IMG/VR virus record: IMGVR_UViG_2609459823_000005
Length of the DNA stretch: 13,986 bases
Reading direction: 5' to 3' (one strand)
DNA from: a virus
Taxonomy: Duplodnaviria > Heunggongvirae > Uroviricota > Caudoviricetes
Shown here: positions 1-13,986 of the stretch, in pieces
How the letters are laid out: every line of letters starts with the position of its first letter
How positions within the stretch are numbered: position 1 is the first letter of the stretch
The notes under the pieces: model-generated
The model's database searches: none
The model's input: only the letters and a program-made list of their open reading frames with translations
What the model was told of the DNA's origin: nothing
Position numbers and translations under genes: made by a program

Positions 1-732
1 GAGCGGCTAAAACTGGAGATTAAGGTGGCACATATCCGCACTCGCGAAACATATGGAACCCGGCGGCTCCAGACGGAGCTGGCAGAGAATGGCATCATCG
101 TTGGTCGTGACCGACTGGCACGTCTTCGTAAGGAGCTAAGGCTACGCTGTAAGCAGAAACGCAAGTTCAGAGCGACTACGAACCCGAACCACAATCTGCC
201 AGTTGCGCCAAATCTGCTGAACCAGACGTTCGCTCCTACAGCACCAAATCAGGTCTGGGTGGCGGACCTGACGTATGTTGCCACACAGGAGGGATGGTTG
301 TACCTCGCTGGCATCAAAGATGTTTATACGTGCGAAATTGTCGGCTACGCCATGGGAGAGCGCATGACAAAAGAGCTGACAGGTAAAGCCCTGTTTATGG
401 CGCTCAGGAGCCAGCGCCCACCTGCCGGGCTAATCCACCACTCTGATCGAGGTTCACAGTACTGCGCATACGATTACCGGGTCATACAGGAGCAGTTTGG
501 TCTGAAAACATCAATGTCGCGTAAAGGTAACTGTTACGACAACGCTCCGATGGAAAGCTTCTGGGGAACGCTGAAAAATGAGAGCCTGAGCCATTATCGT
601 TTTAATAACCGGGATGAAGCCATCTCAGTAATACGGGAATACATTGAGATTTTCTACAATCGTCAGCGTCGTCACTCTCGTCTGGGGAATATCTCCCCGG
701 CAGCCTTCAGGGAAAAAAAGAACAAATGGTAG
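1..732 (+). CDS. IS3-family transposase OrfB (DDE integrase), 5'-truncated by the window edge
   Basis: The reading frame is open from base 1 (the track's Met at 25 is internal) to TAG at 730-732. DDE-type motifs are visible: WVADLTYV, HHSDRGSQY and CYDNAPMESFWGTLKNE, with a C-terminal ISPAAF typical of IS3-family OrfB. The specific IS name is not recognised with certainty. Confidence 0.85.
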   Translation, partial: ERLKLEIKVAHIRTRETYGTRRLQTELAENGIIVGRDRLARLRKELRLRCKQKRKFRATTNPNHNLPVAPNLLNQTFAPTAPNQVWVADLTYVATQEGWLYLAGIKDVYTCEIVGYAMGERMTKELTGKALFMALRSQRPPAGLIHHSDRGSQYCAYDYRVIQEQFGLKTSMSRKGNCYDNAPMESFWGTLKNESLSHYRFNNRDEAISVIREYIEIFYNRQRRHSRLGNISPAAFREKKNKW

Positions 733-780
733 TGTCCGCTATTGCCAGTACACCTCATAATGAGGTCGAATTACTGCGCA
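1..780 (+). mobile_element. IS3-family insertion sequence, right-hand portion; right terminal inverted repeat not precisely located (somewhere in ~733-800)
   Basis: The transposase orfB ends at 732 and IS3-family elements usually carry a few tens of bp after orfB ending in ...CA (a CA occurs at 779-780). The boundary is an estimate because the left end is outside the window and no IR comparison is possible. Confidence 0.5.
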
Positions 781-1064
781 TTGAATTTTTTTCATAAAAA
801 AAGCATATATCCATTTGATTTGGCATTTGTTTTTTTCGTGTTTCTTATGAGTCATTTTCGCGTTTTTTTTTGAAACGGCTCAATAATGCCAAATCAACGT
901 ATAAGAAATAAACGGAACAGAACGCCTCACTTTAATGGTTTGAGATTTTTCTTGTTTCCGTATTGGTTTAAGCAGAAAATGTGTTTCTTAACATTTAGTG
1001 CTTGGTAATGATTCTCAGTTGCACTACCGAGTGCCCTATTAATGAAATCGTTGGACGTTACGCA

Positions 1065-1103
1065 CAGCACACTGGTAGCTAATGAGCCAGGGGCGGTAGC
1101 GTG
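1065..1103 (+). promoter_or_regulatory. JUMPStart 39-bp element containing the ops site (GGCGGTAGCGTG at 1092-1103); RfaH-dependent antitermination signal
   Basis: The sequence cagcacactggtagctaatgagccaggggcggtagcgtg matches the conserved JUMPStart element found upstream of enterobacterial polysaccharide operons, and its 3' end matches the ops consensus GGCGGTAGnnTG exactly. It sits about 90 bp upstream of the rmlB start. Confidence 0.85.
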
Positions 1104-1192
1104 CCTTGTTTTTGAATCAATGCCCTGGCTTGAATTTTGCATGTCGGTGCCACAGTAACAACTCGCAAACGCAAAGTAGATGGAATAAACTC

Positions 1193-2281
1193 GTGAAAAT
1201 ATTGGTCACAGGTGGGGCAGGTTTTATTGGATCTGCTGTCGTCCGTAATATCATTAAGAATACTCAGGATTCTGTAGTTAATGTTGATAAATTAACCTAT
1301 GCGGGCAATCTTGAATCGCTGGTTGAAATCGAAAACAGCGCCCGTTATGCTTTTGAATGTGCAGACATTTGTGATGCTGAGGCGATGTCGCGTATTTTCG
1401 CCACTCACCAGCCTGATGCTGTTATGCATCTGGCTGCAGAAAGCCATGTAGATCGCTCGATCACCGGCCCTGCTGCTTTTATTGAGACAAATATCGTGGG
1501 CACCTATGTGCTGCTTGAAGCCGCACGTAAATACTGGTCTCAACTTGATGAAACAAGTAAAGCCGCGTTCCGCTTTCATCATATTTCAACGGACGAAGTC
1601 TACGGCGATTTGCCGCATCCTGATGAAGTCCCCGCTGGCACCGCCTTGCCGCTGTTTACCGAGAAAACCCCTTATTCTCCCAGCAGTCCGTATTCCTCAT
1701 CGAAAGCGTCAAGTGACCATTTAGTACGTGCATGGCGCCGTACTTACGGCTTGCCGACCCTGGTGACGAATTGCTCAAATAACTATGGCCCATACCATTT
1801 CCCTGAAAAACTTATTCCGCTGATCATTCTTAATGCATTAGCTGGTAAGCCGTTACCGGTGTATGGCAATGGCGAGCAAATTCGCGACTGGCTATTTGTT
1901 GAAGATCATGCACGCGCCTTATATAAGGTCGTCACTGAGGGGGTTGCGGGTGAGACTTACAATATCGGTGGTCACAATGAGCGTAAGAATATTGAAGTCG
2001 TAAATACTATTTGTACTATTCTGGACGAAATCATTACTGCGAAACCTAATAATATTAGTAGCTTTGCAGAATTAATTACTTATGTCACCGACCGTCCGGG
2101 CCATGATCTGCGTTACGCCATTGATGCGAGCAAAATAAAAGATGAACTGGGCTGGGTACCGCAGGAGACTTTTGAATCAGGTATCCGCAAAACGGTTGAA
2201 TGGTATTTGACTAACCAGGACTGGTGGCAGCGTGTGATGGATGGATCATATGCTGGTGAACGCCTGGGGCTCGCAGAATAA
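1193..2281 (+). CDS. rmlB: dTDP-glucose 4,6-dehydratase
   Basis: Preferred start is the in-frame GTG at 1193, giving [14 protein letters not shown] (Rossmann GxxGxxG) and a length of ~362 aa. The catalytic YSSSK (YxxxK) and other blocks ([21 protein letters not shown]) closely resemble E. coli RfbB as recalled. The track's ATG at 1106 is rejected because that extension overlaps JUMPStart/ops. Confidence 0.92.
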
Positions 2282-2296
2282 AATCGTAAGGACGGA

Positions 2297-3172
2297 ATGA
2301 TGAAAGGTATTGTATTAGCTGGCGGTTCTGGAACTCGTCTTTATCCGATTACTCAGGGTGTGTCAAAACAGTTATTGCCTGTTTATGACAAGCCGATGGT
2401 TTTTTACCCAATATCAGTTCTAATGTTGGCAGGTATTCGTGACATTTTGATTATCACGACGCCGGAAGATATGGCCGCGTTTCAACGCCTGTTGGGAGAC
2501 GGCTCTCAATTTGGTATTCGCCTTTCCTATACTGTCCAACCTTCGCCGGACGGTTTAGCGCAGGCATTTATTCTGGGTGAAGAGTTCATTAATAATGAAC
2601 CTTGTGCTCTGGTGCTGGGCGACAATATCTATTTTGGTCAGAGTTTTGGTAAAAAACTCGAGGTTGCCTCTCAGTTGACCCAAGGTGCGATGGTATTCGG
2701 TTATAAAGTACAGGATCCTGAGCGTTTTGGTGTGGTTGAATTTGATGCGAACTACAAGGCATTGTCCATTGAAGAAAAACCACAGAAGCCAAAATCCAGT
2801 TGGGCAGTAACCGGTCTCTATTTTTACGACAAAAACGTTGTGGAAATGGCGAAGCAAGTCAAACCATCTGCTCGCGGTGAACTCGAAATTACGACACTTA
2901 ACCAAATGTATCTTGAACGCGGTGAGCTTCAGGTAGAGTTGCTCGGACGTGGTTTCGCATGGCTTGACACCGGCACACATGACAGTCTGGTTGAGGCTTC
3001 ACAGTTTATTCATACCATTGAAAAAAGGCAGGGTATGAAAGTCGCTTGCCTTGAAGAGATTGCGTTTCGCAATGGATGGATCGGCAGAGAACAACTTTTA
3101 GCGCAGGCAAAACTGTTCAGCAAAAATGATTATGGTAAGTATCTAAAAGTATTGGCTGGAGAACATGAATGA
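2297..3172 (+). CDS. rmlA: glucose-1-phosphate thymidylyltransferase
   Basis: The N-terminus [16 protein letters not shown](x)[13 protein letters not shown] is the nucleotidyltransferase signature, and the ~290-aa protein closely resembles E. coli RfbA. There are tandem ATGs at 2297 and 2300; the RBS aaggacgg (2288-2295) favours 2300. The stop overlaps the rmlC start (ATGA at 3169-3172). Confidence 0.92.
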
Positions 3173-3705
3173 ACGTCATTGACACTAAAATAAGCGATGT
3201 GAAGATTATTGAGCCAAAAGTCTTTGGTGATGAACGAGGGTTCTTTTTAGAAACATTTGAAAAAAAGAGATATCAAACCCTTTTGAATATCGATATGGAT
3301 TTTGTACAGGATAACCACTCACGTTCCAGCAAAGGCGTACTTCGTGGGCTTCACTTTCAGCGCAATAATCCTCAGGGGAAACTTGTTCGAGTAGTTCGTG
3401 GCGAAGTGTTTGATGTTGCTGTTGATATTCGTAAAGACTCACCAACCTATGGGGTGTGGGAAGGTGTAATTTTGTCAGAAACGAATAAAAAGCAATTCTG
3501 GATCCCACCGGGACTTGCTCATGGTTTCCTGGTACTCTCGGATATTGCTGATTTCGAATATAAATGTACCGACTATTATGATAGCAGTAGTGAAGGCTGT
3601 TTAATCTGGAATGATGAGCAAGTTGGGATTGCATGGCCAGTAATAGACGCTGAGATTAAACTTTCAGCAAAAGATGCTGTTGGTAAGTTACTGCGTGACC
3701 TATAA
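3169..3705 (+). CDS. rmlC: dTDP-4-dehydrorhamnose 3,5-epimerase family protein (RmlC-like cupin)
   Basis: The 178-aa protein has [11 protein letters not shown], the catalytic His in VLRGLHFQ, the GKLVR lysine, [10 protein letters not shown] and a Tyr in FEYK, which is the RmlC fold signature. Whether it performs a full 3,5-epimerisation or a single epimerisation cannot be told from sequence. Confidence 0.8.
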
Positions 3706-3716
3706 GTTTTACTAAC

Positions 3717-3746
3717 AGGCGTAGATATTTTCTACGCCTATTTTTT
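3717..3746 (+). terminator. Intrinsic-terminator-like hairpin between rmlC and wzm
   Basis: A perfect 9-bp stem aggcgtaga (3717-3725) / tctacgcct (3731-3739) with a 5-nt loop is followed by a T-run at 3741-3746. A TATAAT hexamer at 3754-3759 lies just before the wzm start. Confidence 0.55.
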
Positions 3747-3760
3747 GAGGCGCTATAATA

Positions 3761-4540
3761 GTGTTTAATAGTTTCATTCAAGGCCTGATAAATTATCGTG
3801 TTGTACTAAAACAATTAATAAGACAACAAGTAACGCTCAGGTATCGCAGAACAATGTTCGGTTTTTTATGGACCCTGCTTAATCCTCTTCTGAATATGGC
3901 AGTAATAGCGACTGTCTTTTCAATCGTAATGAAATTTCAGATAAGAGACTACGCCATTTTTCTCTTCTCTGCAGTTATTCCTTGGACTATGTTTTCAAAT
4001 ATCATTTCACAATGTTCTAATTCATTGATAGCAAATGAAAATCTATTTAAAAAAATATACTTACCAAAACAGATATTTATAACCGCTAGCGCAGTATCTG
4101 TTTTTATTGATTCGCTTCTGAGTACTATCTGTTTATTCATCATTGCATATTTCTTTGGCGCAAAATTAAGTTTGGCATTGATGTTTCTTCCAGTTTCATT
4201 TGCGATCTTATTTATATTCGCTTATGGTTTGGGTCTGATTTTTTCTGTAGTTTCTGTTTTTTTGCGCGACATGCAGTATCTGATCGGTGTGATTTTGCAA
4301 GCTCTATATTTTATGACCCCTATCATATATCCCGTTGATGCTGTTCCGGAACAGTACAAATGGGTTTTTGCATGGAATCCTATGTACTATTTTGTTGATT
4401 TATTTAGGGATCCAATCTACAACAATCAATTCCCTCCAGCTTATTCATTACAGCTTTGTGCGCTGACTGCCATTATTTCACTTTTGGTTGGTTTGTATGT
4501 ATTTAAAGTAAATGACAAAAAAATTATCTTCAGGTTGTAG
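3761..4540 (+). CDS. wzm: O-antigen/polysaccharide ABC transporter permease (ABC-2 family)
   Basis: The N-terminal motif LRYRRTMFGFLWTLLNPLL is typical of Wzm/KpsM, and the rest of the 259-aa protein is strongly hydrophobic with multiple predicted TM segments. Start is assigned to GTG 3761 with GAGG at 3747-3750; the ATG at 3854 would remove the conserved motif. The 3' end overlaps the wzt reading frame. Confidence 0.82.
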   Translation: MFNSFIQGLINYRVVLKQLIRQQVTLRYRRTMFGFLWTLLNPLLNMAVIATVFSIVMKFQIRDYAIFLFSAVIPWTMFSNIISQCSNSLIANENLFKKIYLPKQIFITASAVSVFIDSLLSTICLFIIAYFFGAKLSLALMFLPVSFAILFIFAYGLGLIFSVVSVFLRDMQYLIGVILQALYFMTPIIYPVDAVPEQYKWVFAWNPMYYFVDLFRDPIYNNQFPPAYSLQLCALTAIISLLVGLYVFKVNDKKIIFRL

Positions 4541-4541
4541 T

Positions 4542-5291
4542 ATGGAATCTAAAATTATTTTTAAAAATGTCTCTCTCGTATTTGATGAACATCAGCAACG
4601 AGGTCTGACGTTCAAAGAGTTATTTGCACGCACTCTCTCCGGTCGGAATAACGCTATAAAGGCGAATAAGAGAAAAGCTTTGGATTCAATAAGTATCGAG
4701 ATAAACCATGGAGAGCGAATCGGTATTGTCGGAAGCAATGGGGCAGGGAAAAGTACGTTCCTAAAAACACTTTGTCGTATTTATGAGCCAACCTCTGGTG
4801 AAATAAGCATATCAGGTAATATTGCACCGTTACTTGAGATTGGGGCTGGATTTAATCCAGAACTAAGCGGAAGAGAAAATATATATTTGAATGGTGCAAT
4901 TCTGGGCCATAGTATTTCTGAGCTTAAAAGTTTGGAAGCAGAAATTATTTCATTTTCAGAATTAAGTGAATATATTGATACACCTGTCAAATATTATTCA
5001 ACGGGCATGTATCTTAAATTAGCATTTTCAATTGCGACGGCAATCAAGCCTGATATTTTAGTTTTAGATGAACTGTTTGCTGGCGGTGACGCGGAATTTG
5101 TTGCTAAAGCTAAAAAAAGAATGGAACATTTCATCGCGGAATCAAGCATTATGTTTTTTGTATCTCATCAATTAGATTTGCTGCAGGAATTATGTACCCG
5201 CGTAATATGGATCGACCATGGTAAATTAATTGCTGATGGTGTACCAGACAAGGTAATTGAAGCATATTTGAATAAAGGTCATCATGATTAA
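4542..5291 (+). CDS. wzt: O-antigen/polysaccharide ABC transporter ATP-binding protein, short form without a C-terminal carbohydrate-binding domain
   Basis: Walker A GIVGSNGAGKST, ABC signature YSTGMYLKL, Walker B ILVLDELFAGGD and an H-loop (FFVSHQ) are all present. The track ORF begins at ATG 4512, but ATG 4542 (MESKIIFKNVSL) immediately follows the wzm stop and gives a typical N-terminus. At ~250 aa the protein is a nucleotide-binding domain only. Confidence 0.85.
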   Translation: MESKIIFKNVSLVFDEHQQRGLTFKELFARTLSGRNNAIKANKRKALDSISIEINHGERIGIVGSNGAGKSTFLKTLCRIYEPTSGEISISGNIAPLLEIGAGFNPELSGRENIYLNGAILGHSISELKSLEAEIISFSELSEYIDTPVKYYSTGMYLKLAFSIATAIKPDILVLDELFAGGDAEFVAKAKKRMEHFIAESSIMFFVSHQLDLLQELCTRVIWIDHGKLIADGVPDKVIEAYLNKGHHD

Positions 5292-6045
5292 TATTATAAT
5301 AGTCAGCCATCAAAATTTAGCTGACATTGATAAAATTCTCACAGAACTTGCGGGTGAAAATGATTATTATACTATTTATGTTCGTGACAATGTTGCTGAT
5401 GAGAATTTGAAGCGCCTTTGTTCTGATTATAACGTCTCATATTGTTCTGGTATTCGCCGAGAAGGCTTTGCCCTTAATAATAATATTGCTGCCGAAAAAG
5501 TATTACACTCATGTGAAATAGCTGATGATGATTATTTCCTGTTTATGAATCCTGATGCATATATTATTCGCGACGAGCTGATCAAACTCTCAACTATTTT
5601 GAGCGAAAAAAAATACGATATGTTCACTGTTGATCTGTATAGTAATGATGAATATACAATAAGAGATCCTTCCATTCGATATTTTCCAACGCTAAAAACA
5701 TTTCTATCTTCTTTTTTATTTGATACTAACAAAAGTATTATTAACAGGGATGCCATTCATCAAGATTTCGACCTGGATTGGTGTGCTAGCTCATTCTTTG
5801 GCGTTAAAGTTGGTTTGTTTAAAAGACTTAATGGCTTTGATTCCCGATTCTTTATGTATTGTGAAGATGTGGATATCTGTTACAGGGCTAAAAAATTAGG
5901 AGCCAAGCTTAGTTATATTGCAAATGTAAAAGCAATACACTACACTCAGAAAAATAGTAAAAAGATGCTCACTAAAAATTTTTATTGGCACGTTAAAAGT
6001 GCCATATTGTTTTTATGGAAAAAGCATACCCTGTCAAAAGGTTAA
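5284..6045 (+). CDS. GT2-family glycosyltransferase, WbbL-like dTDP-rhamnosyltransferase (candidate Rha to GlcNAc-PP-undecaprenol adaptor transferase)
   Basis: The 253-aa protein shares blocks with the E. coli WbbL rhamnosyltransferase as recalled from memory: IIIVSH, VRDN, DDDYFLFMNPDAY, DWCASSF, NGFD, FFMYCEDVDICYR, AIHY and WHVKS. The start overlaps the wzt stop by 8 bp. Confidence 0.6.
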   Translation: MINIIIVSHQNLADIDKILTELAGENDYYTIYVRDNVADENLKRLCSDYNVSYCSGIRREGFALNNNIAAEKVLHSCEIADDDYFLFMNPDAYIIRDELIKLSTILSEKKYDMFTVDLYSNDEYTIRDPSIRYFPTLKTFLSSFLFDTNKSIINRDAIHQDFDLDWCASSFFGVKVGLFKRLNGFDSRFFMYCEDVDICYRAKKLGAKLSYIANVKAIHYTQKNSKKMLTKNFYWHVKSAILFLWKKHTLSKG

Positions 6046-6050
6046 GATAA

Positions 6051-6944
6051 ATGTATTCTGTTGTGATGGGATTCCGCGAAAACTATAAACATTATGGGTA
6101 CACTACTCTTTTTTCTTTATTAACAAATAATAAAAACTCTTTTTTTTCAATCTATCTCCTTTCAGATAATCTGGATTTTGCATTTTTTAAAAAACTGGAG
6201 GATGTTTTTGCTTGCAAAATCATCCCTATTTCTATTTCGGCTGATCATATTGAAAATGTAAATTGTGGCTATCTTTCCTTTGGGACACTAATCCGCTTAT
6301 TAATCGGTGATTATCTTCCTGCTAATGTCGAAAAGGTTCTATACCTTGATGCTGATTTGATAATTGATGGCGATATTCATGAACTTCTTAATTATGAGTT
6401 AGGTTCACAGTATGCGGCAGTCGTAAGATCGAGTGCTCCTTATAAGCATCTCAAGGACATTAGGATAACATCCGAGCAGTACTTTAATGCGGGGGTGATA
6501 CTTTTTAATATGGAGATGTGTAGAAAAGATGATATTTTCATAAAAAGCCTTGATTTGTTAAAACGGAATAATTTTAAATATTTAGATCAAGATGCACTTA
6601 ATATTGCAATGGTAAACAATGTAAAATATGTTGATTCTAAATGGAATTTCGACTCATTTAGAGCAAAAACAATCTTACTTGATAGGAGTTATGCAAATAA
6701 ATACCCTGCAATAGCAATTTATCATTTTACAGGGCGTGACAAACCATGGTTTAAACATTGCATCAACCAGTATCAGAGTATTTATCTTCGTTATTTCGCT
6801 GAAATTCTAGGCTATGATGTTATCAATAATAAAAATAAATTTCAGTATTTTAAATTTAAACTGATTAAATTCTTATTCAGTAACTTTGTAACCCGTAAAA
6901 TTATTTACCATTTAAGAAACTATATTCGGACTAATATTCACTAA
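6051..6944 (+). CDS. GT8-family retaining glycosyltransferase (RfaJ/RfaI/LgtC-like; alpha-hexosyltransferase)
   Basis: GT8 hallmarks are present: the DxD motif in LYLDADLIIDGD, FNAGVILFN, YLDQDALN and the C-terminal HFTGRDKPW (H-x-x-G-x-x-KPW). Length is 297 aa and the donor sugar cannot be assigned from sequence. Confidence 0.75.
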   Translation: MYSVVMGFRENYKHYGYTTLFSLLTNNKNSFFSIYLLSDNLDFAFFKKLEDVFACKIIPISISADHIENVNCGYLSFGTLIRLLIGDYLPANVEKVLYLDADLIIDGDIHELLNYELGSQYAAVVRSSAPYKHLKDIRITSEQYFNAGVILFNMEMCRKDDIFIKSLDLLKRNNFKYLDQDALNIAMVNNVKYVDSKWNFDSFRAKTILLDRSYANKYPAIAIYHFTGRDKPWFKHCINQYQSIYLRYFAEILGYDVINNKNKFQYFKFKLIKFLFSNFVTRKIIYHLRNYIRTNIH

Positions 6945-6953
6945 GGACATTTT

Positions 6954-8333
6954 GTGGAGACTATACAAATAGCCACTGGAGTAAGTCGTAACTTCTTTGA
7001 CCCATTGAGTGTCATGCTTACTTCCTTGCTTGAAAATAATCAATCACATAAAATCAATTTTCATGTTTTGCACAGTGATTTTACGGATGATGATGAAGAA
7101 AAATTTAGCCTTTTGTTTACTAAATATGAAAACCTGGGGCTTAAATTCATCAAGTTAGATGAATCTAAATTAGAAGGGCTTCCCCTTCTGCAACATTTCA
7201 AGATCTCAACGTATTTTCGAATTCTGGCGCCAGCTGTTTTAAGTGAATATGATAAACTCCTTTATCTCGATGCCGACATTATTGTTGACAATGATATTCT
7301 GGAATTATGGCAGACCGATGTCACCAACTATACCCTCGCAGCAGTTCGTGAAGAGAGTATTGTCGCGTTAGATAAACGTTTGAGAATGCCTGCCAATTAT
7401 AAGTATTTCAATGCTGGTGTTGTTGTATTAAATAGTAAAAAAATTCGAGAAGAAAATAAGTTCGGTCCTGTTATCGATTATCTAAAAGAAAATATCAATG
7501 AGATCCTTTATCTTGATCAGGATGCTTTAAATGCTATTCTCTACGATGAATGGTTAGAAATAGACGAGAAATGGAATTATCATAATACCTTTATCCTGAA
7601 AAAAAATAATAACAAAGAGCATATCTTATTAGATAAACCAGTTATTATTCATTATACTGGTCCAGTCAAACCATGGGATGCGGAAAGTTCACATATATTT
7701 AAAAGCCGCTATTGGCATTACAAGAAAATATTAACAGGGAGTGTCGATGAAATTAAAGCTGGTTTTAACATACATAGTACGCTTGCTAAAAGAATAATAA
7801 AATATGCATATAGAGTTATTCTTTCCAATTATTATTTAAGAAAGCTGATTCTTAAAACAAATACATCATTAAAGCAGAGTGAGCATTTTGCGAAATATTA
7901 TTTTAAGTTTAAGGAACGTTTTGCTCCTGCACCTCAGATAATGTCGTCATTCGAAGCGAAGTTAGTTCAAGTTGATGTACCACTTCTAGAATCAACCATG
8001 GATTATGGTTTTTTCAGTATAAGGGAGTTCTTGAACTATATACAAATTTCTGGATATGTTTTCAAAAAAGAGTTTTCTGATAGAAATACTAATAAATATT
8101 TTGTCTTGAGAAACAGTGTCGACCCTAATTTGCTATATTGTTTTAAACTTAACAGTCATGACCATGTTTGGATTAATGATATATATAATGATGGTAATGA
8201 CTATTCAAAAAGTGGGTTCTTTAATTTCATCGGCAAAAGAGAGCTTAAAAGTGGAAGGTATGAAGTTGGATTAATCGTCCAAAATTCAAAAGGTGTACAT
8301 TATAAAATGACTGACACTACAGTAATTATTTGA
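6954..8333 (+). CDS. GT8-family glycosyltransferase with an extra ~190-aa C-terminal extension (two-domain protein)
   Basis: The N-terminal ~260 aa carry the GT8 motifs LYLDADIIVDND, FNAGVVVLN, YLDQDALN and HYTGPVKPW. The C-terminal portion has no GT8 similarity and contains a block (ISGYVF ... LKSGRYEV) that is also seen in the next protein. Start is GTG 6954 with RBS AAGGA at 6943-6947. Confidence 0.75.
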   Translation: METIQIATGVSRNFFDPLSVMLTSLLENNQSHKINFHVLHSDFTDDDEEKFSLLFTKYENLGLKFIKLDESKLEGLPLLQHFKISTYFRILAPAVLSEYDKLLYLDADIIVDNDILELWQTDVTNYTLAAVREESIVALDKRLRMPANYKYFNAGVVVLNSKKIREENKFGPVIDYLKENINEILYLDQDALNAILYDEWLEIDEKWNYHNTFILKKNNNKEHILLDKPVIIHYTGPVKPWDAESSHIFKSRYWHYKKILTGSVDEIKAGFNIHSTLAKRIIKYAYRVILSNYYLRKLILKTNTSLKQSEHFAKYYFKFKERFAPAPQIMSSFEAKLVQVDVPLLESTMDYGFFSIREFLNYIQISGYVFKKEFSDRNTNKYFVLRNSVDPNLLYCFKLNSHDHVWINDIYNDGNDYSKSGFFNFIGKRELKSGRYEVGLIVQNSKGVHYKMTDTTVII

Positions 8334-8343
8334 CGAGGAATCC

Positions 8344-9564
8344 ATGGATATTAAAATTTATTCGTCTTTTTATAAAAAATACTTCATTTATAAAAGCGAC
8401 ATTGTAGAACCTGTTTTTGTTGGTGCGGCCGAAAAGAATAATGATTTAGGCATCATTGGTGATGATACTGGCGATAATATTAGCGATAAAAACGGCACGT
8501 TCAATGAATTAACTTTAATTTATTGGGTCTGGAAAAATACTACAAATCAAGATTATGTAGGCTTCTGTCATTATAGAAGATATTTTATAAATAGAAGCAT
8601 CAGTAAATTTGAAAAAGCATTGCATCTTCTGATTCCACGCGATAAAGAGCGTAGAGAGCGTAAATTATTACGTTTGTTACAGCAGTTTGATAAAAATTGT
8701 GAATCCGAATTGAAAGGATTTGATATAGCGTTACCTAAGCCTATTGTTATGAATCGTACTTTGCGTGAACAATATGCTGATTATCATGATGGCGCGCATT
8801 ATGAGGAAATGGGTAAGGTTATTCGAGAATTACGTCCTGACATGTGGCCTGCTTACGAAGATGCGTCAAATCGAAATACTTTCTTCATCGCTAATATGTT
8901 CATTTTTAGCCGCAAGTATTTTGATCAATTTTGCGAGTTTGCCTTTCCGGTTCTTTTTGAACTAGAGAAAAGGTTAGAAGTGCCGGATGATATGTATCAA
9001 AAACGTATTTTTGGATACTTAGGTGAGCGGTTGGTAACAATCTTTGTAAATTATTTATATCAACAAAAGAATGTTAAATTCAAATATTTTGATCTATTAA
9101 ATACTGATGTTATTTTTTCAAATTACAAATCGTATCTAACCGAAAAAAAATTAATAAGCAGTAAAAATAAAAACTACGTCACTTTTGGTGCTGTTGATAA
9201 TCTAATCAAAATGTCAAACAATTTTTACTGCATGAATGGTTGGGTTATAATTAAAGATCGCGAATCCTATAATGTTACGGTTCAAATTGAGTTATATAGT
9301 GATGAAAACACTATTATGCTTAATAGCGAAAGACAGGATCGGCCTGATGTAACCCGGCACTTTATCAATGTTCATGATGGGTACGTTAATTACGATAATT
9401 GCGGCTATTACACTAGTTTTAAATGTGATGAGATTAAAAGTGGTGAATATAAAATTAAGTTTCATGCATTTGATAAAATAGAGAAAACAACTTCAATTTT
9501 TTATGTTTATGACTGTTTTTTAAAGAAACATAAAAATGAAGTTGAGCTTGTGAGGTTACCATGA
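8344..9564 (+). CDS. DUF4422-type putative glycosyltransferase (WbbI/WbbM-N-like, candidate galactofuranosyltransferase) with a C-terminal extension
   Basis: The motifs ELTLIYWVWKN, VGFCHYRRYF and GYLGERLVTIF match my recollection of the DUF4422 family, which includes known Galf-transferases; this is not verified by a profile search. The C-terminal ~110 aa (NGWVI ... IKSGEYKI) resemble the C-terminus of the preceding protein. RBS GAGGA at 8335-8339; the stop overlaps the glf start (ATGA). Confidence 0.6.
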   Translation: MDIKIYSSFYKKYFIYKSDIVEPVFVGAAEKNNDLGIIGDDTGDNISDKNGTFNELTLIYWVWKNTTNQDYVGFCHYRRYFINRSISKFEKALHLLIPRDKERRERKLLRLLQQFDKNCESELKGFDIALPKPIVMNRTLREQYADYHDGAHYEEMGKVIRELRPDMWPAYEDASNRNTFFIANMFIFSRKYFDQFCEFAFPVLFELEKRLEVPDDMYQKRIFGYLGERLVTIFVNYLYQQKNVKFKYFDLLNTDVIFSNYKSYLTEKKLISSKNKNYVTFGAVDNLIKMSNNFYCMNGWVIIKDRESYNVTVQIELYSDENTIMLNSERQDRPDVTRHFINVHDGYVNYDNCGYYTSFKCDEIKSGEYKIKFHAFDKIEKTTSIFYVYDCFLKKHKNEVELVRLP

Positions 9565-10730
9565 TTAGTTATGATTACATTATTGTAGGCTGCGGTCTTT
9601 CTGGTATTGTTCTGGCAAATAATATTGCTGAGAAATTAAATAAAAAAGTGCTTATTATTGAGAAGCGCGATCATATCGGAGGAAACTGTTACGATTACTA
9701 TGATGAACATGGTGTCCTTGTACATAAATATGGTCCGCATATTTTCCATACAAATTATAAAGATGTCTATGACTACCTTGATCAATTCACTGAATGGTAT
9801 GTTTATCAGTTCCAGGCACGAACACTGATTGATGGTAAAAAAACATTTTTGCCCTTCAACCTGAACACGATGAAGGATATTCTTGACGAGCATTTATATG
9901 ACAAGATATCTAAAAAACTCATCGAAGTTTATGGTTATGATAAAACCGTACCTATTTTCGAGTTAAAAAAATCAGAGGATGAAACCATCCAATGGTTGGT
10001 TGACTATATTTACGATAAAGTCTATGTGAACTATATCGCTAAACAATGGGACATGAAACCCGAAGACCTCGACAAGAGTGTGCTTGAACGTGTTCCCGTA
10101 TATATTTCTCGCGATAATCGATATTTCAAAGACAAATATCAAGTTATGCCACGAGACGGTTATACGGTTATGTTCAACCGGATGTTGGCAAACAAAAACA
10201 TACATGTTCTGTTGAATGCTAATGCAGACGATTTTGTCACGCTGACCGATAAGCATGAAGTTCACTTCATGGGCAAGCCATTTGAAGGCAAGTTGATTTA
10301 CACCGGTCAGATTGATCATCTTTTCAATTATAAATTTGGCGAGTTACCTTATCGTTCCTTGCGCTTTGATTTTGTTAATTACAAAAAAGAGTTCTTCCAG
10401 GAAGTGGCTATGGTTAGCTACCCAAATAATTATGATTTCACTCGTATTACGGAAAGTAAGCATTTGACCGGGCAGGATTGCAAAACGACCACTGTTGTTT
10501 ATGAATATCCCCAGAATTATGATCGTAATGATCCTATCAAAGATGTACCTTATTATCCTGTGCCAAGAGCCGATAACCATGAACTTTATGCAAAATATTC
10601 AGAGCTTGCTGGTAAGTATAAATCTTTGATACTGGTTGGTCGTTTAGCTCAATACAAGTACTACAACATGGATCAGATGATCAAAGTTGCCCTTGATACA
10701 TTTAAAGAAATTCAAGCTGGAGAAAAGTAA
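9561..10730 (+). CDS. glf: UDP-galactopyranose mutase family flavoprotein (NDP-hexopyranose mutase)
   Basis: The N-terminal FAD-binding YDYIIVGCGLSGIVLAN ... KKVLIIEKRDHIGGNCY and HKYGPHIFHTN closely parallel E. coli K-12 Glf as recalled, with conserved blocks throughout the 389 aa. A dTDP-fucopyranose mutase (Fcf2-like) cannot be excluded from sequence alone. Confidence 0.85.
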   Translation: MISYDYIIVGCGLSGIVLANNIAEKLNKKVLIIEKRDHIGGNCYDYYDEHGVLVHKYGPHIFHTNYKDVYDYLDQFTEWYVYQFQARTLIDGKKTFLPFNLNTMKDILDEHLYDKISKKLIEVYGYDKTVPIFELKKSEDETIQWLVDYIYDKVYVNYIAKQWDMKPEDLDKSVLERVPVYISRDNRYFKDKYQVMPRDGYTVMFNRMLANKNIHVLLNANADDFVTLTDKHEVHFMGKPFEGKLIYTGQIDHLFNYKFGELPYRSLRFDFVNYKKEFFQEVAMVSYPNNYDFTRITESKHLTGQDCKTTTVVYEYPQNYDRNDPIKDVPYYPVPRADNHELYAKYSELAGKYKSLILVGRLAQYKYYNMDQMIKVALDTFKEIQAGEK

Positions 10731-11662
10731 TGAAGACTATTTTAATTGTTGGTGGTTCTGGCTTCATGGGTGCGAATTTTACTGAATACTTTGTTGCGAA
10801 AGGCTACAAGGTTATTAGCTTCAGTAATTCACCAACCCGTATCCAGCATGAAAATGTGGTAAATGTTTGCGGTGATAGCCGTGATGCCGAAGCTATTAAT
10901 GAAATTTTTGTTAATCACAAAATTGATTTGGTTGTTTTTACGTTGACGAGTTTTTGGGTGGTTGATGGGGTGAGCTCCTATCAAGATTTGACCGCCATTA
11001 ACCTGACTGCGTTTATCGATGTACTGAATATCATGAAGCGTCACAATGTTAATGAAGTGATTTACATCTCTTCTGGTGGCTCTATCTATGGAGAGTCCGA
11101 TAAGCCGATTCCGGAAGATTCACCGCTCTGCCCGGTCAGTTTTTATGGCTGGATCAAAGAAGCGGCAGAAAGCTATCTTAAATATGAAGCCCGTATTAAT
11201 CCCCATTTGCGCTATCTTGTATTTCGTCCTTCCAATGTTTACGGAAAATATCAGCAGCTCAACCGCATCATTGGTGTAGCGCTTAAAAATACACATTTGG
11301 ACATCCCAATGAATATTTATGGTGGTGCGGATACGAAGAAAGACTATATTTATATCGATGATTTCTGTGAGATCATCTTTAATATCTTGAATAAAAATGT
11401 CTGGAACGAAACGTACAATATTGGTTCTGGTGTCGGAACCAGCATTCGAGAAATTCTGGATCTTGCTCAGGAAGTTGTGAATAAGCCACTTGCTGTTGAG
11501 TATGGAAAACAGAAAGAGGGTGATATCAGTTATAGCGTATTAGATGTTGAGAAAGTTAAGGCTGTAACTGGTAAGCAAAGCTTCACCAACGTCAAAGACG
11601 GCATGCGTAAAATGTATCCGTACGTTGTCGAAGAACTGGCACGTCTGGCAGCGAAGGCCTAA
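10730..11662 (+). CDS. NAD(P)-dependent epimerase/dehydratase (extended SDR) family protein; candidate nucleotide-sugar 4-reductase or 4-epimerase
   Basis: Rossmann motif IVGGSGFMGANF at the N-terminus and catalytic YGWIK (YxxxK) preceded by ISSGGS. Length is 310 aa and the start overlaps the glf stop (TAATG). Precise activity is not assignable by eye. Confidence 0.7.
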   Translation: MKTILIVGGSGFMGANFTEYFVAKGYKVISFSNSPTRIQHENVVNVCGDSRDAEAINEIFVNHKIDLVVFTLTSFWVVDGVSSYQDLTAINLTAFIDVLNIMKRHNVNEVIYISSGGSIYGESDKPIPEDSPLCPVSFYGWIKEAAESYLKYEARINPHLRYLVFRPSNVYGKYQQLNRIIGVALKNTHLDIPMNIYGGADTKKDYIYIDDFCEIIFNILNKNVWNETYNIGSGVGTSIREILDLAQEVVNKPLAVEYGKQKEGDISYSVLDVEKVKAVTGKQSFTNVKDGMRKMYPYVVEELARLAAKA

Positions 11663-11862
11663 TAGCTTATCCTGCTTCTTGAGCAAGAGATGATTGTAAT
11701 GGTTTTGTTAACACTTTTTTGCTCAATAGTGGGCTAGTCCTTTAAAACTTTTTTAGGTTAACATGTTAGTCACGTATCCCGACGGCGAATGCGGCGTCGG
11801 GAATCCACACCTGACAGGAGTTTTGCATGCCTAAGCAACAAATCGGCGTTGTTGCTTAGGCC

Positions 11863-13233
11863 GTGATGGGGCGCAACCTGGCGCTTAACATCGAAAGCCG
11901 TGGCTATACCGTTTCCGTTTTCAACCGCTCCCGCGATAAGACCGAAGAAGTGATTGCCGAGAACCCCGGCAAGAAGCTGGTTCCGTATTATACCGTGAAA
12001 GAGTTTGTTGAATCCTTAGAAACTCCCCGTCGCATCCTGTTAATGGTGAAAGCGGGCGCTGGCACAGATGCTGCTATTGACTCCCTGAAACCCTATCTGG
12101 AAAAAGGCGACATCATTATTGATGGCGGTAACACCTTCTTCCAGGACACCATTCGTCGTAACCGCGAACTGTCTGCTGAGGGCTTTAACTTTATCGGTAC
12201 CGGTGTGTCCGGTGGTGAAGAGGGCGCACTGAAAGGCCCATCCATCATGCCTGGCGGTCAGAAGGATGCCTATGAACTGGTCGCACCGATCCTGACCAAA
12301 ATTGCAGCCGTTGCCGAAGATGGCGAGCCCTGTGTGACCTATATCGGTGCTGACGGTGCGGGCCATTACGTTAAAATGGTTCACAACGGTATCGAATATG
12401 GCGACATGCAGTTGATTTCAGAAGCCTACTCTCTGCTGAAAGGCGGTCTTAACCTGTCTAACGAAGAGCTGGCCACCACTTTTAGCGAGTGGAATAAAGG
12501 CGAGCTGAGCAGCTACCTGATCGACATTACCAAGGACATCTTCACTAAAAAAGATGAAGAGGGTAACTATCTGGTCGATGTGATTCTCGATGAAGCGGCC
12601 AACAAAGGTACGGGTAAATGGACCAGCCAAAGCTCGCTGGATCTCGGCGAACCGCTCTCCCTGATCACCGAATCCGTATTCGCACGCTATATCTCGTCGC
12701 TGAAAGAGCAGCGCGTTGCCGCATCTAAAGTTCTGAGCGGTCCGCAGGCCCAGCCTGCTGGCGATAAAGTGCAGTTTATCGAGAAAGTCCGTCGCGCATT
12801 GTATCTCGGTAAAATCGTCTCTTATGCCCAGGGTTTCTCTCAGTTGCGTGCTGCGTCTGACGAATACAACTGGGATCTGAACTATGGCGAAATCGCGAAA
12901 ATTTTCCGCGCTGGCTGCATCATTCGTGCACAGTTCCTGCAGAAAATTACCGATGCATACGCTGAAACACCGGCAATTGCTAACCTGCTGTTGGCACCTT
13001 ACTTTAAGAAAATTGCCGATGAGTATCAGCAGGCTTTGCGTGATGTTGTAGCCTATGCCGTACAAAATGGTATTCCGGTACCGACTTTTGCCGCTGCGGT
13101 TGCCTATTACGATAGCTACCGTGCTGCGGTACTGCCGGCAAACCTGATTCAGGCTCAGCGTGATTACTTTGGCGCACATACTTATAAACGTACTGATAAA
13201 GAAGGTGTATTCCATACGGAATGGCTGGATTAA
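11863..13233 (+). CDS. gnd: 6-phosphogluconate dehydrogenase (decarboxylating), N-terminal region disrupted
   Basis: The 456-aa ORF matches E. coli Gnd over essentially its whole length ([17 protein letters not shown] ... GVFHTEWLD). The conventional start is ATG 11827, preceded by RBS AGGAG (11816-11820), and would encode MPKQQIGVVA before an in-frame TAG at 11857-11859. The intact ORF therefore restarts only at GTG 11863 / ATG 11866 and lacks the first strand of the NADP-binding fold. Confidence 0.8.
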
Positions 13234-13264
13234 TCTGATATTGTACGTTTTGTCGAATAAATAT

Positions 13265-13288
13265 CCTCCGGCATAGCCGGAGGTTTTT
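13265..13288 (+). terminator. Rho-independent terminator downstream of gnd
   Basis: An 8-bp GC-rich stem cctccggc (13265-13272) / gccggagg (13276-13283) with loop ata is followed by TTTTT at 13284-13288, about 30 bp after the gnd stop. Confidence 0.7.
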
Positions 13289-13364
13289 CAAATGCGCCTA
13301 TAAGGCTCTCTTACCAGCCGCGCCCTAACAGGCGCACACGATCTGACATTTGCATCCAACTTCG

Positions 13365-13745
13365 TTACTTACGGCCCGTAAACGGGCTGCCCGGATAGGG
13401 AATCGATAACTGCTCTCCCATTTTATCCTCTTCAAGCTGGTGCTTTATGTAATCCTGTATCTTCGCCGTGTTCTTACCCATCGTATCGACGTAATACCCT
13501 CTGCACCAGAACTCCCTGTTCCTGTATTTGAATTTCAAATCACCAAACTGCTCGTAAAGCATCAGACTGCTTTTCCCTTTCAGATATCCCATAAAGCCTG
13601 ATACGCTCATTTTGGGCGGGATCTCCACAAGCATATGGATATGATCTGCACAGCATTCAGCTTCCAGAATCCGTACACTTTTCCACTCACACAGCTTTCT
13701 CAAAATACTGCCTGTTGCTCTACGCTTCTCTCTGTAGAACACCTG
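13365..13745 (-). pseudogene. tnpA: IS200/IS605-family (IS200-like) transposase tnpA, 5'-truncated by IS1 insertion
   Basis: The minus-strand ORF encodes FYREKRRATGSILRKLCEWKSVRILEAECCADHIHMLVEIPPK ... YPGSPFTGRK, which matches IS200 TnpA as recalled, including the HuH motif (HIHML). About 27 N-terminal codons are missing; the match stops at 13745, where IS1 sequence begins. Confidence 0.85.
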
Positions 13746-13986
13746 GGTAATGACTCCAACTTATTGATAGTGTTTTATGTTCAGATAATGCCCGATGACT
13801 TTGTCATGCAGCTCCACCGATTTTGAGAACGACAGCGACTTCCGTCCCAGCCGTGCCAGGTGCTGCCTCAGATTCAGGTTATGCCGCTCAATTCGCTGCG
13901 TATATCGCTTGCTGATTACGTGCAGCTTTCCCTTCAGGCGGGATTCATACAGCGGCCAGCCATCCGTCATCCATATCACCACGTCA
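13746..13986 (-). mobile_element. IS1 insertion sequence, terminal ~240 bp (one end at 13746; the rest lies beyond the window)
   Basis: From 13746 the sequence reads GGTAATGACTCCAACTTATTGATAGTGTTTTATGTTCAGATAATGCCCGATGAC..., the canonical IS1 terminal sequence as recalled, and it contains the 3' end of insB on the minus strand. Confidence 0.9.
13761..13986 (-). CDS. insB: IS1 transposase InsB, C-terminal part (partial; the 5' end is beyond the window)
   Basis: The minus-strand translation [72 protein letters not shown] matches the IS1 InsB C-terminus as recalled. The ORF is open to the window end. Confidence 0.85.

Follow-up and report, generated by a model that had tools for sequence, protein, structure and literature searches.

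Does the insertion sequence that stands in front of this O-polysaccharide operon control it, or is it a relic that marks the operon's edge? The window, i.e. the whole stretch of 13,986 nucleotides that was analysed, opens in an IS3-family element upstream of the operon's JUMPStart, where galF and the operon promoter are expected. An earlier note on this DNA, written with an E. coli-type locus in mind, proposed that the element may have inserted into or replaced the native promoter region and could affect O-antigen expression. The element is real, and the orfB stop (730-732) and the JUMPStart (from 1065) lie where the note had put them; however, the IS ends at 757, not at 732, and is a fragment rather than a whole element. 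It stops 307 bp short of the JUMPStart, which is 332 bp away from the orfB stop. As set out below, we think it probable that this piece of IS600 is a fossil without activity: it would be the constant left edge of an O-polysaccharide cassette that was acquired horizontally, is bounded by IS elements and resides on plasmids or genomic islands of E. coli.

IS600, a member of the IS3 family, is common in Shigella and E. coli. Window positions 1-757 (plus strand) align to positions 484-1264, the 3' 781 bp, of a canonical 1264-bp IS600 (L013:1018-2281). Over these 757 aligned bp, the identity is 96.5% when a 24-bp gap is counted and about 99.4% otherwise. The orfB remnant is open from base 1 and extends over 243 codons to 732 on the plus strand, with one internal S to P change; its translation matches PF00665 (rve, 92 bits) as well as rve_2, rve_3 and HTH_21. 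The fragment thus shares with the reference element the right inverted repeat and the rve (DDE) core. In contrast to the reference, it has lost the left of the two terminal repeats (5'-TG...CA-3') together with the rest of positions 1-483, and with them orfA and the programmed -1 frameshift site, which lies upstream of position 484. The C-terminus of OrfB also differs. A 24-bp deletion near the 3' end of orfB removed the normal stop codon, and the frame now ends at the TAG at 730-732: the canonical C-terminus ...AAFREKYHQMAA (ending ...REKYHQMAA) has become ...AAFREKKNKW*, which at the nucleotide level corresponds to a change from ...GGGAAAAATATCATCAGATGGCTGCTTAAAAAAAGAAC to ...GGGAAAAAAAGAAC. 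The deletion junction (706-712) falls between two runs of A, and the altered frame extends into the inverted repeat. The same deletion is common to all copies of the cassette and was not seen among the E. coli IS600 matches listed.

The end of the element was placed by comparing copies. The right inverted repeat (731-757, plus strand; AGTGTCCGCTATTGCCAGTACACCTCA) finishes in ...CCAGTACACCTCA at position 757, and three IS600 copies with unrelated flanks diverge fully past that base, i.e. after ...CACCTCA. The triplet next to the IS end in the window is TAA. An end at 767-771 was also considered and rejected; it depended on a flank resemblance of 7 bases out of 10, which we attribute to chance, the three copies diverging right after ...CACCTCA. 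On the left, base 1 of the window is IS600 position 484, the position at which an IS629 copy directly abuts IS600 in contig L007. The best matches of this IS629 copy (L007 1-862; 98.7% identical) are on plasmids, one of them from an O6:H16 strain; these matches may hint at the host lineage of this variant of the cassette.

The left part of IS600 differs from copy to copy. In L005 the element is complete and split by an IS30 at position about 324-327; in L002, L003, L006 and L008 only positions 324-1264 are left, behind an IS30 remnant; L001 and L004 additionally lack positions 424-1003, an internal deletion of 580 bp. Since no copy has an intact OrfAB, the element is unable to transpose on its own. 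L005 is the only copy that retains both IS600 ends, and its flanking triplets are GGA and TAA, whereas an intact annotated IS600 that served as a control (L013) is flanked by a TCA/TCA target duplication. Without a 3-bp duplication, what is seen today did not arise by simple insertion of IS600 into the DNA that lies to its right. As a side observation, an IS30 at about position 324-327 of IS600 is found both in the cassette (L005 7431-8649) and in an E. coli chromosomal IS600/IS30 relic (L012 727-1342), with the opposite orientation in the latter; the chromosomal relic recurs among the matches listed. This site may be a hot spot for IS30.

The distribution of the block bears directly on how the IS came to lie where it does. 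An index of public assemblies lists the exact RmlB protein in 235 blocks, and in no case on a contig of more than 200 kb. We read contigs from the 24 longest of these blocks and examined ten in context. In all ten, which are E. coli draft contigs, the IS600-spacer-JUMPStart-operon block is at least 99.9% identical, and the DNA on its left is of at least four kinds: an IncF-like leading region (L001, L004) that carries psiB, impCAB and parA and matches a Shigella flexneri plasmid best and E. coli plasmids next; a backbone with PTS, nanE and higBA genes and plasmid matches (L005); a region with AlpA and a group II intron (L002, L003, L006); and the IS629 that abuts IS600 (L007). On the right, the block is flanked by IS200C/IS1 and not by ugd. 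Assemblies of carrier isolates include GCA_013039125.1, GCA_958310955.1 and GCA_052882035.1. The proteins specific to the block are labelled Escherichia coli by their sources. Neither 5,426 complete E. coli genomes nor PLSDB contained the cluster, and a literature search found no paper describing the cassette or its assemblies. A chromosomal galF-gnd context, with colanic acid genes and gnd/ugd/his, was not encountered in the contigs, the left flanks of which consist of plasmid or island genes; galF itself was found neither in the window nor in any of the ten contig contexts. The E. coli-type chromosomal locus assumed by the earlier note is therefore not the setting of this block, which occupies plasmid or island positions in draft genomes and is missing from the complete ones. 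Nor is the insertion recent or strain-specific, since the junction between IS600 and the spacer is identical in every copy examined, whatever lies further to the left. A composite transposon was rejected because the flanking elements differ: IS629 and truncated IS600, or in other copies IS30 or its remnant, on one side, and IS200C and IS1 on the other.

We then asked what lies between the IS end and rmlB. A sensitive blastn search with 733-1200 against the 5,426 E. coli genomes matched only a 43-bp JUMPStart segment; consequently, E. coli references cannot place the end of the IS. A 23-mer from a conserved part of the spacer (961-983) was found in Phytobacter diazotrophicus and P. ursingii among GTDB species representatives, and a longer spacer pattern was found in two metagenome contigs. 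The native gene order in Phytobacter is wcaM, galF, a spacer of about 410 bp, and rmlB; metagenome contig L021 has the same ORF layout. In L018 the gene directly upstream of the spacer (988-1893) matches the galF family TIGR01105 at 670 bits, which bears out the expectation that galF normally sits directly upstream. In the native spacer, a short AT-rich stretch is followed by a GC hairpin (GGAAGCAnAnGTGCTTC) with a T-run, conserved blocks, the JUMPStart and the leader. The hairpin and T-run look like a galF terminator.

Compared with these native galF-rmlB spacers (P. ursingii and P. diazotrophicus), the window is collinear from about 883 to rmlB, at 87-95% identity, and shares with them the T-run, the conserved blocks, the JUMPStart with its ops element, and the leader. 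In P. ursingii, 173 of the 182 positions of 883-1064 (95%), 39 of the 39 of the JUMPStart, 87 of the 89 of 1104-1192 and 1040 of the 1089 of rmlB (95.5%) are identical to the window, so that between 883 and 1192 the identity is 95-100% per segment as against 95.5% for rmlB. Similarity is weak from the T-run at about 848-875 and solid from 883. We therefore take 865-1064 (plus strand) as retained native galF-rmlB intergenic DNA. About 180-200 bp of native DNA are thus kept upstream of the JUMPStart; missing are galF, the terminator hairpin and some 100 bp of the spacer, in whose place the window has IS600 and a 107-bp orphan segment. Downstream of rmlC, the genes of the window differ from those of the native Phytobacter-type loci. 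A manual three-way alignment that included the E. coli galF-galE spacer (M217 layout) revealed the same layout there, with the TTCTTGTTTC block shared. Thus the alignment to reference spacers proposed in the earlier note placed no IS end with E. coli references and nevertheless uncovered a common organization. The note's suggestion that the IS replaced the native promoter region holds insofar as IS600 sits where galF would be and the first 100 bp or so of the spacer, including the hairpin, are gone; it is not supported from about 865-883 onward, where the native intergenic region is largely kept through to rmlB, which on the sequence side comes close to the finding that the note had named as speaking against it.

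The orphan segment (758-864) is AT-rich and part of the block in every copy. No match to it was found in E. coli genomes, in PLSDB, in native loci of the Phytobacter type or in a scan of metagenomes, and a 27-mer taken from it (798-824) had no exact match in metagenome contigs. Its GC content is 30%, compared with 52% for IS600, 36% for 865-1064, 44.5% for the rml genes, 34% for the operon core and 51% for gnd. Predicted secondary structure in 758-1064 was not beyond chance (z = -0.79). A perfect 13-bp inverted repeat (815-827, TTGATTTGGCATT; 885-897, AATGCCAAATCAA) straddles the orphan/native breakpoint, with an E-value of 0.43 that is near chance; its right arm (885-897) is native and also present in P. 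ursingii.

The retained DNA leads into a complete JUMPStart (1065-1103, plus strand), which matches Rfam RF01707 over its full length (1-38) at 59 bits, against a gathering score of 35 (E = 1.2e-11). The matches that identify IS600, the JUMPStart and the native galF are all beyond chance. The ops element (GGCGGTAGCGTG, 1092-1103, plus strand) lies 89 nt upstream of the rmlB GTG start codon (1193). The ops motif, GGCGGTAG, is carried on the non-template strand in the untranslated leader of long polysaccharide operons, and both JUMPStart and ops are located in the 5' UTR of rfb operons (PMC6358824). In uropathogenic E. coli (UPEC), ops is preceded by a sigma-70 signal and by predicted start sites (PMC9765446). 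By this logic, the transcription start of the operon must be upstream of 1065. A strict promoter scan of 600-1300 found no sigma-70 consensus. A relaxed scan returned three matches of 8 out of 12 positions, at 732-761, 857-887 and 988-1015. The first of these, GTGTCC-18-CATAAT, is a hybrid across the junction between the IS and its flank and has a poor -35 element. The third, TTAACA-16-GATTCT (plus strand), lies within a block that is nearly invariant across five aligned native homologues, and we regard it as a weak sigma-70-like candidate for the native promoter. Its predicted start would be near 1022, giving a leader of about 170 nt. The leader of the E. coli O7 cluster is reportedly 173 nt, with which this prediction agrees. 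Most likely, the operon would use its own native promoter, situated in the 180-200 bp retained upstream of the JUMPStart, and the IS would have no necessary role in its expression.

Downstream of the leader are eleven ORFs (1193-11662, plus strand), all of them intact: rmlB, rmlA, rmlC, wzm, wzt, one GT2, two GT8 and one DUF4422 gene, glf, and a terminal SDR reductase/epimerase. The permease and ATPase genes, wzm (PF01061, ABC-2 permease) and wzt (PF00005), occupy 3761-5291, and neither a Wzx flippase or Wzy polymerase family nor rmlD was found among the ORFs of the window. Judged by these genes, the cluster is of the ABC-transporter-dependent O-polysaccharide type. Wzt (4512-5291) is short, 249-259 aa, and without an extra C-terminal domain; a donor search with Wzm found no close relative among GTDB species representatives. 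The terminal SDR (10730-11662, 310 aa) weakly resembles RmlD. The presence of rmlB, rmlA and rmlC without rmlD, together with this terminal SDR, suggests a dTDP-6-deoxyhexose other than L-rhamnose, e.g. 6-deoxy-L-talose.

Beyond the operon lies a gnd gene (11827-13233, plus strand) that is full length relative to E. coli gndA, at 84-86% identity, and hence foreign. Where the native gene has GGT ATG, this one reads GCT TAG, which creates a stop at codon 11 (11857-11859). Gene callers restart the gene at 11866 and predict a 455-aa product without the start of the NAD(P)-binding motif; this product is indexed in 76 blocks. The cassette gnd is probably dead in all copies. An IS200C remnant (13244-13745, minus strand), 98.6% identical to the copies in CFT073, begins 11 bp after the gnd stop, and the N-terminus of its tnpA is cut by the end of an IS1 (13746-13986, minus strand; DDE_Tnp_IS1 match) whose inverted repeat we take to be that of IS1. 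The window stops inside this IS1, at the right-hand repeat boundary of the contig. With IS200C 11 bp past gnd and itself cut by IS1 at 13746, the donor DNA is delimited on the right just as sharply as on the left.

These features would fit the following history. A chromosomal segment may have been captured from a Phytobacter- or Klebsiella-like enterobacterium, with a left-hand cut within the galF-rmlB spacer and a right-hand cut some 10 bp beyond gnd. The captured segment now lies between IS relics, IS629 and truncated IS600 on the left and IS200C and IS1 on the right, and these relics could have offered the homology and the transposition substrates by which the block passed from one replicon to another. 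The native promoter would start transcription; RfaH would then load at ops and carry RNA polymerase through the 10.5-kb AT-rich operon. In UPEC, RfaH bound at ops carries RNA polymerase through H-NS-coated operons (PMC9765446), and we infer a similar dependence on RfaH here.

The alternative closest to the earlier note is that the IS insertion displaced the native promoter and that an outward-reading or hybrid promoter at the right end of IS600, or read-through from the IS, drives or modulates the operon. The ingredients for this exist: orfB and the operon are on the same strand, the hybrid sequence at 732-761 is a weak promoter match, the galF terminator hairpin, which would normally insulate the operon, is missing, and a strict terminator scan found no terminator-like site in 732-1064 (the sole "terminator" it returned is the ops region itself). 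However, the outward-reading promoter that the note had imagined comes down to this one match of 8 out of 12 at the IS end, which the strict scan did not return, and the end of IS600 that bears the element's promoter, the left one, is absent from the window and, in the other copies, separated by IS30 or replaced by an IS30 remnant. Read-through is made less likely by the upstream IS629, whose annotated strand is the opposite one. Across genera, 883-1064 is conserved as well as coding sequence is, consistent with continued use of a promoter there. We therefore consider control by the IS improbable. Some uncertainty attaches to the fossil-boundary reading from the same region: the orphan segment could carry a non-native promoter or regulatory site, the missing first 100 bp or so of the native spacer might hold regulatory DNA, and, with the 24 longest of 235 index blocks read, an IS-free copy could exist unseen.

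It is also conceivable, though unlikely, that the cassette is silent or decaying cargo, a cryptic operon, possibly silenced by H-NS, that confers no phenotype. The nonsense codon in gnd, present in all copies, demonstrates that decay is under way in parts of the cassette, and the operon could accordingly be silent; the flanks are full of truncated IS elements, and the composition of the upstream region (30-36% GC) and of the operon core (34% GC) would be typical of H-NS targets. Yet a redundant, plasmid-borne gnd is expected to be dispensable, the eleven ORFs for biosynthesis and export are all intact, with an identity of at least 99.9% between independent assemblies and between settings, and the JUMPStart/ops is perfect; RfaH acting at ops overcomes H-NS on such operons (PMC9765446). 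There is very little chance that the junction between IS and operon is an artefact, produced by a chimeric contig at a repeat. The window does start and end exactly at boundaries of multi-copy IS elements (IS629/IS600 on the left, IS1 on the right), as one would expect of a short-read contig, but the 757/758 junction is internal and identical in ten contigs from independent NCBI, ENA and Logan assemblies. Considered together, the data favor the reading of the IS600 piece as the inert left edge of an acquired cassette.

Such an arrangement has partial precedents. The classic IS-bracketed case is the form I O-antigen cluster of Shigella sonnei, which is on the pINV plasmid and comes from Plesiomonas shigelloides. 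Like the block described here, it is an O-antigen cluster of foreign origin that an Escherichia/Shigella host carries on a plasmid, with IS elements on either side; unlike this block, which is of the ABC type, it is Wzx/Wzy-dependent, has another donor, other sugars and other IS elements, and its expression is proven. The O8/O9/O9a clusters of E. coli are of Klebsiella origin and have foreign gnd alleles. They share with the window the intergeneric transfer of an ABC-type O cluster with a non-E. coli gnd (84-86% identical in the window), whereas there the chromosomal locus was replaced by homologous recombination and here an extra, IS-bounded block carries an inactivated gnd.

Two further sequences are relatives of this block. 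In Klebsiella pneumoniae BA34918 pIncX3 (NZ_CP036195.1; L011 7245-8270), typed as an IncX3 plasmid, the region upstream of the operon is 93.6% identical to window 928-1192. An IS26 lies 137 bp upstream of the JUMPStart, followed by rfbBADC and an ABC-type O cluster; the record differs from the window in having IS26 instead of IS600, in the presence of rmlD and in its set of transferases. This linear 67-kb record has the look of a related locus captured independently by an IS, or else of a misassembly. In a 12.4-kb metagenome contig (OGXE01002832.1; L020), an IS1 end lies about 30 bp upstream of the galF-terminator hairpin (12283-12403), the spacer, JUMPStart and rmlB follow at 88% identity, and the other end of the contig (54-308) is a gnd 5' end 97.6% identical to that of the window. 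It looks like a sibling IS-bounded rml-to-gnd module.

IS relics beside horizontally acquired polysaccharide loci are common, and this case is probably not one of an IS taking over an O-antigen promoter. What the block represents is an intact, non-E. coli, ABC-type O operon on mobile backbones, present in on the order of a hundred E. coli drafts and in no complete genome. Little upstream DNA seems to be required for an O-antigen operon to be transferable: about 200 bp before the JUMPStart, without galF. If expressed, the operon would offer a plasmid-borne route to O-antigen change, which matters for sequence-based serotyping, phage and serum resistance, and the coverage of glycoconjugate vaccines. 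A bolder proposal, which we put forward tentatively and regard as possible rather than probable, is that the block is a self-contained "serotype cassette": a Phytobacter-like ABC-type operon for what is probably a Galf- and 6-deoxy-hexose-containing glycan, equipped with its own promoter and JUMPStart leader, that IS relics shuttle between E. coli plasmids and islands as the source of a second O antigen. If so, carrier strains would present a second O antigen, determined by the plasmid and overlooked by today's O-typing schemes for E. coli.

Follow-up and report, generated by a model that had tools for sequence, protein, structure and literature searches.

Among the described systems that the cluster analysed here resembles are the Klebsiella pneumoniae O2a pathway for D-galactan I (wzm-wzt-wbbM-glf-wbbN-wbbO) and the mycobacterial galactan linker pathway (WbbL, GlfT1, GlfT2 and Wzm-Wzt/RfbDE). 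The former is an ABC-transporter pathway with glf, no terminator and a Wzt without carbohydrate-binding domain, all of which recur here; the latter combines a GlcNAc-PP-lipid primer, a 6-deoxyhexose adaptor, a Galf polymer and an ABC exporter, a logic that our cluster appears to share. Complete, mobile and IS-bounded rfb clusters, like the one described here, are also carried by plasmids, including pINV of Shigella sonnei, the plasmid of S. dysenteriae prov. BEDP 02-5104, pIncX3 of K. pneumoniae (NZ_CP036195) and pKAM621_3 of Citrobacter braakii. Further, Escherichia coli O62 has an ABC-dependent, glf-containing galactan type of cluster that came from K. aerogenes by way of an IS (PMC5867348), is located outside galF-gnd and takes precedence over the resident O antigen (Hou et al. 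2017, per PMC5867348). O62 and the plasmid rfb clusters of K. pneumoniae and C. braakii are precedents for mobile clusters superseding the chromosomal O antigen.

Here, we describe the window, i.e. the whole stretch of 13,986 nucleotides that was analysed, whose host is E. coli according to the names of the members of its protein clusters. We consider it likely that the window contains an entire operon for ABC-transporter-dependent O-polysaccharide synthesis and export, which was acquired horizontally, is bounded by IS elements and works by a split-WbbM-type mechanism. The gene order is JUMPstart/ops, rmlB-rmlA-rmlC, wzm-wzt, a divergent GT2, two GT8 genes, DUF4422 (GT111), glf, an SDR gene and gnd (Table 1). 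In the loci spanning the whole cluster, none of the 11 biosynthetic genes is disrupted. Apart from the named genes and the IS transposases, open reading frames (ORFs) of at least 80 aa comprise only short ones, either antisense or internal. The ops element (GGCGGTAGCGTG, at 1092-1103) occurs once and had no match in 200 shuffles; together, JUMPstart and ops are recognisable as the RfaH-dependent antitermination signal of the operon. GC content is 28-36% in the cluster centre and about 51% in gnd. A preliminary description had proposed an ABC-transporter-dependent cluster without wzx/wzy or a terminator, and this was borne out: Rfam, Pfam and NCBIfam placed JUMPstart/ops and all genes it listed at the same positions, and profile searches of the window proteins found no wzx, wzy, methyltransferase, kinase or terminator domains. 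The window also has no rmlD.

Table 1 Features of the window, with their positions and the matches on which they were assigned.
Feature	Position	Strand	Basis
3' part of IS600 (IS3 family); left module boundary	1-780	+	NF033516 IS3 transposase, 295 bits
JUMPstart with ops	1065-1103	+	Rfam RF01707, 59 bits (gathering score 35)
rmlB	1193-2281	+	NF007490, 698 bits (cut-off 649)
rmlA, glucose-1-phosphate thymidylyltransferase	2297/2300-3172	+	TIGR01207, 511 bits (cut-off 360.65)
rmlC, dTDP-4-dehydrorhamnose 3,5-epimerase	3169-3705	+	TIGR01221, 263 bits (cut-off 155.75)
wzm, ABC-2 permease of O-polysaccharide exporter	3761-4540	+	PF01061, 72.7 bits
wzt, nucleotide-binding subunit, 249 aa	4542-5291	+	PF00005, the sole Pfam match
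GT2-like (GT-A, inverting), divergent, 253 aa	5284-6045	+	PF13641, 24 bits, and PF00535, 22 bits, both just sub-threshold
GT8, retaining alpha-hexosyltransferase, 297 aa	6051-6944	+	PF01501, 123.5 bits
GT8, alpha-hexosyltransferase, 459 aa	6954-8333	+	PF01501, 174.6 bits
DUF4422/GT111 galactofuranosyltransferase, 406 aa	8344-9564	+	PF14393, 207.3 bits
glf, UDP-galactopyranose mutase	9561-10730	+	TIGR00031, 454.7 bits (cut-off 303.75)
Extended SDR, 310 aa, translationally coupled to glf	10730-11662	+	PF01370, 125.6 bits
gnd, foreign passenger	11827-13233	+	About 87% nucleotide identity to E. coli gnd
IS200 tnpA, cut by IS1 insertion; right boundary of conserved module	13365-13742	-	NF033573, 103 bits
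IS1 end, at window end	13746-13986		IS1A/IS1B annotated under thousands of E. coli matches

The likeness to Klebsiella galactan noted in the preliminary description is borne out by the two largest glycosyltransferases, which match the two catalytic halves of WbbM. GT111, with a catalytic domain at residues 1-257, matches residues 29-286 of WbbM (6u4b; phmmer 2.9e-32), and its AlphaFold2 model (pLDDT 88) retrieves the same structure with Foldseek (5.4e-17); a C-terminal Ig-like beta-sandwich follows at about 280-404, for which there was no specific PDB match. The 459-aa GT8 has a catalytic domain (1-262), a helical linker (276-332) and a C-terminal beta-sandwich (350-458), and matches LgtC and the GT8 domain of WbbM both by sequence (2e-20 and 1.4e-18) and by its AlphaFold2 model (pLDDT 82; Foldseek 7e-18 and 1e-16). 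Relatives in Erwinia and Pantoea have a fused 630-aa DUF4422+GT8 form, and in two variant clusters (L011 and L013) precisely these two genes are swapped for a DUF4422 protein (261 aa) and a GlfT2-like protein (605 aa), while rmlBAC, wzm, wzt, GT2, a GT8, glf and the SDR gene are kept. Based on the matches to both WbbM halves, the fused form and the paired replacement, we propose a split WbbM, in which GT111 would be the polymerase half that adds Galf and the 459-aa GT8 the half that adds alpha-Gal(Glc)p. Unlike in O2a, the polymerase consists of two proteins that have each gained a C-terminal beta-sandwich, and the window has neither a WbbO-type GT4 nor a WbbN-like GT2, but an additional GT8, rmlBAC and a putative novel reductase; the last two suggest that a 6-deoxyhexose is involved.

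The transporter also relates to both described systems. In a Pfam search of all 249 aa of Wzt, no C-terminal carbohydrate-binding domain or other further domain was found, and since no terminator is encoded either, export is probably O2a-like. Its best solved relative is the mycobacterial galactan exporter RfbE (9qfx_C, 1.1e-53), and it also matches Aquifex aeolicus Wzt (2.1e-50, across residues 34-248), as Wzm does A. aeolicus Wzm (6m96_B, 5.2e-24). With RfbE as nearest relative and a GlfT2-like polymerase in the sister cluster L011/L013, the mycobacterial-type chemistry suggested earlier gains support; unlike the mycobacterial pathway, the window has no GlfT2, and in its polymer Galf probably takes turns with an alpha-hexopyranose.

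For the adaptor, two smaller enzymes are candidates. The GT2-like protein had been labelled WbbL-like, which the data do not establish, as it scores 18.8 bits against the TIGR01556 rhamnosyltransferase model (cut-off 200.55); it also had no sequence match in the PDB. It is kept in L011 at 48.6% identity, although the polymerase genes of that cluster differ, and is probably the proposed 6-deoxyhexosyltransferase that would make the adaptor on Und-PP-GlcNAc. L011 also encodes a GT8 that is 38.6% identical to the 297-aa GT8, for which we propose a role as second adaptor enzyme or side-branch enzyme; this protein has a basic, amphipathic C-terminal tail and scores 85 bits, under the cut-off, against NF011718 (LPS 3-alpha-galactosyltransferase). 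The assignment of the two enzymes to adaptor and not repeat-unit synthesis is tentative, as it is drawn from this single variant-cluster comparison.

The enzyme completing the 6-deoxyhexose looks like the SDR. No NCBIfam model scored above its cut-off for this protein, and the Asp that ends beta2 in GalE-type epimerases is replaced (FSNS, FSRS or FGRS) in most of the orthologous family, where the Ser/Gly plus Arg represents an NADP(H) signature. In Erwinia and Pantoea, SDR orthologues directly follow rmlB-rmlA in loci that have no rmlC or rmlD; a separate 337-aa SDR gene lies just upstream, and there is no other enzyme for the 4-keto sugar. The protein thus looks like an NADPH-dependent dTDP-4-keto-6-deoxyhexose 4-reductase replacing the absent RmlD. 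Its closest solved relatives are UDP-glucose 4-epimerases (4zrm, 1.1e-31; 7ys8, 1.7e-24), the name that some sources give to its homologues, and the top NCBIfam match is TIGR01179 galE. Together with the translational coupling to glf, this would also fit a GalE-like UDP-hexose 4-epimerase supplying UDP-Gal to Glf and the GT8 enzymes, with an rmlBAC branch that either relies on host RmlD or is vestigial. In that case, the rml pathway would be left without a reductase unless the host provides RmlD. We find such a role unlikely, as the galE score (118.6 bits) is far under the cut-off of 262, the NAD-binding Asp conserved in epimerases is lost in most of the family and the Erwinia/Pantoea orthologue adjoins rmlB-rmlA.

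With the SDR as 4-reductase, the following sequence of events can be proposed. Host WecA would make Und-PP-GlcNAc, and RmlA, RmlB and RmlC, with the SDR acting as NADPH 4-ketoreductase in place of RmlD, would produce a dTDP-6-deoxyhexose, for which L-rhamnose and 6-deoxy-L-talose are the candidates. The small GT2 would put this sugar on the primer, and the 297-aa GT8 would add an alpha-hexose to complete the adaptor. Using UDP-Galf from Glf, GT111 and the 459-aa GT8, each with its extra C-terminal beta-sandwich, would then act as a split Klebsiella WbbM and extend an alternating beta-Galf/alpha-Gal(Glc)p chain like galactan I, the choice of Gal or Glc and the linkages being predictions. Wzm/Wzt would export the chain as in Klebsiella O2a, coupled to elongation, and host WaaL would ligate it to lipid A-core, where it may add to or replace the chromosomally encoded O antigen. 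The predicted product is a galactofuranose-containing cell-surface polymer, the structure of which we deduce entirely from gene content.

The chromosomes of Cronobacter turicensis, Franconibacter helveticus and Ewingella americana carry the same 11 genes at galF-gnd, as does one enterobacterial scaffold. Six loci (L009, L012, L014 and L033-35) have the same order between galF and gnd-his with nearly all product lengths equal, and three of them (L009, L012 and L033) align colinearly with the window at about 72-74% nucleotide identity over about 12 kb, a level that holds for C. turicensis and F. helveticus. At the amino-acid level, identities to the Franconibacter proteins are 57-76% for GT2, GT8 and GT111 and 81-91% for rmlC, glf and SDR, those to Ewingella range from 41 to 84% for the same set, and Cronobacter reaches 74% for GT111 and 76% for the 459-aa GT8; rmlC is 84-92% identical across the orthologous clusters. 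A dN of 0.07-0.37, saturated dS and the lack of length changes among these clusters point to strong purifying selection. The orthologous clusters of Cronobacter, Franconibacter and Ewingella occupy a native locus beside galF and his, whereas in E. coli the cluster lies outside that locus and is flanked by IS elements.

This setting differs from the native locus between JUMPStart and gnd implied in the preliminary description: the window carries an acquired, IS-bounded module with its own foreign gnd. The IS600 part, whose orfB remnant ORF (25-732) lies upstream of the cluster, is about 99.5% identical to IS600 of S. sonnei plasmids, and in two loci (L002 and L003) it is cut off at window position 521, bordering on an IncF leading region that contains psiB, ISShdy1 and a DNA methylase. 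At the other end, the conserved module stops at 13745 in every E. coli copy reaching that far; IS200 tnpA is a 125-aa ORF in the window and 152 aa in L001, and DDE_Tnp_IS1 genes were called in L018 and L019. Searches of 5,426 complete E. coli genomes and 72,556 plasmids (PLSDB) did not find the cluster. Its absence from these collections, the gnd identity of about 87% and the IS600, IS200 and IS1 flanks show that the cluster is not native to E. coli, which acquired it from other enteric bacteria on a mobile IS-flanked segment, outside galF-gnd. The size of most carrying contigs (10-20 kb) fits such a segment. One 148-kb contig joins the cluster via IS1 to the pheU region, but the identical IS1-TPR-integrase-tRNA-Phe arrangement is present in genomes without the cluster, so this join may be an assembly artefact.

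The assembly collection contains the exact SDR protein in 277 indexed blocks and the exact 459-aa GT8 in 159; the carriers are numerous isolates from surveillance and from the gut of children. In 20 E. coli draft-assembly loci it differs from the window by 0-14 SNPs and no indels, one copy (L019, GCA_000714015.1) is identical over 1866-13986, and the rmlB gene call is 362 aa in all E. coli copies. The only decayed gene of the module is the dispensable gnd. In the window it has a premature stop (MPKQQIGVVA*) at about 11855-11860 and differs by three adjacent substitutions from the allele of L001, L004, L023 and L026, which is intact and encodes 468 aa; compared with L009 gnd, amino-acid identity is 95%. 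This co-transferred gene is inactivated in most E. coli copies, and IS1 has inserted within it in some. Such decay, the missing rmlD and a promoter scan of 700-1250 that found no sigma-70-like site could indicate a silent passenger moved by IS/plasmid traffic, unexpressed or unproductive for want of an encoded RmlD or through out-competition by the host O antigen. We give this little credence, since the 11 genes are intact with so few differences over 20 loci and gnd alone has decayed, JUMPstart/ops is intact, and orthologous clusters likewise lacking rmlD still occupy the O-antigen locus position (galF-gnd) in their hosts.

If the module is a working O-polysaccharide operon, its off-locus, IS-flanked position means that standard sequence-based serotyping may overlook it. 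No named serogroup or solved structure matching the cluster was found, and for the Cronobacter, Franconibacter and Ewingella clusters no serotype name or structure was found either, the accessible Cronobacter serotyping literature treating wzx/wzy types alone. The type may be undescribed, as raised earlier: complete E. coli genomes and PLSDB yielded no match above 95% to a named, solved cluster, and the closest orthologous clusters reach about 72-74%. E. coli O20 and O62, the Shigella BEDP 02-5104 plasmid cluster and ten Citrobacter types were excluded as its identity. O62 has neither rml genes nor an SDR among its genes, unlike the 11-gene cluster of the window, the closest relatives of which are in Cronobacter, Franconibacter, Ewingella and a Citrobacter/Enterobacter-like scaffold. 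The K. pneumoniae plasmid NZ_CP036195 shares the JUMPstart-rmlB-rmlA end (88% nucleotide identity) and gnd (95-98%) with the window, but the central genes differ, being of a rhamnan type (RgpF-like) on the Klebsiella and Citrobacter plasmids and of a wzx/wzy fucose type in BEDP 02-5104.

The structures of O20, O57 and O60 misfit their galF-gnd loci, and their functional clusters lie elsewhere (PMC7685785). The window, being off-locus in E. coli, could be the unlocated functional cluster of a catalogued serogroup of which only the genes were missing, most plausibly O60, whose O-unit is without GlcNAc and GalNAc as expected for an ABC-type polymer; O57 is smooth, yet its galF-gnd interval is devoid of O-antigen genes. 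We regard this as improbable: a cluster identical to that of Klebsiella O4 already accounts for O20ab (PMC11231755), O57 is missing from the list of HexNAc-free O-units (PMC7685785) and fits a Galf/hexose polymer poorly, and the carriers, isolated in surveillance or from the gut of children, are not known as O60 strains.

The furanose itself would be supplied by Glf, which matches the UDP-galactopyranose mutases 3hdq (2.6e-98) and 1i8t (6.2e-69) in the PDB. That the adjacent, overlapping glf-SDR pair, kept in all orthologues, instead resembles Fcf1/Fcf2 of E. coli O52, a pathway reportedly described by Wang et al. in 2008, so that RmlA, RmlB, reductase and mutase would yield dTDP-D-fucofuranose and the polymer would carry 6-deoxy-Galf (Fucf) in place of or besides Galf, is very unlikely even with SDR orthologues occurring beside rmlA and rmlB but without rmlC, as Glf scores above the curated equivalog threshold for UDP-galactopyranose mutase, and rmlC, which is conserved and maintained by purifying selection, is not needed for making dTDP-D-fucofuranose. 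The protein cluster of the window Glf at 90% identity or more also contains the Glf of C. braakii.

The galactan-type O-polysaccharide operon in the window is real and intact; it depends on an ABC transporter and was acquired horizontally. This class of system is already known and the operon is a further member of it, not a new kind of system; of note are its location on mobile DNA away from the usual locus in many E. coli isolates, the division of a WbbM-type polymerase into two proteins with accessory domains, and a candidate reductase replacing RmlD. An ORF map and HMM scans of the window bore out the gene list of the preliminary description, as well as its placement of the operon in the ABC-transporter-dependent class, with Wzm and Wzt present, JUMPstart and ops upstream, and wzx and wzy absent (all ORFs of at least 80 aa were accounted for, and Wzm was the sole polytopic membrane protein found). 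The GC content falls to 28-36% in the centre of the window, and low central GC is a typical trait of O-antigen clusters.

Features of the module in the window, with model scores where available
Feature	Position	Remark
IS600 transposase remnant	25-732	upstream neighbour of cluster
JUMPstart	1065-1103	Rfam RF01707, 59 bits (gathering score 35)
ops GGCGGTAGCGTG	1092-1103	inside JUMPstart, upstream of operon
rmlB	1193-2281	
rmlA	2297-3172	
rmlC	3169-3705	
wzm, ABC-2 permease	3761-4540	PF01061, 72.7 bits
wzt, ATPase	4542-5291	PF00005, 69.9 bits
GT2-like protein, divergent	5284-6045	
GT8, 297 aa	6051-6944	
GT8, 459 aa	6954-8333	
DUF4422 protein, 406 aa	8344-9564	
glf	9561-10730	
Extended SDR, 310 aa	10730-11662	last operon gene
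gnd	11827-13233	after SDR
IS200 tnpA, truncated, then IS1	13365-13986	downstream neighbours of cluster

In PDB searches Wzm matched A. aeolicus Wzm (5.2e-24), while the best solved relatives of Wzt were mycobacterial (M. tuberculosis) RfbE (1.1e-53) and A. aeolicus Wzt (2.1e-50), and judged by these matches the transporter is a member of the O-antigen/galactan ABC exporters. Wzt is a bare nucleotide-binding subunit of 249 aa in which the carbohydrate-binding domain is absent, and Pfam/NCBIfam HMM scans found no methyltransferase or kinase domain in the window. Both features, a Wzt without carbohydrate-binding domain and the absence of a terminator enzyme, are shared with Klebsiella O2a.

The two large transferases are, according to sequence and model comparisons, counterparts of the two halves of WbbM, the galactan I polymerase of Klebsiella O2a. 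In the DUF4422 protein, residues 1-257 correspond to the GT111 part of WbbM (structure 6u4b; phmmer 2.9e-32, and Foldseek 5.4e-17 with an AlphaFold2 model of pLDDT 88 as query); for the 459-aa GT8 the matches are LgtC and WbbM's GT8 half. In Klebsiella O2a the GT111 and GT8 are fused in WbbM, whereas in the window they are separate proteins of 406 and 459 aa, each with an extra C-terminal beta-sandwich of ~110-125 residues (~280-404 in the GT111 protein and ~350-458 in the GT8). These domains, which have no Pfam family and no specific PDB match, could have a role in oligomerisation or glycan binding. Homology between the two was rejected, as they share no Pfam family and BLASTP gave no more than a weak local alignment (E 0.009) over a short motif (sGFf...l.sG.Y.i). 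Klebsiella O2a additionally has the adaptor enzymes WbbN (GT2) and WbbO (GT4), whereas the window is without a GT4. Relatives in Erwinia amylovora and Pantoea agglomerans encode a fused 630-aa DUF4422 plus GT8 protein together with WbbN/WbbO-like GT2 and GT4 enzymes, and tblastn of the window GT2 against the GT2 and GT4 of these WbbM-type loci gave zero hits.

The division of labour among the transferases is suggested by a sister cluster, seen in two of the fetched loci (L011 and L013), which retains rmlBAC, wzm, wzt, the small GT2 (48.6% identity), a GT8 (38.6%), glf and the SDR gene; the SDR protein is even identical between L011 and the orthologous cluster on an enterobacterial metagenome scaffold (L009). 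In the sister cluster the GT111 and GT8 pair is swapped (L011 6228-8827, L013 1-2209) for a 261-aa DUF4422 protein and a GlfT2-like protein of 605 aa that carries the GlfT2 N-terminal domain, and the proteins swapped are exactly the two bearing the extra domains. The gene set of this cluster, which resides in Enterobacteriaceae, resembles mycobacterial galactofuranan synthesis. The swap points to a scheme in which an adaptor common to both clusters would be built on Und-PP-GlcNAc by GT2 and the 297-aa GT8, and GT111 and the 459-aa GT8 would be a polymerase pair for a chain of alternating beta-Galf and alpha-hexopyranose. The polymer predicted by this model has Galf and alpha-Gal/Glc at roughly 1:1 and a sub-stoichiometric amount of 6-deoxyhexose. 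In the scheme, synthesis would be initiated on Und-PP-GlcNAc by WecA, GT2 followed by the 297-aa GT8 would add the adaptor, the polymerase pair would extend it with the alternating polymer, and WaaL would ligate the product to lipid A-core, the genes of WecA and WaaL both lying outside the window. [quoted passage not shown]

In the dTDP-sugar branch of the pathway, RmlA, RmlB and RmlC pass curated equivalog cut-offs, and no RmlD was found in the window, where the SDR, at 41.4 bits, stays under the TIGR01214 cut-off of 224. We propose from sequence features, and from the gene neighbourhood of its Erwinia and Pantoea orthologues, that the SDR is the missing 4-ketoreductase, acting in place of RmlD. 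In most of the orthologous SDR family, the Asp at the end of beta2, which is NAD-binding in UDP-glucose 4-epimerases, is replaced by FSNS, FSRS or FGRS, a replacement that reads as an NADP(H) signature; the closest solved relatives of the SDR are themselves UDP-glucose 4-epimerases, which counts against the reductase reading. Under a minor alternative, two of the operon's enzymes would work like Fcf1 and Fcf2 of E. coli O52 and yield dTDP-D-fucofuranose; the O52 pathway comprises RmlA, RmlB, Fcf1 and Fcf2 (a 4-reductase and a Glf-like mutase that act on dTDP sugars), but Glf passes the UDP-Galp mutase equivalog model and rmlC is conserved. For the SDR as a 4-ketoreductase replacing RmlD, the product would be L-rhamnose or 6-deoxy-L-talose with RmlC, and D-fucose or D-quinovose without RmlC. 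The SDR orthologues in Erwinia and Pantoea lie directly after rmlB-rmlA, with rmlC and rmlD absent there and a separate 337-aa SDR gene just upstream, and this gene string implies a D-configured 6-deoxyhexose (fucose or quinovose) from the SDR family. In these loci (L015 from E. amylovora and L016 from P. agglomerans, 7900-17650) rmlB, rmlA, SDR, wzm, wzt, the gene for the fused WbbM-like protein, glf, GT2 and GT4 are located downstream of amylovoran/stewartan-type EPS genes.

Within the operon, GT2 is the logical user of the dTDP-sugar, being the sole inverting non-Galf transferase encoded. The preliminary description labelled it WbbL-like, and its motif GFDxRFFMYxEDVD is one that we take to resemble those of WbbL-type rhamnosyltransferases. 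Against the TIGR01556 rhamnosyltransferase model the protein scores 18.8 bits (cut-off 200.55) in an alignment spanning most of its length, and its scores against general GT2 Pfam models are just under threshold; we thus use the label as a hypothesis.

The same 11 genes, in the same order and with near-equal product lengths, occupy the galF-gnd-his locus of the chromosome in Cronobacter turicensis (L033-35), Franconibacter helveticus (L012), Ewingella americana (L014) and the metagenome scaffold L009. With three of the four orthologous clusters the window aligns colinearly over ~12 kb at 72-74% identity, beginning at the rmlB start and ending at the gnd stop. Compared with the scaffold and Franconibacter, amino acid identities are 82-92% for rmlC, glf and SDR, 57-76% for the transferases and 93-95% for gnd, and relative to the scaffold dN is 0.07-0.37, with synonymous sites saturated and zero length changes. 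As far as such sequence comparisons tell, the gene set has long been maintained as a functional unit. No direct donor was found among the fetched loci. A K. pneumoniae plasmid (pIncX3, NZ_CP036195.1) has a JUMPstart-rmlB-rmlA end with 88% nucleotide identity to that of the window and a split, partly inverted gnd that is 95-98% identical to the window's, whereas its centre, unlike the window, is a rhamnan-type ABC rfb cluster, and the plasmid cluster is IS26-bounded. Shared ends around a different centre suggest cassettes that recombine via conserved ends, or exchange among plasmid-borne O-antigen modules. The plasmid is an IncX3 resistance plasmid carrying armA, msrE, mphE and sul1, and its matching regions are 14001-16208 and 25925-28223.

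The host of the window's cluster is, by sequence affiliation, E. coli: all named members of the 90% protein clusters of Wzm, the transferases and the SDR are E. coli, save two Flavonifractor-labelled fragments, and the flanking IS600, IS200 and IS1 are ~99% identical to E. coli or Shigella copies. The cluster lies away from galF-gnd in E. coli, and only the orthologues from other genera occupy that chromosomal position. The cluster occurs in 0 of 5,426 complete E. coli genomes, even with blastn sensitivity for the GT region and glf-SDR, which rules out a native E. coli serogroup at galF-gnd. It likewise occurs in 0 of 72,556 PLSDB plasmids, where no record covers >15% of the window and tblastn with the 459-aa GT8 gave only ~31% identity or less among the matches listed, ruling out a known plasmid as carrier. 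Scanning contigs of species-representative genomes with GT8 and with SDR also found no relative. Draft assemblies carry the cluster commonly, with the exact 459-aa GT8 in 159 blocks and the exact SDR in 277 blocks of a public assembly collection; the carrying contigs are mostly 10-20 kb, as expected of a repeat-bounded segment. Each of twenty E. coli copies that were fetched is separated from the window by 0-14 SNPs and zero indels, and one of them (L019; GCA_000714015.1, contig JOQI01000067.1, 14,014 bp) shows no difference across the 12.1 kb in common, so that the window is essentially one such draft contig.

Beyond the conserved module the sequence differs among isolates. In two copies (L002 and L003) the truncated IS600 adjoins an IncF-type leading region with ISShdy1, a DNA methylase and psiB; in other copies the flanks include HigBA, an IS30-family element, a group II intron, an IS256-family element and a resolvase, and the flanks of some copies resemble EAST1-carrying ETEC plasmids. 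These flanking sequences indicate that the module is mobile and IS-bounded, and that it is most likely plasmid-borne in at least some isolates. On one 148-kb contig (L028) the cluster is joined via IS1 to the chromosomal pheU region, a placement that is unreliable, as the join passes through IS1 and the arrangement of IS1, TPR-protein, integrase and tRNA-Phe is also found in genomes without the cluster; the chimeric-looking join, in assembly GCA_013689275.1, may therefore be an assembly artefact. The string of IS1, TPR-protein, P4-type integrase and tRNA-Phe recurs on the pheU/pheV side in L028 (4608-7551) and in several complete E. coli genomes (H105-H112), and probably gave rise to the join.

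With regard to serotype, the preliminary description raised the possibility of an undescribed O-antigen type, and among the 5,426 complete E. coli genomes and 72,556 plasmids no >95% match to a named cluster with a solved structure was found; the type is a candidate for an undescribed one. Several named types were ruled out. The cluster already assigned to E. coli O20ab is identical to that of Klebsiella O4. E. coli O62, according to its published description, is a six-gene set (wzm, wzt, glf and three GTs) from K. aerogenes (PMC5867348), set apart by gene content from the window's 11 genes including rmlBAC and SDR. The plasmid-borne rfb of S. dysenteriae prov. BEDP 02-5104 (CP048012, AP022515) is a wzx/wzy GDP-fucose cluster. 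The Citrobacter ABC-type serotypes O3, O5, O6, O7, O8, O9, O14, O26, O30 and O32 were excluded since 0 of 24 published primers and probes, which target serotype-specific wzm or GT genes (PMC6240886), match the window or the L009-L013 clusters at <=3 mismatches. A named Cronobacter serotype is conceivable; the serotyping literature examined treats wzx/wzy types only. E. coli O57 and O60 have published structures, and their functional clusters have not been located (PMC7685785); the O60 repeat is without HexNAc, which makes O60 a candidate identity. A literature search for reports of the window's cluster, O57/O60 or Erwinia O-antigen structures returned nothing usable.

A joint reading, possible but on balance doubtful, would see the module as an O-antigen cassette circulating between E. 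coli plasmids and islands, recombining through JUMPstart-rmlBA and gnd ends common to Klebsiella plasmid-borne rfb cassettes, and converting its hosts to an uncatalogued galactan-like serotype that is possibly cross-reactive with Klebsiella O1/O2 or equals the orphan E. coli O60, with an undescribed RmlD-replacing 4-reductase family and a split WbbM-type polymerase with accessory beta-sandwiches. If the cassette reading is true, genome serotyping based on chromosomal wzx/wzy would miss the converted serotype. O antigens govern serotyping, vaccine design, phage susceptibility and serum resistance, and a complete off-locus operon on mobile DNA could falsify the genome-predicted serotypes of its carriers. 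Further, the cluster offers a testable candidate for orphan serogroup O60, a putative natural 'split' WbbM galactan polymerase as a model for the cooperation of two glycosyltransferases, and a candidate new reductase family in dTDP-6-deoxyhexose synthesis. Should the polymer resemble Klebsiella galactan I, it would also bear on the cross-reactivity of Klebsiella O1/O2 vaccine antibodies.

At its right end the module is being eroded by independent IS1 insertions: in the window's lineage IS1 lies inside the IS200 tnpA, leaving a 125-aa ORF where one E. coli copy (L001, 16412-16870) has a 152-aa gene, and in five others (L005, L006 and L028-L030) it lies instead inside gnd at ~12990. The window gnd shares only ~87% identity with that of E. 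coli and is cut short by a stop (MPKQQIGVVA*) at codons 10-11 (11855-11860). Three base changes in a stretch of four (GGTATG to GCTTAG) created this premature stop, which deletes the start of the Rossmann GxGxxG motif. An intact 468-aa gnd allele is retained in L001, L004, L023 and L026, and 76 blocks of the public assembly collection contain the truncated 455-aa gene call. A perfect GC-rich hairpin (CCCGACG-GCGAATGCG-GCGTCGGG) lies between SDR and gnd at 11779-11803, just 5' of the gnd ribosome-binding site.

Follow-up and report, generated by a model that had tools for sequence, protein, structure and literature searches.

A conserved stem-loop between rmlC and wzm has terminator-like anatomy in an Escherichia coli polysaccharide gene cluster

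The polysaccharide genes of the window, by which the whole 13,986-nt stretch of DNA analyzed here is meant, form a single same-strand operon that is tightly packed and has few intergenic gaps. One of these gaps, the 55 nt between the rmlC stop (3705) and the GTG start of wzm (3761), holds a strong hairpin followed by a T-run, which raises the question of whether transcription ends there, between the genes for the dTDP-sugar enzymes and those for the ABC exporter, and, if so, how wzm and the genes behind it are expressed. The cluster is laid out as follows.

25 to 732: IS3-family transposase remnant, at the left edge of the cluster
1065 to 1103, + strand: JUMPstart element in the operon leader (Rfam RF01707, 59 bits, gathering score 35, E=1.2e-11)
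1092 to 1103, + strand: ops GGCGGTAGCGTG, the RfaH loading signal, an exact match inside the JUMPstart
1193 to 2281, + strand: rmlB
2297 to 3172, + strand: rmlA, overlapping rmlC
3169 to 3705, + strand: rmlC, dTDP-4-dehydrorhamnose 3,5-epimerase (TIGR01221, E=1.2e-78)
3761 to 4540, + strand: wzm, ABC-2 permease with a GTG start (PF01061 and Wzm-KpsM family matches)
4542 to 5291, + strand: wzt
After wzt, in order: a GT2-like gene, two GT8 genes, a DUF4422 gene, and a glf-type mutase
10730 to 11662: SDR reductase/epimerase, after the glf-type mutase
Ending at 13233: gnd
13365 to 13742, − strand: IS200-type transposase, after gnd

The gap and its borders contain six elements on the + strand.

3703 to 3705: TAA, the stop codon of rmlC, the last gene before the hairpin
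3717 to 3739: perfect 9-bp stem-loop, dG −15 kcal/mol, with arms AGGCGTAGA (3717 to 3725) and TCTACGCCT (3731 to 3739) and the 5-nt loop TATTT (3726 to 3730)
3740 to 3747: U-rich tail AUUUUUUG abutting the stem, A3740 and then T6 at 3741 to 3746
3747 to 3750: GAGG, the likely Shine-Dalgarno sequence of wzm, 10 nt before the GTG
3754 to 3759: TATAAT, in the spacer between the Shine-Dalgarno sequence and the start codon
3761: GTG start of wzm

The stem-loop, which lies in the sense orientation and begins 11 nt past the rmlC stop, has five G-C pairs among its 9 bp, and none of 200 dinucleotide shuffles of the isolated hairpin folded as stably (z = −6.7). Six of the first 8 nt of the tail are T, or seven of eight are U (UAUUUUUU) when the stem is read in an 8-bp register and U3739 is counted with the tail. 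When at least 9 Watson-Crick pairs, a loop of 3 to 8 nt, and at least 6 T in 8 nt were required, 3717 to 3746 was the sole match in the 14 kb, both strands included, and only 9 of 300 dinucleotide-shuffled versions of the window contained any such site (mean, 0.03). A looser generic terminator scan, which is uninformative by itself, gave 16 sites versus 10.3 ± 3.2 in shuffles. The perfect 9-bp stem, the T6 tract, and the TATAAT that the first-pass annotation had placed between rmlC and wzm were confirmed to the nucleotide, and the hairpin is far beyond chance expectation. A ribosome halted at a stop codon reaches roughly 12 to 15 nt beyond it, and the core stem begins just past this reach at the rmlC stop, so that the hairpin could fold while rmlC is being translated. 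In an Rfam search of 3600 to 3900 at a permissive threshold, only subthreshold small RNA matches were obtained, mostly over the hairpin and with E values of at least 0.64; the hairpin matches no Rfam family. The minimum-free-energy fold of the window extends the hairpin so that it sequesters the Shine-Dalgarno sequence, and this extension was rejected as a conserved feature because it consists of weak G-U pairs and is absent in relatives.

Two other hairpins of the window are of the same general appearance. One, at 5986 to 6004 (TGGCAC GTTAAAA GTGCCA, followed by TATTGTTTTT), is terminator-like, falls within the 3' end of the GT2-like open reading frame, about 45 nt before the next gene, and is weaker than the rmlC-wzm hairpin. 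The other, at 13265 to 13283, is a perfect 8-bp GC-rich hairpin (CCTCCGGC ATA GCCGGAGG) just past gnd and beside the IS200-type transposase; it is terminator-like on both strands, with T5 after it on the + strand and a T-rich tail on the − strand, and is likely to be the true operon end, part of the insertion sequence end, or both.

Relatives of the locus were reached via RmlC and Wzm homologs and their contigs, and eight further lineages (L011, L015, L018, L024, L026, L027, L029, and L031) share the gene order rmlB-rmlA-rmlC-wzm-wzt with the window. L018 is Cronobacter turicensis, L027 is Citrobacter braakii, and L015 matches a Franconibacter helveticus-type protein. Where the upstream flank of a relative is visible, the cluster lies downstream of a galF-type gene, the usual chromosomal position (wcaM-galF in some). 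The rmlC-wzm gap measures 53 to 69 nt in the nine lineages, and all nine have a strong hairpin in it, with the core stem starting 10 to 14 nt past the rmlC stop in those lineages where a simple scan located the core. Stems of 13 to 17 bp are found in L011, L024, and L026, and the last of these, which is too diverged to align, carries a 17-bp hairpin of unrelated sequence in the same place. Across 406 kb of fetched cluster neighborhoods, each locus has the hairpin once, and on this count a dispersed repeat of the REP or BIME kind was rejected. In the more distant clusters L032, L033, and L155 (60 to 65% Wzm identity), the order is rmlC-rmlD-wzm, and no hairpin comparable to the rmlC-wzm one stands before wzm. 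Searches of the literature on Y. enterocolitica O:10 and on rmlC, wzm, and terminators returned nothing on this hairpin.

In the eight-lineage alignment (A3), with the 9 bp of the core helix specified by hand, 95.8% of the cells are paired, and compensatory double changes occur at four of the nine core pairs (C-G to U-A, A-U to G-C, U-A to C-G twice, and A-U to G-C). In 500 column shuffles, the observed covariation was never reached; pairing fell to 21 to 57% when the 3' partners were slid by 1 to 3 columns, and RNAalifold independently yielded the same nine pairs. The outer helix has G-U pairs in three sequences, which fit a + strand RNA rather than a DNA palindrome. The retention of the hairpin in these lineages, together with the compensatory changes, indicates a conserved cis-acting RNA structure that is under selection within the rmlC-wzm clade, in a small sample of eight sequences that represent roughly six independent lineages.

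The U-tract has a different distribution. Among the nine lineages, only the window has a T-run abutting the stem (6 to 7 T in the 8 nt after it). In L015 and L018, T5 is set 5 to 6 nt from the stem by the spacers TCATG and AAAATG, respectively, and L011, L024, L026, L027, L029, and L031 have AU-rich tails without a T-run. The alignment shows that the window misses four columns at the junction of stem and tail (GCCTA----TTTTTTGAGG versus GCCTAAAATGTTTTTGGGG). In a rough d'Aubenton-Carafa-type score, which serves as a ranking only, the window scored +8 to +16, the full-length stem of L024 scored a marginal +2.4, and every other register was negative; the T counts are independent of this score. 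The ancestral conserved feature thus appears to be a hairpin without a canonical U-tract, and the E. coli copy appears to have become terminator-shaped: through a short deletion, the U-run ahead of the wzm Shine-Dalgarno sequence would have come to abut the stem, thereby creating canonical intrinsic-terminator anatomy. Since the U-tract is not conserved, the function for which the hairpin was ancestrally selected was probably not canonical termination, and the terminator anatomy of the window could be a neutral by-product of the small deletion. The description of the site as an intrinsic terminator therefore holds for the window copy, which combines a stable, GC-containing sense stem-loop after a stop codon with an adjoining U-tract, but it does not carry over to the relatives.

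These observations bear on the possibility that the hairpin is solely an element of RNA stability or processing and that no termination takes place even in the window copy, a reading that we regard as rather unlikely. The hairpin would block 3'-to-5' exonucleases or mark a site of endonuclease cleavage, and the rmlBAC segment would thereby persist longer than the wzm-distal one; the adjoining U-run would serve solely as an AU-rich translation enhancer for wzm. Intercistronic stabilizer hairpins are well established, as in the malE-malF REP, and this explanation fits the conserved feature best, because it is the stem and not the U-tract that is kept across nine lineages, because some relatives have the 13- to 17-bp stems mentioned above, and because AU-rich sequence precedes the Shine-Dalgarno sequence in every aligned lineage. 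Against it, the GC-rich stem of 8 to 9 bp followed by the U-tract in the window has the anatomy by which an intrinsic terminator is defined and to which E. coli RNA polymerase would normally respond, and the window alone has a clearly positive value on the rough score.

The TATAAT at 3754 to 3759 had been proposed as an internal promoter through which wzm could be expressed despite a terminator, and this candidate σ70 promoter was rejected. It is placed past the Shine-Dalgarno sequence, a form of which (GAGG, GGGG, or AGAGG) is conserved in the relatives along with the GTG start of wzm, and before that GTG, so that a transcript begun there would lack both. Initiation about 7 nt downstream of the hexamer is predicted at about 3764 to 3768, inside wzm, and starting instead at the next in-frame ATG (3854) would cost 31 residues; at 24 of these positions, four lineages show no variation. 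The best −35 candidate, TCTACG, matches at three of six positions with 17-nt spacing and lies inside the 3' arm of the hairpin; there is no extended −10 TG upstream of the hexamer, and a promoter scan did not list the hexamer. TATAAT is absent in all eight other lineages, arising from a 3-nt insertion that no relative has, and it is not enriched in the window (15 copies versus 17.9 ± 4.0 expected). It is judged from these sequence features to be a chance match rather than a promoter.

The other half of that earlier proposal, dependence on RfaH, fared better. The ops sequence (GGCGGTAGnnTG) lies inside the JUMPstart of the leader on the same strand as the genes, which places the operon in the RfaH-dependent class, and from 2454 to 5268 the promoter scan found nothing promoter-like on the + strand, so that wzm and the genes downstream need read-through of the hairpin. 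In vivo antitermination at the intergenic hly terminator, where RfaH-associated read-through offers a precedent, is thought to aid hemolysin expression (PMC6391919; PMC9306574). However, reviews rate RfaH as "rather inefficient against intrinsic terminators" (PMC7819879), and its effect on them is about 2-fold, at best, at certain sites in vitro (PMC7819879, PMC6391919). The full model, in which a strong terminator makes wzm and all downstream genes dependent on either RfaH antitermination or the internal TATAAT promoter, draws on the ops/JUMPstart, on the perfect −10 hexamer, and on the hly precedent; with so small an effect of RfaH at such sites and with a hexamer that has neither a usable position and −35 element nor conservation or enrichment, we consider it quite improbable.

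The reading that we favor, with moderate confidence, is that the intercistronic stem-loop, conserved in a family of ABC-transporter-type O-antigen clusters, acts in the window copy as a partial terminator, which would leave a hairpin-protected 3' end on the rmlBAC RNA and lower the amount of exporter and transferase mRNA. Transcription would start upstream of the JUMPstart/ops leader and pass through rmlBAC, the RNA from 3717 to 3739 would fold while RNA polymerase stands on AUUUUUU (3740 to 3746), and a fraction of the complexes would release at about 3745 to 3748. The stable terminal hairpin of the released or processed rmlBAC RNA would shield it from 3' exonucleases, and the remaining polymerases would read through, so that wzm, wzt, and the transferases are expressed. 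The outcome would be more mRNA for the precursor enzymes than for the membrane exporter. RfaH loaded at ops may raise read-through modestly and is probably not the main determinant. From the sequence we infer each of these activities, namely, termination in vivo, its efficiency, RNA stabilization, and any effect of RfaH. Any terminator at the site must be leaky and cannot be very efficient, because the cluster is common in E. coli drafts, no usable internal promoter is available to wzm, and the exporter would otherwise be missing. If part of transcription stops at the hairpin, then the hairpin sets the amount of exporter and transferase relative to that of the dTDP-sugar enzymes.

The rmlC-wzm hairpin is an ordinary kind of element, a routine intraoperon signal of a type already described for the hly and cps operons. 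The terminator between hlyA and hlyB of the E. coli hlyCABD operon is likewise a stem-loop inside a JUMPstart/ops operon and likewise stands between genes needed in quantity and genes of an ABC exporter whose expression needs read-through (PMC9306574; PMC6391919). The operon and the sequence are different, however; antitermination has been observed in vivo for hly, and the homologs of the rmlC-wzm hairpin mostly lack a U-tract. The wzc-wbaP attenuator of Klebsiella and E. coli group 1 cps clusters is likewise a predicted Rho-independent intergenic hairpin in an ops/RfaH-dependent polysaccharide cluster, where it separates an upstream conserved block from the downstream serotype-specific genes, and the stems reported for it, of about −8 kcal/mol, fall short of the rmlC-wzm hairpin in stability (PMC3438125). 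It differs in belonging to a Wzy-dependent capsule cluster, in lying after the export genes and not before them, and in its unrelated sequence. Experimental work on the wzc-wbaP stem-loop of E. coli K30 was reportedly carried out by Rahn and Whitfield in 2003. With the REP of malE-malF, the rmlC-wzm hairpin shares a stable intercistronic stem-loop for which a U-tract is not obligatory, and by analogy, protection of the upstream RNA and differential expression would be expected; REPs, however, are dispersed repeats with a consensus, whereas this hairpin occurs singly at each locus and has no Rfam match. The analysis contributes mainly the conservation backed by covariation, a set of naturally occurring U-tract variants, and clear grounds for rejecting the promoter and junction readings. 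Across genera, the same hairpin has a U-tract that abuts it, a displaced one, or none, which amounts to a natural experiment in how a stabilizer-type hairpin may turn into a terminator.

The hairpin had also been taken as a likely recombination junction between a conserved rml module and an AT-rich, serotype-specific module, and the comparison with relatives does not support this. Nucleotide identities between the window and six relatives are 0.66 to 0.73 for rmlB, 0.68 to 0.76 for rmlA, 0.72 to 0.81 for rmlC, 0.67 to 0.74 for wzm, and 0.66 to 0.73 for wzt, and sliding windows of 150 nt show no identity step at 3700 to 3760. Nor are the rml genes a conserved E. coli module, the best E. coli rfbA-rfbC match to them being only 66%. 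The GC content does fall, from a range of 0.40 to 0.47 in the rml genes to one of 0.33 to 0.37 in wzm and downstream, but all lineages share the step between rmlC (0.40) and wzm (0.34), including L033, in which rmlD overlaps wzm and neither a gap nor a hairpin precedes wzm; the step is therefore a compositional trait of long standing and does not mark the hairpin. Gene content diverges farther downstream, past wzt and the first transferases (for example, in L027), and among 20 related loci there is none in which rmlBAC and a hairpin of more than 95% identity are joined to unrelated genes at the hairpin. A junction at this site, or a neutral relic of the terminator of a stand-alone rmlBAC operon, would account for the GC fall and sit well with a glycosyltransferase content that varies by lineage; it is very improbable, given the rmlC-wzm-wzt adjacency in nine of nine lineages, the uniform identity, the gapless L033 with the same GC step, and a divergence that starts beyond wzt, and the compensatory changes argue against a neutral relic. 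In addition, the module break of those relatives that have one, with a second JUMPstart, lies between rmlA and rmlC (L026, L032, and L155).

In these three clusters, the second JUMPstart/ops (for example, GCCAAGGGCGGTAGCGTG) occupies an rmlA-rmlC gap of 260 to 500 nt (L026, 3126 to 3389; L032, 1085 to 1588; L155, 1079 to 1543), and in L026 a terminator-like hairpin (GTGGCACAAAATTTTGTGC plus a T-run) stands ahead of it. This second element suggests that rmlBA and the genes from rmlC-wzm onward are separate RfaH-loaded units there.

The Wzm of the window copy has the same sequence as a protein named by NCBI from Escherichia coli and is listed in 258 assembly-collection blocks, and the rmlC-wzm gap is identical in all 10 loci fetched via this Wzm. 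A megablast search with 3100 to 4600 drew a blank both in 5,426 complete E. coli genomes and among the PLSDB plasmids, and a contig scan with the Wzm alignment gave solely remote matches (23 to 35%) in unrelated MAGs. In metagenome contigs, the conserved wzm 5' pattern GTGTTTAAWAGTTTYWTT was found at at least 120 loci, with no relative of Wzm or RmlC by tblastn among the matches listed, which points to chance matches in AT-rich DNA. The cluster (25 to 13742) is edged by the IS3-family remnant and the IS200-type transposase, and in E. coli drafts (L001 to L010) its upstream surroundings are of at least three kinds; the first 5.2 kb of one of them (impCAB, DUF1281, and ISShdy1) match the E. coli plasmid NZ_CP145710.1 at 99.8% identity. 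Assembly GCA_009896165.1 is one example of an E. coli isolate with the cluster. The clusters most closely related to it are chromosomal ones, in Cronobacter turicensis, Franconibacter-like, and Citrobacter braakii genomes. On the strength of the insertion sequence edges, the varied contexts, the plasmid match, the absence from complete genomes, and the chromosomal nearest relatives, the cluster appears to be a second O-antigen locus, acquired horizontally and borne on a plasmid. The gnd gene inside it is 87% identical to E. coli gnd. If partial termination at the hairpin is real, it would affect whether and when a foreign O-antigen carried on mobile DNA is displayed by E. coli.

A more far-reaching reading, which we hold to be unlikely, is that a family of ABC-type O-antigen clusters in Enterobacterales has in the rmlC-wzm stem-loop a dedicated cis-regulatory RNA not described before, whose plasmid-borne E. 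coli copy newly became a terminator through a deletion of 4 to 5 nt. The stem-loop could then be a processing/stability or factor-binding site and fix how much precursor enzyme is made relative to exporter, and expression of the acquired O-antigen would be conditional on antitermination or on the coupling of transcription and translation. In a less likely variant, the terminated 3' end would yield a small RNA derived from the rmlC 3' untranslated region.

The clusters that carry the hairpin also differ in sugar genes. They have no rmlD adjoining rmlC, and the gap that contains the hairpin sits where the outgroup has rmlD. Their SDR protein (10730 to 11662 in the window) is encoded at the far end of the cluster and is of a non-RmlD type, with Epimerase as its best Pfam match and a weak RmlD_sub_bind match, and the sugar made by this clade may be a 6-deoxy-L-hexose other than rhamnose.

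Follow-up and report, generated by a model that had tools for sequence, protein, structure and literature searches.

A short-form Wzt and a putative split WbbM-type polymerase in an Escherichia coli O-antigen locus: probable export without a terminal cap

We analysed a 13,986-nt stretch of DNA, referred to in full as the window, which probably directs cap-independent, synthesis-coupled export from an RfaH-type operon for an ABC-dependent, galactan-like O-antigen. Its wzt is a genuine but ordinary gene for a short-form O-antigen export ATPase, which consists of the nucleotide-binding domain (NBD) and has no C-terminal carbohydrate-binding domain (CBD). ABC-dependent export falls into two classes: in the first, a CBD-bearing Wzt recognises a terminal cap (O9a, O12), and in the second, the O2a type, chains are uncapped and exported in step with their elongation (PMC7685785). 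Wzt and the locus around it show the sequence characteristics of the O2a type and lack those of the CBD type, which favours cap-independent export.

The operon and its exporter ATPase

The window contains one operon on the plus strand. Its genes abut or overlap, so that no further gene fits on the coding strand. The features are as follows.

1092–1103, + strand: ops/JUMPStart element GGCGGTAGCGTG, upstream of the operon (core search and reading of the sequence)
1193–2281, + strand: rmlB, dTDP-glucose 4,6-dehydratase, probable start GTG 1193 (NCBIfam NF007490, 2e-210)
2297–3172, + strand: rmlA, glucose-1-phosphate thymidylyltransferase (TIGR01207, 7e-154, above cutoff)
3169–3705, + strand: rmlC, dTDP-4-dehydrorhamnose 3,5-epimerase (TIGR01221, 1e-78, above cutoff)
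3761–4540, + strand: wzm, ABC-2 permease of the O-polysaccharide exporter (PF01061, 4e-20)
4542–5291, + strand: wzt, NBD-only exporter ATPase, 249 aa, ATG 4542 to TAA 5291 (Pfam, structure alignments, homologues, motifs)
5284–6045, + strand: WbbL-like GT2, 253 aa, predicted dTDP-6-deoxy-L-hexose:GlcNAc-PP-Und transferase making the adaptor (BLASTP against K-12 WbbL)
6051–6944, + strand: GT8a, 297 aa, retaining alpha-hexosyltransferase, for an adaptor or side branch (PF01501, 1e-35)
6954–8333, + strand: GT8b-ext, 459 aa, predicted alpha-Gal half of a split WbbM-type polymerase
GT8b-ext, aa 6–243: GT8 catalytic domain (Pfam match)
GT8b-ext, aa 271–318 (nt 7764–7907): basic amphipathic linker
GT8b-ext, aa 331–459 (nt 7944–8333): Ig-like module
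8344–9564, + strand: GT111-ext, 406 aa, predicted beta-Galf half of the polymerase (PF14393, 4e-61)
GT111-ext, aa 1–240: DUF4422/GT111 domain
GT111-ext, aa 280–404 (nt 9181–9555): Ig-like module
9561–10730, + strand: glf-type nucleotide-sugar pyranose/furanose mutase (TIGR00031, 2e-136, above cutoff)
10730–11662, + strand: extended-SDR epimerase/reductase, 310 aa (PF01370, 3e-36)
11827–13233, + strand: gnd, with a premature TAG at codon 11 (11857–11859) and the ORF restarting at GTG 11863

All 11 biosynthetic ORFs are intact and closely packed, with the ops element upstream. The 8-base ops core (GGCGGTAG) gave one match in our search and at least one match in 22 of 200 shuffles; four more bases (CGTG) come from inspection of the sequence, and together they form GGCGGTAGCGTG, which we take to be the ops consensus, an antitermination signal acting through RfaH. 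The G+C content is 31–39% from about 3 kb to 11.5 kb, with a minimum of 31–36% at 3.5–10.5 kb, and about 42–51% in the flanks. The start chosen for rmlB corresponds to a 362-aa gene call (1193–2281) on an identical E. coli contig, L005. Wzm is 84% identical to its Cronobacter orthologue and matches the galactan export permease model NF050109 below cutoff (4e-21), and the glf-type mutase is 39% identical to K-12 Glf.

The gene wzt adjoins that of the ABC-2 permease, starting 2 nt past the wzm stop codon (TAG, 4538–4540), and its 3' end overlaps the GT2 gene (start 5284) by 8 nt; glycosyltransferase and sugar-nucleotide genes flank wzm–wzt on both sides. An alternative in-frame ATG at 4512 gives a protein of 259 aa (10 additional residues) and an overlap with wzm. 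It is used by one Logan gene call (P0001), and the gene calls on E. coli contigs L005–L008 and in the Cronobacter, Franconibacter and Ewingella orthologues are 246–249 aa long. The reading frame is intact, and all five ABC ATPase motifs were located: Walker A (GSNGAGKS, residues 64–71), the Q-loop (LLEIG, 97–101), the signature (YSTGM, 152–156), Walker B (ILVLDE, 172–177) and the H-loop (VSH, 207–209). An earlier note on this DNA had placed a Wzt of about 250 aa with Walker A, Walker B and signature motifs at 4542–5291, and the ORF agrees with that placement exactly.

The same note held that Wzt has no C-terminal carbohydrate-binding module and asked for a domain search, and the Pfam run confirms the absence. 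Apart from PF00005 (4e-19), neither Wzt_C nor any other credible domain was found in Wzt at E<=10, the remaining matches being weak P-loop families and a chance N-terminal match to DUF5070 (E 0.08). The closest relatives of known structure are 9qfx (1e-53), 6amx (2e-50), 8dku (4e-49) and TagH/TarH (about 1e-43), while other ABC proteins of known structure score 1e-26 or weaker. The alignments with the NBD-only chains, M. tuberculosis Wzt/RfbE (9qfx) and Aquifex Wzt (6amx, 242 aa), run end to end, with residues 47–248 of Wzt on residues 36–238 of 6amx. On the 404-aa full-length, CBD-bearing Aquifex chain (8dku), residues 47–243 of Wzt cover no more than residues 38–234; Wzt thus ends at the NBD boundary. 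The C-terminal CBD of about 150 aa that marks a CBD-type Wzt is missing from the 249-aa protein and, with GT2 beginning at 5284, a lost or frameshifted remnant of it could not be accommodated either.

The top homologues of Wzt have E values of 1e-157 to 1e-88, and wzt is therefore not a chance ORF. The best 120 homologues among 5.8 billion proteins are all 194–295 aa long, and Pfam detects P-loop NTPase families alone in them (PF00005, with PF13304 or PF13476 in addition in 4 of the 120). The best-scoring NCBIfam model for Wzt is that of the mycobacterial galactan export protein Wzt/RfbE (NF050108), at 217 bits against a curated cutoff of 400, and Wzt is not an equivalog of it. An NBD-only Wzt is common, being the rule among the relatives of this protein, and its behaviour is defined in Klebsiella O2a. 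A short Wzt alone adds nothing new, and the locus as a whole has more to offer than this one gene.

Terminator search and a probable adaptor pathway

A CBD-type Wzt has a partner terminator in its locus, either a WbdD kinase/methyltransferase or a WbbB beta-Kdo transferase. The earlier note had claimed that the locus has no WbdD-like or Kdo-transferase gene, and this held in all proteins scanned. None of the 14 window proteins searched (Pfam and/or NCBIfam) matched a methyltransferase, kinase or Kdo-transferase family; the scan returned an IS3 transposase, RmlB/A/C, Wzm, Wzt, GT2, two GT8 proteins, DUF4422/GT111, Glf, an SDR, Gnd and an IS200-family transposase. Nor do the precomputed Pfam lists of the complete loci of Cronobacter turicensis, Franconibacter helveticus and Ewingella americana contain a methyltransferase, a kinase or GT99. 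In these three species, an orthologous 11-gene locus occupies the chromosomal galF–gnd–his position, with the same gene content and order and no extra gene between galF and gnd. At the amino-acid level, the Cronobacter and Franconibacter proteins are 57–91% identical to those of the window, with 78–79% for Wzt and 93% for Gnd. The conserved 11-gene set is the strongest indication that nothing is missing from the locus and that no terminator was cut off by the window. A terminator or glycan-binding component could be encoded outside the 14-kb window.

With neither a CBD on Wzt nor a capping enzyme, export is predicted to proceed without the requirement for a terminal modification. Such ungated export, as the earlier note proposed, is a prediction of the published model (review, PMC7685785).

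The single obvious candidate for the source of a cap sugar in the operon is the dTDP-6-deoxy-L-hexose pathway, and the GT2 protein suggests a different use for it. WbbL adds L-rhamnose to GlcNAc-PP-Und, that is, at the reducing end and not at the growing end, and mycobacterial WbbL makes the GlcNAc–Rha linker for galactan assembly. For comparison, we reconstructed the K-12 WbbL query from its two IS5-split fragments. The GT2 protein (253 aa) is 40% identical to it over residues 1–251 (of 264; BLASTP E 1.4e-63), a full-length similarity to a characterised WbbL, and also has a weak match to the rhamnosyltransferase model TIGR01556. Judged by this similarity, GT2 most likely uses a 6-deoxy-L-hexose as an adaptor on Und-PP-GlcNAc and not as a cap, and the pathway is more simply explained as an adaptor supply.

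RmlD is absent from the operon. We considered whether the SDR is an ordinary RmlD and rejected this identity: the SDR is 24% identical to K-12 RfbD and scores below the rmlD (TIGR01214) cutoff as well as below that of galE. A distant metagenomic locus, L091, has a true RmlD-family gene and no SDR of the window type, and from this single comparison the SDR is probably a replacement 4-reductase for RmlD, with L-Rha or 6-deoxy-L-Tal as the product; a GalE-like 4-epimerase is the alternative. The donor of GT2 may thus be dTDP-6-deoxy-L-talose instead of dTDP-Rha. In E. coli O52, Fcf2 and Fcf1 are a mutase and an SDR acting on a dTDP-6-deoxyhexose. By analogy, the mutase and SDR of the window could act on such a sugar, in which case the furanose is perhaps not Galf.

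It is rather unlikely that the polymer carries an unrecognised cap, which would be a non-repeat residue added to the non-reducing end by GT8a or by a 6-deoxy-L-hexose transferase activity, or would be the work of a terminator outside the locus. Growth would then be stopped without a Wzt CBD, as when galactan II or O2c polymers cap O2a galactan I. The locus has four glycosyltransferase genes, of which a disaccharide repeat would require two in addition to adaptor enzymes, GT8a is less like the GT8 domain of WbbM than GT8b is and has no assigned role, and an entire dTDP-sugar pathway is retained for perhaps one residue, all of which would suit a cap. However, the only glycosyltransferase with a rhamnosyltransferase signature is the full-length WbbL homologue, acting on the GlcNAc primer, and the methyltransferase, kinase and GT99 families are missing from the window and the three complete orthologous loci alike. 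Moreover, without a CBD a cap would not gate export, so that the main prediction of the earlier note would still stand.

Putative polymerase halves and their Ig-like modules

The functions of WbbM and GT111 are taken from published work (PMC12269835). GT111-ext is similar to the Galf-transferase domain at the N terminus of O2a WbbM (PDB 6u4b; phmmer E value 3e-32), and its AF2 model (pLDDT 88) has 6u4b as the sole significant Foldseek match (3e-17, 29% identity). GT8b-ext matches the C-terminal GT8 domain of WbbM (1.4e-18 over 213 residues), whereas the match of GT8a to WbbM is partial and weaker (5e-11); GT8a matches LgtC in the PDB at 3e-17. Together with glf, GT8b-ext and GT111-ext look like a WbbM-type polymerase divided over two proteins. 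The GT111 and GT8 domains and Glf that characterise an O2a-type system are thus all present, with the two domains on separate polypeptides. The comparison with Klebsiella O2a drawn in the earlier note is strengthened by glf, by the GT111 and GT8 proteins matching the WbbM domains and by the WbbL-like GT2.

The arrangement recurs elsewhere. In Ewingella and in the distant metagenomic loci L090 and L091, a GT8-ext gene lies upstream of a GT111-ext gene, and glf is also present in each locus; the two glycosyltransferase genes are direct neighbours except in L090, where they are separated by an IS110-family transposase gene. A short Wzt accompanies the pair in Ewingella (246 aa) and in L091 (241 aa). 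Locus L091 looks Gram-positive.

Both polymerase halves extend beyond their catalytic domains. The extension of GT111-ext forms a confident beta-sandwich (aa 280–404) within the pLDDT-88 model, and the module of GT8b-ext (aa 331–459), modelled alone, is also a beta-sandwich (pLDDT 95). Compared directly by BLASTP, the two extensions share a motif only (E 0.017), but profile–profile comparison (hhalign) relates the two C-terminal modules with a probability of 95% and an E value of 2e-8, indicating that both halves carry one and the same module. The linker of GT8b-ext (aa 271–318) is basic, aromatic and amphipathic and may bind the membrane peripherally.

A search of 1.84 billion representative proteins returned 144 relatives of the module, which occurs in 1–7 tandem copies. 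About half of the 140 relatives checked for membrane spans have a single N-terminal span, and about 30 have roughly 8–12 predicted spans; one DUF6311 protein is among these polytopic (GT-C-like) relatives, and a GH25 muramidase is a separate, single-span relative. No Pfam family covers the module in the two extensions or in the 20 module-carrying proteins scanned, 3 of which have any Pfam match at all (a weak Chalcone_2 match; DUF6311; GH25 with Ig-like families). A profile scan of genome contigs with the GT111-ext alignment found relatives of the catalytic domain alone, from unrelated taxa and reaching residues 1–294 at most, and none covering the C-terminal module. We rejected the idea that the appended domains are Wzt-type CBDs relocated onto glycosyltransferases, for which there is no structural or sequence match.

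A Foldseek search of the module against the PDB gave nothing significant. The nearest folds are the C-terminal Ig-like oligomerisation domains of Staphylococcus aureus TarS and Listeria monocytogenes RmlT, at 3–9% sequence identity and with matches barely above generic Ig/FN3 scores. The TarS domains mediate trimerisation, are proposed to bind polymer, raise intrinsic processivity and have been likened to CBM48/CBM68 (PMC5156392), and the RmlT subdomain mediates a dimer required for normal function in vivo (PMC11697029). TarS has tandem domains, whereas the glycosyltransferases of the window have one module per protein, and the enzymes that carry these domains in TarS and RmlT belong to families other than GT8 and GT111. 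The modules are most likely devices for assembly and/or chain holding in the split polymerase. It would go further to see in the paired modules a glycan-holding or ruler device that sets processivity and chain length, belonging to an unannotated domain family widespread in envelope proteins, and we consider this unlikely; if true, chain length would be controlled from the polymerase side, unlike the rulers of WbdD and WbbB or a plain stoichiometry of transporter and polymerase. The earlier note had offered two sources of chain length, transferase stoichiometry and the appended glycosyltransferase domains. Both are speculative, and the second is compatible with the resemblance of the appended Ig-like domains to the oligomerisation and processivity domains of TarS and RmlT.

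The modules might alternatively be true carbohydrate-binding modules that replace the quality control exerted by a Wzt CBD; they would measure or hold the chain and pass it on to the transporter, so that export would be gated from the polymerase side. Conservation of the module on both enzymes across distant taxa would agree with such gating, as would the tandem arrangement of its relatives in envelope proteins, their occurrence in GT-C-like polytopic proteins (one with DUF6311) and a GH25 muramidase, and the likening of the proposed polymer binders of TarS to CBMs, but we hold it to be quite improbable.

For the favoured reading, export coupled to synthesis without a cap, we propose the following pathway. 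WecA, encoded elsewhere, would prime Und-PP-GlcNAc, to which the WbbL-like GT2 would add one 6-deoxy-L-hexose (L-Rha or 6-deoxy-L-Tal) supplied by RmlB/A/C and the SDR; GT8a might add a further adaptor or branch hexose. GT111-ext as a beta-Galf transferase and GT8b-ext as an alpha-Galp transferase would then build the repeat, together acting as the counterpart of the single bifunctional WbbM of Klebsiella O2a, with Glf supplying UDP-Galf. The Ig-like modules and the linker of GT8b-ext most likely serve to bring the two enzymes together at the membrane and/or to retain the chain during growth, contributing to oligomerisation and processivity. Wzm and the NBD-only Wzt would export the Und-PP-linked chain while synthesis continues, and chain length would result from the balance between polymerase and transporter activity. 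What the sequences show is the content of genes and domains, the homologies and the conserved locus; in the scheme built on them we infer which sugars are used, that the 6-deoxyhexose serves as an adaptor, that the two glycosyltransferases work as a pair and that export is ungated.

Distribution of the locus and comparison with known systems

Proteins 100% identical to GT111-ext and GT8b-ext are named E. coli (P0121, P0241). The GT8b-ext protein and its locus occur on 21 contigs, mostly 10–20 kb long (range 2–50 kb); where an NCBI assembly record exists, it is of E. coli. All four contigs displayed have the same gene layout, with transposase genes at or near their ends; on L005, the one contig compared in detail, the proteins are 99.8–100% identical to those of the window. 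Megablast did not find the core (window positions 3700–11700) in any of 5,426 complete E. coli genomes. Plasmid records lack it as well; the parts of the whole window matched there were only the IS elements, rmlBA and gnd. The E. coli locus is flanked by IS3-family and IS200-family transposase genes, and galF is missing upstream. The operon is a horizontal acquisition of E. coli.

That the locus is a silent or decaying import in this E. coli, which would make the anatomy of Wzt uninformative on the LPS of the strain, is very unlikely: the flanking transposase genes, the missing galF, the stop at codon 11 of gnd and the absence from complete genomes point that way, but the 11 intact, tightly packed ORFs behind the ops element, the near-identical proteins on L005 and the recurrence of the GT8b-ext protein on 21 contigs, with one layout in the four displayed, argue for maintenance.

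We found no literature match for a named E. coli serogroup, an OgN type or a Cronobacter serotype with the wzm/wzt cluster of the window, and the locus appears to be an E. coli O-antigen genotype without a match to a named serogroup. Two candidate identities were rejected. The O52 cluster has heptose genes, and there are none in the window; O95/O97 contain Xulf.

The systems of E. coli O9a/O8 and Klebsiella O12 share with the window the Wzm/Wzt family, priming on Und-PP-GlcNAc and cytoplasmic polymerisation. They have a Wzt CBD together with a WbdD or WbbB terminator, whereas the window has no CBD, kinase, methyltransferase or beta-Kdo transferase.

Klebsiella pneumoniae O2a (D-galactan I; Wzm/Wzt, WbbM, Glf, WbbN and WbbO) likewise uses the ABC pathway with a CBD-less Wzt and no terminator, and both systems combine Glf with GT111 Galf-transferase and GT8 Galp-transferase polymerase domains (PMC12269835, PMC7685785). 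WbbM of O2a is one protein, whereas in the window these domains are on two proteins, each with an added Ig-like module. Where O2a has WbbO (GT4) and WbbN, the window has instead the WbbL-like GT2, a second GT8 and the dTDP-6-deoxy-L-hexose pathway. Adaptor enzymes of the WbbO/WbbN type are not represented, there being no GT4 or other additional glycosyltransferase among the window proteins; WbbO is thus without a counterpart, and the locus does not simply reproduce the O2a system.

The galactan exporter Wzm/Wzt of Mycobacterium tuberculosis (Rv3783/Rv3781; 9qfx) is the best solved relative (E 1e-53) and is likewise NBD-only. The logic of the pathway is shared, from a GlcNAc primer via a rhamnose-type residue added by WbbL to a Galf-containing polymer and ABC export. 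The M. tuberculosis system differs in its lipid carrier and in what becomes of the product, and its polymerases GlfT1 and GlfT2 (GT2) are unrelated to the GT111 and GT8 enzymes of the window. The locus therefore joins a mycobacterium-like GlcNAc/6-deoxyhexose adaptor logic to an O2a-like polymerase. The split WbbM-like polymerase and the WbbL-type adaptor are modest variants on a known theme, and a split WbbM with matching modules offers a convenient system in which to study how polymerase assembly and processivity set chain length without a terminator.

Composition and boundaries of the locus

The O-antigen locus looks mosaic. A stretch comprising rmlB, rmlA and the ops region (928–3079) shares 89% DNA identity with a 67-kb Klebsiella pneumoniae plasmid (NZ_CP036195.1), and the G+C content of the rmlB–rmlA segment is 42–47%, compared with about 31–36% across wzm to glf. 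At the protein level, RmlB and RmlA are the sugar-pathway enzymes least similar to their Cronobacter orthologues (about 76%, versus 89% for RmlC).

The operon is accompanied by the following elements:

25–732, plus strand: fragment of an IS3-family transposase, upstream of the operon at the place expected for galF
1092–1103: ops element GGCGGTAGCGTG, approximately 90 nt upstream of rmlB
13365–13742, minus strand: IS200/IS605-family TnpA, downstream of gnd

We take GGCGGTAGCGTG to be the canonical ops element. Its position ahead of rmlB implies that the entire operon would be transcribed in an RfaH-dependent manner, even though the native promoter region of galF has given way to an insertion sequence. 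Draft E. coli genomes have the locus on short contigs (most of 10–20 kb), and those shown carry transposase genes at or near their ends. On the 38-kb E. coli contig L005, an IS30-like transposase and a HigB/HigA-like pair, rather than colanic acid genes, are found upstream of the locus.

Interrupted gnd and a possible disruption of wzm

The gnd gene of the window is interrupted by a premature stop at codon 11 (11827–11865; ATG CCT AAG CAA CAA ATC GGC GTT GTT GCT TAG), where Cronobacter gnd reads ...GGT ATG.... The reading frame restarts at GTG 11863, and the beginning of the NADP-binding glycine motif is lost. The late start is also found on L005, since gnd is called there at 455 amino acids and its product is identical to the window translation from GTG 11863. 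The gene is probably a pseudogene, or else a second, redundant copy of gnd brought in with the locus.

In the Cronobacter turicensis locus L001 (Logan SRR28287080, a single isolate), no wzm is called between rmlC and wzt (L001 9160–10000). Gene calling places just two small minus-strand ORFs in this interval; wzt and the remaining genes are intact. In this strain, wzm may be disrupted.

The Ig-like module and the mutase–SDR pair

Both copies of the Ig-like module in the window (7944–8333 and 9181–9555) and the related proteins P0361–P0500 carry the motif G-W ... R-x-D-V/I ... D-x-S-G-F ... G-x-Y-x-I. No Pfam family was matched by the module among 22 sequences scanned. Elsewhere, it occurs as one to seven tandem copies in membrane-anchored and polytopic proteins (8–12 TM) from many metagenomes. 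It appears to represent an undescribed domain family in use on both sides of the membrane.

The glf-type mutase gene is directly followed by the same SDR gene in Enterobacteriaceae (window 9561–11662) and in a distant metagenomic locus (L090 4692–6791). Their side-by-side placement would also be compatible with an Fcf2/Fcf1-like pair producing a dTDP-6-deoxyhexofuranose, so the furanose of the polymer may be other than Galf.

Follow-up and report, generated by a model that had tools for sequence, protein, structure and literature searches.

A Glf-family mutase tied to dTDP-sugar genes suggests a 6-deoxy-hexofuranose module in a mobile O-antigen locus

The genes at 8344-11662 of a 13,986-nt stretch of DNA (IMG/VR record IMGVR_UViG_2609459823_000005; hereafter the window) encode a DUF4422 (GT111) protein, a Glf-family mutase and an SDR, and on sequence grounds they probably form the core of a 6-deoxy-hexofuranose module rather than of a Galf module. 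An earlier note had read the first two of these genes as dedicated to galactofuranose. The GT111 domain and its Glf-family neighbour stand, and a dedicated furanose step is plausible, but Galf made from UDP-Galp is unsupported: genomic context, linkage to the SDR and the residues of the substrate pocket all appear to favour a dTDP-fucose-type sugar over UDP-Galf as the concern of the mutase. The reading we favour, at somewhat better than an even chance, is that RmlA, RmlB (with or without RmlC), the SDR and the mutase together would make dTDP-D-fucofuranose or dTDP-6-deoxy-L-altrofuranose. What the sequences show directly is the gene content, the families of the proteins, the recurrence of the block and the pocket residues; which nucleotide and sugar are used, the donor of the GT111 enzyme, how the polymerase proteins pair and which epimer is made are what we infer from them.

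Gene content and mobile setting

The window holds a mobile, plasmid-linked, IS-flanked O-antigen locus of E. coli that lies away from galF-gnd (Table 1). Its left boundary is the truncated IS3-family orfB, near-identical copies of which occur in the thousands on plasmids and in E. coli genomes, and its right boundary is the IS200/IS605-type Y1 transposase gene; the gnd that accompanies it is only ~85% identical in DNA to E. coli gnd. The cluster has the features of an ABC-transporter-dependent O-polysaccharide locus, with wzm, wzt and the genes for glycosyltransferases and sugar precursors in a single operon that follows a leader of JUMPStart/ops type, and wzx and wzy are absent from it. The ops element sits inside the JUMPStart-like leader ~95 nt 5' of rmlB, and we take it to be an RfaH antitermination signal. 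No protein of the cluster is better conserved than RmlC (84-92% identity to Enterobacterales orthologues), rmlB is also called in identical contigs, and a tblastn search with an RmlD query found no rmlD anywhere in the window. Wzt is short (249-259 aa) and has no C-terminal carbohydrate-binding domain; its relative in one related cluster (L099) has Wzt_C. The 253-aa GT2-like protein, a candidate adaptor transferase for which no solved structural relative was found, is kept at 47-64% identity in three related clusters (L093, L095 and L096).

Table 1. Features of the window, with supporting matches
Feature	Position	Strand	Support
IS3-family transposase orfB, 5'-truncated	25..732	+	Pfam rve E 2.4e-26, HTH_21, rve_2/3
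ops element GGCGGTAG	1092..1099	+	single exact match, chance expectation 0.12
rmlB, dTDP-glucose 4,6-dehydratase	1193..2281	+	NCBIfam NF007490, 698 bits (cutoff 649)
rmlA, glucose-1-phosphate thymidylyltransferase	2297..3172	+	TIGR01207, 511 bits (cutoff 360)
rmlC-type dTDP-4-keto-6-deoxyglucose 3,5-epimerase	3169..3705	+	TIGR01221, 263 bits (cutoff 156)
wzm, ABC-2 permease, O-polysaccharide exporter	3761..4540	+	Pfam ABC2_membrane E 4.1e-20
wzt, short ATP-binding subunit	4542..5291	+	Pfam ABC_tran E 4.3e-19
GT2-like glycosyltransferase, 253 aa	5284..6045	+	Pfam Glyco_tranf_2_3 and Glycos_transf_2, weak, sub-cutoff
GT8a, retaining glycosyltransferase family 8	6051..6944	+	Pfam Glyco_transf_8 E 1.4e-35
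GT8b	6954..8333	+	Pfam Glyco_transf_8 E 3.7e-51
DUF4422 (GT111) gene	8344..9564	+	406 aa, ATG start; GT111 residues 1-~255, C-terminal beta-sandwich residues ~280-404
Glf-family mutase gene	9561..10730	+	389 aa, ATG start
Extended SDR, 310 aa	10730..11662	+	Pfam Epimerase E 2.8e-36
gnd	11827..13233	+	travels with the cluster
IS200/IS605-type Y1 transposase gene	13365..13823	-	Pfam Y1_Tnp, on the gene called in identical contigs

The cluster is present in many E. coli drafts (its mutase gene is indexed in 236 blocks of an assembly collection), and the same cluster occurs in Franconibacter helveticus (assembly GCA_003207695.1, L095) and Cronobacter turicensis. By megablast and blastn the central 8 kb has no match in complete E. 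coli genomes or PLSDB plasmid records, where matches are limited to the IS elements, rmlBA and gnd. Because the locus is mobile and absent from these complete references and from PLSDB, sequence-based O-typing at galF-gnd would miss it. Gene clusters have been reported missing from galF-gnd in E. coli O20, O57 and O60; no O-antigen structure that could be tied to the cluster was retrieved for these three serotypes, Erwinia amylovora or Cronobacter turicensis.

The earlier note correctly described an ATGA overlap at 9561-9564, with the DUF4422 stop TGA at 9562-9564 and the mutase ATG at 9561-9563; a GAGG Shine-Dalgarno lies 5 nt 5' of the mutase start. It had also taken this tight coupling as a sign of a dedicated furanose step, and as such it is weak, because nearly all junctions of the operon are equally tight. 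The DUF4422/mutase junction is one of four overlaps among the ten junctions of the 11-gene operon from rmlB through the SDR gene, the others being rmlA/rmlC (likewise ATGA), wzt/GT2 (8 nt) and mutase/SDR (1 nt, TAATG), and the non-overlapping junctions are at most 15 nt except for rmlC-wzm (55 nt). In orthologous clusters the DUF4422 and mutase genes lie 0-3 nt apart and do not overlap, and the gene before the Citrobacter mutase is a different one; the adjacency of mutase and SDR is retained in every one of them.

The mutase and its substrate pocket

The mutase matches Pfam GLF (E 3.1e-68) and NAD_binding_8 (E 3.6e-19, the FAD-binding Rossmann motif), passes the NCBI equivalog model for UDP-galactopyranose mutase (UGM), TIGR00031, with 454.7 bits against a cutoff of 303.75, and is uniformly named UDP-galactopyranose mutase in databases; its closest solved relative is the D. 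radiodurans UGM (DrUGM, 3hdq, E 2.6e-98). Twenty active-site positions have been tabulated across four solved UGMs (PMC3322874). The window protein is identical at DrUGM H85, H88, Y179, W184, R198, Y209, F210, R305, E325, Y335, R364, Y370 and M373, so that all catalytic and diphosphate-binding residues of the solved enzymes are kept, and the residues that bind the ring at C2-C4 are unchanged. Five pocket positions differ (DrUGM numbering): H109 is Phe, F176 is Tyr, T180 is Ile, T294 is Met and N296 is Ser. These changes are common to the whole clade of the mutase (at least 61% identity), with Thr180 replaced by Ile or Met, and some 90 neighbouring homologues keep His, Phe, Thr, Thr or Val, and Asn at the five positions. 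In place of the H/N109, T180 and N296 that the four solved UGMs have in common, the window protein has F109, I180 and S296. In AfUGM, the residue corresponding to T180 binds ribose O2/O3, and the counterpart of T294 is 4.5 A away from Gal C6.

A comparator with a different substrate is HS41.17, the CDP-D-Fucp/CDP-6d-L-Altp mutase of C. jejuni (sequence from the SI of PMC12369002), which is 38% identical to the window mutase and has L109, Y176, T180, V294 and A296 in its pocket. The two enzymes share a hydrophobic residue at 109, Tyr at 176 and a small residue at 296 (F/Y/S in the window, L/Y/A in HS41.17); V294 is not diagnostic, because ordinary UGMs carry it too. Retention of T180 in HS41.17 is consistent with its ribonucleotide substrate. 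Across 143 diverse representatives of the family, a hydrophobic residue at 109 is paired with a residue other than Asn at 296 in 24 of 26 cases, against 6 of 117 for the remainder (Fisher p 1.6e-19, a statistic that ignores phylogenetic relatedness). Thr or Ser occupies position 180 in 134 of the 143, and the pocket pattern of the window is rare among them. From the covariation and the single comparator we infer that positions 109 and 296 may bind O6, and the change of T180 to Ile or Met perhaps marks a deoxyribose nucleotide, judging by the equivalent residue of the fungal enzyme. The operon of the mutase also contains rmlA, rmlB and the SDR gene, linking it to a nucleotidyltransferase, a 4,6-dehydratase and a putative C4-reductase. 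We propose that the window protein would act as a dTDP-6-deoxyhexopyranose mutase.

The adjacent SDR and its conservation

We propose that the SDR is a dTDP-4-keto-6-deoxyhexose C4-reductase. It falls below the cutoff of the rmlB models and is separated from RmlD by the equivalog models for that enzyme (41 bits against a cutoff of 224 for TIGR01214; 24 against 308), and its top-scoring NCBIfam model, that for GalE, gives 118.6 bits against a cutoff of 262.3. Homologues with 50-56% identity stand directly after rmlB-rmlA in clusters of Erwinia, Pantoea and Rahnella that have neither rmlC nor rmlD, and because of this arrangement the SDR family must there reduce the RmlB product directly. A scan of genome contigs with an SDR profile returned mostly ~30% relatives and, among the matches listed, one close relative (Rahnella). 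A cofactor-binding strand of the SDR was considered as a marker separating reductases from epimerases and was dropped, the pattern not being uniform across the family.

The SDR gene lies immediately 3' of the mutase gene in all seven clusters with this mutase type (which represent about five gene orders or lineages), all of them with rmlA, compared with none of seven control clusters with ordinary UGM-type mutases (E. coli O124, AMSCJX03, Geobacillus, Methanobacterium, Erwinia, Pantoea and Rahnella). GT8b (458-459 aa), DUF4422 (403-421 aa), mutase and SDR recur as a block, along with rmlA, in Franconibacter and Ewingella as well as in three unrelated lineages from metagenomes, in differing gene orders, and in Citrobacter rmlBAC, mutase and SDR are kept with the polymerase genes swapped. 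Two of the clusters (L099 and L101) are without rmlC and still have an SDR beside the mutase; the SDR of L101 is only 30% identical and is a non-orthologous replacement in the same slot. WbbM-like fusions together with a UGM-type glf are present in the Erwinia, Pantoea and Rahnella relatives.

The GT111 protein and its GT8b neighbour

Assignment of the first gene of the pair to DUF4422 (PF14393), as made in the earlier note, is borne out by a profile search, in which residues 4-236 match at E 3.6e-61 with 207 bits (cutoff 25) and span positions 1-217 of the 220-position profile. The protein aligns with WbbM (PDB 6u4b) by sequence (E 2.9e-32), and 6u4b is also the sole significant PDB match in a fold search (E 9.7e-18 over 285 columns, AF2 model with pLDDT 88.7). 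The motifs DDTGDNIS, HYRR and ER, which we take from the family literature to be the putative catalytic motifs, are identical in the WbbM alignment and invariant across 18 homologues. WbbM, a UDP-Galf transferase, is the only characterised GT111 enzyme. We propose the window protein as a candidate 6-deoxy-hexofuranosyl (or Galf) transferase, the context pointing to a donor furanose other than UDP-Galf.

GT8b has its GT8 catalytic domain at residues 6-243, followed by a C-terminal extension that ends in a domain of beta-sandwich type. The C-terminal parts of GT8b and the DUF4422 protein are homologous by profile comparison (hhalign 86%, E 5e-6, 76 columns), which carries this result, the pairwise BLASTP of the two domains being marginal (E 0.011). 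GT8b always adjoins the long DUF4422 gene in the five related clusters L095, L096, L097, L099 and L101, and we propose that it is the partner of the DUF4422 enzyme. By analogy only with the C-terminal beta-sandwiches of S. aureus TarS and Listeria RmlT (sequence identity ~9%, in a generic Ig-like fold), the window beta-sandwiches might serve in oligomerisation or polymer binding.

Proposed pathway and alternative readings

In the proposed pathway, RmlA and RmlB would produce dTDP-4-keto-6-deoxy-D-glucose, which RmlC could epimerise, and reduction at C4 by the SDR would leave a dTDP-6-deoxyhexopyranose of galacto configuration: dTDP-D-fucose or, if the epimerase acts, dTDP-6-deoxy-L-altrose, its C5 epimer. 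The Glf-family flavoenzyme would then contract the pyranose ring to a furanose, and the GT111 enzyme would transfer the resulting 6-deoxy-hexofuranose. Together with GT8b, a retaining alpha-hexosyltransferase, the GT111 protein may constitute a split WbbM polymerase in which each half bears the homologous C-terminal beta-sandwich, acting on an adaptor that GT2 and GT8a would build on Und-PP-GlcNAc; the polymerised chain would leave through the short Wzm/Wzt pump. It is tempting to go further, to an Enterobacterales module that makes dTDP-6-deoxy-L-altrofuranose, with a GT111 6-deoxy-furanosyltransferase, RmlC as an epimer switch and a spreading, unrecognised O serotype, but we hold this joint reading only tentatively and with well under an even chance.

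An ordinary UGM with a GT111 Galf-transferase, building a galactan-I-like polymer of Galf and Galp (or Glc), seems to us unlikely. RmlB, RmlA, RmlC and the SDR, the last as a non-orthologous RmlD, would in that case only provide dTDP-L-rhamnose, or 6-deoxy-L-talose, from which GT2 would add an adaptor residue. Stereochemical reasoning gives this some force, since galacto-type C4 reduction of the 3,5-epimerised ketosugar would yield L-rhamnose, and an SDR serving as RmlD is equally possible and would free the mutase to be a UGM; the TIGR00031 score, the conservation of every catalytic residue and the transfer of Galf by WbbM agree with it. So do a faint rhamnosyltransferase match of the 253-aa GT2 (TIGR01556, 18.8 bits) and a GlfT2-like gene in the Citrobacter variant, which recalls the GlcNAc-Rha-galactan of mycobacteria; and because GT8 enzymes use UDP-sugars, the cluster includes UDP-Gal chemistry in any case. 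What such a reading leaves unexplained are the coordinated, clade-wide changes at 109/176/180/294/296, three of which are also seen in HS41.17, and the 30%-identical SDR in the same slot; moreover, the link between SDR and mutase persists in L099 and L101, which without rmlC would make no L-Rha by this route.

The unchanged C2-C4 ring-binding residues would also suit a promiscuous mutase that makes both UDP-Galf and a dTDP-6-deoxy-hexofuranose, with substrate supply setting the furanose or furanoses of the polymer. Glf-family enzymes of relaxed specificity are known, HS41.17 taking both C5 epimers (PMC12369002) and C. jejuni UNGM, as cited in the HS:41 paper, handling Gal and GalNAc. That 109 and 296 are no longer polar and Thr180 is gone argues instead for a preference that has shifted rather than broadened, and no gene of the cluster specifically needs UDP-Galf; we regard promiscuity as improbable. 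We see very little prospect of the SDR being either a bifunctional 3,5-epimerase/4-reductase or a GalE-like 4-epimerase that feeds UDP-Gal to the mutase and the GT8 enzymes. The former would make the separate, strongly conserved rmlC of the window redundant. The latter draws on the sub-cutoff galE score and on the closest solved relatives, annotated UDP-glucose 4-epimerases (4zrm, E 1.1e-31), but Erwinia and Pantoea have a genuine galE upstream, and the SDR that stands after rmlB-rmlA there is the one enzyme that could consume the 4-keto product.

Implications

Automatic annotation labels every Glf-family protein 'UDP-galactopyranose mutase'. Residues 109/176/180/296 (D. radiodurans numbering) offer a testable rule by which true UGMs could be told from 6-deoxyhexose mutases, and perhaps also users of ribonucleotides from users of deoxyribonucleotides; if it is confirmed, a sizeable clade of mutases would be re-labelled. 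The 6-deoxy-hexofuranose module, if real, would bring a new donor sugar to GT111, a family with one characterised member, and a split WbbM-like polymerase with an accessory domain common to both halves. Should the 6-deoxy-L-altrofuranose reading be true, the thymidine-linked pathway would be one that is not known to have been described and the transferase the first GT111 6-deoxy-furanosyltransferase; clusters alike in all else would make 6d-L-Altf or D-Fucf polymers according to whether RmlC is present, and the unit would be moving between chromosomes of Cronobacter/Franconibacter-like bacteria and conjugative plasmids of E. coli. Furanose 6-deoxy sugars are strongly antigenic and, to our knowledge, absent from mammals.

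Comparison with known systems

A proven pathway close to the one proposed here is that of C. jejuni HS:41 (HS41.17-21), which makes CDP-D-Fucf and CDP-6d-L-Altf with a nucleotidyltransferase, a 4,6-dehydratase, an RmlC-like epimerase, a C4-reductase and a Glf-like mutase, the epimerase deciding between D-Fucf and 6d-L-Altf (PMC12369002). HS:41 differs from the window in using CDP rather than dTDP, in serving a capsule rather than an O antigen and in the T180 kept by HS41.17; the two reductases have nothing in common but the Rossmann motif, the only part of the window SDR that aligns with HS41.18.

The dTDP-sugar chemistry itself has a parallel in E. coli O52, where, according to Wang et al. 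2008 as cited in PMC10888714, dTDP-D-Fucf is made by RmlA, RmlB, the reductase Fcf1 and the mutase Fcf2, within an ABC-transporter-dependent O-antigen cluster. Fcf2 (AAS99162) belongs to the Glf family, is annotated as a UGM like the window mutase, and is the only dTDP-specific mutase known to us to have been characterised. The O52 pathway as cited there gives no role to RmlC, and the window cluster differs in being mobile and lying off galF-gnd. Distant blastn matches considered as Fcf1 and Fcf2 of O52 proved to come from the glf of O124/O164 and from an island bounded by ISKpn26.

For the polymerase, the comparison is with K. pneumoniae O2a D-galactan I (wzm-wzt-wbbM-glf-wbbN-wbbO), likewise an ABC-transporter-dependent O-polysaccharide with a short Wzt that has no binding domain, and likewise with GT111 and GT8 domains, there joined in WbbM, beside a Glf-family mutase. 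Homologues of WbbN and WbbO are absent from the window, and its mutase has a changed pocket and is tied to rmlBAC and the SDR. The window encodes GT8 and GT111 as two proteins, with their genes in the reverse order, and each ends in a homologous beta-sandwich that replaces the linking region of WbbM.

Gene organization and family assignments

The eleven genes from rmlB to the SDR gene are read as one O-antigen operon, because their junctions are tight and an ops element within a JUMPStart-like leader lies before rmlB. The overlap of the DUF4422 stop with the glf start (ATGA, 9561-9564) is real, with a GAGG ribosome-binding site 5' of it, but the earlier note's use of this coupling as evidence for a dedicated furanose-incorporation step carries little information: rmlA and rmlC also share an ATGA, wzt and the GT2-like gene overlap by 8 nt, the mutase and SDR genes by 1 nt, and the remaining junctions are mostly at most 15 nt.

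Features of the window and stretches showing mobile-unit borders
Feature	Position	Remark
IS3-family transposase fragment	25-732	left flank of gene row
ops element GGCGGTAG	1092-1099	in JUMPStart-like leader, upstream of rmlB
Gene row		rmlB, rmlA, rmlC, wzm, wzt, GT2-like, two GT8, DUF4422, glf-like, SDR, gnd; co-oriented
Second GT8 gene (GT8b)	6954-8333	proposed partner of the DUF4422 gene
C-terminal domain of GT8b	7960-8333	beta-sandwich
DUF4422 gene	8344-9564	same orientation as rmlB-gnd row
C-terminal domain of DUF4422 protein	9180-9561	beta-sandwich
glf-like (mutase) gene	9561-10730	same orientation as rmlB-gnd row
SDR gene, 310 aa	10730-11662	same orientation as rmlB-gnd row
IS200-type transposase gene		after gnd, strand opposite to gene row
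Mobile-unit borders, window	1-1100; 13365-13986	
Mobile-unit borders, locus L005	1-720	
Mobile-unit borders, locus L001	13800-19075	

DUF4422 membership, as proposed earlier, is solid by profile search (Pfam E 3.6e-61). The protein matches WbbM, the Klebsiella GT111 + GT8 polymerase, in sequence (6u4b, E 2.9e-32), and WbbM was the sole significant match (E 9.7e-18) in a PDB fold search with its confident AlphaFold model (pLDDT 88.7). Its C-terminal domain (model pLDDT 93), a beta-sandwich of ~120 residues most like the accessory domains of TarS and RmlT, is homologous to that of GT8b (hhalign 86%, E 5e-6), which suggests that the two proteins constitute a split WbbM-like polymerase, joined or polymer-bound via the shared domain. 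The glf-like product is a Glf-family member (Pfam GLF E 3.1e-68; TIGR00031 454.7 bits), with the UDP-galactopyranose mutase (UGM) of D. radiodurans as its closest solved relative.

An altered mutase pocket

We mapped the 20 active-site residues listed for the D. radiodurans, K. pneumoniae, E. coli and M. tuberculosis UGMs (Table 2 of PMC3322874; D. radiodurans numbering) on an alignment of 130 mutase homologs. The window mutase retains all catalytic and diphosphate-binding residues (H85, H88, Y179, W184, R198, Y209, F210, R305, E325, Y335, R364, Y370, M373) but five of its pocket residues are changed (H109>F, F176>Y, T180>I, T294>M, N296>S). The same pattern (F/L, Y, I/M, M/V, S) is present in every homolog at least 61% identical and in three more distant ones, while nearly all of the other ~90 homologs (52-58% identity) keep the UGM pattern, as do the glf products of Erwinia, Pantoea, E. 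coli O124 and an ISKpn26-bounded island. The fungal equivalent of T180 (Asn163) contacts ribose O2 and O3, and that of T294 (Trp315) lies 4.5 A from galactose C6 (PMC3322874); we infer that positions 109 and 296 contact O6.

Among 143 diverse Glf-family representatives from a full HMMER search, a hydrophobic residue at 109 accompanies a non-Asn residue at 296 (24/26 versus 6/117; Fisher p 1.6e-19, uncorrected for phylogeny), and position 180 is T or S in 134. The UGM pocket is missing in about one-sixth of these representatives, and the named ones among them are annotated as UGM. A separate subtype with R/K88, Y109 and Q294 may comprise UDP-GalNAc-type mutases. In locus L103 (44-2159), a partial-signature homolog with L109 as its only change is overlapped by an upstream SDR gene.

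Linkage of the mutase to a reductase

RmlB, RmlA and RmlC each score over their equivalog cutoffs; neither equivalog models nor a search of the window detected RmlD in the cluster, so that only the SDR, whose start overlaps the mutase stop, could use up a 4-keto-6-deoxy sugar. RmlC shows the highest conservation of all the cluster's proteins (84-92% identity versus 70-88% for the others), from which we take it to be in use. Along with rmlA, the block GT8b-DUF4422(long)-mutase-SDR is found again in three further metagenomic lineages (L097, L099/L100 and L101/L102) with differing gene orders and neighbors, two of which (L099/L100 and L101/L102) are missing rmlC. In L101/L102 (6.4-9.0 kb) the signature-type mutase is followed, in the same slot, by an SDR only 30% identical to that of the window. 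Such replacement by a non-ortholog speaks for the mutase requiring a reductase next to it. An SDR directly follows the mutase in 7/7 clusters with a window-type mutase and adjoins it in 0/7 with an ordinary type (E. coli O124, the ISKpn26-bounded island, Geobacillus, Methanobacterium, Erwinia, Pantoea and Rahnella).

In Erwinia amylovora, Pantoea agglomerans and Rahnella an SDR homolog (50-56%) directly follows rmlB-rmlA, and neither rmlC nor rmlD was found in the 20-kb loci; judged by this context, it must be a dTDP-4-keto-6-deoxy-D-glucose reductase there. This arrangement, with a genuine galE upstream in Erwinia and Pantoea, rules out a simple GalE role for the SDR. The same loci (L008, L010 and, in Rahnella bonaserana, L013; about 7.6-17.6 kb) continue with a Klebsiella-O2a-like series of wzm, wzt, wbbM-like fusion, glf, GT2 and GT4, and their glf products have the ordinary UGM pattern, which predicts polymers of Galf plus a 6-deoxy-D-hexopyranose (D-Fuc or D-Qui).

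In a Citrobacter variant (L093/L094, 5.7-12.1 kb) a short DUF4422 gene (261 aa) and a 605-aa GlfT2-like gene (Pfam Glft2_N) stand in place of GT8b and the long DUF4422 gene. The variant retains rmlBAC, the mutase (88% identical) and the SDR (84%), which implies a different polymer from the same furanose donor. L099/L100 (2.6-7.3 kb) also encodes a Wzt with a C-terminal binding domain and has genes resembling CMP-Kdo synthetase and KpsC/S (Capsule_synth), which points to a polymer of the same kind with a Kdo cap, a feature that the window system lacks.

Origin and distribution

The O-antigen locus in E. coli is mobile and was imported, as its plasmid and IS borders, its own gnd (~85% identical to E. 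coli gnd) and the chromosomal galF...gnd versions elsewhere indicate. In one assembly the cluster joins DNA that matches the ParB/PsiB leading region of conjugative plasmids (86-113 kb) at 99.9% identity; other copies have a resolvase gene and IS30, IS3, IS200 and IS256 elements at their borders. Chromosomal versions occur in Franconibacter helveticus (identical gene order, SDR 86% identical) and Ewingella americana (syntenic, 70%), and Cronobacter turicensis has a DUF4422 ortholog (74%). Many draft E. coli assemblies encode identical proteins, with the mutase indexed in 236 blocks of an assembly collection, where the named records are E. coli; the central 8 kb was not found in 5,426 complete E. 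coli genomes or in PLSDB.

Another plasmid-borne O-antigen-like locus is found on the K. pneumoniae IncX3 resistance plasmid NZ_CP036195.1 (11.2-24.9 kb), an IS26-bounded rfbBADC-wzm...rhamnan-synthesis-type polysaccharide cluster whose rfbB/rfbA, leader included, are 89% identical to window 928-3079. The ISKpn26-bounded island of the E. coli AMSCJX03 chromosome (8.4-16.8 kb), beside an integrase, carries a Klebsiella galactan-like wzm-wzt-glf-GT-GT4 without wbbM between wzt and glf, and two more glycosyltransferase genes lie past the second IS copy.

Mobile clusters of this sort are candidates for orphan serogroups such as O20, O57 and O60, whose true clusters are described in the review PMC7685785 as still unlocated and not at galF-gnd. 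If the 6-deoxy-hexofuranose reading is right, the window cluster is probably none of these three, because the running text of that review limits D-Fucf to O52 and nowhere contains 'altrose'.

Proposed donor and relation to known systems

The earlier interpretation holds for the kind of system (a mutase that forms a furanose, coupled to a GT111 transferase) but is probably wrong on substrate: rmlBAC without RmlD, the conserved adjoining SDR and the altered pocket make a supply of UDP-Galf doubtful. Instead, RmlA and RmlB would yield dTDP-4-keto-6-deoxy-D-glucose, the SDR would reduce C4 to the galacto configuration and the mutase would then contract the ring. Without an epimerase the product would be dTDP-D-fucofuranose, as with the reductase Fcf1 and mutase Fcf2 of E. 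coli O52 (pathway as cited in PMC10888714); with RmlC it would be dTDP-6-deoxy-L-altrofuranose, by analogy with C. jejuni HS:41, in which one reductase and one mutase handle either C5 epimer and the product depends on the epimerase (PMC12369002). On stereochemical grounds, D-Fuc and 6d-L-Alt, both with the galactose C2-C4 configuration, match the unchanged ring-binding residues of the mutase, and L-Rha or 6-deoxy-L-talose would not. For the window cluster 6d-L-Altf is slightly ahead of D-Fucf, because RmlC is strongly conserved and has no other consumer.

The SDR may also have two roles, serving the mutase with D-Fuc and the GT2 adaptor enzyme with L-Rha. A plain Galf module, in which the SDR would stand in for RmlD without being its ortholog and supply L-Rha for an adaptor, is unlikely: the mutase does pass the UGM equivalog model, the sole characterized GT111 enzyme uses UDP-Galf and the formation of L-Rha from the RmlC product by the SDR is stereochemically allowed, but this model would explain neither why the pocket residues changed in concert nor why mutase and SDR stay linked in lineages without rmlC. 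We consider a promiscuous mutase improbable, and a GalE-like or bifunctional SDR more improbable still. The locus is of moderate interest, chiefly because it points to a specificity rule for 'glf' annotations and would extend GT111 chemistry.

A characterized comparator is HS41.17, the CDP-D-fucopyranose/6-deoxy-L-altropyranose mutase of HS:41 (sequence in the supplement to PMC12369002). It shares only 38% identity with the window mutase but has L109, Y176, V294 and A296 and retains T180; V294 occurs in ordinary UGMs too, so that three diagnostic features are common to this proven 6-deoxyhexose mutase and the window mutase, namely a hydrophobic residue at 109, Tyr176 and loss of Asn296. Unlike HS41.17, the window clade has lost the hydroxyl at ribose-contact position 180, which would fit a 2'-deoxy nucleotide, dTDP. 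From sequence, the locus is best described as a mobile, putative dTDP-6-deoxy-hexofuranose O-antigen module, a variant of known systems.

Follow-up and report, generated by a model that had tools for sequence, protein, structure and literature searches.

In the window analyzed here, i.e., the whole stretch of 13,986 nucleotides, a gene cluster for an ABC-transporter-dependent O-polysaccharide contains rmlB, rmlA and rmlC, and rmlD is missing. The explanation that best covers the data as a whole, to which we give an even chance of being correct, is that a reductase different from RmlD finishes an unusual 6-deoxy sugar. This reductase would be an extended SDR protein of 310 amino acids encoded at the 3' end of the cluster, which would complete the sole nucleotide-sugar pathway encoded there. 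The protein is probably an NAD(P)H-dependent dTDP-4-keto-6-deoxyhexose C4-reductase and not a GalE-type epimerase, since its relatives in loci without rmlC are the only possible finishers of a dTDP-sugar and since fucose is present in the LPS of Erwinia amylovora. For the clade to which the window belongs, the product suggested by analogy is 6-deoxy-L-altrose, our leading guess, in which we place slightly less than even confidence.

Organization of the gene cluster

All features described here are on the plus strand. The head of the operon is marked by an ops element (GGCGGTAG) in a JUMPStart region at positions 1092–1099, which is the single exact match within the window and is located ~95 bp 5' of the start of rmlB. 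The rmlB gene for dTDP-glucose 4,6-dehydratase (1193–2281; Pfam GDP_Man_Dehyd, 5e-90) starts with the GTG at 1193; a TTG at 1106 given in the list of open reading frames was set aside because the reading frame would then run over the ops element. The RmlB sequence of 362 amino acids is present in identical form on many contigs. Next are rmlA for glucose-1-phosphate thymidylyltransferase (2297–3172; Pfam NTP_transferase, 3e-75) and rmlC for dTDP-4-keto-6-deoxyglucose 3,5-epimerase (3169–3705), the product of which reached 263 bits with TIGR01221 vs. a cut-off of 155.75. These matches confirm the three sugar-nucleotide genes that had been recognized in the first-pass annotation.

The export genes are wzm, encoding an ABC-2 permease (3761–4540; Pfam ABC2_membrane, 4e-20), and wzt, encoding the ABC transporter ATPase (4542–5291; Pfam ABC_tran) in a short form without carbohydrate-binding extension; the start of wzt was set from the 249-residue gene call of the identical locus L002. 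They are followed by genes for a GT-A-like glycosyltransferase of 253 residues and unassigned specificity (5284–6045), a GT8 glycosyltransferase of the retaining α-hexosyltransferase type (6051–6944; Pfam Glyco_transf_8, 1.4e-35), a second GT8 glycosyltransferase (6954–8333; Pfam Glyco_transf_8, 3.7e-51 over residues 6–243 of 459) with a C-terminal extension of ~215 residues, and a putative hexofuranosyltransferase with a DUF4422 (GT111-like) domain (8344–9564; Pfam DUF4422, 3.6e-61), also with a C-terminal extension. The next gene encodes an FAD-dependent NDP-pyranose/furanose mutase of the Glf type (9561–10730; TIGR00031, 454.7 bits). Its TAA stop codon overlaps the ATG start codon of the SDR gene (10730–11662) in the sequence TAATG at 10728–10732, an overlap that is kept in nearly all loci of the window's clade. 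The SDR gene at the 3' end of the cluster is intact, and RmlB and the 310-residue protein are the only SDR proteins within the window. Further downstream, gnd (11827–13233; Pfam 6PGD, 1e-133) is carried along with the cluster. Translation and alignment with the loci L005 and L008 revealed an in-frame TAG at codon 11 of gnd (11857–11859).

The terminal SDR protein

The 310-residue protein is, as judged from its sequence, an extended SDR of the GalE-like branch without relationship to RmlD, and it matches Pfam Epimerase (PF01370, 2.8e-36) and GDP_Man_Dehyd (6e-26). With the RmlD models, it scored far below the cut-offs (TIGR01214, ~41.4 bits vs. 224; NF007440, 24.3 vs. 308), and BLASTP gave no match with Escherichia coli RmlD at E ≤ 1e-3. 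It is also below the cut-off of the model for RmlB-type 4,6-dehydratases (TIGR01181, 103 bits vs. 365), and the STDE of RmlB is replaced by SSGGS in the family, so that the Asp-Glu pair of the 4,6-dehydratases is absent. With the GalE equivalog model TIGR01179, the score was 118.6 bits vs. a cut-off of 262.3, and the identity to GalE-type enzymes is 20–27% (24% to GalE of E. amylovora). Hence, clear orthology to UDP-hexose 4-epimerases, which would have spoken against a role in the dTDP pathway, was not found.

The catalytic triad Ser115/Tyr139/Lys143 is conserved across the family; in an alignment of 45 sequences, S114, S115 and K143 show no variation and Y139 hardly any. At the end of β-strand 2, Ser-Asn (VISFSN) in the window protein takes the place of the Asp-Asn of GalE. 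Ser or Gly followed by Asn or Arg is found in most family members at the position of the Asp that binds the NAD ribose in GalE, RmlB and RmlD, but a P0020-type subgroup (59% identity) does have an Asp there. The AF2 model is confident (pLDDT 93.6), and the nearest solved structures in a Foldseek search were all C4-epimerases, although such a GalE-like predicted fold cannot tell a reductase from an epimerase. Thus, the protein resembles short GalE proteins such as Thermotoga maritima TM0509 (4zrm) in its predicted fold (TM 0.91) and its Ser/Tyr/Lys triad, but it differs from them in its low identity (27%), its score below the family cut-off, the missing NAD-anchoring Asp and its obligate association with rmlA and rmlB. 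With the RmlD/Tll-type enzymes, which normally act after RmlC, it would share the function of an NAD(P)H-dependent C4-reductase of the SDR type; however, the detectable relation is limited to the Rossmann fold, and the protein has a longer, GalE-like architecture.

The names of homologues are generic ("NAD-dependent epimerase/dehydratase") or, in some databases, "UDP-glucose 4-epimerase"; no Fcf1 or Fcd annotation was present among them, low-identity homologues included. A scan of genome contigs with the SDR sequence yielded as its sole match an unrelated SDR of Dehalococcoidia (25% identity).

Distribution and genomic context of the SDR family

At an identity of at least 46%, the SDR proteins form a tight family found in E. 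coli, Citrobacter, Cronobacter, Franconibacter, Ewingella, Erwinia, Pantoea and Rahnella. All sampled members are encoded in ABC-transporter O-polysaccharide clusters, and all these loci contain rmlB, rmlA, wzm/wzt and the genes for a DUF4422 protein and a mutase. Homologues with an identity of 35% or less are located in unrelated clusters.

The loci of E. amylovora, P. agglomerans, Rahnella and L019, whose SDR proteins are 46–54% identical to that of the window, have the order rmlB-rmlA-SDR. Since they contain neither rmlC nor rmlD, the SDR protein is the sole possible finisher of the RmlB product there. The LPS of E. amylovora contains fucose, which may be the D or the L form (PMC13101476, Fig. 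7 legend). Thus, in these relatives an SDR protein that is the sole tailoring enzyme after RmlA and RmlB coincides with a fucose-containing glycan, whereas the window additionally has rmlC. The earlier suggestion that the SDR protein is the missing C4-ketoreductase of the pathway gains support from these loci, where no other dTDP-sugar enzyme accompanies it. In the Erwinia and Pantoea loci, a separate galE is located two genes upstream.

The loci that contain rmlC form one clade in the SDR tree, and rmlC is present in every locus of this clade, including the rearranged, non-enterobacterial locus L010. In Citrobacter-like bacteria, Franconibacter and Ewingella, the cluster constitutes the resident galF-gnd locus and lacks rmlD. 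The E. coli version is carried in its entirety by a plasmid of the conjugative type, as a unit bounded by IS elements; it is present in the assemblies GCA_958310955.1, GCA_033850495.1, GCA_013039125.1 and GCA_040163605.1. Further carriers are Cronobacter turicensis, with the protein EKY3120871.1, Franconibacter helveticus, with the assembly GCA_003207695.1, and Ewingella americana, with the assembly GCA_054495145.1.

RmlC and the absence of rmlD

The first-pass annotation had noted that RmlD is missing from the cluster. Indeed, neither the window nor any of the related loci gave a match at E ≤ 0.01 in tblastn with RmlD of E. coli, whilst the same search recovered the source locus L018 and found an independent RmlD in L027 at 80% identity. 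Also the chromosomal galF-gnd-his versions L005, L008 and L013 contain no rmlD. A recent deletion of rmlD is excluded by the gap of only 15 bp between rmlB and rmlA and by the recurrence of the layout in loci that are only 70–87% identical. Since rmlD normally travels with rmlBAC, as in L018 and L027, the fact that it is consistently replaced points to a product different from L-rhamnose.

RmlC itself is to all appearances functional: it is intact, retains the catalytic motifs and shows the strongest conservation among the proteins of the cluster. Its identity is 58% to an RmlC that has RmlD as its partner and 40% to HS41.19 of Campylobacter jejuni (4e-30), and the His of NHS, the Lys of GKLVR, the Tyr of FEYK and the Asp of SxKD are all present. 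Across the loci, RmlC is 84–92% identical, and its dN is the lowest within the cluster; because of saturation at synonymous sites, dN and protein identity can be used, but not dN/dS. This conservation and the intact motifs rule out that rmlC is a decaying remnant. The gene has no poly-G tract for phase variation; its sole run is an A7 at position 3260.

The mutase and the glycosyltransferases

The mutase of the window is 39% identical to HS41.17 of C. jejuni (5e-89) and ~55% to many ordinary UGMs, and its best match in the PDB is the UGM of Deinococcus radiodurans (333 bits). A search for homologues returned UGM labels only and no "dTDP-fucopyranose mutase". In the clusters without rmlC, the mutase is the orthologue of the UDP-Galp mutase of Klebsiella pneumoniae (695 bits for the E. 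amylovora mutase). Because of these relations, the link between the SDR protein and the mutase may be one of mere co-residence.

The DUF4422 protein is similar to WbbM of Klebsiella in the N-terminal domain of the latter (6u4b, 2.9e-32). The transferase encoded at 5284–6045 had been taken for a WbbL-like rhamnosyltransferase, which implied a dTDP-6-deoxy-L-hexose donor. This assignment found no support: Pfam GT2 matches stayed below the gathering thresholds, the score with TIGR01556 was 18.8 bits vs. a cut-off of 200.55, BLAST revealed no similarity to the WbbL-type GT2 enzyme encoded after rfbBADC in L018, and no relative was found among PDB chains. One variant locus carries a GlfT2-like transferase.

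Proposed pathway and alternative explanations

In the pathway we propose, RmlA and RmlB would produce dTDP-4-keto-6-deoxy-D-glucose. In the relatives without rmlC, the SDR protein would reduce this RmlB product directly to dTDP-D-fucose, as gene content and the fucose in E. amylovora LPS suggest. In the window's clade, RmlC would first scramble the configuration at C3 and C5, after which the reductase would most likely trap the C5 epimer and yield dTDP-6-deoxy-L-altrose, possibly together with some dTDP-D-fucose, by analogy with the CDP pathway that has been proven biochemically for C. jejuni HS:41. The translationally coupled mutase may then turn the SDR product into its furanose form for use by the DUF4422 furanosyltransferase, or it may merely supply UDP-Galf. 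The polymer would be assembled on the undecaprenyl carrier and exported by Wzm/Wzt.

A route to D-fucose only, as with Fcf1 and Fcf2, is unlikely as a full account. The SDR protein would then act on the unepimerized RmlB product only, forming dTDP-D-fucose, and the mutase would form dTDP-D-fucofuranose, and RmlC would be a passenger or would feed an RmlD encoded elsewhere, e.g., in a chromosomal O-antigen cluster of the host. Such a route has an established dTDP precedent in E. coli O52 (PMC10888714, PMC7685785) and agrees with the D-fucose-type reductase implied by the rmlC-less relatives; an rmlD gene in the host is conceivable because the cluster is plasmid-borne in E. coli. This alternative, which the first-pass annotation had also raised, is closer to the data than a replacement of RmlD, but it leaves unexplained the strictly conserved rmlC of the window's clade, for which the C. 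jejuni HS:41 precedent can account: this gene is the best conserved one over a synonymous divergence that is saturating and is kept throughout the clade, L010 included. Moreover, the resident galF-gnd clusters of Citrobacter-like, Franconibacter and Ewingella genomes have no rmlD, and RmlC, if active in the same cytoplasm, would provide the reductase with epimerized substrate anyway, as was shown for HS:41.

Equally improbable is that the SDR protein substitutes for RmlD and converts dTDP-4-keto-L-rhamnose into dTDP-L-rhamnose or dTDP-6-deoxy-L-talose, for instance for an adaptor on Und-PP-GlcNAc, with the mutase supplying UDP-Galf for a galactofuranose-containing polymer. The canonical and conserved rmlC, the lack of rmlD in the resident O-antigen loci of several species and the resemblance of the mutase to ordinary UGMs would fit with this role, and the GlfT2-like transferase of the variant locus recalls the mycobacterial GlcNAc-Rha-Galf linker. 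Also by stereochemical reasoning, the hydride face at C4 that leads to D-fucose in the absence of epimerization would lead to L-rhamnose with the 3,5-epimer. However, the SDR protein has no detectable similarity to RmlD/Tll-type enzymes in either the TIGR01214 or the BLAST comparison, members of the same family work in Erwinia, Pantoea and Rahnella, where RmlC is missing, the transferase taken for a rhamnosyltransferase does not resemble WbbL, and rmlBAC is usually accompanied by rmlD. This proposal of the first-pass annotation has thus become less likely.

The weakest reading, that the SDR protein acts outside the dTDP pathway as a GalE/Gne-like nucleotide-sugar C4-epimerase providing UDP-galactose for the GT8 enzymes and the mutase, is highly improbable: it would account for the GalE-type top matches in sequence and structure, for the epimerase label in some databases and for a need for UDP-Gal, should the mutase be a genuine UGM, but it conflicts with the low TIGR01179 score and GalE identity, with the replacement in most members of the Asp that anchors permanently bound NAD+, with the genuine galE near the Erwinia and Pantoea genes, with the dead-end keto-sugar that rmlB and rmlA would then leave, and with a family that was never seen apart from rmlA and rmlB in the sampled loci.

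Comparison with known systems

The proposed formation of 6-deoxy-L-altrose is modeled on C. jejuni HS:41, in which a nucleotidyltransferase, a 4,6-dehydratase, an RmlC-like 3,5-epimerase, an NADPH-dependent C4-reductase and an FADH2-dependent mutase produce 6-deoxy-L-altrofuranose if the epimerase is present and D-fucofuranose if it is not (PMC12369002). Like the HS:41 locus, the window co-locates all five functions without RmlD, and the switch of product by the HS:41 epimerase parallels the clusters with and without rmlC described here. However, the carrier in HS:41 is CDP, whereas the transferase and the dehydratase of the window are of the dTDP type. In addition, HS:41 is a capsule locus, whereas the window contains an ABC-transporter O-polysaccharide cluster and has no poly-G tract in rmlC. 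The SDR protein and HS41.18 align over 44 N-terminal residues only (E = 0.002) and are not orthologous; the C3 selectivity of HS41.18 can, therefore, not be transferred to the SDR protein.

In E. coli O52, whose cluster has the accession AY528413, Fcf1 is a dTDP-4-dehydro-6-deoxyglucose reductase, an activity (EC 1.1.1.266) that it shares with Fcd of A. actinomycetemcomitans, and Fcf2 (AAS99162) is a dTDP-fucopyranose mutase. As compared by description, that system is like the window a dTDP-based, ABC-transporter O-antigen cluster in which a Glf homologue and a reductase other than RmlD accompany rmlA and rmlB, but, unlike in the window, there is apparently no role for RmlC. A third related system is the D-galactan I cluster of K. 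pneumoniae O1/O2 (wzm-wzt-wbbM-glf-wbbN-wbbO), of which the rmlC-less relatives share the exact order with rmlB-rmlA-SDR added. The window shares with it the similarity of its DUF4422 protein to the GT111 domain of WbbM, but it has separate DUF4422 and GT8 proteins, a mutase of another lineage, and rmlC and the SDR gene in addition.

Implications for O-polysaccharide diversity

The cluster does not correspond to a known O type in the genomes covered: when 5,426 complete E. coli genomes were searched by megablast and blastn with the mutase-SDR region, there was no match or one of only ~190 bp, in glf, so that the cluster represents none of the O types in these genomes. To our knowledge, none of the 185 O serogroups of E. 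coli has been reported to contain 6-deoxy-L-altrose. Enterobacter cloacae O23, the sole wzm/wzt type in that species (PMC7198725), is excluded as a counterpart, as its published wzt primers match neither the window nor any of the loci fetched. [quoted passage not shown] No O-polysaccharide structure was found in the literature for the Cronobacter turicensis, Franconibacter and Ewingella carriers.

It is possible, if rather doubtful, that the cluster is the first dTDP-based route to 6-deoxy-L-altrose, possibly in the furanose form, composed of canonical RmlA, RmlB and RmlC, an uncharacterized family of GalE-like C4-reductases and a Glf-type mutase, and, in E. coli, located between IS elements on a conjugative-type plasmid. 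If true, the plasmid-borne cluster would provide its E. coli host with a sugar otherwise unreported in the O-polysaccharides of this species. Since the E. coli version is carried by a plasmid, it might convert serotypes by horizontal transfer, and O-genotyping that relies on the galF-gnd locus would then be confounded. The proposed pathway would also explain the recurrent pattern of rmlBAC without rmlD, which is automatically annotated as an incomplete rhamnose pathway, and it would predict D-fucose in the rmlC-less and 6-deoxy-L-altrose in the rmlC-containing O antigens of unsolved structure. Thus, a function would be gained for a widespread SDR family that is annotated generically or mislabeled as UDP-glucose 4-epimerase, and whose carriers include the fire-blight pathogen as well as opportunists linked with infant formula.

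Organization of the cluster

The window contains a gene cluster for an ABC-transporter-dependent O-polysaccharide. It opens with an ops element (GGCGGTAG; 1092-1099) upstream of rmlB (1193-2281), which is the first gene after this element and is followed by rmlA, rmlC, wzm, wzt, and genes for a GT-A-like protein of 253 aa, a pair of GT8 transferases and a DUF4422 protein. Downstream of these lie a Glf-type mutase gene, the 310-aa SDR gene, which occupies exactly the position at the 3' end of the cluster (10730-11662, + strand) that the first-pass annotation had assigned to it, and gnd. The start codon of the SDR gene shares bases with the stop codon of the mutase gene (TAATG), and the G+C content, ~46-49% in rmlB, declines to 28-35% over the transferase genes.

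The absence of rmlD was confirmed: tblastn with a bona fide RmlD as the query gave no match in the window and none in the related loci, while the same query matched its source, locus L018, and found an independent RmlD (80% identity) in locus L027. The WbbL-like rhamnosyltransferase assumed earlier, however, could not be substantiated. All GT2 matches of the 253-aa protein were below threshold (TIGR01556, 18.8 bits vs. a cut-off of 200.55), it showed no similarity to the GT2 protein encoded downstream of rfbBADC in a real rhamnose cluster, and a PDB search found no relative.

The DUF4422 protein matches the domain of Klebsiella WbbM that has furanosyltransferase activity, and a furanose of some kind would therefore be expected in the polymer. 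Whereas WbbM combines both catalytic modules in a single polypeptide, the GT8 and DUF4422 proteins are separate in the window. The second GT8 protein (459 aa; 6954-8333) and the DUF4422 protein (406 aa; 8344-9564) carry C-terminal extensions of ~170-215 aa without any Pfam match, which might mediate association between the two proteins.

Genomic setting and probable mobility

The SDR falls in a cluster of proteins at 90% identity whose named members are from E. coli, and NCBI contigs that are 99.9-100% identical to the window exist. The gene cluster was found neither in PLSDB nor among 5,426 complete E. coli genomes. Its closest chromosomal relatives are found in the galF-gnd-his locus of Citrobacter-like and Franconibacter genomes, whereas the E. 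coli version is located away from the chromosomal galF-gnd locus. In two of the near-identical contigs, L023 and L026 (1-9900), the upstream flank is plasmid backbone (ParA, ImpC/A/B, YagA, DUF1281, IS110, PsiB) with 97-99% identity to plasmids from E. coli and Shigella. Two others, L024 and L025, have another upstream flank, which contains a group II intron reverse transcriptase and AlpA and is joined via the same IS3-family element. The E. coli version therefore appears to be an IS-bounded, plasmid-borne import, and the cluster looks like a mobile O-antigen module. In the window, a partial IS3-family transposase gene (HTH_21 and rve; 25-732, + strand) upstream and an IS200-like Y1 transposase ORF (13365-13742, - strand) downstream of gnd bracket the entire cluster.

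Further mobile O-polysaccharide modules adjoin IS26. The K. pneumoniae IncX3 resistance plasmid NZ_CP036195.1 (L027; 11245-24936) carries an rfbBADC cluster with IS26 on both sides, together with an ABC transporter and rhamnan-synthesis genes; its rfbB-rfbA segment is 89% identical to window 928-3079, the upstream non-coding region included. On the E. coli chromosome NZ_CP139125.1 (L018; 2927-9893), a related rfbBADC-GT2-wzm-wzt block with IS26 upstream lies beside prophage genes.

The gnd gene of the window has an in-frame TAG at codon 11 (11857-11859). Within 11827-11862, codons 10-11 read GCT TAG, where relatives have GGT ATG, and the stop removes the first β-strand and the glycines of the NADP-binding motif. 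The identical change is present in an independent contig, L002. This copy has probably lost its function or is translated anew from the GTG at 11863.

The SDR and its family

The SDR is an extended SDR that reaches the cut-off of no NCBIfam model (GalE, 118.6 vs. 262.3; RmlB, 103 vs. 365; RmlD, 41 vs. 224). Its closest solved relatives are short GalE-type C4-epimerases (20-27% identity), and its AlphaFold model (pLDDT 93.6) superimposes on T. maritima GalE with a TM score of 0.91. A Ser115/Tyr139/Lys143 triad is kept throughout the family, and the Asp-Glu pair typical of 4,6-dehydratases is lacking. At the position of the Asp that binds the NAD ribose in GalE, RmlB and RmlD, most members, including that of the window, have Ser/Gly followed by Asn/Arg, with Asp present in one subgroup. 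These features suit an NAD(P)H-exchanging enzyme, but they cannot by themselves separate a reductase from an epimerase. They rule out a 4,6-dehydratase and an RmlD proper.

A homologue search delineated a compact family with at least 46% identity, separated by a gap from proteins with at most 35%; relatives at ~34% identity are located in unrelated nonulosonic-acid clusters. By name, a member is also present in Cronobacter turicensis. In a neighbor-joining tree, the SDRs from rmlC-containing loci form one clade, which comprises the window with the identical E. coli contigs, a chromosomal Citrobacter-like locus (L005), Franconibacter helveticus (L008), Ewingella americana (L013), a variant with a GlfT2-like transferase (L007 and L009), and L010, a rearranged version with other genomic surroundings. 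Every locus of this clade that was inspected carries rmlB, rmlA, rmlC, wzm/wzt, GT8 and DUF4422 transferase genes, the mutase and the SDR genes, and rmlD is missing from each of them. The variant (L007, 6228-8827; L009, 1-2209) has the same rml, mutase and SDR genes (87% identity), but in place of the long GT8 and DUF4422 proteins it encodes a short DUF4422 protein and a 605-aa transferase with a GlfT2_N domain, resembling mycobacterial galactan polymerases.

Erwinia amylovora (L003), Pantoea agglomerans (L014), Rahnella aceris (L015/L016) and locus L019 share the order rmlB-rmlA-SDR-wzm-wzt-wbbM-glf-GT2-GT4 and lack both rmlC and rmlD; some of these plant-associated Enterobacterales loci also carry a pyruvyltransferase gene. 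In these loci, the RmlB product would lead nowhere without reduction by the SDR, in Erwinia and Pantoea a galE gene is nearby, and fucose is listed in a figure legend as present in E. amylovora LPS (PMC13101476, Fig. 7). Therefore, the family most plausibly consists of dTDP-4-keto-6-deoxyhexose C4-reductases with galacto stereochemistry. Of the earlier proposal that the SDR is the missing 4-reductase, the part that makes it the C4-ketoreductase of the cluster is very probable from genomic context, while a role as an RmlD substitute has become less likely.

Product of the pathway

RmlC is no relic: its conserved motifs (the His of NHS, Lys of GKLVR, Tyr of FEYK and Asp of SxKD) are preserved, it is 58% identical to an RmlC partnered with RmlD, and it is better conserved than any other protein of the cluster, with 92%, 90% and 84% identity to its counterparts in L005, L008 and L013, as compared with 74-85% for RmlA and RmlB. 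Its gene has the lowest dN in the cluster, with saturated synonymous sites. An active 3,5-epimerase would therefore deliver epimerized substrate to the SDR, the only reductase present.

[quoted passage not shown] All five functions of that pathway are also encoded in the window, but with dTDP as the carrier; identity to the HS:41 enzymes is 40% for RmlC and 39% for the mutase, whereas the reductase is not orthologous. The rmlC-less and rmlC-containing clusters parallel the epimerase-off and epimerase-on states of that system. Moreover, 6-deoxy-L-altrofuranose is known in Enterobacterales O antigens, i.e., those of Y. pseudotuberculosis O:5b and O:11 (PMC8533242). By this analogy, a fucose/6-deoxyaltrose-type enzyme working with RmlC is favored, albeit tentatively, with dTDP-6-deoxy-L-altrose, possibly plus some dTDP-D-fucose, as the putative product. 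It is more likely than the RmlD stand-in suggested in the first-pass annotation, which is doubtful but keeps some probability because same-face attack at C4 of a fully epimerized substrate would give L-rhamnose. D-fucose as the only product is similarly improbable given an intact rmlC. Least plausible is a GalE-like epimerase, despite the similar fold, since a genuine galE two genes upstream in Erwinia and Pantoea leaves no need for a second one.

Mutases and predicted polymers

The functional link between SDR and mutase is less strong than it seemed at first. The mutase of the window belongs to a separate lineage, with D. radiodurans UDP-Galp mutase as its best PDB match, and is ~55% identical to many ordinary UDP-Galp mutases; by these similarities, its product may be UDP-Galf instead of a 6-deoxyhexofuranose. 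The rmlC-less clusters encode an orthologue of K. pneumoniae UDP-Galp mutase (695 bits for the E. amylovora protein). These clusters resemble the Klebsiella O1/O2 galactan I cluster (wzm-wzt-wbbM-glf-GT2-GT4) with a D-fucose module, rmlB-rmlA-SDR, placed in front. A galactan-I-like backbone containing D-fucose as one of its residues is accordingly predicted for E. amylovora, P. agglomerans, R. aceris and L019.

Follow-up and report, generated by a model that had tools for sequence, protein, structure and literature searches.

Quasipalindrome correction and gnd: described systems

Quasipalindromes are mutational hotspots in E. coli, where template switching makes palindromes more perfect (PMC7202029). 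The template-switch model of these mutations is that of Ripley (1982), cited in PMC7202029 together with Dutra and Lovett (2006); the natural hotspot in thyA (Viswanathan et al. 2000; Dutra and Lovett 2006) and the lacZ QP5/QP6 reporters (Seier et al. 2011) are likewise taken here as they are presented in PMC7202029 and PMC5941160. Template-switch mutations arise in DNA synthesis, are restrained by the 3' exonucleases ExoI/ExoVII, and are stimulated by AZT, 5-azaC and fluoroquinolones (PMC7202029, PMC6357072). The gnd allele described below shares with the thyA and lacZ events a pre-existing imperfect repeat, a complex multi-base change apparently made in one step, changes that all raise the complementarity of the arms and copy the complement of the opposite arm, and, as the outcome, a palindrome closer to perfect and a gene knock-out. 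Unlike the lacZ reporter events, it arose naturally, became fixed in a wild lineage and is present in many isolates, and it is known from sequence.

Quasipalindrome correction was reportedly also detected by comparative genomics by van Noort et al. in 2003 (Trends Genet), and Loytynoja and Goldman are said to have described the same kind of correction in human mutation clusters in 2017. Like those cases, the gnd allele is a cluster of substitutions between close relatives that copying from the opposite arm of a nearby repeat would explain; unlike them, it has a polarity and a single-event origin that are unusually clear (at ~0.1% divergence), and it makes a stop codon in a housekeeping-type gene.

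Two further systems bear on gnd itself. Its growth-rate regulation reportedly involves an internal complementary sequence that pairs with the ribosome-binding site (Carter-Muenchau and Wolf, 1989); that element is said to lie at about codons 67-78, tens of codons inside the gene, and to be part of normal gnd. The structure considered here is also an mRNA structure at the gnd translation start, but it spans codons 1-12 and includes a stop codon, and intact alleles do not have it. The genome of E. coli ETEC1720 has two gnd places: its second gene, gndA, lies in an IS-flanked accessory polysaccharide cluster, beside glf/DUF4422/IS5 and near ghoST. There as here, gnd comes last in a polysaccharide cluster that was acquired horizontally, has IS on its flanks and lies away from the native locus; unlike its counterpart here, ETEC1720 gndA is annotated as intact, the content of its cluster is different, and the gnd region is ~85% identical.

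The module and its surroundings

The window, that is, the whole stretch of DNA that was analysed, is 13,986 nt long (record IMGVR_UViG_2609459823_000005), and all positions are numbered on it. Its source is a short draft contig with an IS at both bounds. The features are the following.

25 to 732, plus strand: IS3-family transposase fragment, the left bound of the module
1193 to 11662, plus strand: polysaccharide gene cluster of the ABC-transporter type
11816 to 11820, plus strand: Shine-Dalgarno sequence AGGAG of gnd, read directly, 6 nt before ATG 11827-11829
11827 to 11859, plus strand: remnant of the native gnd start, from translation; ATG and 9 sense codons, then amber TAG 11857-11859
11829 to 11841, plus strand: palindrome left arm GCCTAAGCAACAA, unaltered by mutation; the putative template
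11842 to 11848, plus strand: 7-nt loop ATCGGCG between the arms
11849 to 11861, plus strand: palindrome right arm TTGTTGCTTAGGC, the mutated arm; ancestral form TTGTTGGTATGGC
11855 to 11858, plus strand: putative templated patch G11855C, A11857T, T11858A, with 11856 as before, from comparison with intact alleles
11863 to 13233, plus strand: residual gnd ORF, 456 aa from GTG 11863 or 455 aa from ATG 11866
13265 to 13283, plus strand: terminator-like hairpin and T run 3' of gnd
13365 to 13742, minus strand: tnpA of the IS200/IS605 family, which the IS1 insertion shortens to 125 aa
13746 to 13986, minus strand: IS1 end with inverted repeat GGTAATGACTCCAAC..., the right bound of the module

The cluster comprises rmlB, rmlA, rmlC, wzm, wzt, glf, two genes for GT8 glycosyltransferases, and genes for a DUF4422 protein, for a protein of 253 aa whose matches to glycosyltransferases are weak and for a 310-aa SDR epimerase/reductase, the last of which is present on 135 contigs; gnd comes last among the genes of the module. 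Gene callers start rmlA at its second Met rather than at ATG 2297. No sigma-70 consensus turned up when the DNA upstream of gnd was scanned for promoters. Loci with the module were traced by the exact products of rmlB (from its GTG start) and rmlC, and in those with intact gnd, tnpA is intact at 152 aa. Among the assemblies with the module are GCA_000687025.1, GCA_040163605.1, GCA_052882035.1 and GCA_013689275.1, as well as GCA_018038285.1, which has the intact allele.

The sequence-only reading had started from the premise of a normal gnd beside a chromosomal O-antigen locus. That premise does not hold: the module has IS on its flanks and adjoins plasmid or island DNA, and none of galF, ugd and wzz lies beside this gnd, which is flanked by IS3 on the left and by IS200 and IS1 on the right. 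The DNA to the left of the module is plasmid backbone (impCAB/umuDC-like, psiB, parA) in loci L024 and L027. In L025, L026 and L029 it is an island that carries a group II intron as well as AlpA and YfjJ, and L028, L048 and L050 have a PTS/NanE/topoisomerase region there, for which the best match is a 135-kb plasmid. The last of these contexts is common to an intact gnd (L048) and a mutant one (L050), with flanks that are 99.9% identical. Placement on a plasmid or island is probable, given that junctions across IS in short-read contigs could be mis-joins. No copy of the module was found among 5,426 complete E. coli genomes or on PLSDB plasmids. The gnd gene that it carries shares 95.9% identity with the Phytobacter ursingii gene and 85-87% with E. 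coli gnd alleles; the module is horizontally acquired and IS-bounded, with a Phytobacter-like gnd. A review of E. coli O antigens mentions Salmonella O54 as the sole plasmid-encoded O antigen, and none in E. coli (PMC7685785). The gnd gene of the module is probably a redundant passenger, with a native gnd presumed to lie elsewhere in the same genomes. A disrupted gnd is much less surprising in this setting because the module is IS-flanked and outside the native locus.

A stop codon within a perfect inverted repeat

The frame from ATG 11827 reads MPKQQIGVVA and stops at 11857-11859, within the right arm of an inverted repeat whose arms, 11829-11841 and 11849-11861, are 13/13 complementary. Both observations had been made in the sequence-only reading, with coordinates that are exact throughout. 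Past the TAG, the gnd frame is open as far as TAA 13231-13233. The 13-bp repeat exceeds chance: the window holds one perfect 13-bp inverted repeat with a loop of 3-20 nt, and 0.013 are expected from 300 first-order Markov simulations of the window in which dinucleotide frequencies were kept. The 33-nt hairpin is stable as RNA (-19.0 kcal/mol, z = -6.6) and as DNA (-13.1 kcal/mol, z = -6.8); the RNA hairpin starts at the G of the AUG and extends further in a 78-nt context. The stems of gnd leader hairpins are variable, beyond MAFFT alignment, and folds were computed per sequence. The 120 nt around the site are identical across 8/8 loci (L001-L008), and contigs of 21 distinct samples, drawn from NCBI assemblies of 2014 to 2025, ENA metagenome assemblies and Logan, carry the palindrome with its TAG.

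The intact sister allele

Three E. coli assemblies (L016, L019 and L048) have the same cluster with an intact 468-aa Gnd; 24 further contigs were grouped with them as similar places, and the sequences read are those of the three assemblies. The gnd start of the intact sister allele is MPKQQIGVVGMAVMG, and at the site these alleles read GTTGTTGGTATGGCC, with GGTATG in place of the window's GCTTAG. The ancestral repeat in all three is GCCTAAGCAACAA-ATCGGCG-TTGTTGGTATGGC, with 10/13 positions paired. Related gnd 5' ends have GGTATG in 21/21 (14 metagenome and 7 species-genome matches to a degenerate pattern), and the perfect stem is present in 0/21 of these relatives and in 0/3 of the intact sister alleles. 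The leader motif CACACCTGACAGGAG is kept in nearly all of the related leaders (2/21 deviate). Codon 2 is CCT (Pro) in the window, with C at 11830, and has T at that position (Ser) in 21/21 relatives; T11830C (S2P) is an earlier change, by which the complementarity of the arms rose from 9/13 to 10/13 and the outer GCC/GGC clamp came about. The exact mutant 25-mer, sought as a sign of the same conversion in other gnd backgrounds, gave no match in JGI metagenome contigs; together with the degenerate-pattern search, this provides no evidence of a recurrent hotspot beyond the module.

Over 13.7 kb, the window differs from the intact locus L048 by 11 substitutions, a divergence of ~0.1% between ancestor and derivative, and three of the 11 lie within 4 nt; a 7-kb comparison with an intact allele yields 7 substitutions, including the same three. 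These three coincide precisely with the positions left unpaired in the ancestral 10/13 quasipalindrome: G11855C creates a pair with G11835, A11857T with A11833, and T11858A with T11832, making 13/13. All are confined to the right arm, and each is the Watson-Crick complement of the left arm. The chance of two further specific substitutions on the same branch, at the observed divergence, is ~1e-7. The new patch of 8-11 nt has one other copy in the window, the complement of the left arm, and haplotypes with one or two of the three changes are absent from the 24 module-bearing samples and the 21 relatives.

A probable single templated event

The three changes carry the signature of a template switch because they fill exactly the mismatches, each complementing the left arm, and we infer such a step here. 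During synthesis of the coding-sense strand, a nascent 3' end TTGTTG (11849-11854) would pair with CAACAA (11836-11841), a partner located in the same nascent strand or else in the sister template; the polymerase would then copy at least 4 nt of the left arm before going back to its proper template. The outcome would be GGTA -> GCTT, that is, GGT ATG -> GCT TAG (G10A and M11stop). The inner stem TTGTTG/CAACAA of the ancestor folds as DNA at -3.4 kcal/mol and is predicted to be able to prime; for the full DNA hairpin, the computed energy goes from -6.3 kcal/mol in the ancestral to -13.1 kcal/mol in the derived form. Mismatch correction inside an extruded hairpin would give the same product, and a donor elsewhere with GCTTAGGCC in a gnd context would point to gene conversion.

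The palindrome and the stop codon are thus best read as one event, the correction of a pre-existing quasipalindrome, a connection that the sequence-only reading had missed. The gnd gene of the window is very probably an amber loss-of-function allele that arose by one quasipalindrome-templated mutation, and since the three derived bases are fully accounted for as a mutational product, the palindrome would be its scar and not a functional element or regulator.

What remains of the enzyme

The intact 468-aa allele aligns from 1 to 468, residue for residue, with the E. coli Gnd structure 2ZYA. In the mutant, restart is limited to GTG 11863 and ATG 11866, and the residual ORF is without residues 1-12 or 1-13, so that strand beta1 and G10 of G10-x-A12-x-x-G15 are gone; GxAxxG is the fingerprint of the NADP-binding loop. 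The residual ORF covers profile positions 9-466 of 467 in TIGR00873 (6PGDH), and its match to NF006765 begins at position 13 of 476, short of a full-length 6PGDH match that includes strand beta1 and the G10-M-A12-V-M-G15 loop. Because strand beta1 and the first glycine of GxAxxG are missing, a restart product is most likely inactive. AGG 11858-11860 sits 5 nt before ATG 11866, and the TAG lies 7 nt upstream; some reinitiation after the TAG is possible, and truncated protein may be made. In the NCBI annotation the 455-aa product is an 'NADP-dependent phosphogluconate dehydrogenase'. The proposal of a pseudogene or N-terminally truncated gene is supported by the changes of G10 to A and of M11 to stop, the restriction of restart codons to V13/M14, the intact sister allele and the later lesions described next.

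Spread and decay of the mutant allele

The exact 455-aa product is found on 33 contigs and the exact intact protein on 15; among the samples inspected, 21 are mutant and 3 intact. All intact alleles have 7073T and 13481C in common, and L048, the sole intact locus to span positions 2066 and 4664, carries 2066T and 4664A as well. Among the mutant loci, 7073T, 2066T and 4664A are all absent; 13481C occurs among mutants in L005 only, within that locus's cluster of eight changes in the IS200-like gene. These marker bases show a single origin of the mutant allele. The mutant loci fall into two sublineages. That of L020 and L021 has acquired S338P, a change at a residue that E. coli Gnd shares, and has lost the 3' end of gnd through a deletion next to IS1 (12995-13745); in L020 the same IS1 end adjoins gnd position 12994, and the adjacent deletion measures 751 bp. 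Within the mutant clade, 4/5 gnd substitutions are synonymous, and these five substitutions give no statistical sign of relaxed constraint on the mutant gene. The allele persists and has spread, probably because this gnd is redundant, a passenger at the end of a mobile polysaccharide module.

The module has ~30 variable sites. T9534A completes an 11-bp inverted repeat, so that 2 of ~28 independent substitution events (the gnd triple change and T9534A) perfect an inverted repeat. It is quite unlikely that template switching at short imperfect repeats is a major natural source of mutation in the module and that the gnd knock-out was, in addition, positively selected because extra 6PGDH from a mobile element comes at a cost; were both the case, quasipalindrome mutagenesis and what triggers it, e.g. 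fluoroquinolone exposure, could be measured in the wild with this lineage as a natural system.

Alternative explanations

An assembly, sequencing or editing artefact would mean that the real gene is intact, and the sequence-only reading had named an assembly or editing artefact as an option. Fold-back can generate perfect palindromes, and the contig behind the window is a short draft bounded by IS. Such an artefact is now scarcely credible: the identical sequence is present in 21 independent samples from three archives and from different projects and years, metagenome assemblies and independent Logan re-assemblies among them, and the mutants share lineage-specific markers and form sublineages, whereas artefacts are not inherited. 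Three separate point mutations, or a nonsense mutation with chance neighbours, could also have completed the palindrome. SNPs do accumulate in the module, at the ~30 variable sites, and nothing more specific speaks for this origin; it would place three changes in 4 nt on a branch that otherwise has ~1 change per kb, strike only mismatched positions and turn all of them to the complement (chance ~1e-7 or less), and leave 0 intermediates in 24 module-bearing samples. The probability that it happened so is negligible.

A functional role for the hairpin deserves more discussion. The gnd start would be sequestered, and a 10-codon leader would be followed by reinitiation at 11863/11866, yielding a regulated, active, shorter Gnd. 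The regulation of E. coli gnd through mRNA structure is known, the RNA fold is stable at -19.0 kcal/mol, the spacing of the AGG (5 nt) and of the stop (7 nt) upstream of ATG 11866 is compatible with coupling, and the remaining ORF is intact in most isolates. However, the hairpin is missing from the intact sister allele and from 21/21 relatives and has no history of covariation; the single Rfam hit scores 15 bits against a gathering threshold of 49; the product would be without strand beta1 and G10, and 6PGDH models and solved homologues reach 2-12 positions further N-terminal than the residual ORF; and one sublineage later deletes the 3' end of gnd. The translation-control element with restart that had been envisaged is, on this evidence, highly improbable. 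A different question is whether the allele, with the same mutational origin, spread by an advantage of losing an extra gnd (e.g. costly surplus 6PGDH from a mobile multicopy element). Mutants are commoner (33 vs 15 contigs by exact proteins, 21 vs 3 samples), the mutant allele is found in at least three flanking contexts, and gnd was struck a second time in one sublineage; yet sampling could account for the excess, as could hitch-hiking on a clone or plasmid that did well, and one context is common to intact and mutant alleles (L048, L050). Such an advantage is unlikely.

Implications

The gnd allele is a natural example of a known mutation mechanism, and neither a new control element nor a novel type of biological system. 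Its ancestor and the derivative are both available, and together they indicate that the quasipalindrome correction known from the laboratory makes multi-base knock-outs in wild E. coli, and that these spread. Where a perfect hairpin encloses a premature stop codon, a mutational scar is a better reading than a regulator. In variant calling and in phylogenies this one event will count as three SNPs, and gene callers annotate the dead gnd, on 33 contigs, as a normal 455-aa enzyme. A passenger gnd on mobile polysaccharide modules can, moreover, confuse gnd-based typing of O-antigen loci.

The gnd start, its stop codon and its palindrome

On re-reading of the window, the gnd start, the in-frame TAG and the perfect 13-bp inverted repeat around it are exactly as the sequence-only reading described them.

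11777-11802: GC-rich gnd-leader hairpin, -19.1 kcal/mol
11816-11820: AGGAG upstream of the gnd ATG, read from the sequence
11827: gnd start ATG, frame translating as MPKQQIGVVA and then TAG (11857-11859)
11829-11841 / 11849-11861: left arm GCCTAAGCAACAA and right arm TTGTTGCTTAGGC of the inverted repeat, 13/13 complementary, loop ATCGGCG
9498-9508 / 9526-9536: 11-bp inverted repeat in the upstream DUF4422 gene, 17-nt loop, SNP at 9534

In a window of the same composition, 0.013 perfect 13-bp inverted repeats with a short loop would be expected, and the energy of the 33-nt hairpin (-19.0 kcal/mol as RNA, -13.1 kcal/mol as DNA) lies more than 6 SD below shuffles in both forms. Past the stop, 456 codons can be read from GTG 11863 without interruption, and the match of this residual ORF to 6-phosphogluconate dehydrogenase models begins at profile position 9 or 13.

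The palindrome and its stop are not an artefact of assembly or editing, an option that the sequence-only reading had kept; it is excluded because the allele is inherited across 21 distinct samples, comprising NCBI assemblies (2014 to 2025), ENA metagenome assemblies and Logan runs. In every locus fetched via the truncated protein or its cluster neighbours, the 120 nt at the site, or the whole overlap, are identical. An exact look-up places the 455-aa form of the truncated product on 33 contigs (76 index blocks) and the 456-aa form on one, the matches carrying the NCBI organism name E. coli.

The intact sister allele

Exact look-up of the neighbouring epimerase finds 135 contigs, part of them with a 468-aa Gnd. 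The intact loci read are L016, L019 and L048, from three assemblies, and 24 more contigs group with them by place similarity. In the loci read, cluster and leader are the same as the mutant's and gnd starts ATG CCT AAG CAA CAA ATC GGC GTT GTT GGT ATG GCC. The intact protein aligns residue for residue (1-468) with the E. coli Gnd structure 2ZYA. Comparison with other gnd 5' ends had been proposed by the sequence-only reading. A degenerate pattern at the site matched 21 of them, 7 in species genomes (Kosakonia, Phytobacter, Enterobacter and others) and 14 in metagenome contigs, and each has GGTATG. Phytobacter ursingii has the most similar gnd (95.9% identity); alleles from E. coli reach only 85-87%. 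Codon 2 (window 11830) is CCT (Pro) in intact and mutant module alleles and TCT or TCC (Ser) in 21/21 relatives. This T11830C change (S2P), confined to the module and earlier than the changes that made the stop, took the gnd repeat from 9/13 to 10/13 pairs and formed the outer GCC/GGC pairs, and may have predisposed the site to what followed.

Origin of the stop codon

Over 13.7 kb, 11 substitutions separate the intact module from the mutant one (7 where 7 kb are compared), and G11855C, A11857T and T11858A are among them. The ancestral arms are paired at 10/13 positions, and all three mismatches are exactly 11855, 11857 and 11858; the derived bases are the complements of the facing left-arm bases 11835, 11833 and 11832. 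The triple change is confined to one arm, no haplotype with just one or two of the three changes was found, and the new 8-11-nt patch occurs only once more in the window, as the complement of the left arm. Three independent point mutations are excluded on probability: at the observed divergence, two more specified substitutions would fall on that branch with a chance of ~1e-7. Judged from sequence, the triple change instead bears the hallmark of a quasipalindrome-associated template-switch mutation, in which the growing strand anneals to the opposite arm, is extended there for a few bases and then goes back, leaving a more perfect repeat (PMC7202029); precedents are Ripley 1982, the thyA hotspot and lacZ QP reporters. 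The switching strand would be the coding-sense strand, because the right arm is rewritten from the left. The nascent 3' end TTGTTG can pair with CAACAA (-3.4 kcal/mol as DNA), and a tract of at least 4 nt (11855-11858) would be copied from the left arm, with the stop codon as a by-product (GGT ATG to GCT TAG).

A second change in the window lineage, T9534A (DUF4422 protein N397K), arose inside the mutant clade and completes the perfect 11-bp repeat. Single substitutions able to make a repeat of at least 11 bp number 26 of 41,958 in the window, an expectation of 0.017 among ~27 SNP events; T9534A is possibly another template-switch event.

Consequences for the enzyme

In the mutant, G10 becomes A and M11 a stop, and the sole in-frame restarts are V13 (GTG) and M14 (ATG), which upholds the option of a pseudogene or N-terminal truncation losing the start of GxAxxG. 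In Rossmann folds, loss of strand beta1 and the first glycine is expected to abolish folding or NADP binding. The restart product has neither beta1 (QIGVVG) nor the first glycine of G10-x-A12-x-x-G15, so that it should be defective in one or the other. Some reinitiation at ATG 11866 is conceivable, because AGG lies 5 nt before it and the stop 7 nt upstream. A translation-control hairpin with restart, the remaining option of the sequence-only reading, is not supported, since the hairpin is not conserved, is missing from the intact sister allele and has no match in an Rfam search, and since the product is without an essential part of its fold.

Stable leader hairpins of differing sequence are present in 15/15 distinct gnd leaders (-8.4 to -19.1 kcal/mol), downstream of a conserved GTTAACAT-like motif and ending ~5 nt before CCACACCTGACAGGAG. 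They may be 5'-UTR stabilising stems or operon-boundary structures.

The mutant sublineage of L020 and L021 carries gnd S338P (window 12838), which changes a residue shared with E. coli Gnd. It has also lost 751 bp next to IS1 (12995-13745), and with them the 3' end of gnd and the IS200-like gene: in L020 the junction at 3867 joins window 12994 to 13746, and L021 ends at window 12990. Both lesions fit a dead gene. Elsewhere in gnd the mutant clade has four more substitutions, all synonymous, so that statistics give no sign of relaxed constraint.

Module, genomic context and spread

The sequence-only reading took gnd to lie beside a normal O-antigen locus. This premise fails: the window is not the native locus and has no galF, ugd or wzz.

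25-732: IS3 transposase fragment, left end of the window
Following IS3, in order: rmlB, rmlA, rmlC, wzm, wzt, 253-aa protein, two GT8 glycosyltransferases, DUF4422, glf, SDR epimerase/reductase, gnd
Right end, after gnd: terminator, IS200-family tnpA cut by IS1, IS1

The 253-aa protein has only weak glycosyltransferase matches. At 1193-3705 rmlB, rmlA and rmlC are present and rmlD is missing; the 310-aa SDR (10730-11662), with matches to both RmlD_sub_bind and epimerase families, is a candidate for the 4-reductase step towards rhamnose or 6-deoxytalose. A metagenome copy (L033) has an in-frame 6-bp rmlC deletion (window 3414-3419), giving 176 aa.

Longer contigs (L024, L026, L028 and L048 among them) show three kinds of DNA to the left of the module. 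One is the leading region of a conjugative plasmid (parA, umuDC-like impAB, dinI, psiB), for which PLSDB gives thousands of matches; another is a chromosomal island carrying a group II intron, AlpA and YfjJ; the third is a PTS/NanE/topoisomerase/toxin-antitoxin region whose best match is a 135-kb plasmid. The last is common to intact L048 and mutant L050 at 99.9% identity. Beyond the right-hand IS1, L020 continues into a P4-like integrase often found in E. coli chromosomes. The module itself is found in 0/5,426 complete E. coli genomes and nowhere in PLSDB.

The marker substitutions point to a single origin of the mutant allele. Intact alleles have 7073T and 13481C in common, to which L048, the sole intact locus reaching positions 2066 and 4664, adds 2066T and 4664A. 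Of these four, 7073T, 2066T and 4664A are absent from all mutants; 13481C occurs among mutants in L005 only, inside a cluster of changes. That metagenome-assembled locus has eight substitutions within 150 bp of the IS200-like gene (window 13452-13599) and none elsewhere, probably through collapse or recombination with another IS200 copy. Mutants form two lineages, the window type (4964A, 9534A, 12831G) and a second with ancestral states at those sites. The intact alleles are not revertants, since the mechanism that perfected the palindrome offers no way back from it. Exact-protein counts are higher for the mutant (33 contigs) than for the intact allele (15 contigs); spread by selection for losing an extra gnd is possible.

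A precedent for a second gnd inside an IS-flanked accessory polysaccharide cluster exists in E. coli ETEC1720 (NZ_CP122859.1, 4220254-4238797) and three related pig ETEC strains. Their second, intact gndA ends an IS5-flanked cluster (pseI, DUF4422, glf, galactose-phosphate transferase) beside ghoST and dcuSR, and the ETEC1720 gndA leader is similar to the window from position 11757. Given this precedent and the IS-bounded, non-native context, the window gnd is probably a passenger copy, redundant with a native gnd, which would explain the tolerated knock-out.

The mechanism is a well-described mutation class and the gene an ordinary 6PGDH; the novelty is the instance only. As a natural case it is very clean, ancestor and derivative lying ~0.1% apart, and its outcome is a nonsense gnd allele that databases annotate as a normal 455-aa enzyme.

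Follow-up and report, generated by a model that had tools for sequence, protein, structure and literature searches.

A conserved gnd leader stem-loop of putative function beside an O-antigen cluster

Expression of gnd, which encodes 6-phosphogluconate dehydrogenase, is regulated by growth rate after transcription initiation, through occlusion of the ribosome-binding region, and work of the Wolf laboratory reportedly puts the length of the E. coli K-12 gnd leader at 56 nt. In MG1655 this leader reads ...tgTATACTtatttgcGAACATTCCAG-GCCGCG-agcattcag-CGCGGT-gatCACACCTGACAGGAGtatgtaATG, with TATACT replacing the TAACAT found in the window (the whole 13,986-nt stretch of DNA analyzed here). The K-12 motif GAACATT lies at −56 from the ATG, matching a 56-nt leader, and we take transcription to start there; it is a CACAT-like motif placed 7–8 nt past the −10 hexamer.

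A Term-seq study of K-12 (PMC7815308, supplementary files 1 and 3) lists an RNA 3′ end at 2,101,288 on the minus strand (NC_000913.3), which is 20 nt ahead of the gnd start codon. Its average count is 26,940, it is listed in one of the three growth conditions (PMC7815308), and it is absent from the main-text discussion (Adams et al., 2021; PMC7815308). Judging by its position in the files, the sheet in question would be that for M63-glucose. Mapped on L138, the MG1655 locus, the end corresponds to the A of GATCA, 5 nt past the last paired base of a stem homologous to the one in the window. The published list was filtered with mapped transcription start sites (TSSs), and 3′ ends likely to belong to an upstream gene on the same strand were dropped (PMC7815308); the TSS filter of Adams et al. 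(2021) therefore implies a mapped TSS upstream of the K-12 hairpin. From these data, K-12 RNA contains the homologous stem, and a discrete 3′ end is marked by it. Here, we describe the corresponding stem-loop in the gnd leader of the window, follow it through the gnd leaders of Enterobacterales and weigh the roles that it might have.

The gnd leader of the window and its surroundings

The window carries an O-antigen cluster and gnd between insertion sequences, with the following features.

1–771: 3′ part of an IS600 transposase gene, 99% identical to E. coli copies
1065–1103: JUMPstart element (Rfam, 59 bits)
1106–11662: O-antigen cluster of the ABC-transporter type, comprising rmlB, rmlA, rmlC, wzm, wzt, glycosyltransferases, a Glf-type mutase and an epimerase/reductase
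9561–10730: Glf-type mutase
10730–11662: 310-aa short-chain epimerase/reductase, at the end of the cluster
From 11663: 164-nt intergenic region, then gnd
13290–13986: 3′ flank, IS200C interrupted by IS1

The galF gene is missing, and the IS600 copy adjoins JUMPstart (1–1103). In the cluster rmlB, rmlA and rmlC are present and rmlD is absent; with the mutase and the epimerase/reductase at its end, it is reminiscent of dTDP-6-deoxyhexofuranose pathways, for instance the fcf1/fcf2 pathway in E. coli O52. Between rmlC and wzm, just past the rmlC stop (3705), a 9-bp inverted repeat (AGGCGTAGA ... TCTACGCCT) occupies 3717–3739. Sister contigs of about 13–14 kb carry the same IS elements at their ends, so the window is probably a whole short-read contig. 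The gnd gene is about 85% identical to typical E. coli gnd, and neither 11640–11900 nor the O-antigen genes (3700–11660) found a counterpart by megablast among 5,426 complete E. coli genomes. IS600, IS1 and IS200C in the flanks are 99–100% E. coli-like, and the downstream DNA of a sister contig is E. coli-like too. This composition points to an IS-rich genome of the E. coli/Shigella type with an imported O-antigen/gnd segment.

The leader and its promoter box are laid out as follows.

11758–11764, + strand: box TTAACAT of the putative gnd promoter, with the −10-like hexamer TAACAT at 11759–11764 (by homology)
11771–11772, + strand: likely gnd transcription start, the C/A of tCAcgt (by −10 spacing and CACAT alignment)
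11777–11784, + strand: 5′ arm of the leader stem, tcccgacg (sequence, RNAfold)
11785–11794, + strand: 10-nt loop, gcgaatgcgg (sequence, RNAfold)
11795–11802, + strand: 3′ arm of the leader stem, cgtcggga (sequence, RNAfold)
11803–11815, + strand: C/A-rich linker atCCACACCTGAC, predicted to be unpaired in the leader (conservation, folding)
11816–11829, + strand: Shine-Dalgarno (SD) sequence AGGAG (11816–11820), 6-nt spacer and gnd ATG (11827–11829; sequence)

The two arms are perfect reverse complements over 8 bp, six of which are G-C pairs, and the stem ends 13 nt before AGGAG, or 14 nt before GGAG. The original prediction of an 8-bp stem with a 10-nt loop 13 nt before AGGAG was thus borne out on both sequence and RNAfold, which keeps the stem in the MFE as well as the centroid structure and offers two possible inner pairs within the loop (c11786-g11793 and g11787-c11792). 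Taken by itself, the hairpin is only moderately unusual. When the 164-nt intergenic region was shuffled 5000 times with its dinucleotides preserved, 1.8% of the shuffles had a perfect inverted repeat of at least 8 bp with a loop of 3–12 nt, and the leader segment has a folding energy of −19.1 kcal/mol (z of about −2.0 to −2.9 and p of about 0.04 against shuffles). In the whole window only two such repeats have 6 or more G/C per arm, where 0.07 would be expected; the second is the gnd terminator (13265–13283). It is the comparative data given below, rather than these window statistics, that argue against chance. A search with Rfam covariance models returned no match overlapping 11777–11802 at E ≤ 10.

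The TTAACAT box stands at the position of the K-12 TATACT hexamer, and cctGAGTTAACAT is conserved, with its spacing to gnd unchanged, in Enterobacter, Kosakonia, Citrobacter, Serratia, Yersinia, Pantoea, Erwinia, Providencia and Photorhabdus. We assign the gnd promoter by this homology, because a simple sigma-70 scan called no + strand promoter at the gnd leader, where the −35 is poor. Transcription would start at about 11771–11772, 7–8 nt past the −10-like hexamer and in alignment with the conserved CACAT motif. The hairpin begins 12 nt downstream of the box and, by homology with K-12, would span about +6 to +32 of a gnd leader of roughly 56 nt; the linker that follows it is kept among Enterobacteriaceae gnd leaders as CCACACCTGACAGGAG. 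Homology with K-12, the Term-seq end in that strain and the TSS filter together suggest that the stretch containing the hairpin is transcribed as part of the gnd mRNA.

For RNA that reads through from the O-antigen operon, RNAfold predicts pairing between AAAACUUUUUUAGGUU and ACCUGACAGGAGUUUU on either side of the hairpin (11744–11759 with 11810–11826), and the unusual spacer GGAGTTTTGC, which in most relatives is TATGTA, adds to this pairing. The predicted pairing would occlude the SD; transcripts from about 11771 are without its upstream strand.

Just downstream of the leader, the start of gnd carries a lesion, on which the hairpin had been thought to bear.

11829–11861, + strand: perfect 13-bp palindrome GCCTAAGCAACAA/TTGTTGCTTAGGC with a 7-nt loop, containing TAG at codon 11 (11857–11859; comparison with sister isolates)

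A change from GGTATG to GCTTAG, at 11855, 11857 and 11858, places TAG at codon 11. This stop precedes the NADP-binding glycine-rich motif, and gnd is therefore inactivated. Two sister isolates, L004 and L007, carry TTGTTGGTATGGC instead of TTGTTGCTTAGGC and have an intact, 468-aa Gnd. The ancestral quasipalindrome, composed of GCCTAAGCAACAA, the 7-nt loop and TTGTTGGTATGGC, has exactly three mismatches; the three substitutions are exactly these, each base now being complementary to the left arm, and the predicted stability of the palindrome goes from −12.9 to −21.4 kcal/mol. The window and L007 show six differences in 5.9 kb, three of them at 11855, 11857 and 11858. Quasipalindrome correction by template switch is a known mutation mechanism, and the gnd lesion appears to bear its signature. 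The TAG allele occurs on two slightly different SNP backgrounds (L010 and L011 differ slightly from the window), the truncated gnd ORF is found in 76 index blocks, and many public contigs (277 index blocks) encode the upstream 310-aa protein without any difference. Nine of these contigs match the window over 238 bases, from the upstream stop into gnd, save for three positions inside gnd. The leader is 100% identical before the intact gnd of L004 and L007 and before the TAG-allele gnd of the sister isolates. Since the same leader precedes intact genes, the hairpin is not linked to the lesion, and its proposed relevance to the anomaly at the 5′ end of gnd falls away.

Stem-loops in gnd leaders of Enterobacterales

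To place the leader among its relatives, we scanned species-representative genomes once with a pattern built on the SD and the opening codons of gnd, which yielded 120 loci, mostly from Enterobacterales. No curated family exists for such leaders; the element was defined from the 63 distinct leaders that contain the box, which form the comparison set, together with K-12. They share a common order: the box cctGAGTTAACAT, about 6 nt, a CACAT-like motif, a few nucleotides, the stem-loop, a C/A-rich linker (tgaCCACACCTGAC in its Enterobacteriaceae version), AGGAG, 6 nt and ATG. A hairpin of at least 5 bp ending 11–18 nt before GGAG is present in 44 of the 63. The distance from the 3′ end of the stem to GGAG has its mode at 14 nt (23/63), the value found in the window, and lies between 13 and 17 nt in 39 leaders. 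Over the segment from box to SD, the folding energies of the 63 leaders have a mean z of −1.46, with 89% below 0 and 38% at p ≤ 0.05.

The paired sequences themselves vary widely. Thirty-six leaders have contiguous outer pairs, and among these we found 24 distinct 5-bp base stems, with five to six pair types at each stem position. When the 3′ arms were re-dealt among the sequences, 58.6% of positions paired (maximum 72% in 2000 trials) against 100% observed, a figure that is inflated by our having picked the stems through folding each sequence. Less biased measures are the folding-energy and stem-distance statistics of the 63 leaders given above and a MAFFT alignment of the 26 closely alignable class-A leaders, which was not fitted to structure. 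In this alignment a 6-bp helix is 96.8% paired, compared with 17–63% for controls slid along the sequence. One of its pairs is C-G in 15 sequences and U-A in 10, the commonest outer pair is G-U, and none of 500 shuffles reached the observed covariation score. The loop varies among taxa in both sequence and length, from 3 to 10 nt or more. Examples of the stems are as follows.

cccgccg/cggcggg: Enterobacter wuhouensis (L100) and E. coli ETEC1720 (L001)
cccgtagac/gtctacggg: L124
ctcgtagcc/ggctacgag: L106
gccgcg/cgcggt: Kosakonia, Lelliottia and K-12
gctgcg/cgcagt: Klebsiella and Kluyvera
acctgtt/aacaggt: Serratia and Yersinia
gtcagc/gctgac: Providencia
ccaccggg/cccggtgg and gcatggtgttac/gtaacaccatgc: further group stems of the survey

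The nearest leader types to that of the window are those of Enterobacter wuhouensis and of a few E. coli (ETEC1720). The window and these two differ in the stem by one compensatory double change, from A-U (11782-11797) to C-G. The type is common to the Enterobacter-like leaders L100, L124 and L106 and to a few E. coli (L001), and is not that of K-12. As in the rest of the element, the stem of the window sits between box and SD, its distance falls within 13–17 nt and its changes are compensatory. When 12 class-A leaders were used for a covariance model, it recovered the window (31 bits, E = 0.004) and misregistered the divergent stems, that of the window included; its alignment was left out of the pair counts because those stems stood in the wrong register. 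A MAFFT/RNAalifold alignment of six Enterobacter-type leaders set the 3′ arm of the window off by one column, so that its pair table understates pairing, and we replaced that table with base-anchored stems computed in Python.

The stem is not universal. Nineteen of the 63 leaders (about 30%) and many E. coli alleles are without a clear hairpin here; L003 (E. coli HL15), for instance, is AT-rich at this position, and the K-12-type leader occurs in only 537 of the 5,426 genomes. Because these leaders and alleles lack a clear stem, the hairpin is dispensable for gnd expression; it is helpful at most, not essential. The comparison with gnd leaders of reference strains, which the original prediction had proposed as a check, settles what kind of feature this is. 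In structure and position it is an ordinary conserved leader that stands before normal gnd genes, K-12 included, which is the outcome that the original prediction had named as counting against it, and we regard it as an ordinary, conserved gnd leader stem-loop whose function is putative.

Two further observations came from the survey. Typical enterobacterial gnd leaders and coding starts also appear in records labeled as Arthrobacter (L015, L119), Chryseobacterium (L124), a Pseudobutyrivibrio MAG (L090) and a Solirubrobacterales MAG (L077), probably through contamination or mis-binning of public assemblies.

A 20-nt block, ATCGCACCAATCACTACCCA, is conserved ahead of gnd in Serratia, Yersinia, Erwinia, Pantoea, Providencia and Photorhabdus (L014, L092, L084, L017, L035 and L111), about 25–45 nt upstream of the TTAACAT box, and ends 18 nt before the −10-like hexamer; its counterpart in the window (11721–11740) is degenerate. 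The block resembles the MarA/SoxS/Rob marbox consensus, AYnGCACnnWnnRYYAAAY, in class-II geometry. If real, it would tie gnd to the oxidative-stress regulon, which already includes zwf.

Candidate roles of the stem-loop

We favor, at a probability of about three in four, a reading in which the hairpin is the Enterobacter-type variant of a stem-loop conserved in position and structure in Enterobacterales gnd leaders, most likely an RNA-level structural module that acts as an exonuclease barrier. The promoter of gnd itself (−10-like TAACAT at 11759–11764, start at about 11771) would transcribe the hairpin. In the RNA the stem-loop would work as a structural module independent of sequence, because arms and loop vary freely and only pairing and position are conserved. 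It would fix how the leader folds ahead of the SD and the single-stranded C/A-rich linker, and it may stop 3′-to-5′ exonucleases. After cleavage of the mRNA, or an early end of transcription in the ribosome-binding region, a short and stable 5′ leader fragment would then be left. The existence of the stem, its position and its covariation are observed, as are the lack of terminator features, the identity of the leader before intact and broken gnd and the RNA 3′ end close behind the homologous K-12 hairpin; the role of the stem and the start site in the strain that carries the window are deduced. In an in silico look at a role as insulator of the translation initiation region, shuffling the 5′ arm left the probability that SD-AUG is unpaired nearly as it was (0.52 native vs 0.51, p = 0.2, a weak test), and deletion of the hairpin brought it to 0.47 (vs 0.52 native, p = 1e-4), a small effect.

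The 3′ end mapped in K-12 also invites a regulatory interpretation, which we consider unlikely: the gnd leader might hold a regulated attenuator, that is, a premature termination site (Rho-dependent or factor-assisted) that tunes gnd expression, for instance to growth rate, and releases a short 5′ UTR RNA. Such a site would fit the discrete and fairly abundant K-12 end, 5 nt past the homologous hairpin and seen in only one growth condition, as well as the linker, whose C/A-rich and G-poor composition (CCACACC) is rut-like; growth-rate-dependent occlusion of the gnd ribosome-binding region, mentioned at the outset, would moreover expose the leader to Rho. However, the hairpin has no U-tract and so does not qualify as an intrinsic terminator, Rho would have a very short untranslated stretch ahead of the SD on which to load, and exonuclease trimming of any cleaved or terminated RNA would equally leave a 3′ end 5 nt past the stem. 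Nor does the K-12 end have a Rho score, because it is absent from the LB 0.4 sheet (Adams et al., 2021; PMC7815308). We find it similarly doubtful that the stem-loop is the core of an uncurated, widely conserved cis-regulatory gnd leader of Enterobacterales. In that case the promoter-proximal hairpin would set a premature 3′ end and a stable 5′ UTR fragment, as in the K-12 Term-seq data, and, jointly with the marbox-like block conserved in many genera upstream of the −10 box, would make the level of 6-phosphogluconate dehydrogenase follow growth rate or oxidative stress by way of termination or decay within the leader.

The original prediction had left the choice between a leader structure and the terminator of the upstream operon. 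A transcription terminator or 3′ stabilizer of the O-antigen operon, which runs from rmlB to the 310-aa epimerase/reductase and ends at 11662, is in our view very improbable. What speaks for it is a G+C-rich hairpin in an intergenic region, 115 nt past the upstream stop codon, with no other convincing terminator found in 11663–11776 and with a co-directional upstream neighbor at 45 of 56 loci. The terminator of gnd, 32 nt past its stop codon and with a 3-nt loop, shows what is missing.

13265–13289, + strand: intrinsic terminator of gnd, CCTCCGGC-ata-GCCGGAGG followed by TTTTT (inverted-repeat statistics, sequence)

Unlike that terminator, the leader stem is followed by AATCCACACC, with no T-run, and a terminator scan detected nothing at 11777–11802. 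The conserved −10-like box also stands upstream of the hairpin, whose spacing is constant with respect to the SD of gnd, not to the upstream stop codon. The hairpin is still there at the 11 of 56 loci where the nearest upstream ORF is divergent, for example in Photorhabdus (L111, L130), Providencia (L035, L079), Serratia rubidaea (L067) and Scandinavium (L062). The O-antigen operon moreover has a JUMPstart/ops element; such elements recruit RfaH, which makes RNA polymerase resistant to termination. Of the two alternatives, then, the leader structure is upheld by position and conservation, and the terminator is set aside for its lack of a U-tract, the box upstream of it and the divergent neighbors.

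A DNA operator, with the palindrome serving a dimeric repressor at +6 to +32 of the gnd promoter, is more improbable still. The perfect dyad does lie just past the presumed start, a typical operator position, but the arms differ among taxa with their symmetry kept (the 24 base stems), the loops range in length from 3 nt to 10 nt or more where a protein operator would conserve sequence and spacing, and G-U pairs, which make sense only in RNA, are tolerated. Least credible of all is a chance inverted repeat without function: its frequency in shuffles of the 164-nt region (1.8% for an 8-bp repeat) is not vanishingly low and some gnd alleles have no hairpin, but the same distance to the SD recurs in most Enterobacterales leaders, with compensatory changes.

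We also considered a dispersed repeat of the REP/BIME type and rejected it: the 39-mer 11770–11808 had no match in the 5,426 complete E. coli genomes at E ≤ 10 and is single-copy in the window. Within the hairpin region, ATGCGGCGT is a short identity to the REP core; we treat it as a coincidence, because the 39-mer is not a dispersed repeat in E. coli.

The favored reading, a conserved RNA-level stem-loop, makes the hairpin mainly a negative result for this window, since it explains neither the inactivated gnd nor the end of the O-antigen operon. Its wider interest is that a gnd leader stem-loop has been kept by compensatory evolution across Enterobacterales despite the recombination hot spot beside polysaccharide clusters. 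No curated RNA family covers it, which makes it a cheap candidate for a reporter or northern study, with a modest expected pay-off.

Comparison with known hairpins

With intrinsic terminators, the hairpin of the window shares a G+C-rich, perfect 8-bp stem; it differs from them by its missing U-tract, by its loop of 10 nt and by following a promoter box. Their short loops (3–8 nt) contrast with the 10 nt found here, which shrink to 4 nt only if the inner pairs form across a G-G mismatch.

Protective hairpins of the ompA type act with very few unpaired 5′ nucleotides. Like the hairpin of the ompA 5′ UTR, that of the window is a stable stem near the 5′ end of an mRNA with a single-stranded ribosome-binding region downstream. 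Unlike it, gnd leaders have about 5 (window) to about 10 (K-12 type) predicted unpaired 5′ nucleotides, with 8–10 in the class-A leaders. A 5′ tail of about 5–10 nt means that 5′-end-dependent access of RNase E or RppH is probably not blocked, and we rejected the classic 5′-terminal protective hairpin because the predicted single-stranded tail is too long.

Closer are the hairpins found at processed 3′ ends by Term-seq (PMC7815308), in that the K-12 end lies 5 nt past the stem, inside a 5′ UTR, without a U-tract. This likeness is drawn from K-12 RNA.

The closest described counterpart is the K-12 gnd leader itself. The arms are unrelated in sequence (tcccgacg in the window vs gccgcg in K-12), the window stem has more pairs (8 bp, or 10 if the inner ones are counted, vs 6) and its hairpin is more stable (−19 vs about −9.5 kcal/mol), and the 5′ tail is shorter (about 5 nt vs 10 nt). 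In both leaders the stem ends 14 nt before GGAG, and the C/A-rich linker of K-12, CACACCUGAC, has its counterpart in the window. Around its stem-loop GCCGCG-agcattcag-CGCGGU, K-12 shows the same succession of elements as the window: −10, start, 5′ tail, G+C-rich stem, linker, AGGAG, 6 nt and AUG.

Follow-up and report, generated by a model that had tools for sequence, protein, structure and literature searches.

An IS200C remnant joined to an IS1 end downstream of gnd in an rfb–gnd module

Genes and mobile elements in the window

The window, that is, the whole 13,986-nucleotide stretch of DNA that was analysed, carries an rfb–gnd module at 772–13255, comprising rmlB, rmlA, rmlC, wzm, wzt, genes for a GT2 protein, two GT8 proteins and a DUF4422 protein, a glf-like mutase gene, a gene for a 310-aa epimerase/reductase, and gnd; rmlD is absent from it. 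An ops-containing JUMPstart element (Rfam RF01707, 59 bits) was found at 1065–1103, ahead of rmlB, indicating that the module carries its own RfaH-type antitermination signal. The left border is formed by the 3′ part of an IS600 element of the IS3 family on the plus strand (1–770, with the end at about 767–771), which was 99.4% identical to annotated IS600 copies and matched NF033516 at positions 146–369 of 369. The first-pass annotation, made from the sequence alone, had noted an IS3-family element upstream and a locus bracketed by mobile DNA; the element proved to be IS600, and the description as bracketed holds and was even understated. Sister contigs diverged from each other in or just upstream of the partial IS600 (L017/L020 at window position 521; L018 versus L021 some 344 bp before the window begins), and L023 is without 340 bp that are present in L018, so that the left edge is a mosaic of IS fragments.

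At the right end of the module, gnd (11827–13233, plus strand) is a passenger pseudogene, in which codon 10 (GCT) is followed by TAG at codon 11 (11857–11859), and the reading frame ends with TAA at 13231–13233. Its identity to E. coli gnd is only about 87%. The gene is intact (468 aa) in the sister contig L003, while the same pseudogene allele as in the window was found in L004, L005, L009, L013, and L017. Relative to the intact L003 allele, three clustered substitutions (11855, 11857, and 11858) changed GTTGGTATGG to GTTGCTTAGG, and the mutated sequence GTTGCTTAGG forms an inverted repeat, perfect over 10 bp, with CCTAAGCAAC at 11830–11839; the change bears the signature of a quasi-palindrome template-switch mutation.

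A 22-bp spacer (13234–13255, plus strand), which is donor DNA that formerly led to the native gnd terminator, separates the gnd stop codon (13231–13233) from the right end of a remnant of IS200C (13256–13745, minus strand). The ends of IS200C were established from six independent copies with different flanks, namely, those of L003, L013, CFT073, MS 69-1, GF60, and SCU-109, and the EC5 copy was used in addition, though just to define the right end. This comparison gave an element of 713 bp in the tnpA orientation, running from TTGTGCACAG... to ...GGATATTTATT, and placed its right end in the window at 13256 (AATAAATATCC...), about 35 bp nearer gnd than the boundary near 13290 that had been assigned at first. 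The remnant thus represents the 3′ 490 bp of the element (coordinates 224–713 of 713, the 3′ 69%). In nucleotide alignments, 13244–13745 was 98.6% identical to the IS200C annotated between thrL and thrA in E. coli CFT073, and 489 of the 490 remnant bases matched the intact IS200C at the same site in L003, with 1 mismatch. The window copy shares with E. coli IS200C copies such as that of CFT073 the right end, its hairpin, and TnpA residues 27–152 (98.6–99.8% nucleotide identity over 490 bp), but differs from them in that coordinates 1–223 are replaced by IS1 at the junction.

Within the remnant, the truncated Y1 (HUH) transposase gene tnpA′ (13365–13745, minus strand) comprises codons 27–152 and the stop codon. 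Its own start is missing, the mechanical start of the open reading frame being a GTG at 13742; no internal stop occurs in 13365–13745, and the break in TnpA falls precisely between codons 26 and 27. The translation carries the HIHML (HUH) motif and the C-terminal Tyr region, and matched both NF033573 (positions 26–126 of 126, 103 bits against a cut-off of 55) and PF01797 (93.9 bits against a cut-off of 23), with only the N-terminal 20–25 profile positions absent. Compared with the intact 152-aa TnpA of L003, it shows one substitution, V115M. These alignments and profile matches agree with the initial reading of a minus-strand IS200-family tnpA that is open from its stop codon at 13365 up to 13745, specify the element as IS200C, and establish that the segment is IS200-derived.

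The remnant is without the left end (LE) and its hairpins, the promoter, the ribosome-binding region, and TnpA codons 1–26. The left end of IS200C and its hairpin are absent from the window and were seen only in the intact sister copies of L003 and L013. Elements of the IS200/IS605 family have no terminal inverted repeats and transpose by a single-strand peel-and-paste mechanism, which requires a Y1 HUH transposase and the hairpins of both the left and right ends. As the parts listed above are gone, and excision needs both ends, the remnant is to all appearances inert, a fixed fossil that should be capable neither of supplying an active Y1 transposase nor of being excised. Searched against Rfam, the region downstream of gnd matched no RNA family.

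The last 241 bp of the window (13746–13986, minus strand) are the IRR-proximal part of an IS1 that runs off the window end. The 23-bp right terminal inverted repeat (IRR; 13746–13768, minus strand; GGTAATGACTCCAACTTATTGAT as read on the plus strand) sits directly on the IS200 break (13745/13746) and is identical to the ends of the IS1 copies of L008 and L002, which are complete at 768 bp and to which the entire 241 bp was 100% identical. The minus strand of 13761–13982 encodes the 73-aa C-terminus of InsB (PF03400 positions 59–131 of 131, 133.7 bits). IS1 produces InsA and, via a −1 frameshift, the InsAB′ transposase, and its target duplication is usually 9 bp (8–14 bp). In comparison with a complete IS1 (IS1A/IS1B-type, 768 bp), the IRR and the next 218 bp were 100% identical to copies annotated as IS1A family, whereas insA, the frameshift site, IRL, and the target duplication lie outside the window, which holds 241 bp only. 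In the sister contig L014, the IS1 extends to 510 bp with 1 mismatch and a 164-aa product. IS1 and tnpA have the same orientation, and the right end of IS1 points at the IS200 remnant. The earlier observation of a minus-strand IS200-family element cut at 13745 by a canonical IS1 end was thereby borne out, the matches to both elements being well above chance; the IS1 sequence is not a short fragment without a terminal repeat, as the IRR is present and at least 510 bp of the element follow in a sister contig.

IS1-free relatives and a second IS1 event at gnd

An empty-site comparison with relatives, which had been suggested in the first-pass annotation, was run, and two sister contigs, L003 and L013, were found to keep IS200 whole after the same gnd and to carry no IS1. 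L003 combines the intact gnd with an intact IS200 encoding the 152-aa TnpA, and L013 combines the gnd stop mutation of the window with an uninterrupted IS200. Over about 13 kb, L013 differed from the window by 2 SNPs and one N, being its closest IS1-free relative, and L003 by 10 substitutions and one indel. The most parsimonious order of events is the insertion of IS200, followed by the inactivation of gnd and then by the IS1 event. The intact IS200C at this site in L003 is flanked by GTTTTGTCG and TAAGGCCCGG, without a direct repeat, that is, without a target-site duplication; such a duplication is likewise absent in five other IS200C copies.

Downstream of the intact elements, L003 carries IS1414 and a resolvase gene, and L013 carries IS3/IS66 fragments and a TOTE helicase gene; ugd was found in neither. 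The latter gene (L013 15405–17765, minus strand), located beyond IS200, encodes a 786-aa AEP-primase/DEAD-helicase that is annotated at the source as a TOTE conflict-system protein, and in L039 the TOTE primase-helicase sits in an island with a P4-type integrase, AlpA, and DUF3987. When L003 12527–13300 was compared with L013 11390–12160, the gnd-side flank of IS200 was common to both and the DNA past the left end was different. Nearly all differences between the two IS200 copies themselves fall in the ~220 bp next to the left end, the first difference lying about 22 bp past the IS1 insertion point. This pattern suggests that different copies of IS200 have recombined at this border.

A second IS1 was found close by in another lineage of the module. 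In L008, a complete 768-bp IS1 (3867–4634) adjoins gnd at window position 12994 by the same end and in the same orientation, and the contigs L009 and L010 end at window positions 12989–12990. The far flank of the L008 IS1 is a chromosomal region with TPR, integrase, dsbD, cutA, dcuA, and aspA genes, 99.5% identical to E. coli chromosomes, and no target duplication is present; some of the matching E. coli chromosomes have an IS1 at this far-flank site. The join in L008 reflects either integration of the module by way of IS1 or a path that the assembler took through this element. The lineage of L008, L009, and L010 carries ancestral alleles at 4964, 9534, and 12831, three positions at which the derived alleles are common to the window and the IS1-free L013, indicating that the two IS1 events are independent. 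A derivation of the IS1 at 12994 in L008, L009, and L010 from the IS1 of the window by adjacent deletion was considered as well and was rejected on this allele pattern. Two independent IS1 events within 750 bp mean that the module border keeps being reshaped.

Origin of the junction and nature of the module

The region downstream of gnd is very probably a two-step insertion-sequence scar that marks the right border of a horizontally acquired rfb–gnd module. According to the comparison with the sister contigs, the 713-bp IS200C inserted 22 bp past the gnd stop codon with tnpA on the minus strand. In the second step, whose junction is seen in the window, an intact IS1 IRR became joined to IS200 coordinate 224; by the proposed mechanism, the left end of IS200 would thereby have been separated or removed together with the promoter, the ribosome-binding site, and the first 26 tnpA codons. 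Because an intact IS1 terminal repeat meets an internal position of IS200, the junction was made by IS1 transposase chemistry and not by that of IS200.

The window behaves as essentially a whole short-read contig that ends inside the multicopy IS1; its positions 1866–13986 were 100% identical to the compared stretch of L015, which comes from a 14,014-bp contig (GCA_000714015.1). A contig end of this kind is where an assembly chimera at a repeat boundary might be suspected, but such an origin of the junction is extremely improbable, since the same junction recurred on 18 of the 18 contigs read that carry the truncated 125-aa TnpA product, from different isolates and human gut metagenomes and from different assemblers. 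On each contig listed, the truncated product adjoins the same gnd, and the junction-bearing contigs extend 27–510 bp into IS1, every one stopping in or at it. An exact scan of representative genomes gave 0 matches to the IS200/IS1 junction, and metagenome scans gave 0 matches to the observed junction and 0 to the predicted second one (IS1 IRL, 0–14 nt, and the IS200 continuation). Look-ups by the epimerase, truncated Gnd, and truncated TnpA products returned short-read contigs only, none crossing IS1; on the far side, the contigs found through the TOTE primase-helicase located past IS200 in L013 end within IS66 fragments and do not reach IS200. How IS1 came to its position can be explained in two ways. 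We slightly favor a simple insertion of IS1, in which about 9 bp (GAACACCTG) would have been duplicated and the 5′ 223 bp of IS200 would lie beyond IS1, and for which the far junction would be predicted to read ...CAGCATCACC, GAACACCTG, and TCTTCGGTATTTTGGCGC in succession. The description of IS1 as nested inside IS200 would hold for this course of events, the part of IS200 seen in the window being its 3′ half alone. In the other, which is plausible while falling somewhat short of probable, the junction would mark the end-point of a rearrangement mediated by IS1, such as an adjacent deletion, an inversion, the resolution of a cointegrate, or recombination between two IS1 copies, and unrelated DNA instead of the IS200 5′ 223 bp would lie beyond IS1.

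A precedent for such a rearrangement is found in E. coli EC5 (NZ_CP060969.1; L002), where the same two elements stand in the same relative orientation next to hypT/pgaA, with the IRR facing the 3′ part of IS200. The EC5 case differs from the window in being an independent, chromosomal event, with the break at IS200 coordinate 94 and not 224; the far flank of its 768-bp IS1 is pgaA-side DNA, and the left end of IS200 is absent beyond IS1, which demonstrates that an IS1-associated loss of the IS200 left end does occur. The IS1 that abuts gnd in L008, with the same IRR end and orientation, a chromosomal far flank, and no target duplication, also speaks for rearrangement, although this join could be an assembler path through the repeat. 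Further, the same junction-bearing module was found behind two upstream contexts (L020 and L021), indicating that the region is clearly being rearranged. Against these observations, IS200 is complete at this site in the closest IS1-free relative, L013, which means that one event suffices, and the commonest outcome of IS1 transposition is simple insertion. IS1 would supply the module border with a transposase-active end and with portable homology, through which deletions, cointegrates, and recombination could follow.

The surroundings of the module were also compared among the sister contigs. Upstream of the module, L017 and L020 carry an IncF/IncI-like plasmid backbone (parA, impCAB/umuDC, dinI, and psiB) with 98.7% identity to Shigella and E. 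coli plasmids, L021 carries other plasmid-like DNA, and L018, L019, and L022 carry island genes (yfjJ-like, alpA, and a group II intron reverse transcriptase). In both L004/L020 and L005/L021 the IS200 is truncated by IS1, and their upstream contexts are different. The module was recorded in several hundred blocks of a collection of draft assemblies and metagenomes, its proteins being annotated as E. coli in many drafts, while it was found in 0 of 5,426 complete E. coli genomes and in none of the PLSDB plasmids. The first-pass annotation had described an O-antigen locus in which nested insertion sequences replace the expected gnd–ugd junction, a framing that implies the chromosomal locus. The gene order of JUMPstart, rfb genes, and gnd does resemble that of a chromosomal O locus, but the absence of the cluster from all 5,426 complete genomes, the ~87% identity of its gnd to that of E. 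coli, IS600 in place of galF upstream, plasmid or island genes as neighbours in the sister contigs, with ugd following in none, and a glf-like protein with more than 90% identity to Citrobacter (Citrobacter braakii) proteins render that framing very unlikely. The locus is not a galF–gnd–ugd locus, and no gnd–ugd junction is to be expected in a module that sits in plasmid-like or island contexts and never before ugd; this part of the initial description was accordingly dropped.

The mobility of the module between contexts is what the sister-contig comparison shows. A far-reaching and, as a whole, rather doubtful proposal is that the scar marks the right-hand edge of an O-polysaccharide module that is transferable, bounded by insertion sequences, and as yet undescribed; apparently of Citrobacter-like origin, it would have moved in E. 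coli between two plasmid-like contexts and a chromosomal-island context with IS600, IS200, and IS1 at its borders. A protein-based locus search, for which the epimerase gene adjoining gnd served as query, returned only an unrelated match at 25% identity, and in a full-text literature search no description of the module and no match to the assembly accessions were found. The virulence plasmid of S. sonnei reportedly carries the form I cluster, an IS-flanked O-antigen cluster outside the chromosomal locus. The Salmonella O:54 cluster is plasmid-encoded (cited in PMC7685785). Similar to these two systems, the module is a foreign O-polysaccharide cluster on mobile DNA with IS borders; in contrast to them, it is of the ABC-transporter type (wzm/wzt, two GT8 genes, DUF4422, and glf-like), has a co-transferred gnd, and is located in E. 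coli. If the proposal were true, the module could provide its host with an additional O antigen or with one that replaces the existing type, and it might even be one of the E. coli O-antigen loci (O20, O57, and O60) that, according to a review of E. coli O antigens, have not been found at galF–gnd (PMC7685785).

IS200C and IS1 are known textbook elements, and the scar itself is ordinary mobile DNA, whose main use is to mark a lineage and to account for the ends of short-read contigs at this point. The mobile and apparently undescribed ABC-transporter rfb–gnd module in E. coli, which came to light as a by-product, is of more interest than the scar. In the window as now read, the hairpin after gnd is that of IS200, gnd is a passenger pseudogene, and what was called the O-antigen locus belongs to the accessory DNA, as a module carried in plasmid-like or island sequence. 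Such a second, foreign rfb–gnd copy could mislead in-silico serotyping and gnd-based typing.

Hairpins at the ends of IS200C

A terminator scan detected a hairpin shortly after gnd, at 13265–13283 (CCTCCGGCATAGCCGGAGG), with an 8-bp stem containing 7 G–C pairs, a 3-nt loop, and a predicted centroid energy of −15.5 kcal/mol. It is followed by TTTTT on the plus strand and by ATATTTATT on the minus strand. Since the true end of IS200 is at 13256, the hairpin belongs to IS200 and not to gnd, representing the right-end subterminal hairpin of the element, and it was kept in every IS200C copy compared. Judged by consensus match and folding energy, this hairpin and its U-run now probably terminate transcripts that read through from gnd and the rfb genes. 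In L003, the left end of the intact IS200 directly adjoins the hairpin GGCCCGGTTACTGTAACCGGGC with T7 after it, which looks like the native terminator of gnd, indicating that the insertion of IS200 took place between gnd and this hairpin.

A G+C-rich hairpin abutted the left end of IS200C (...TGCACAA on the window plus strand) in 6 of 6 copies (L001, L003, L013, L026, L027, and L028), and an A-run preceded this flanking hairpin in 5 of 6 independent copies. The left-flank hairpins resemble intrinsic terminators, among them the thrL attenuator, the gnd terminator, and others, which suggests that IS200C inserts right after terminator hairpins.
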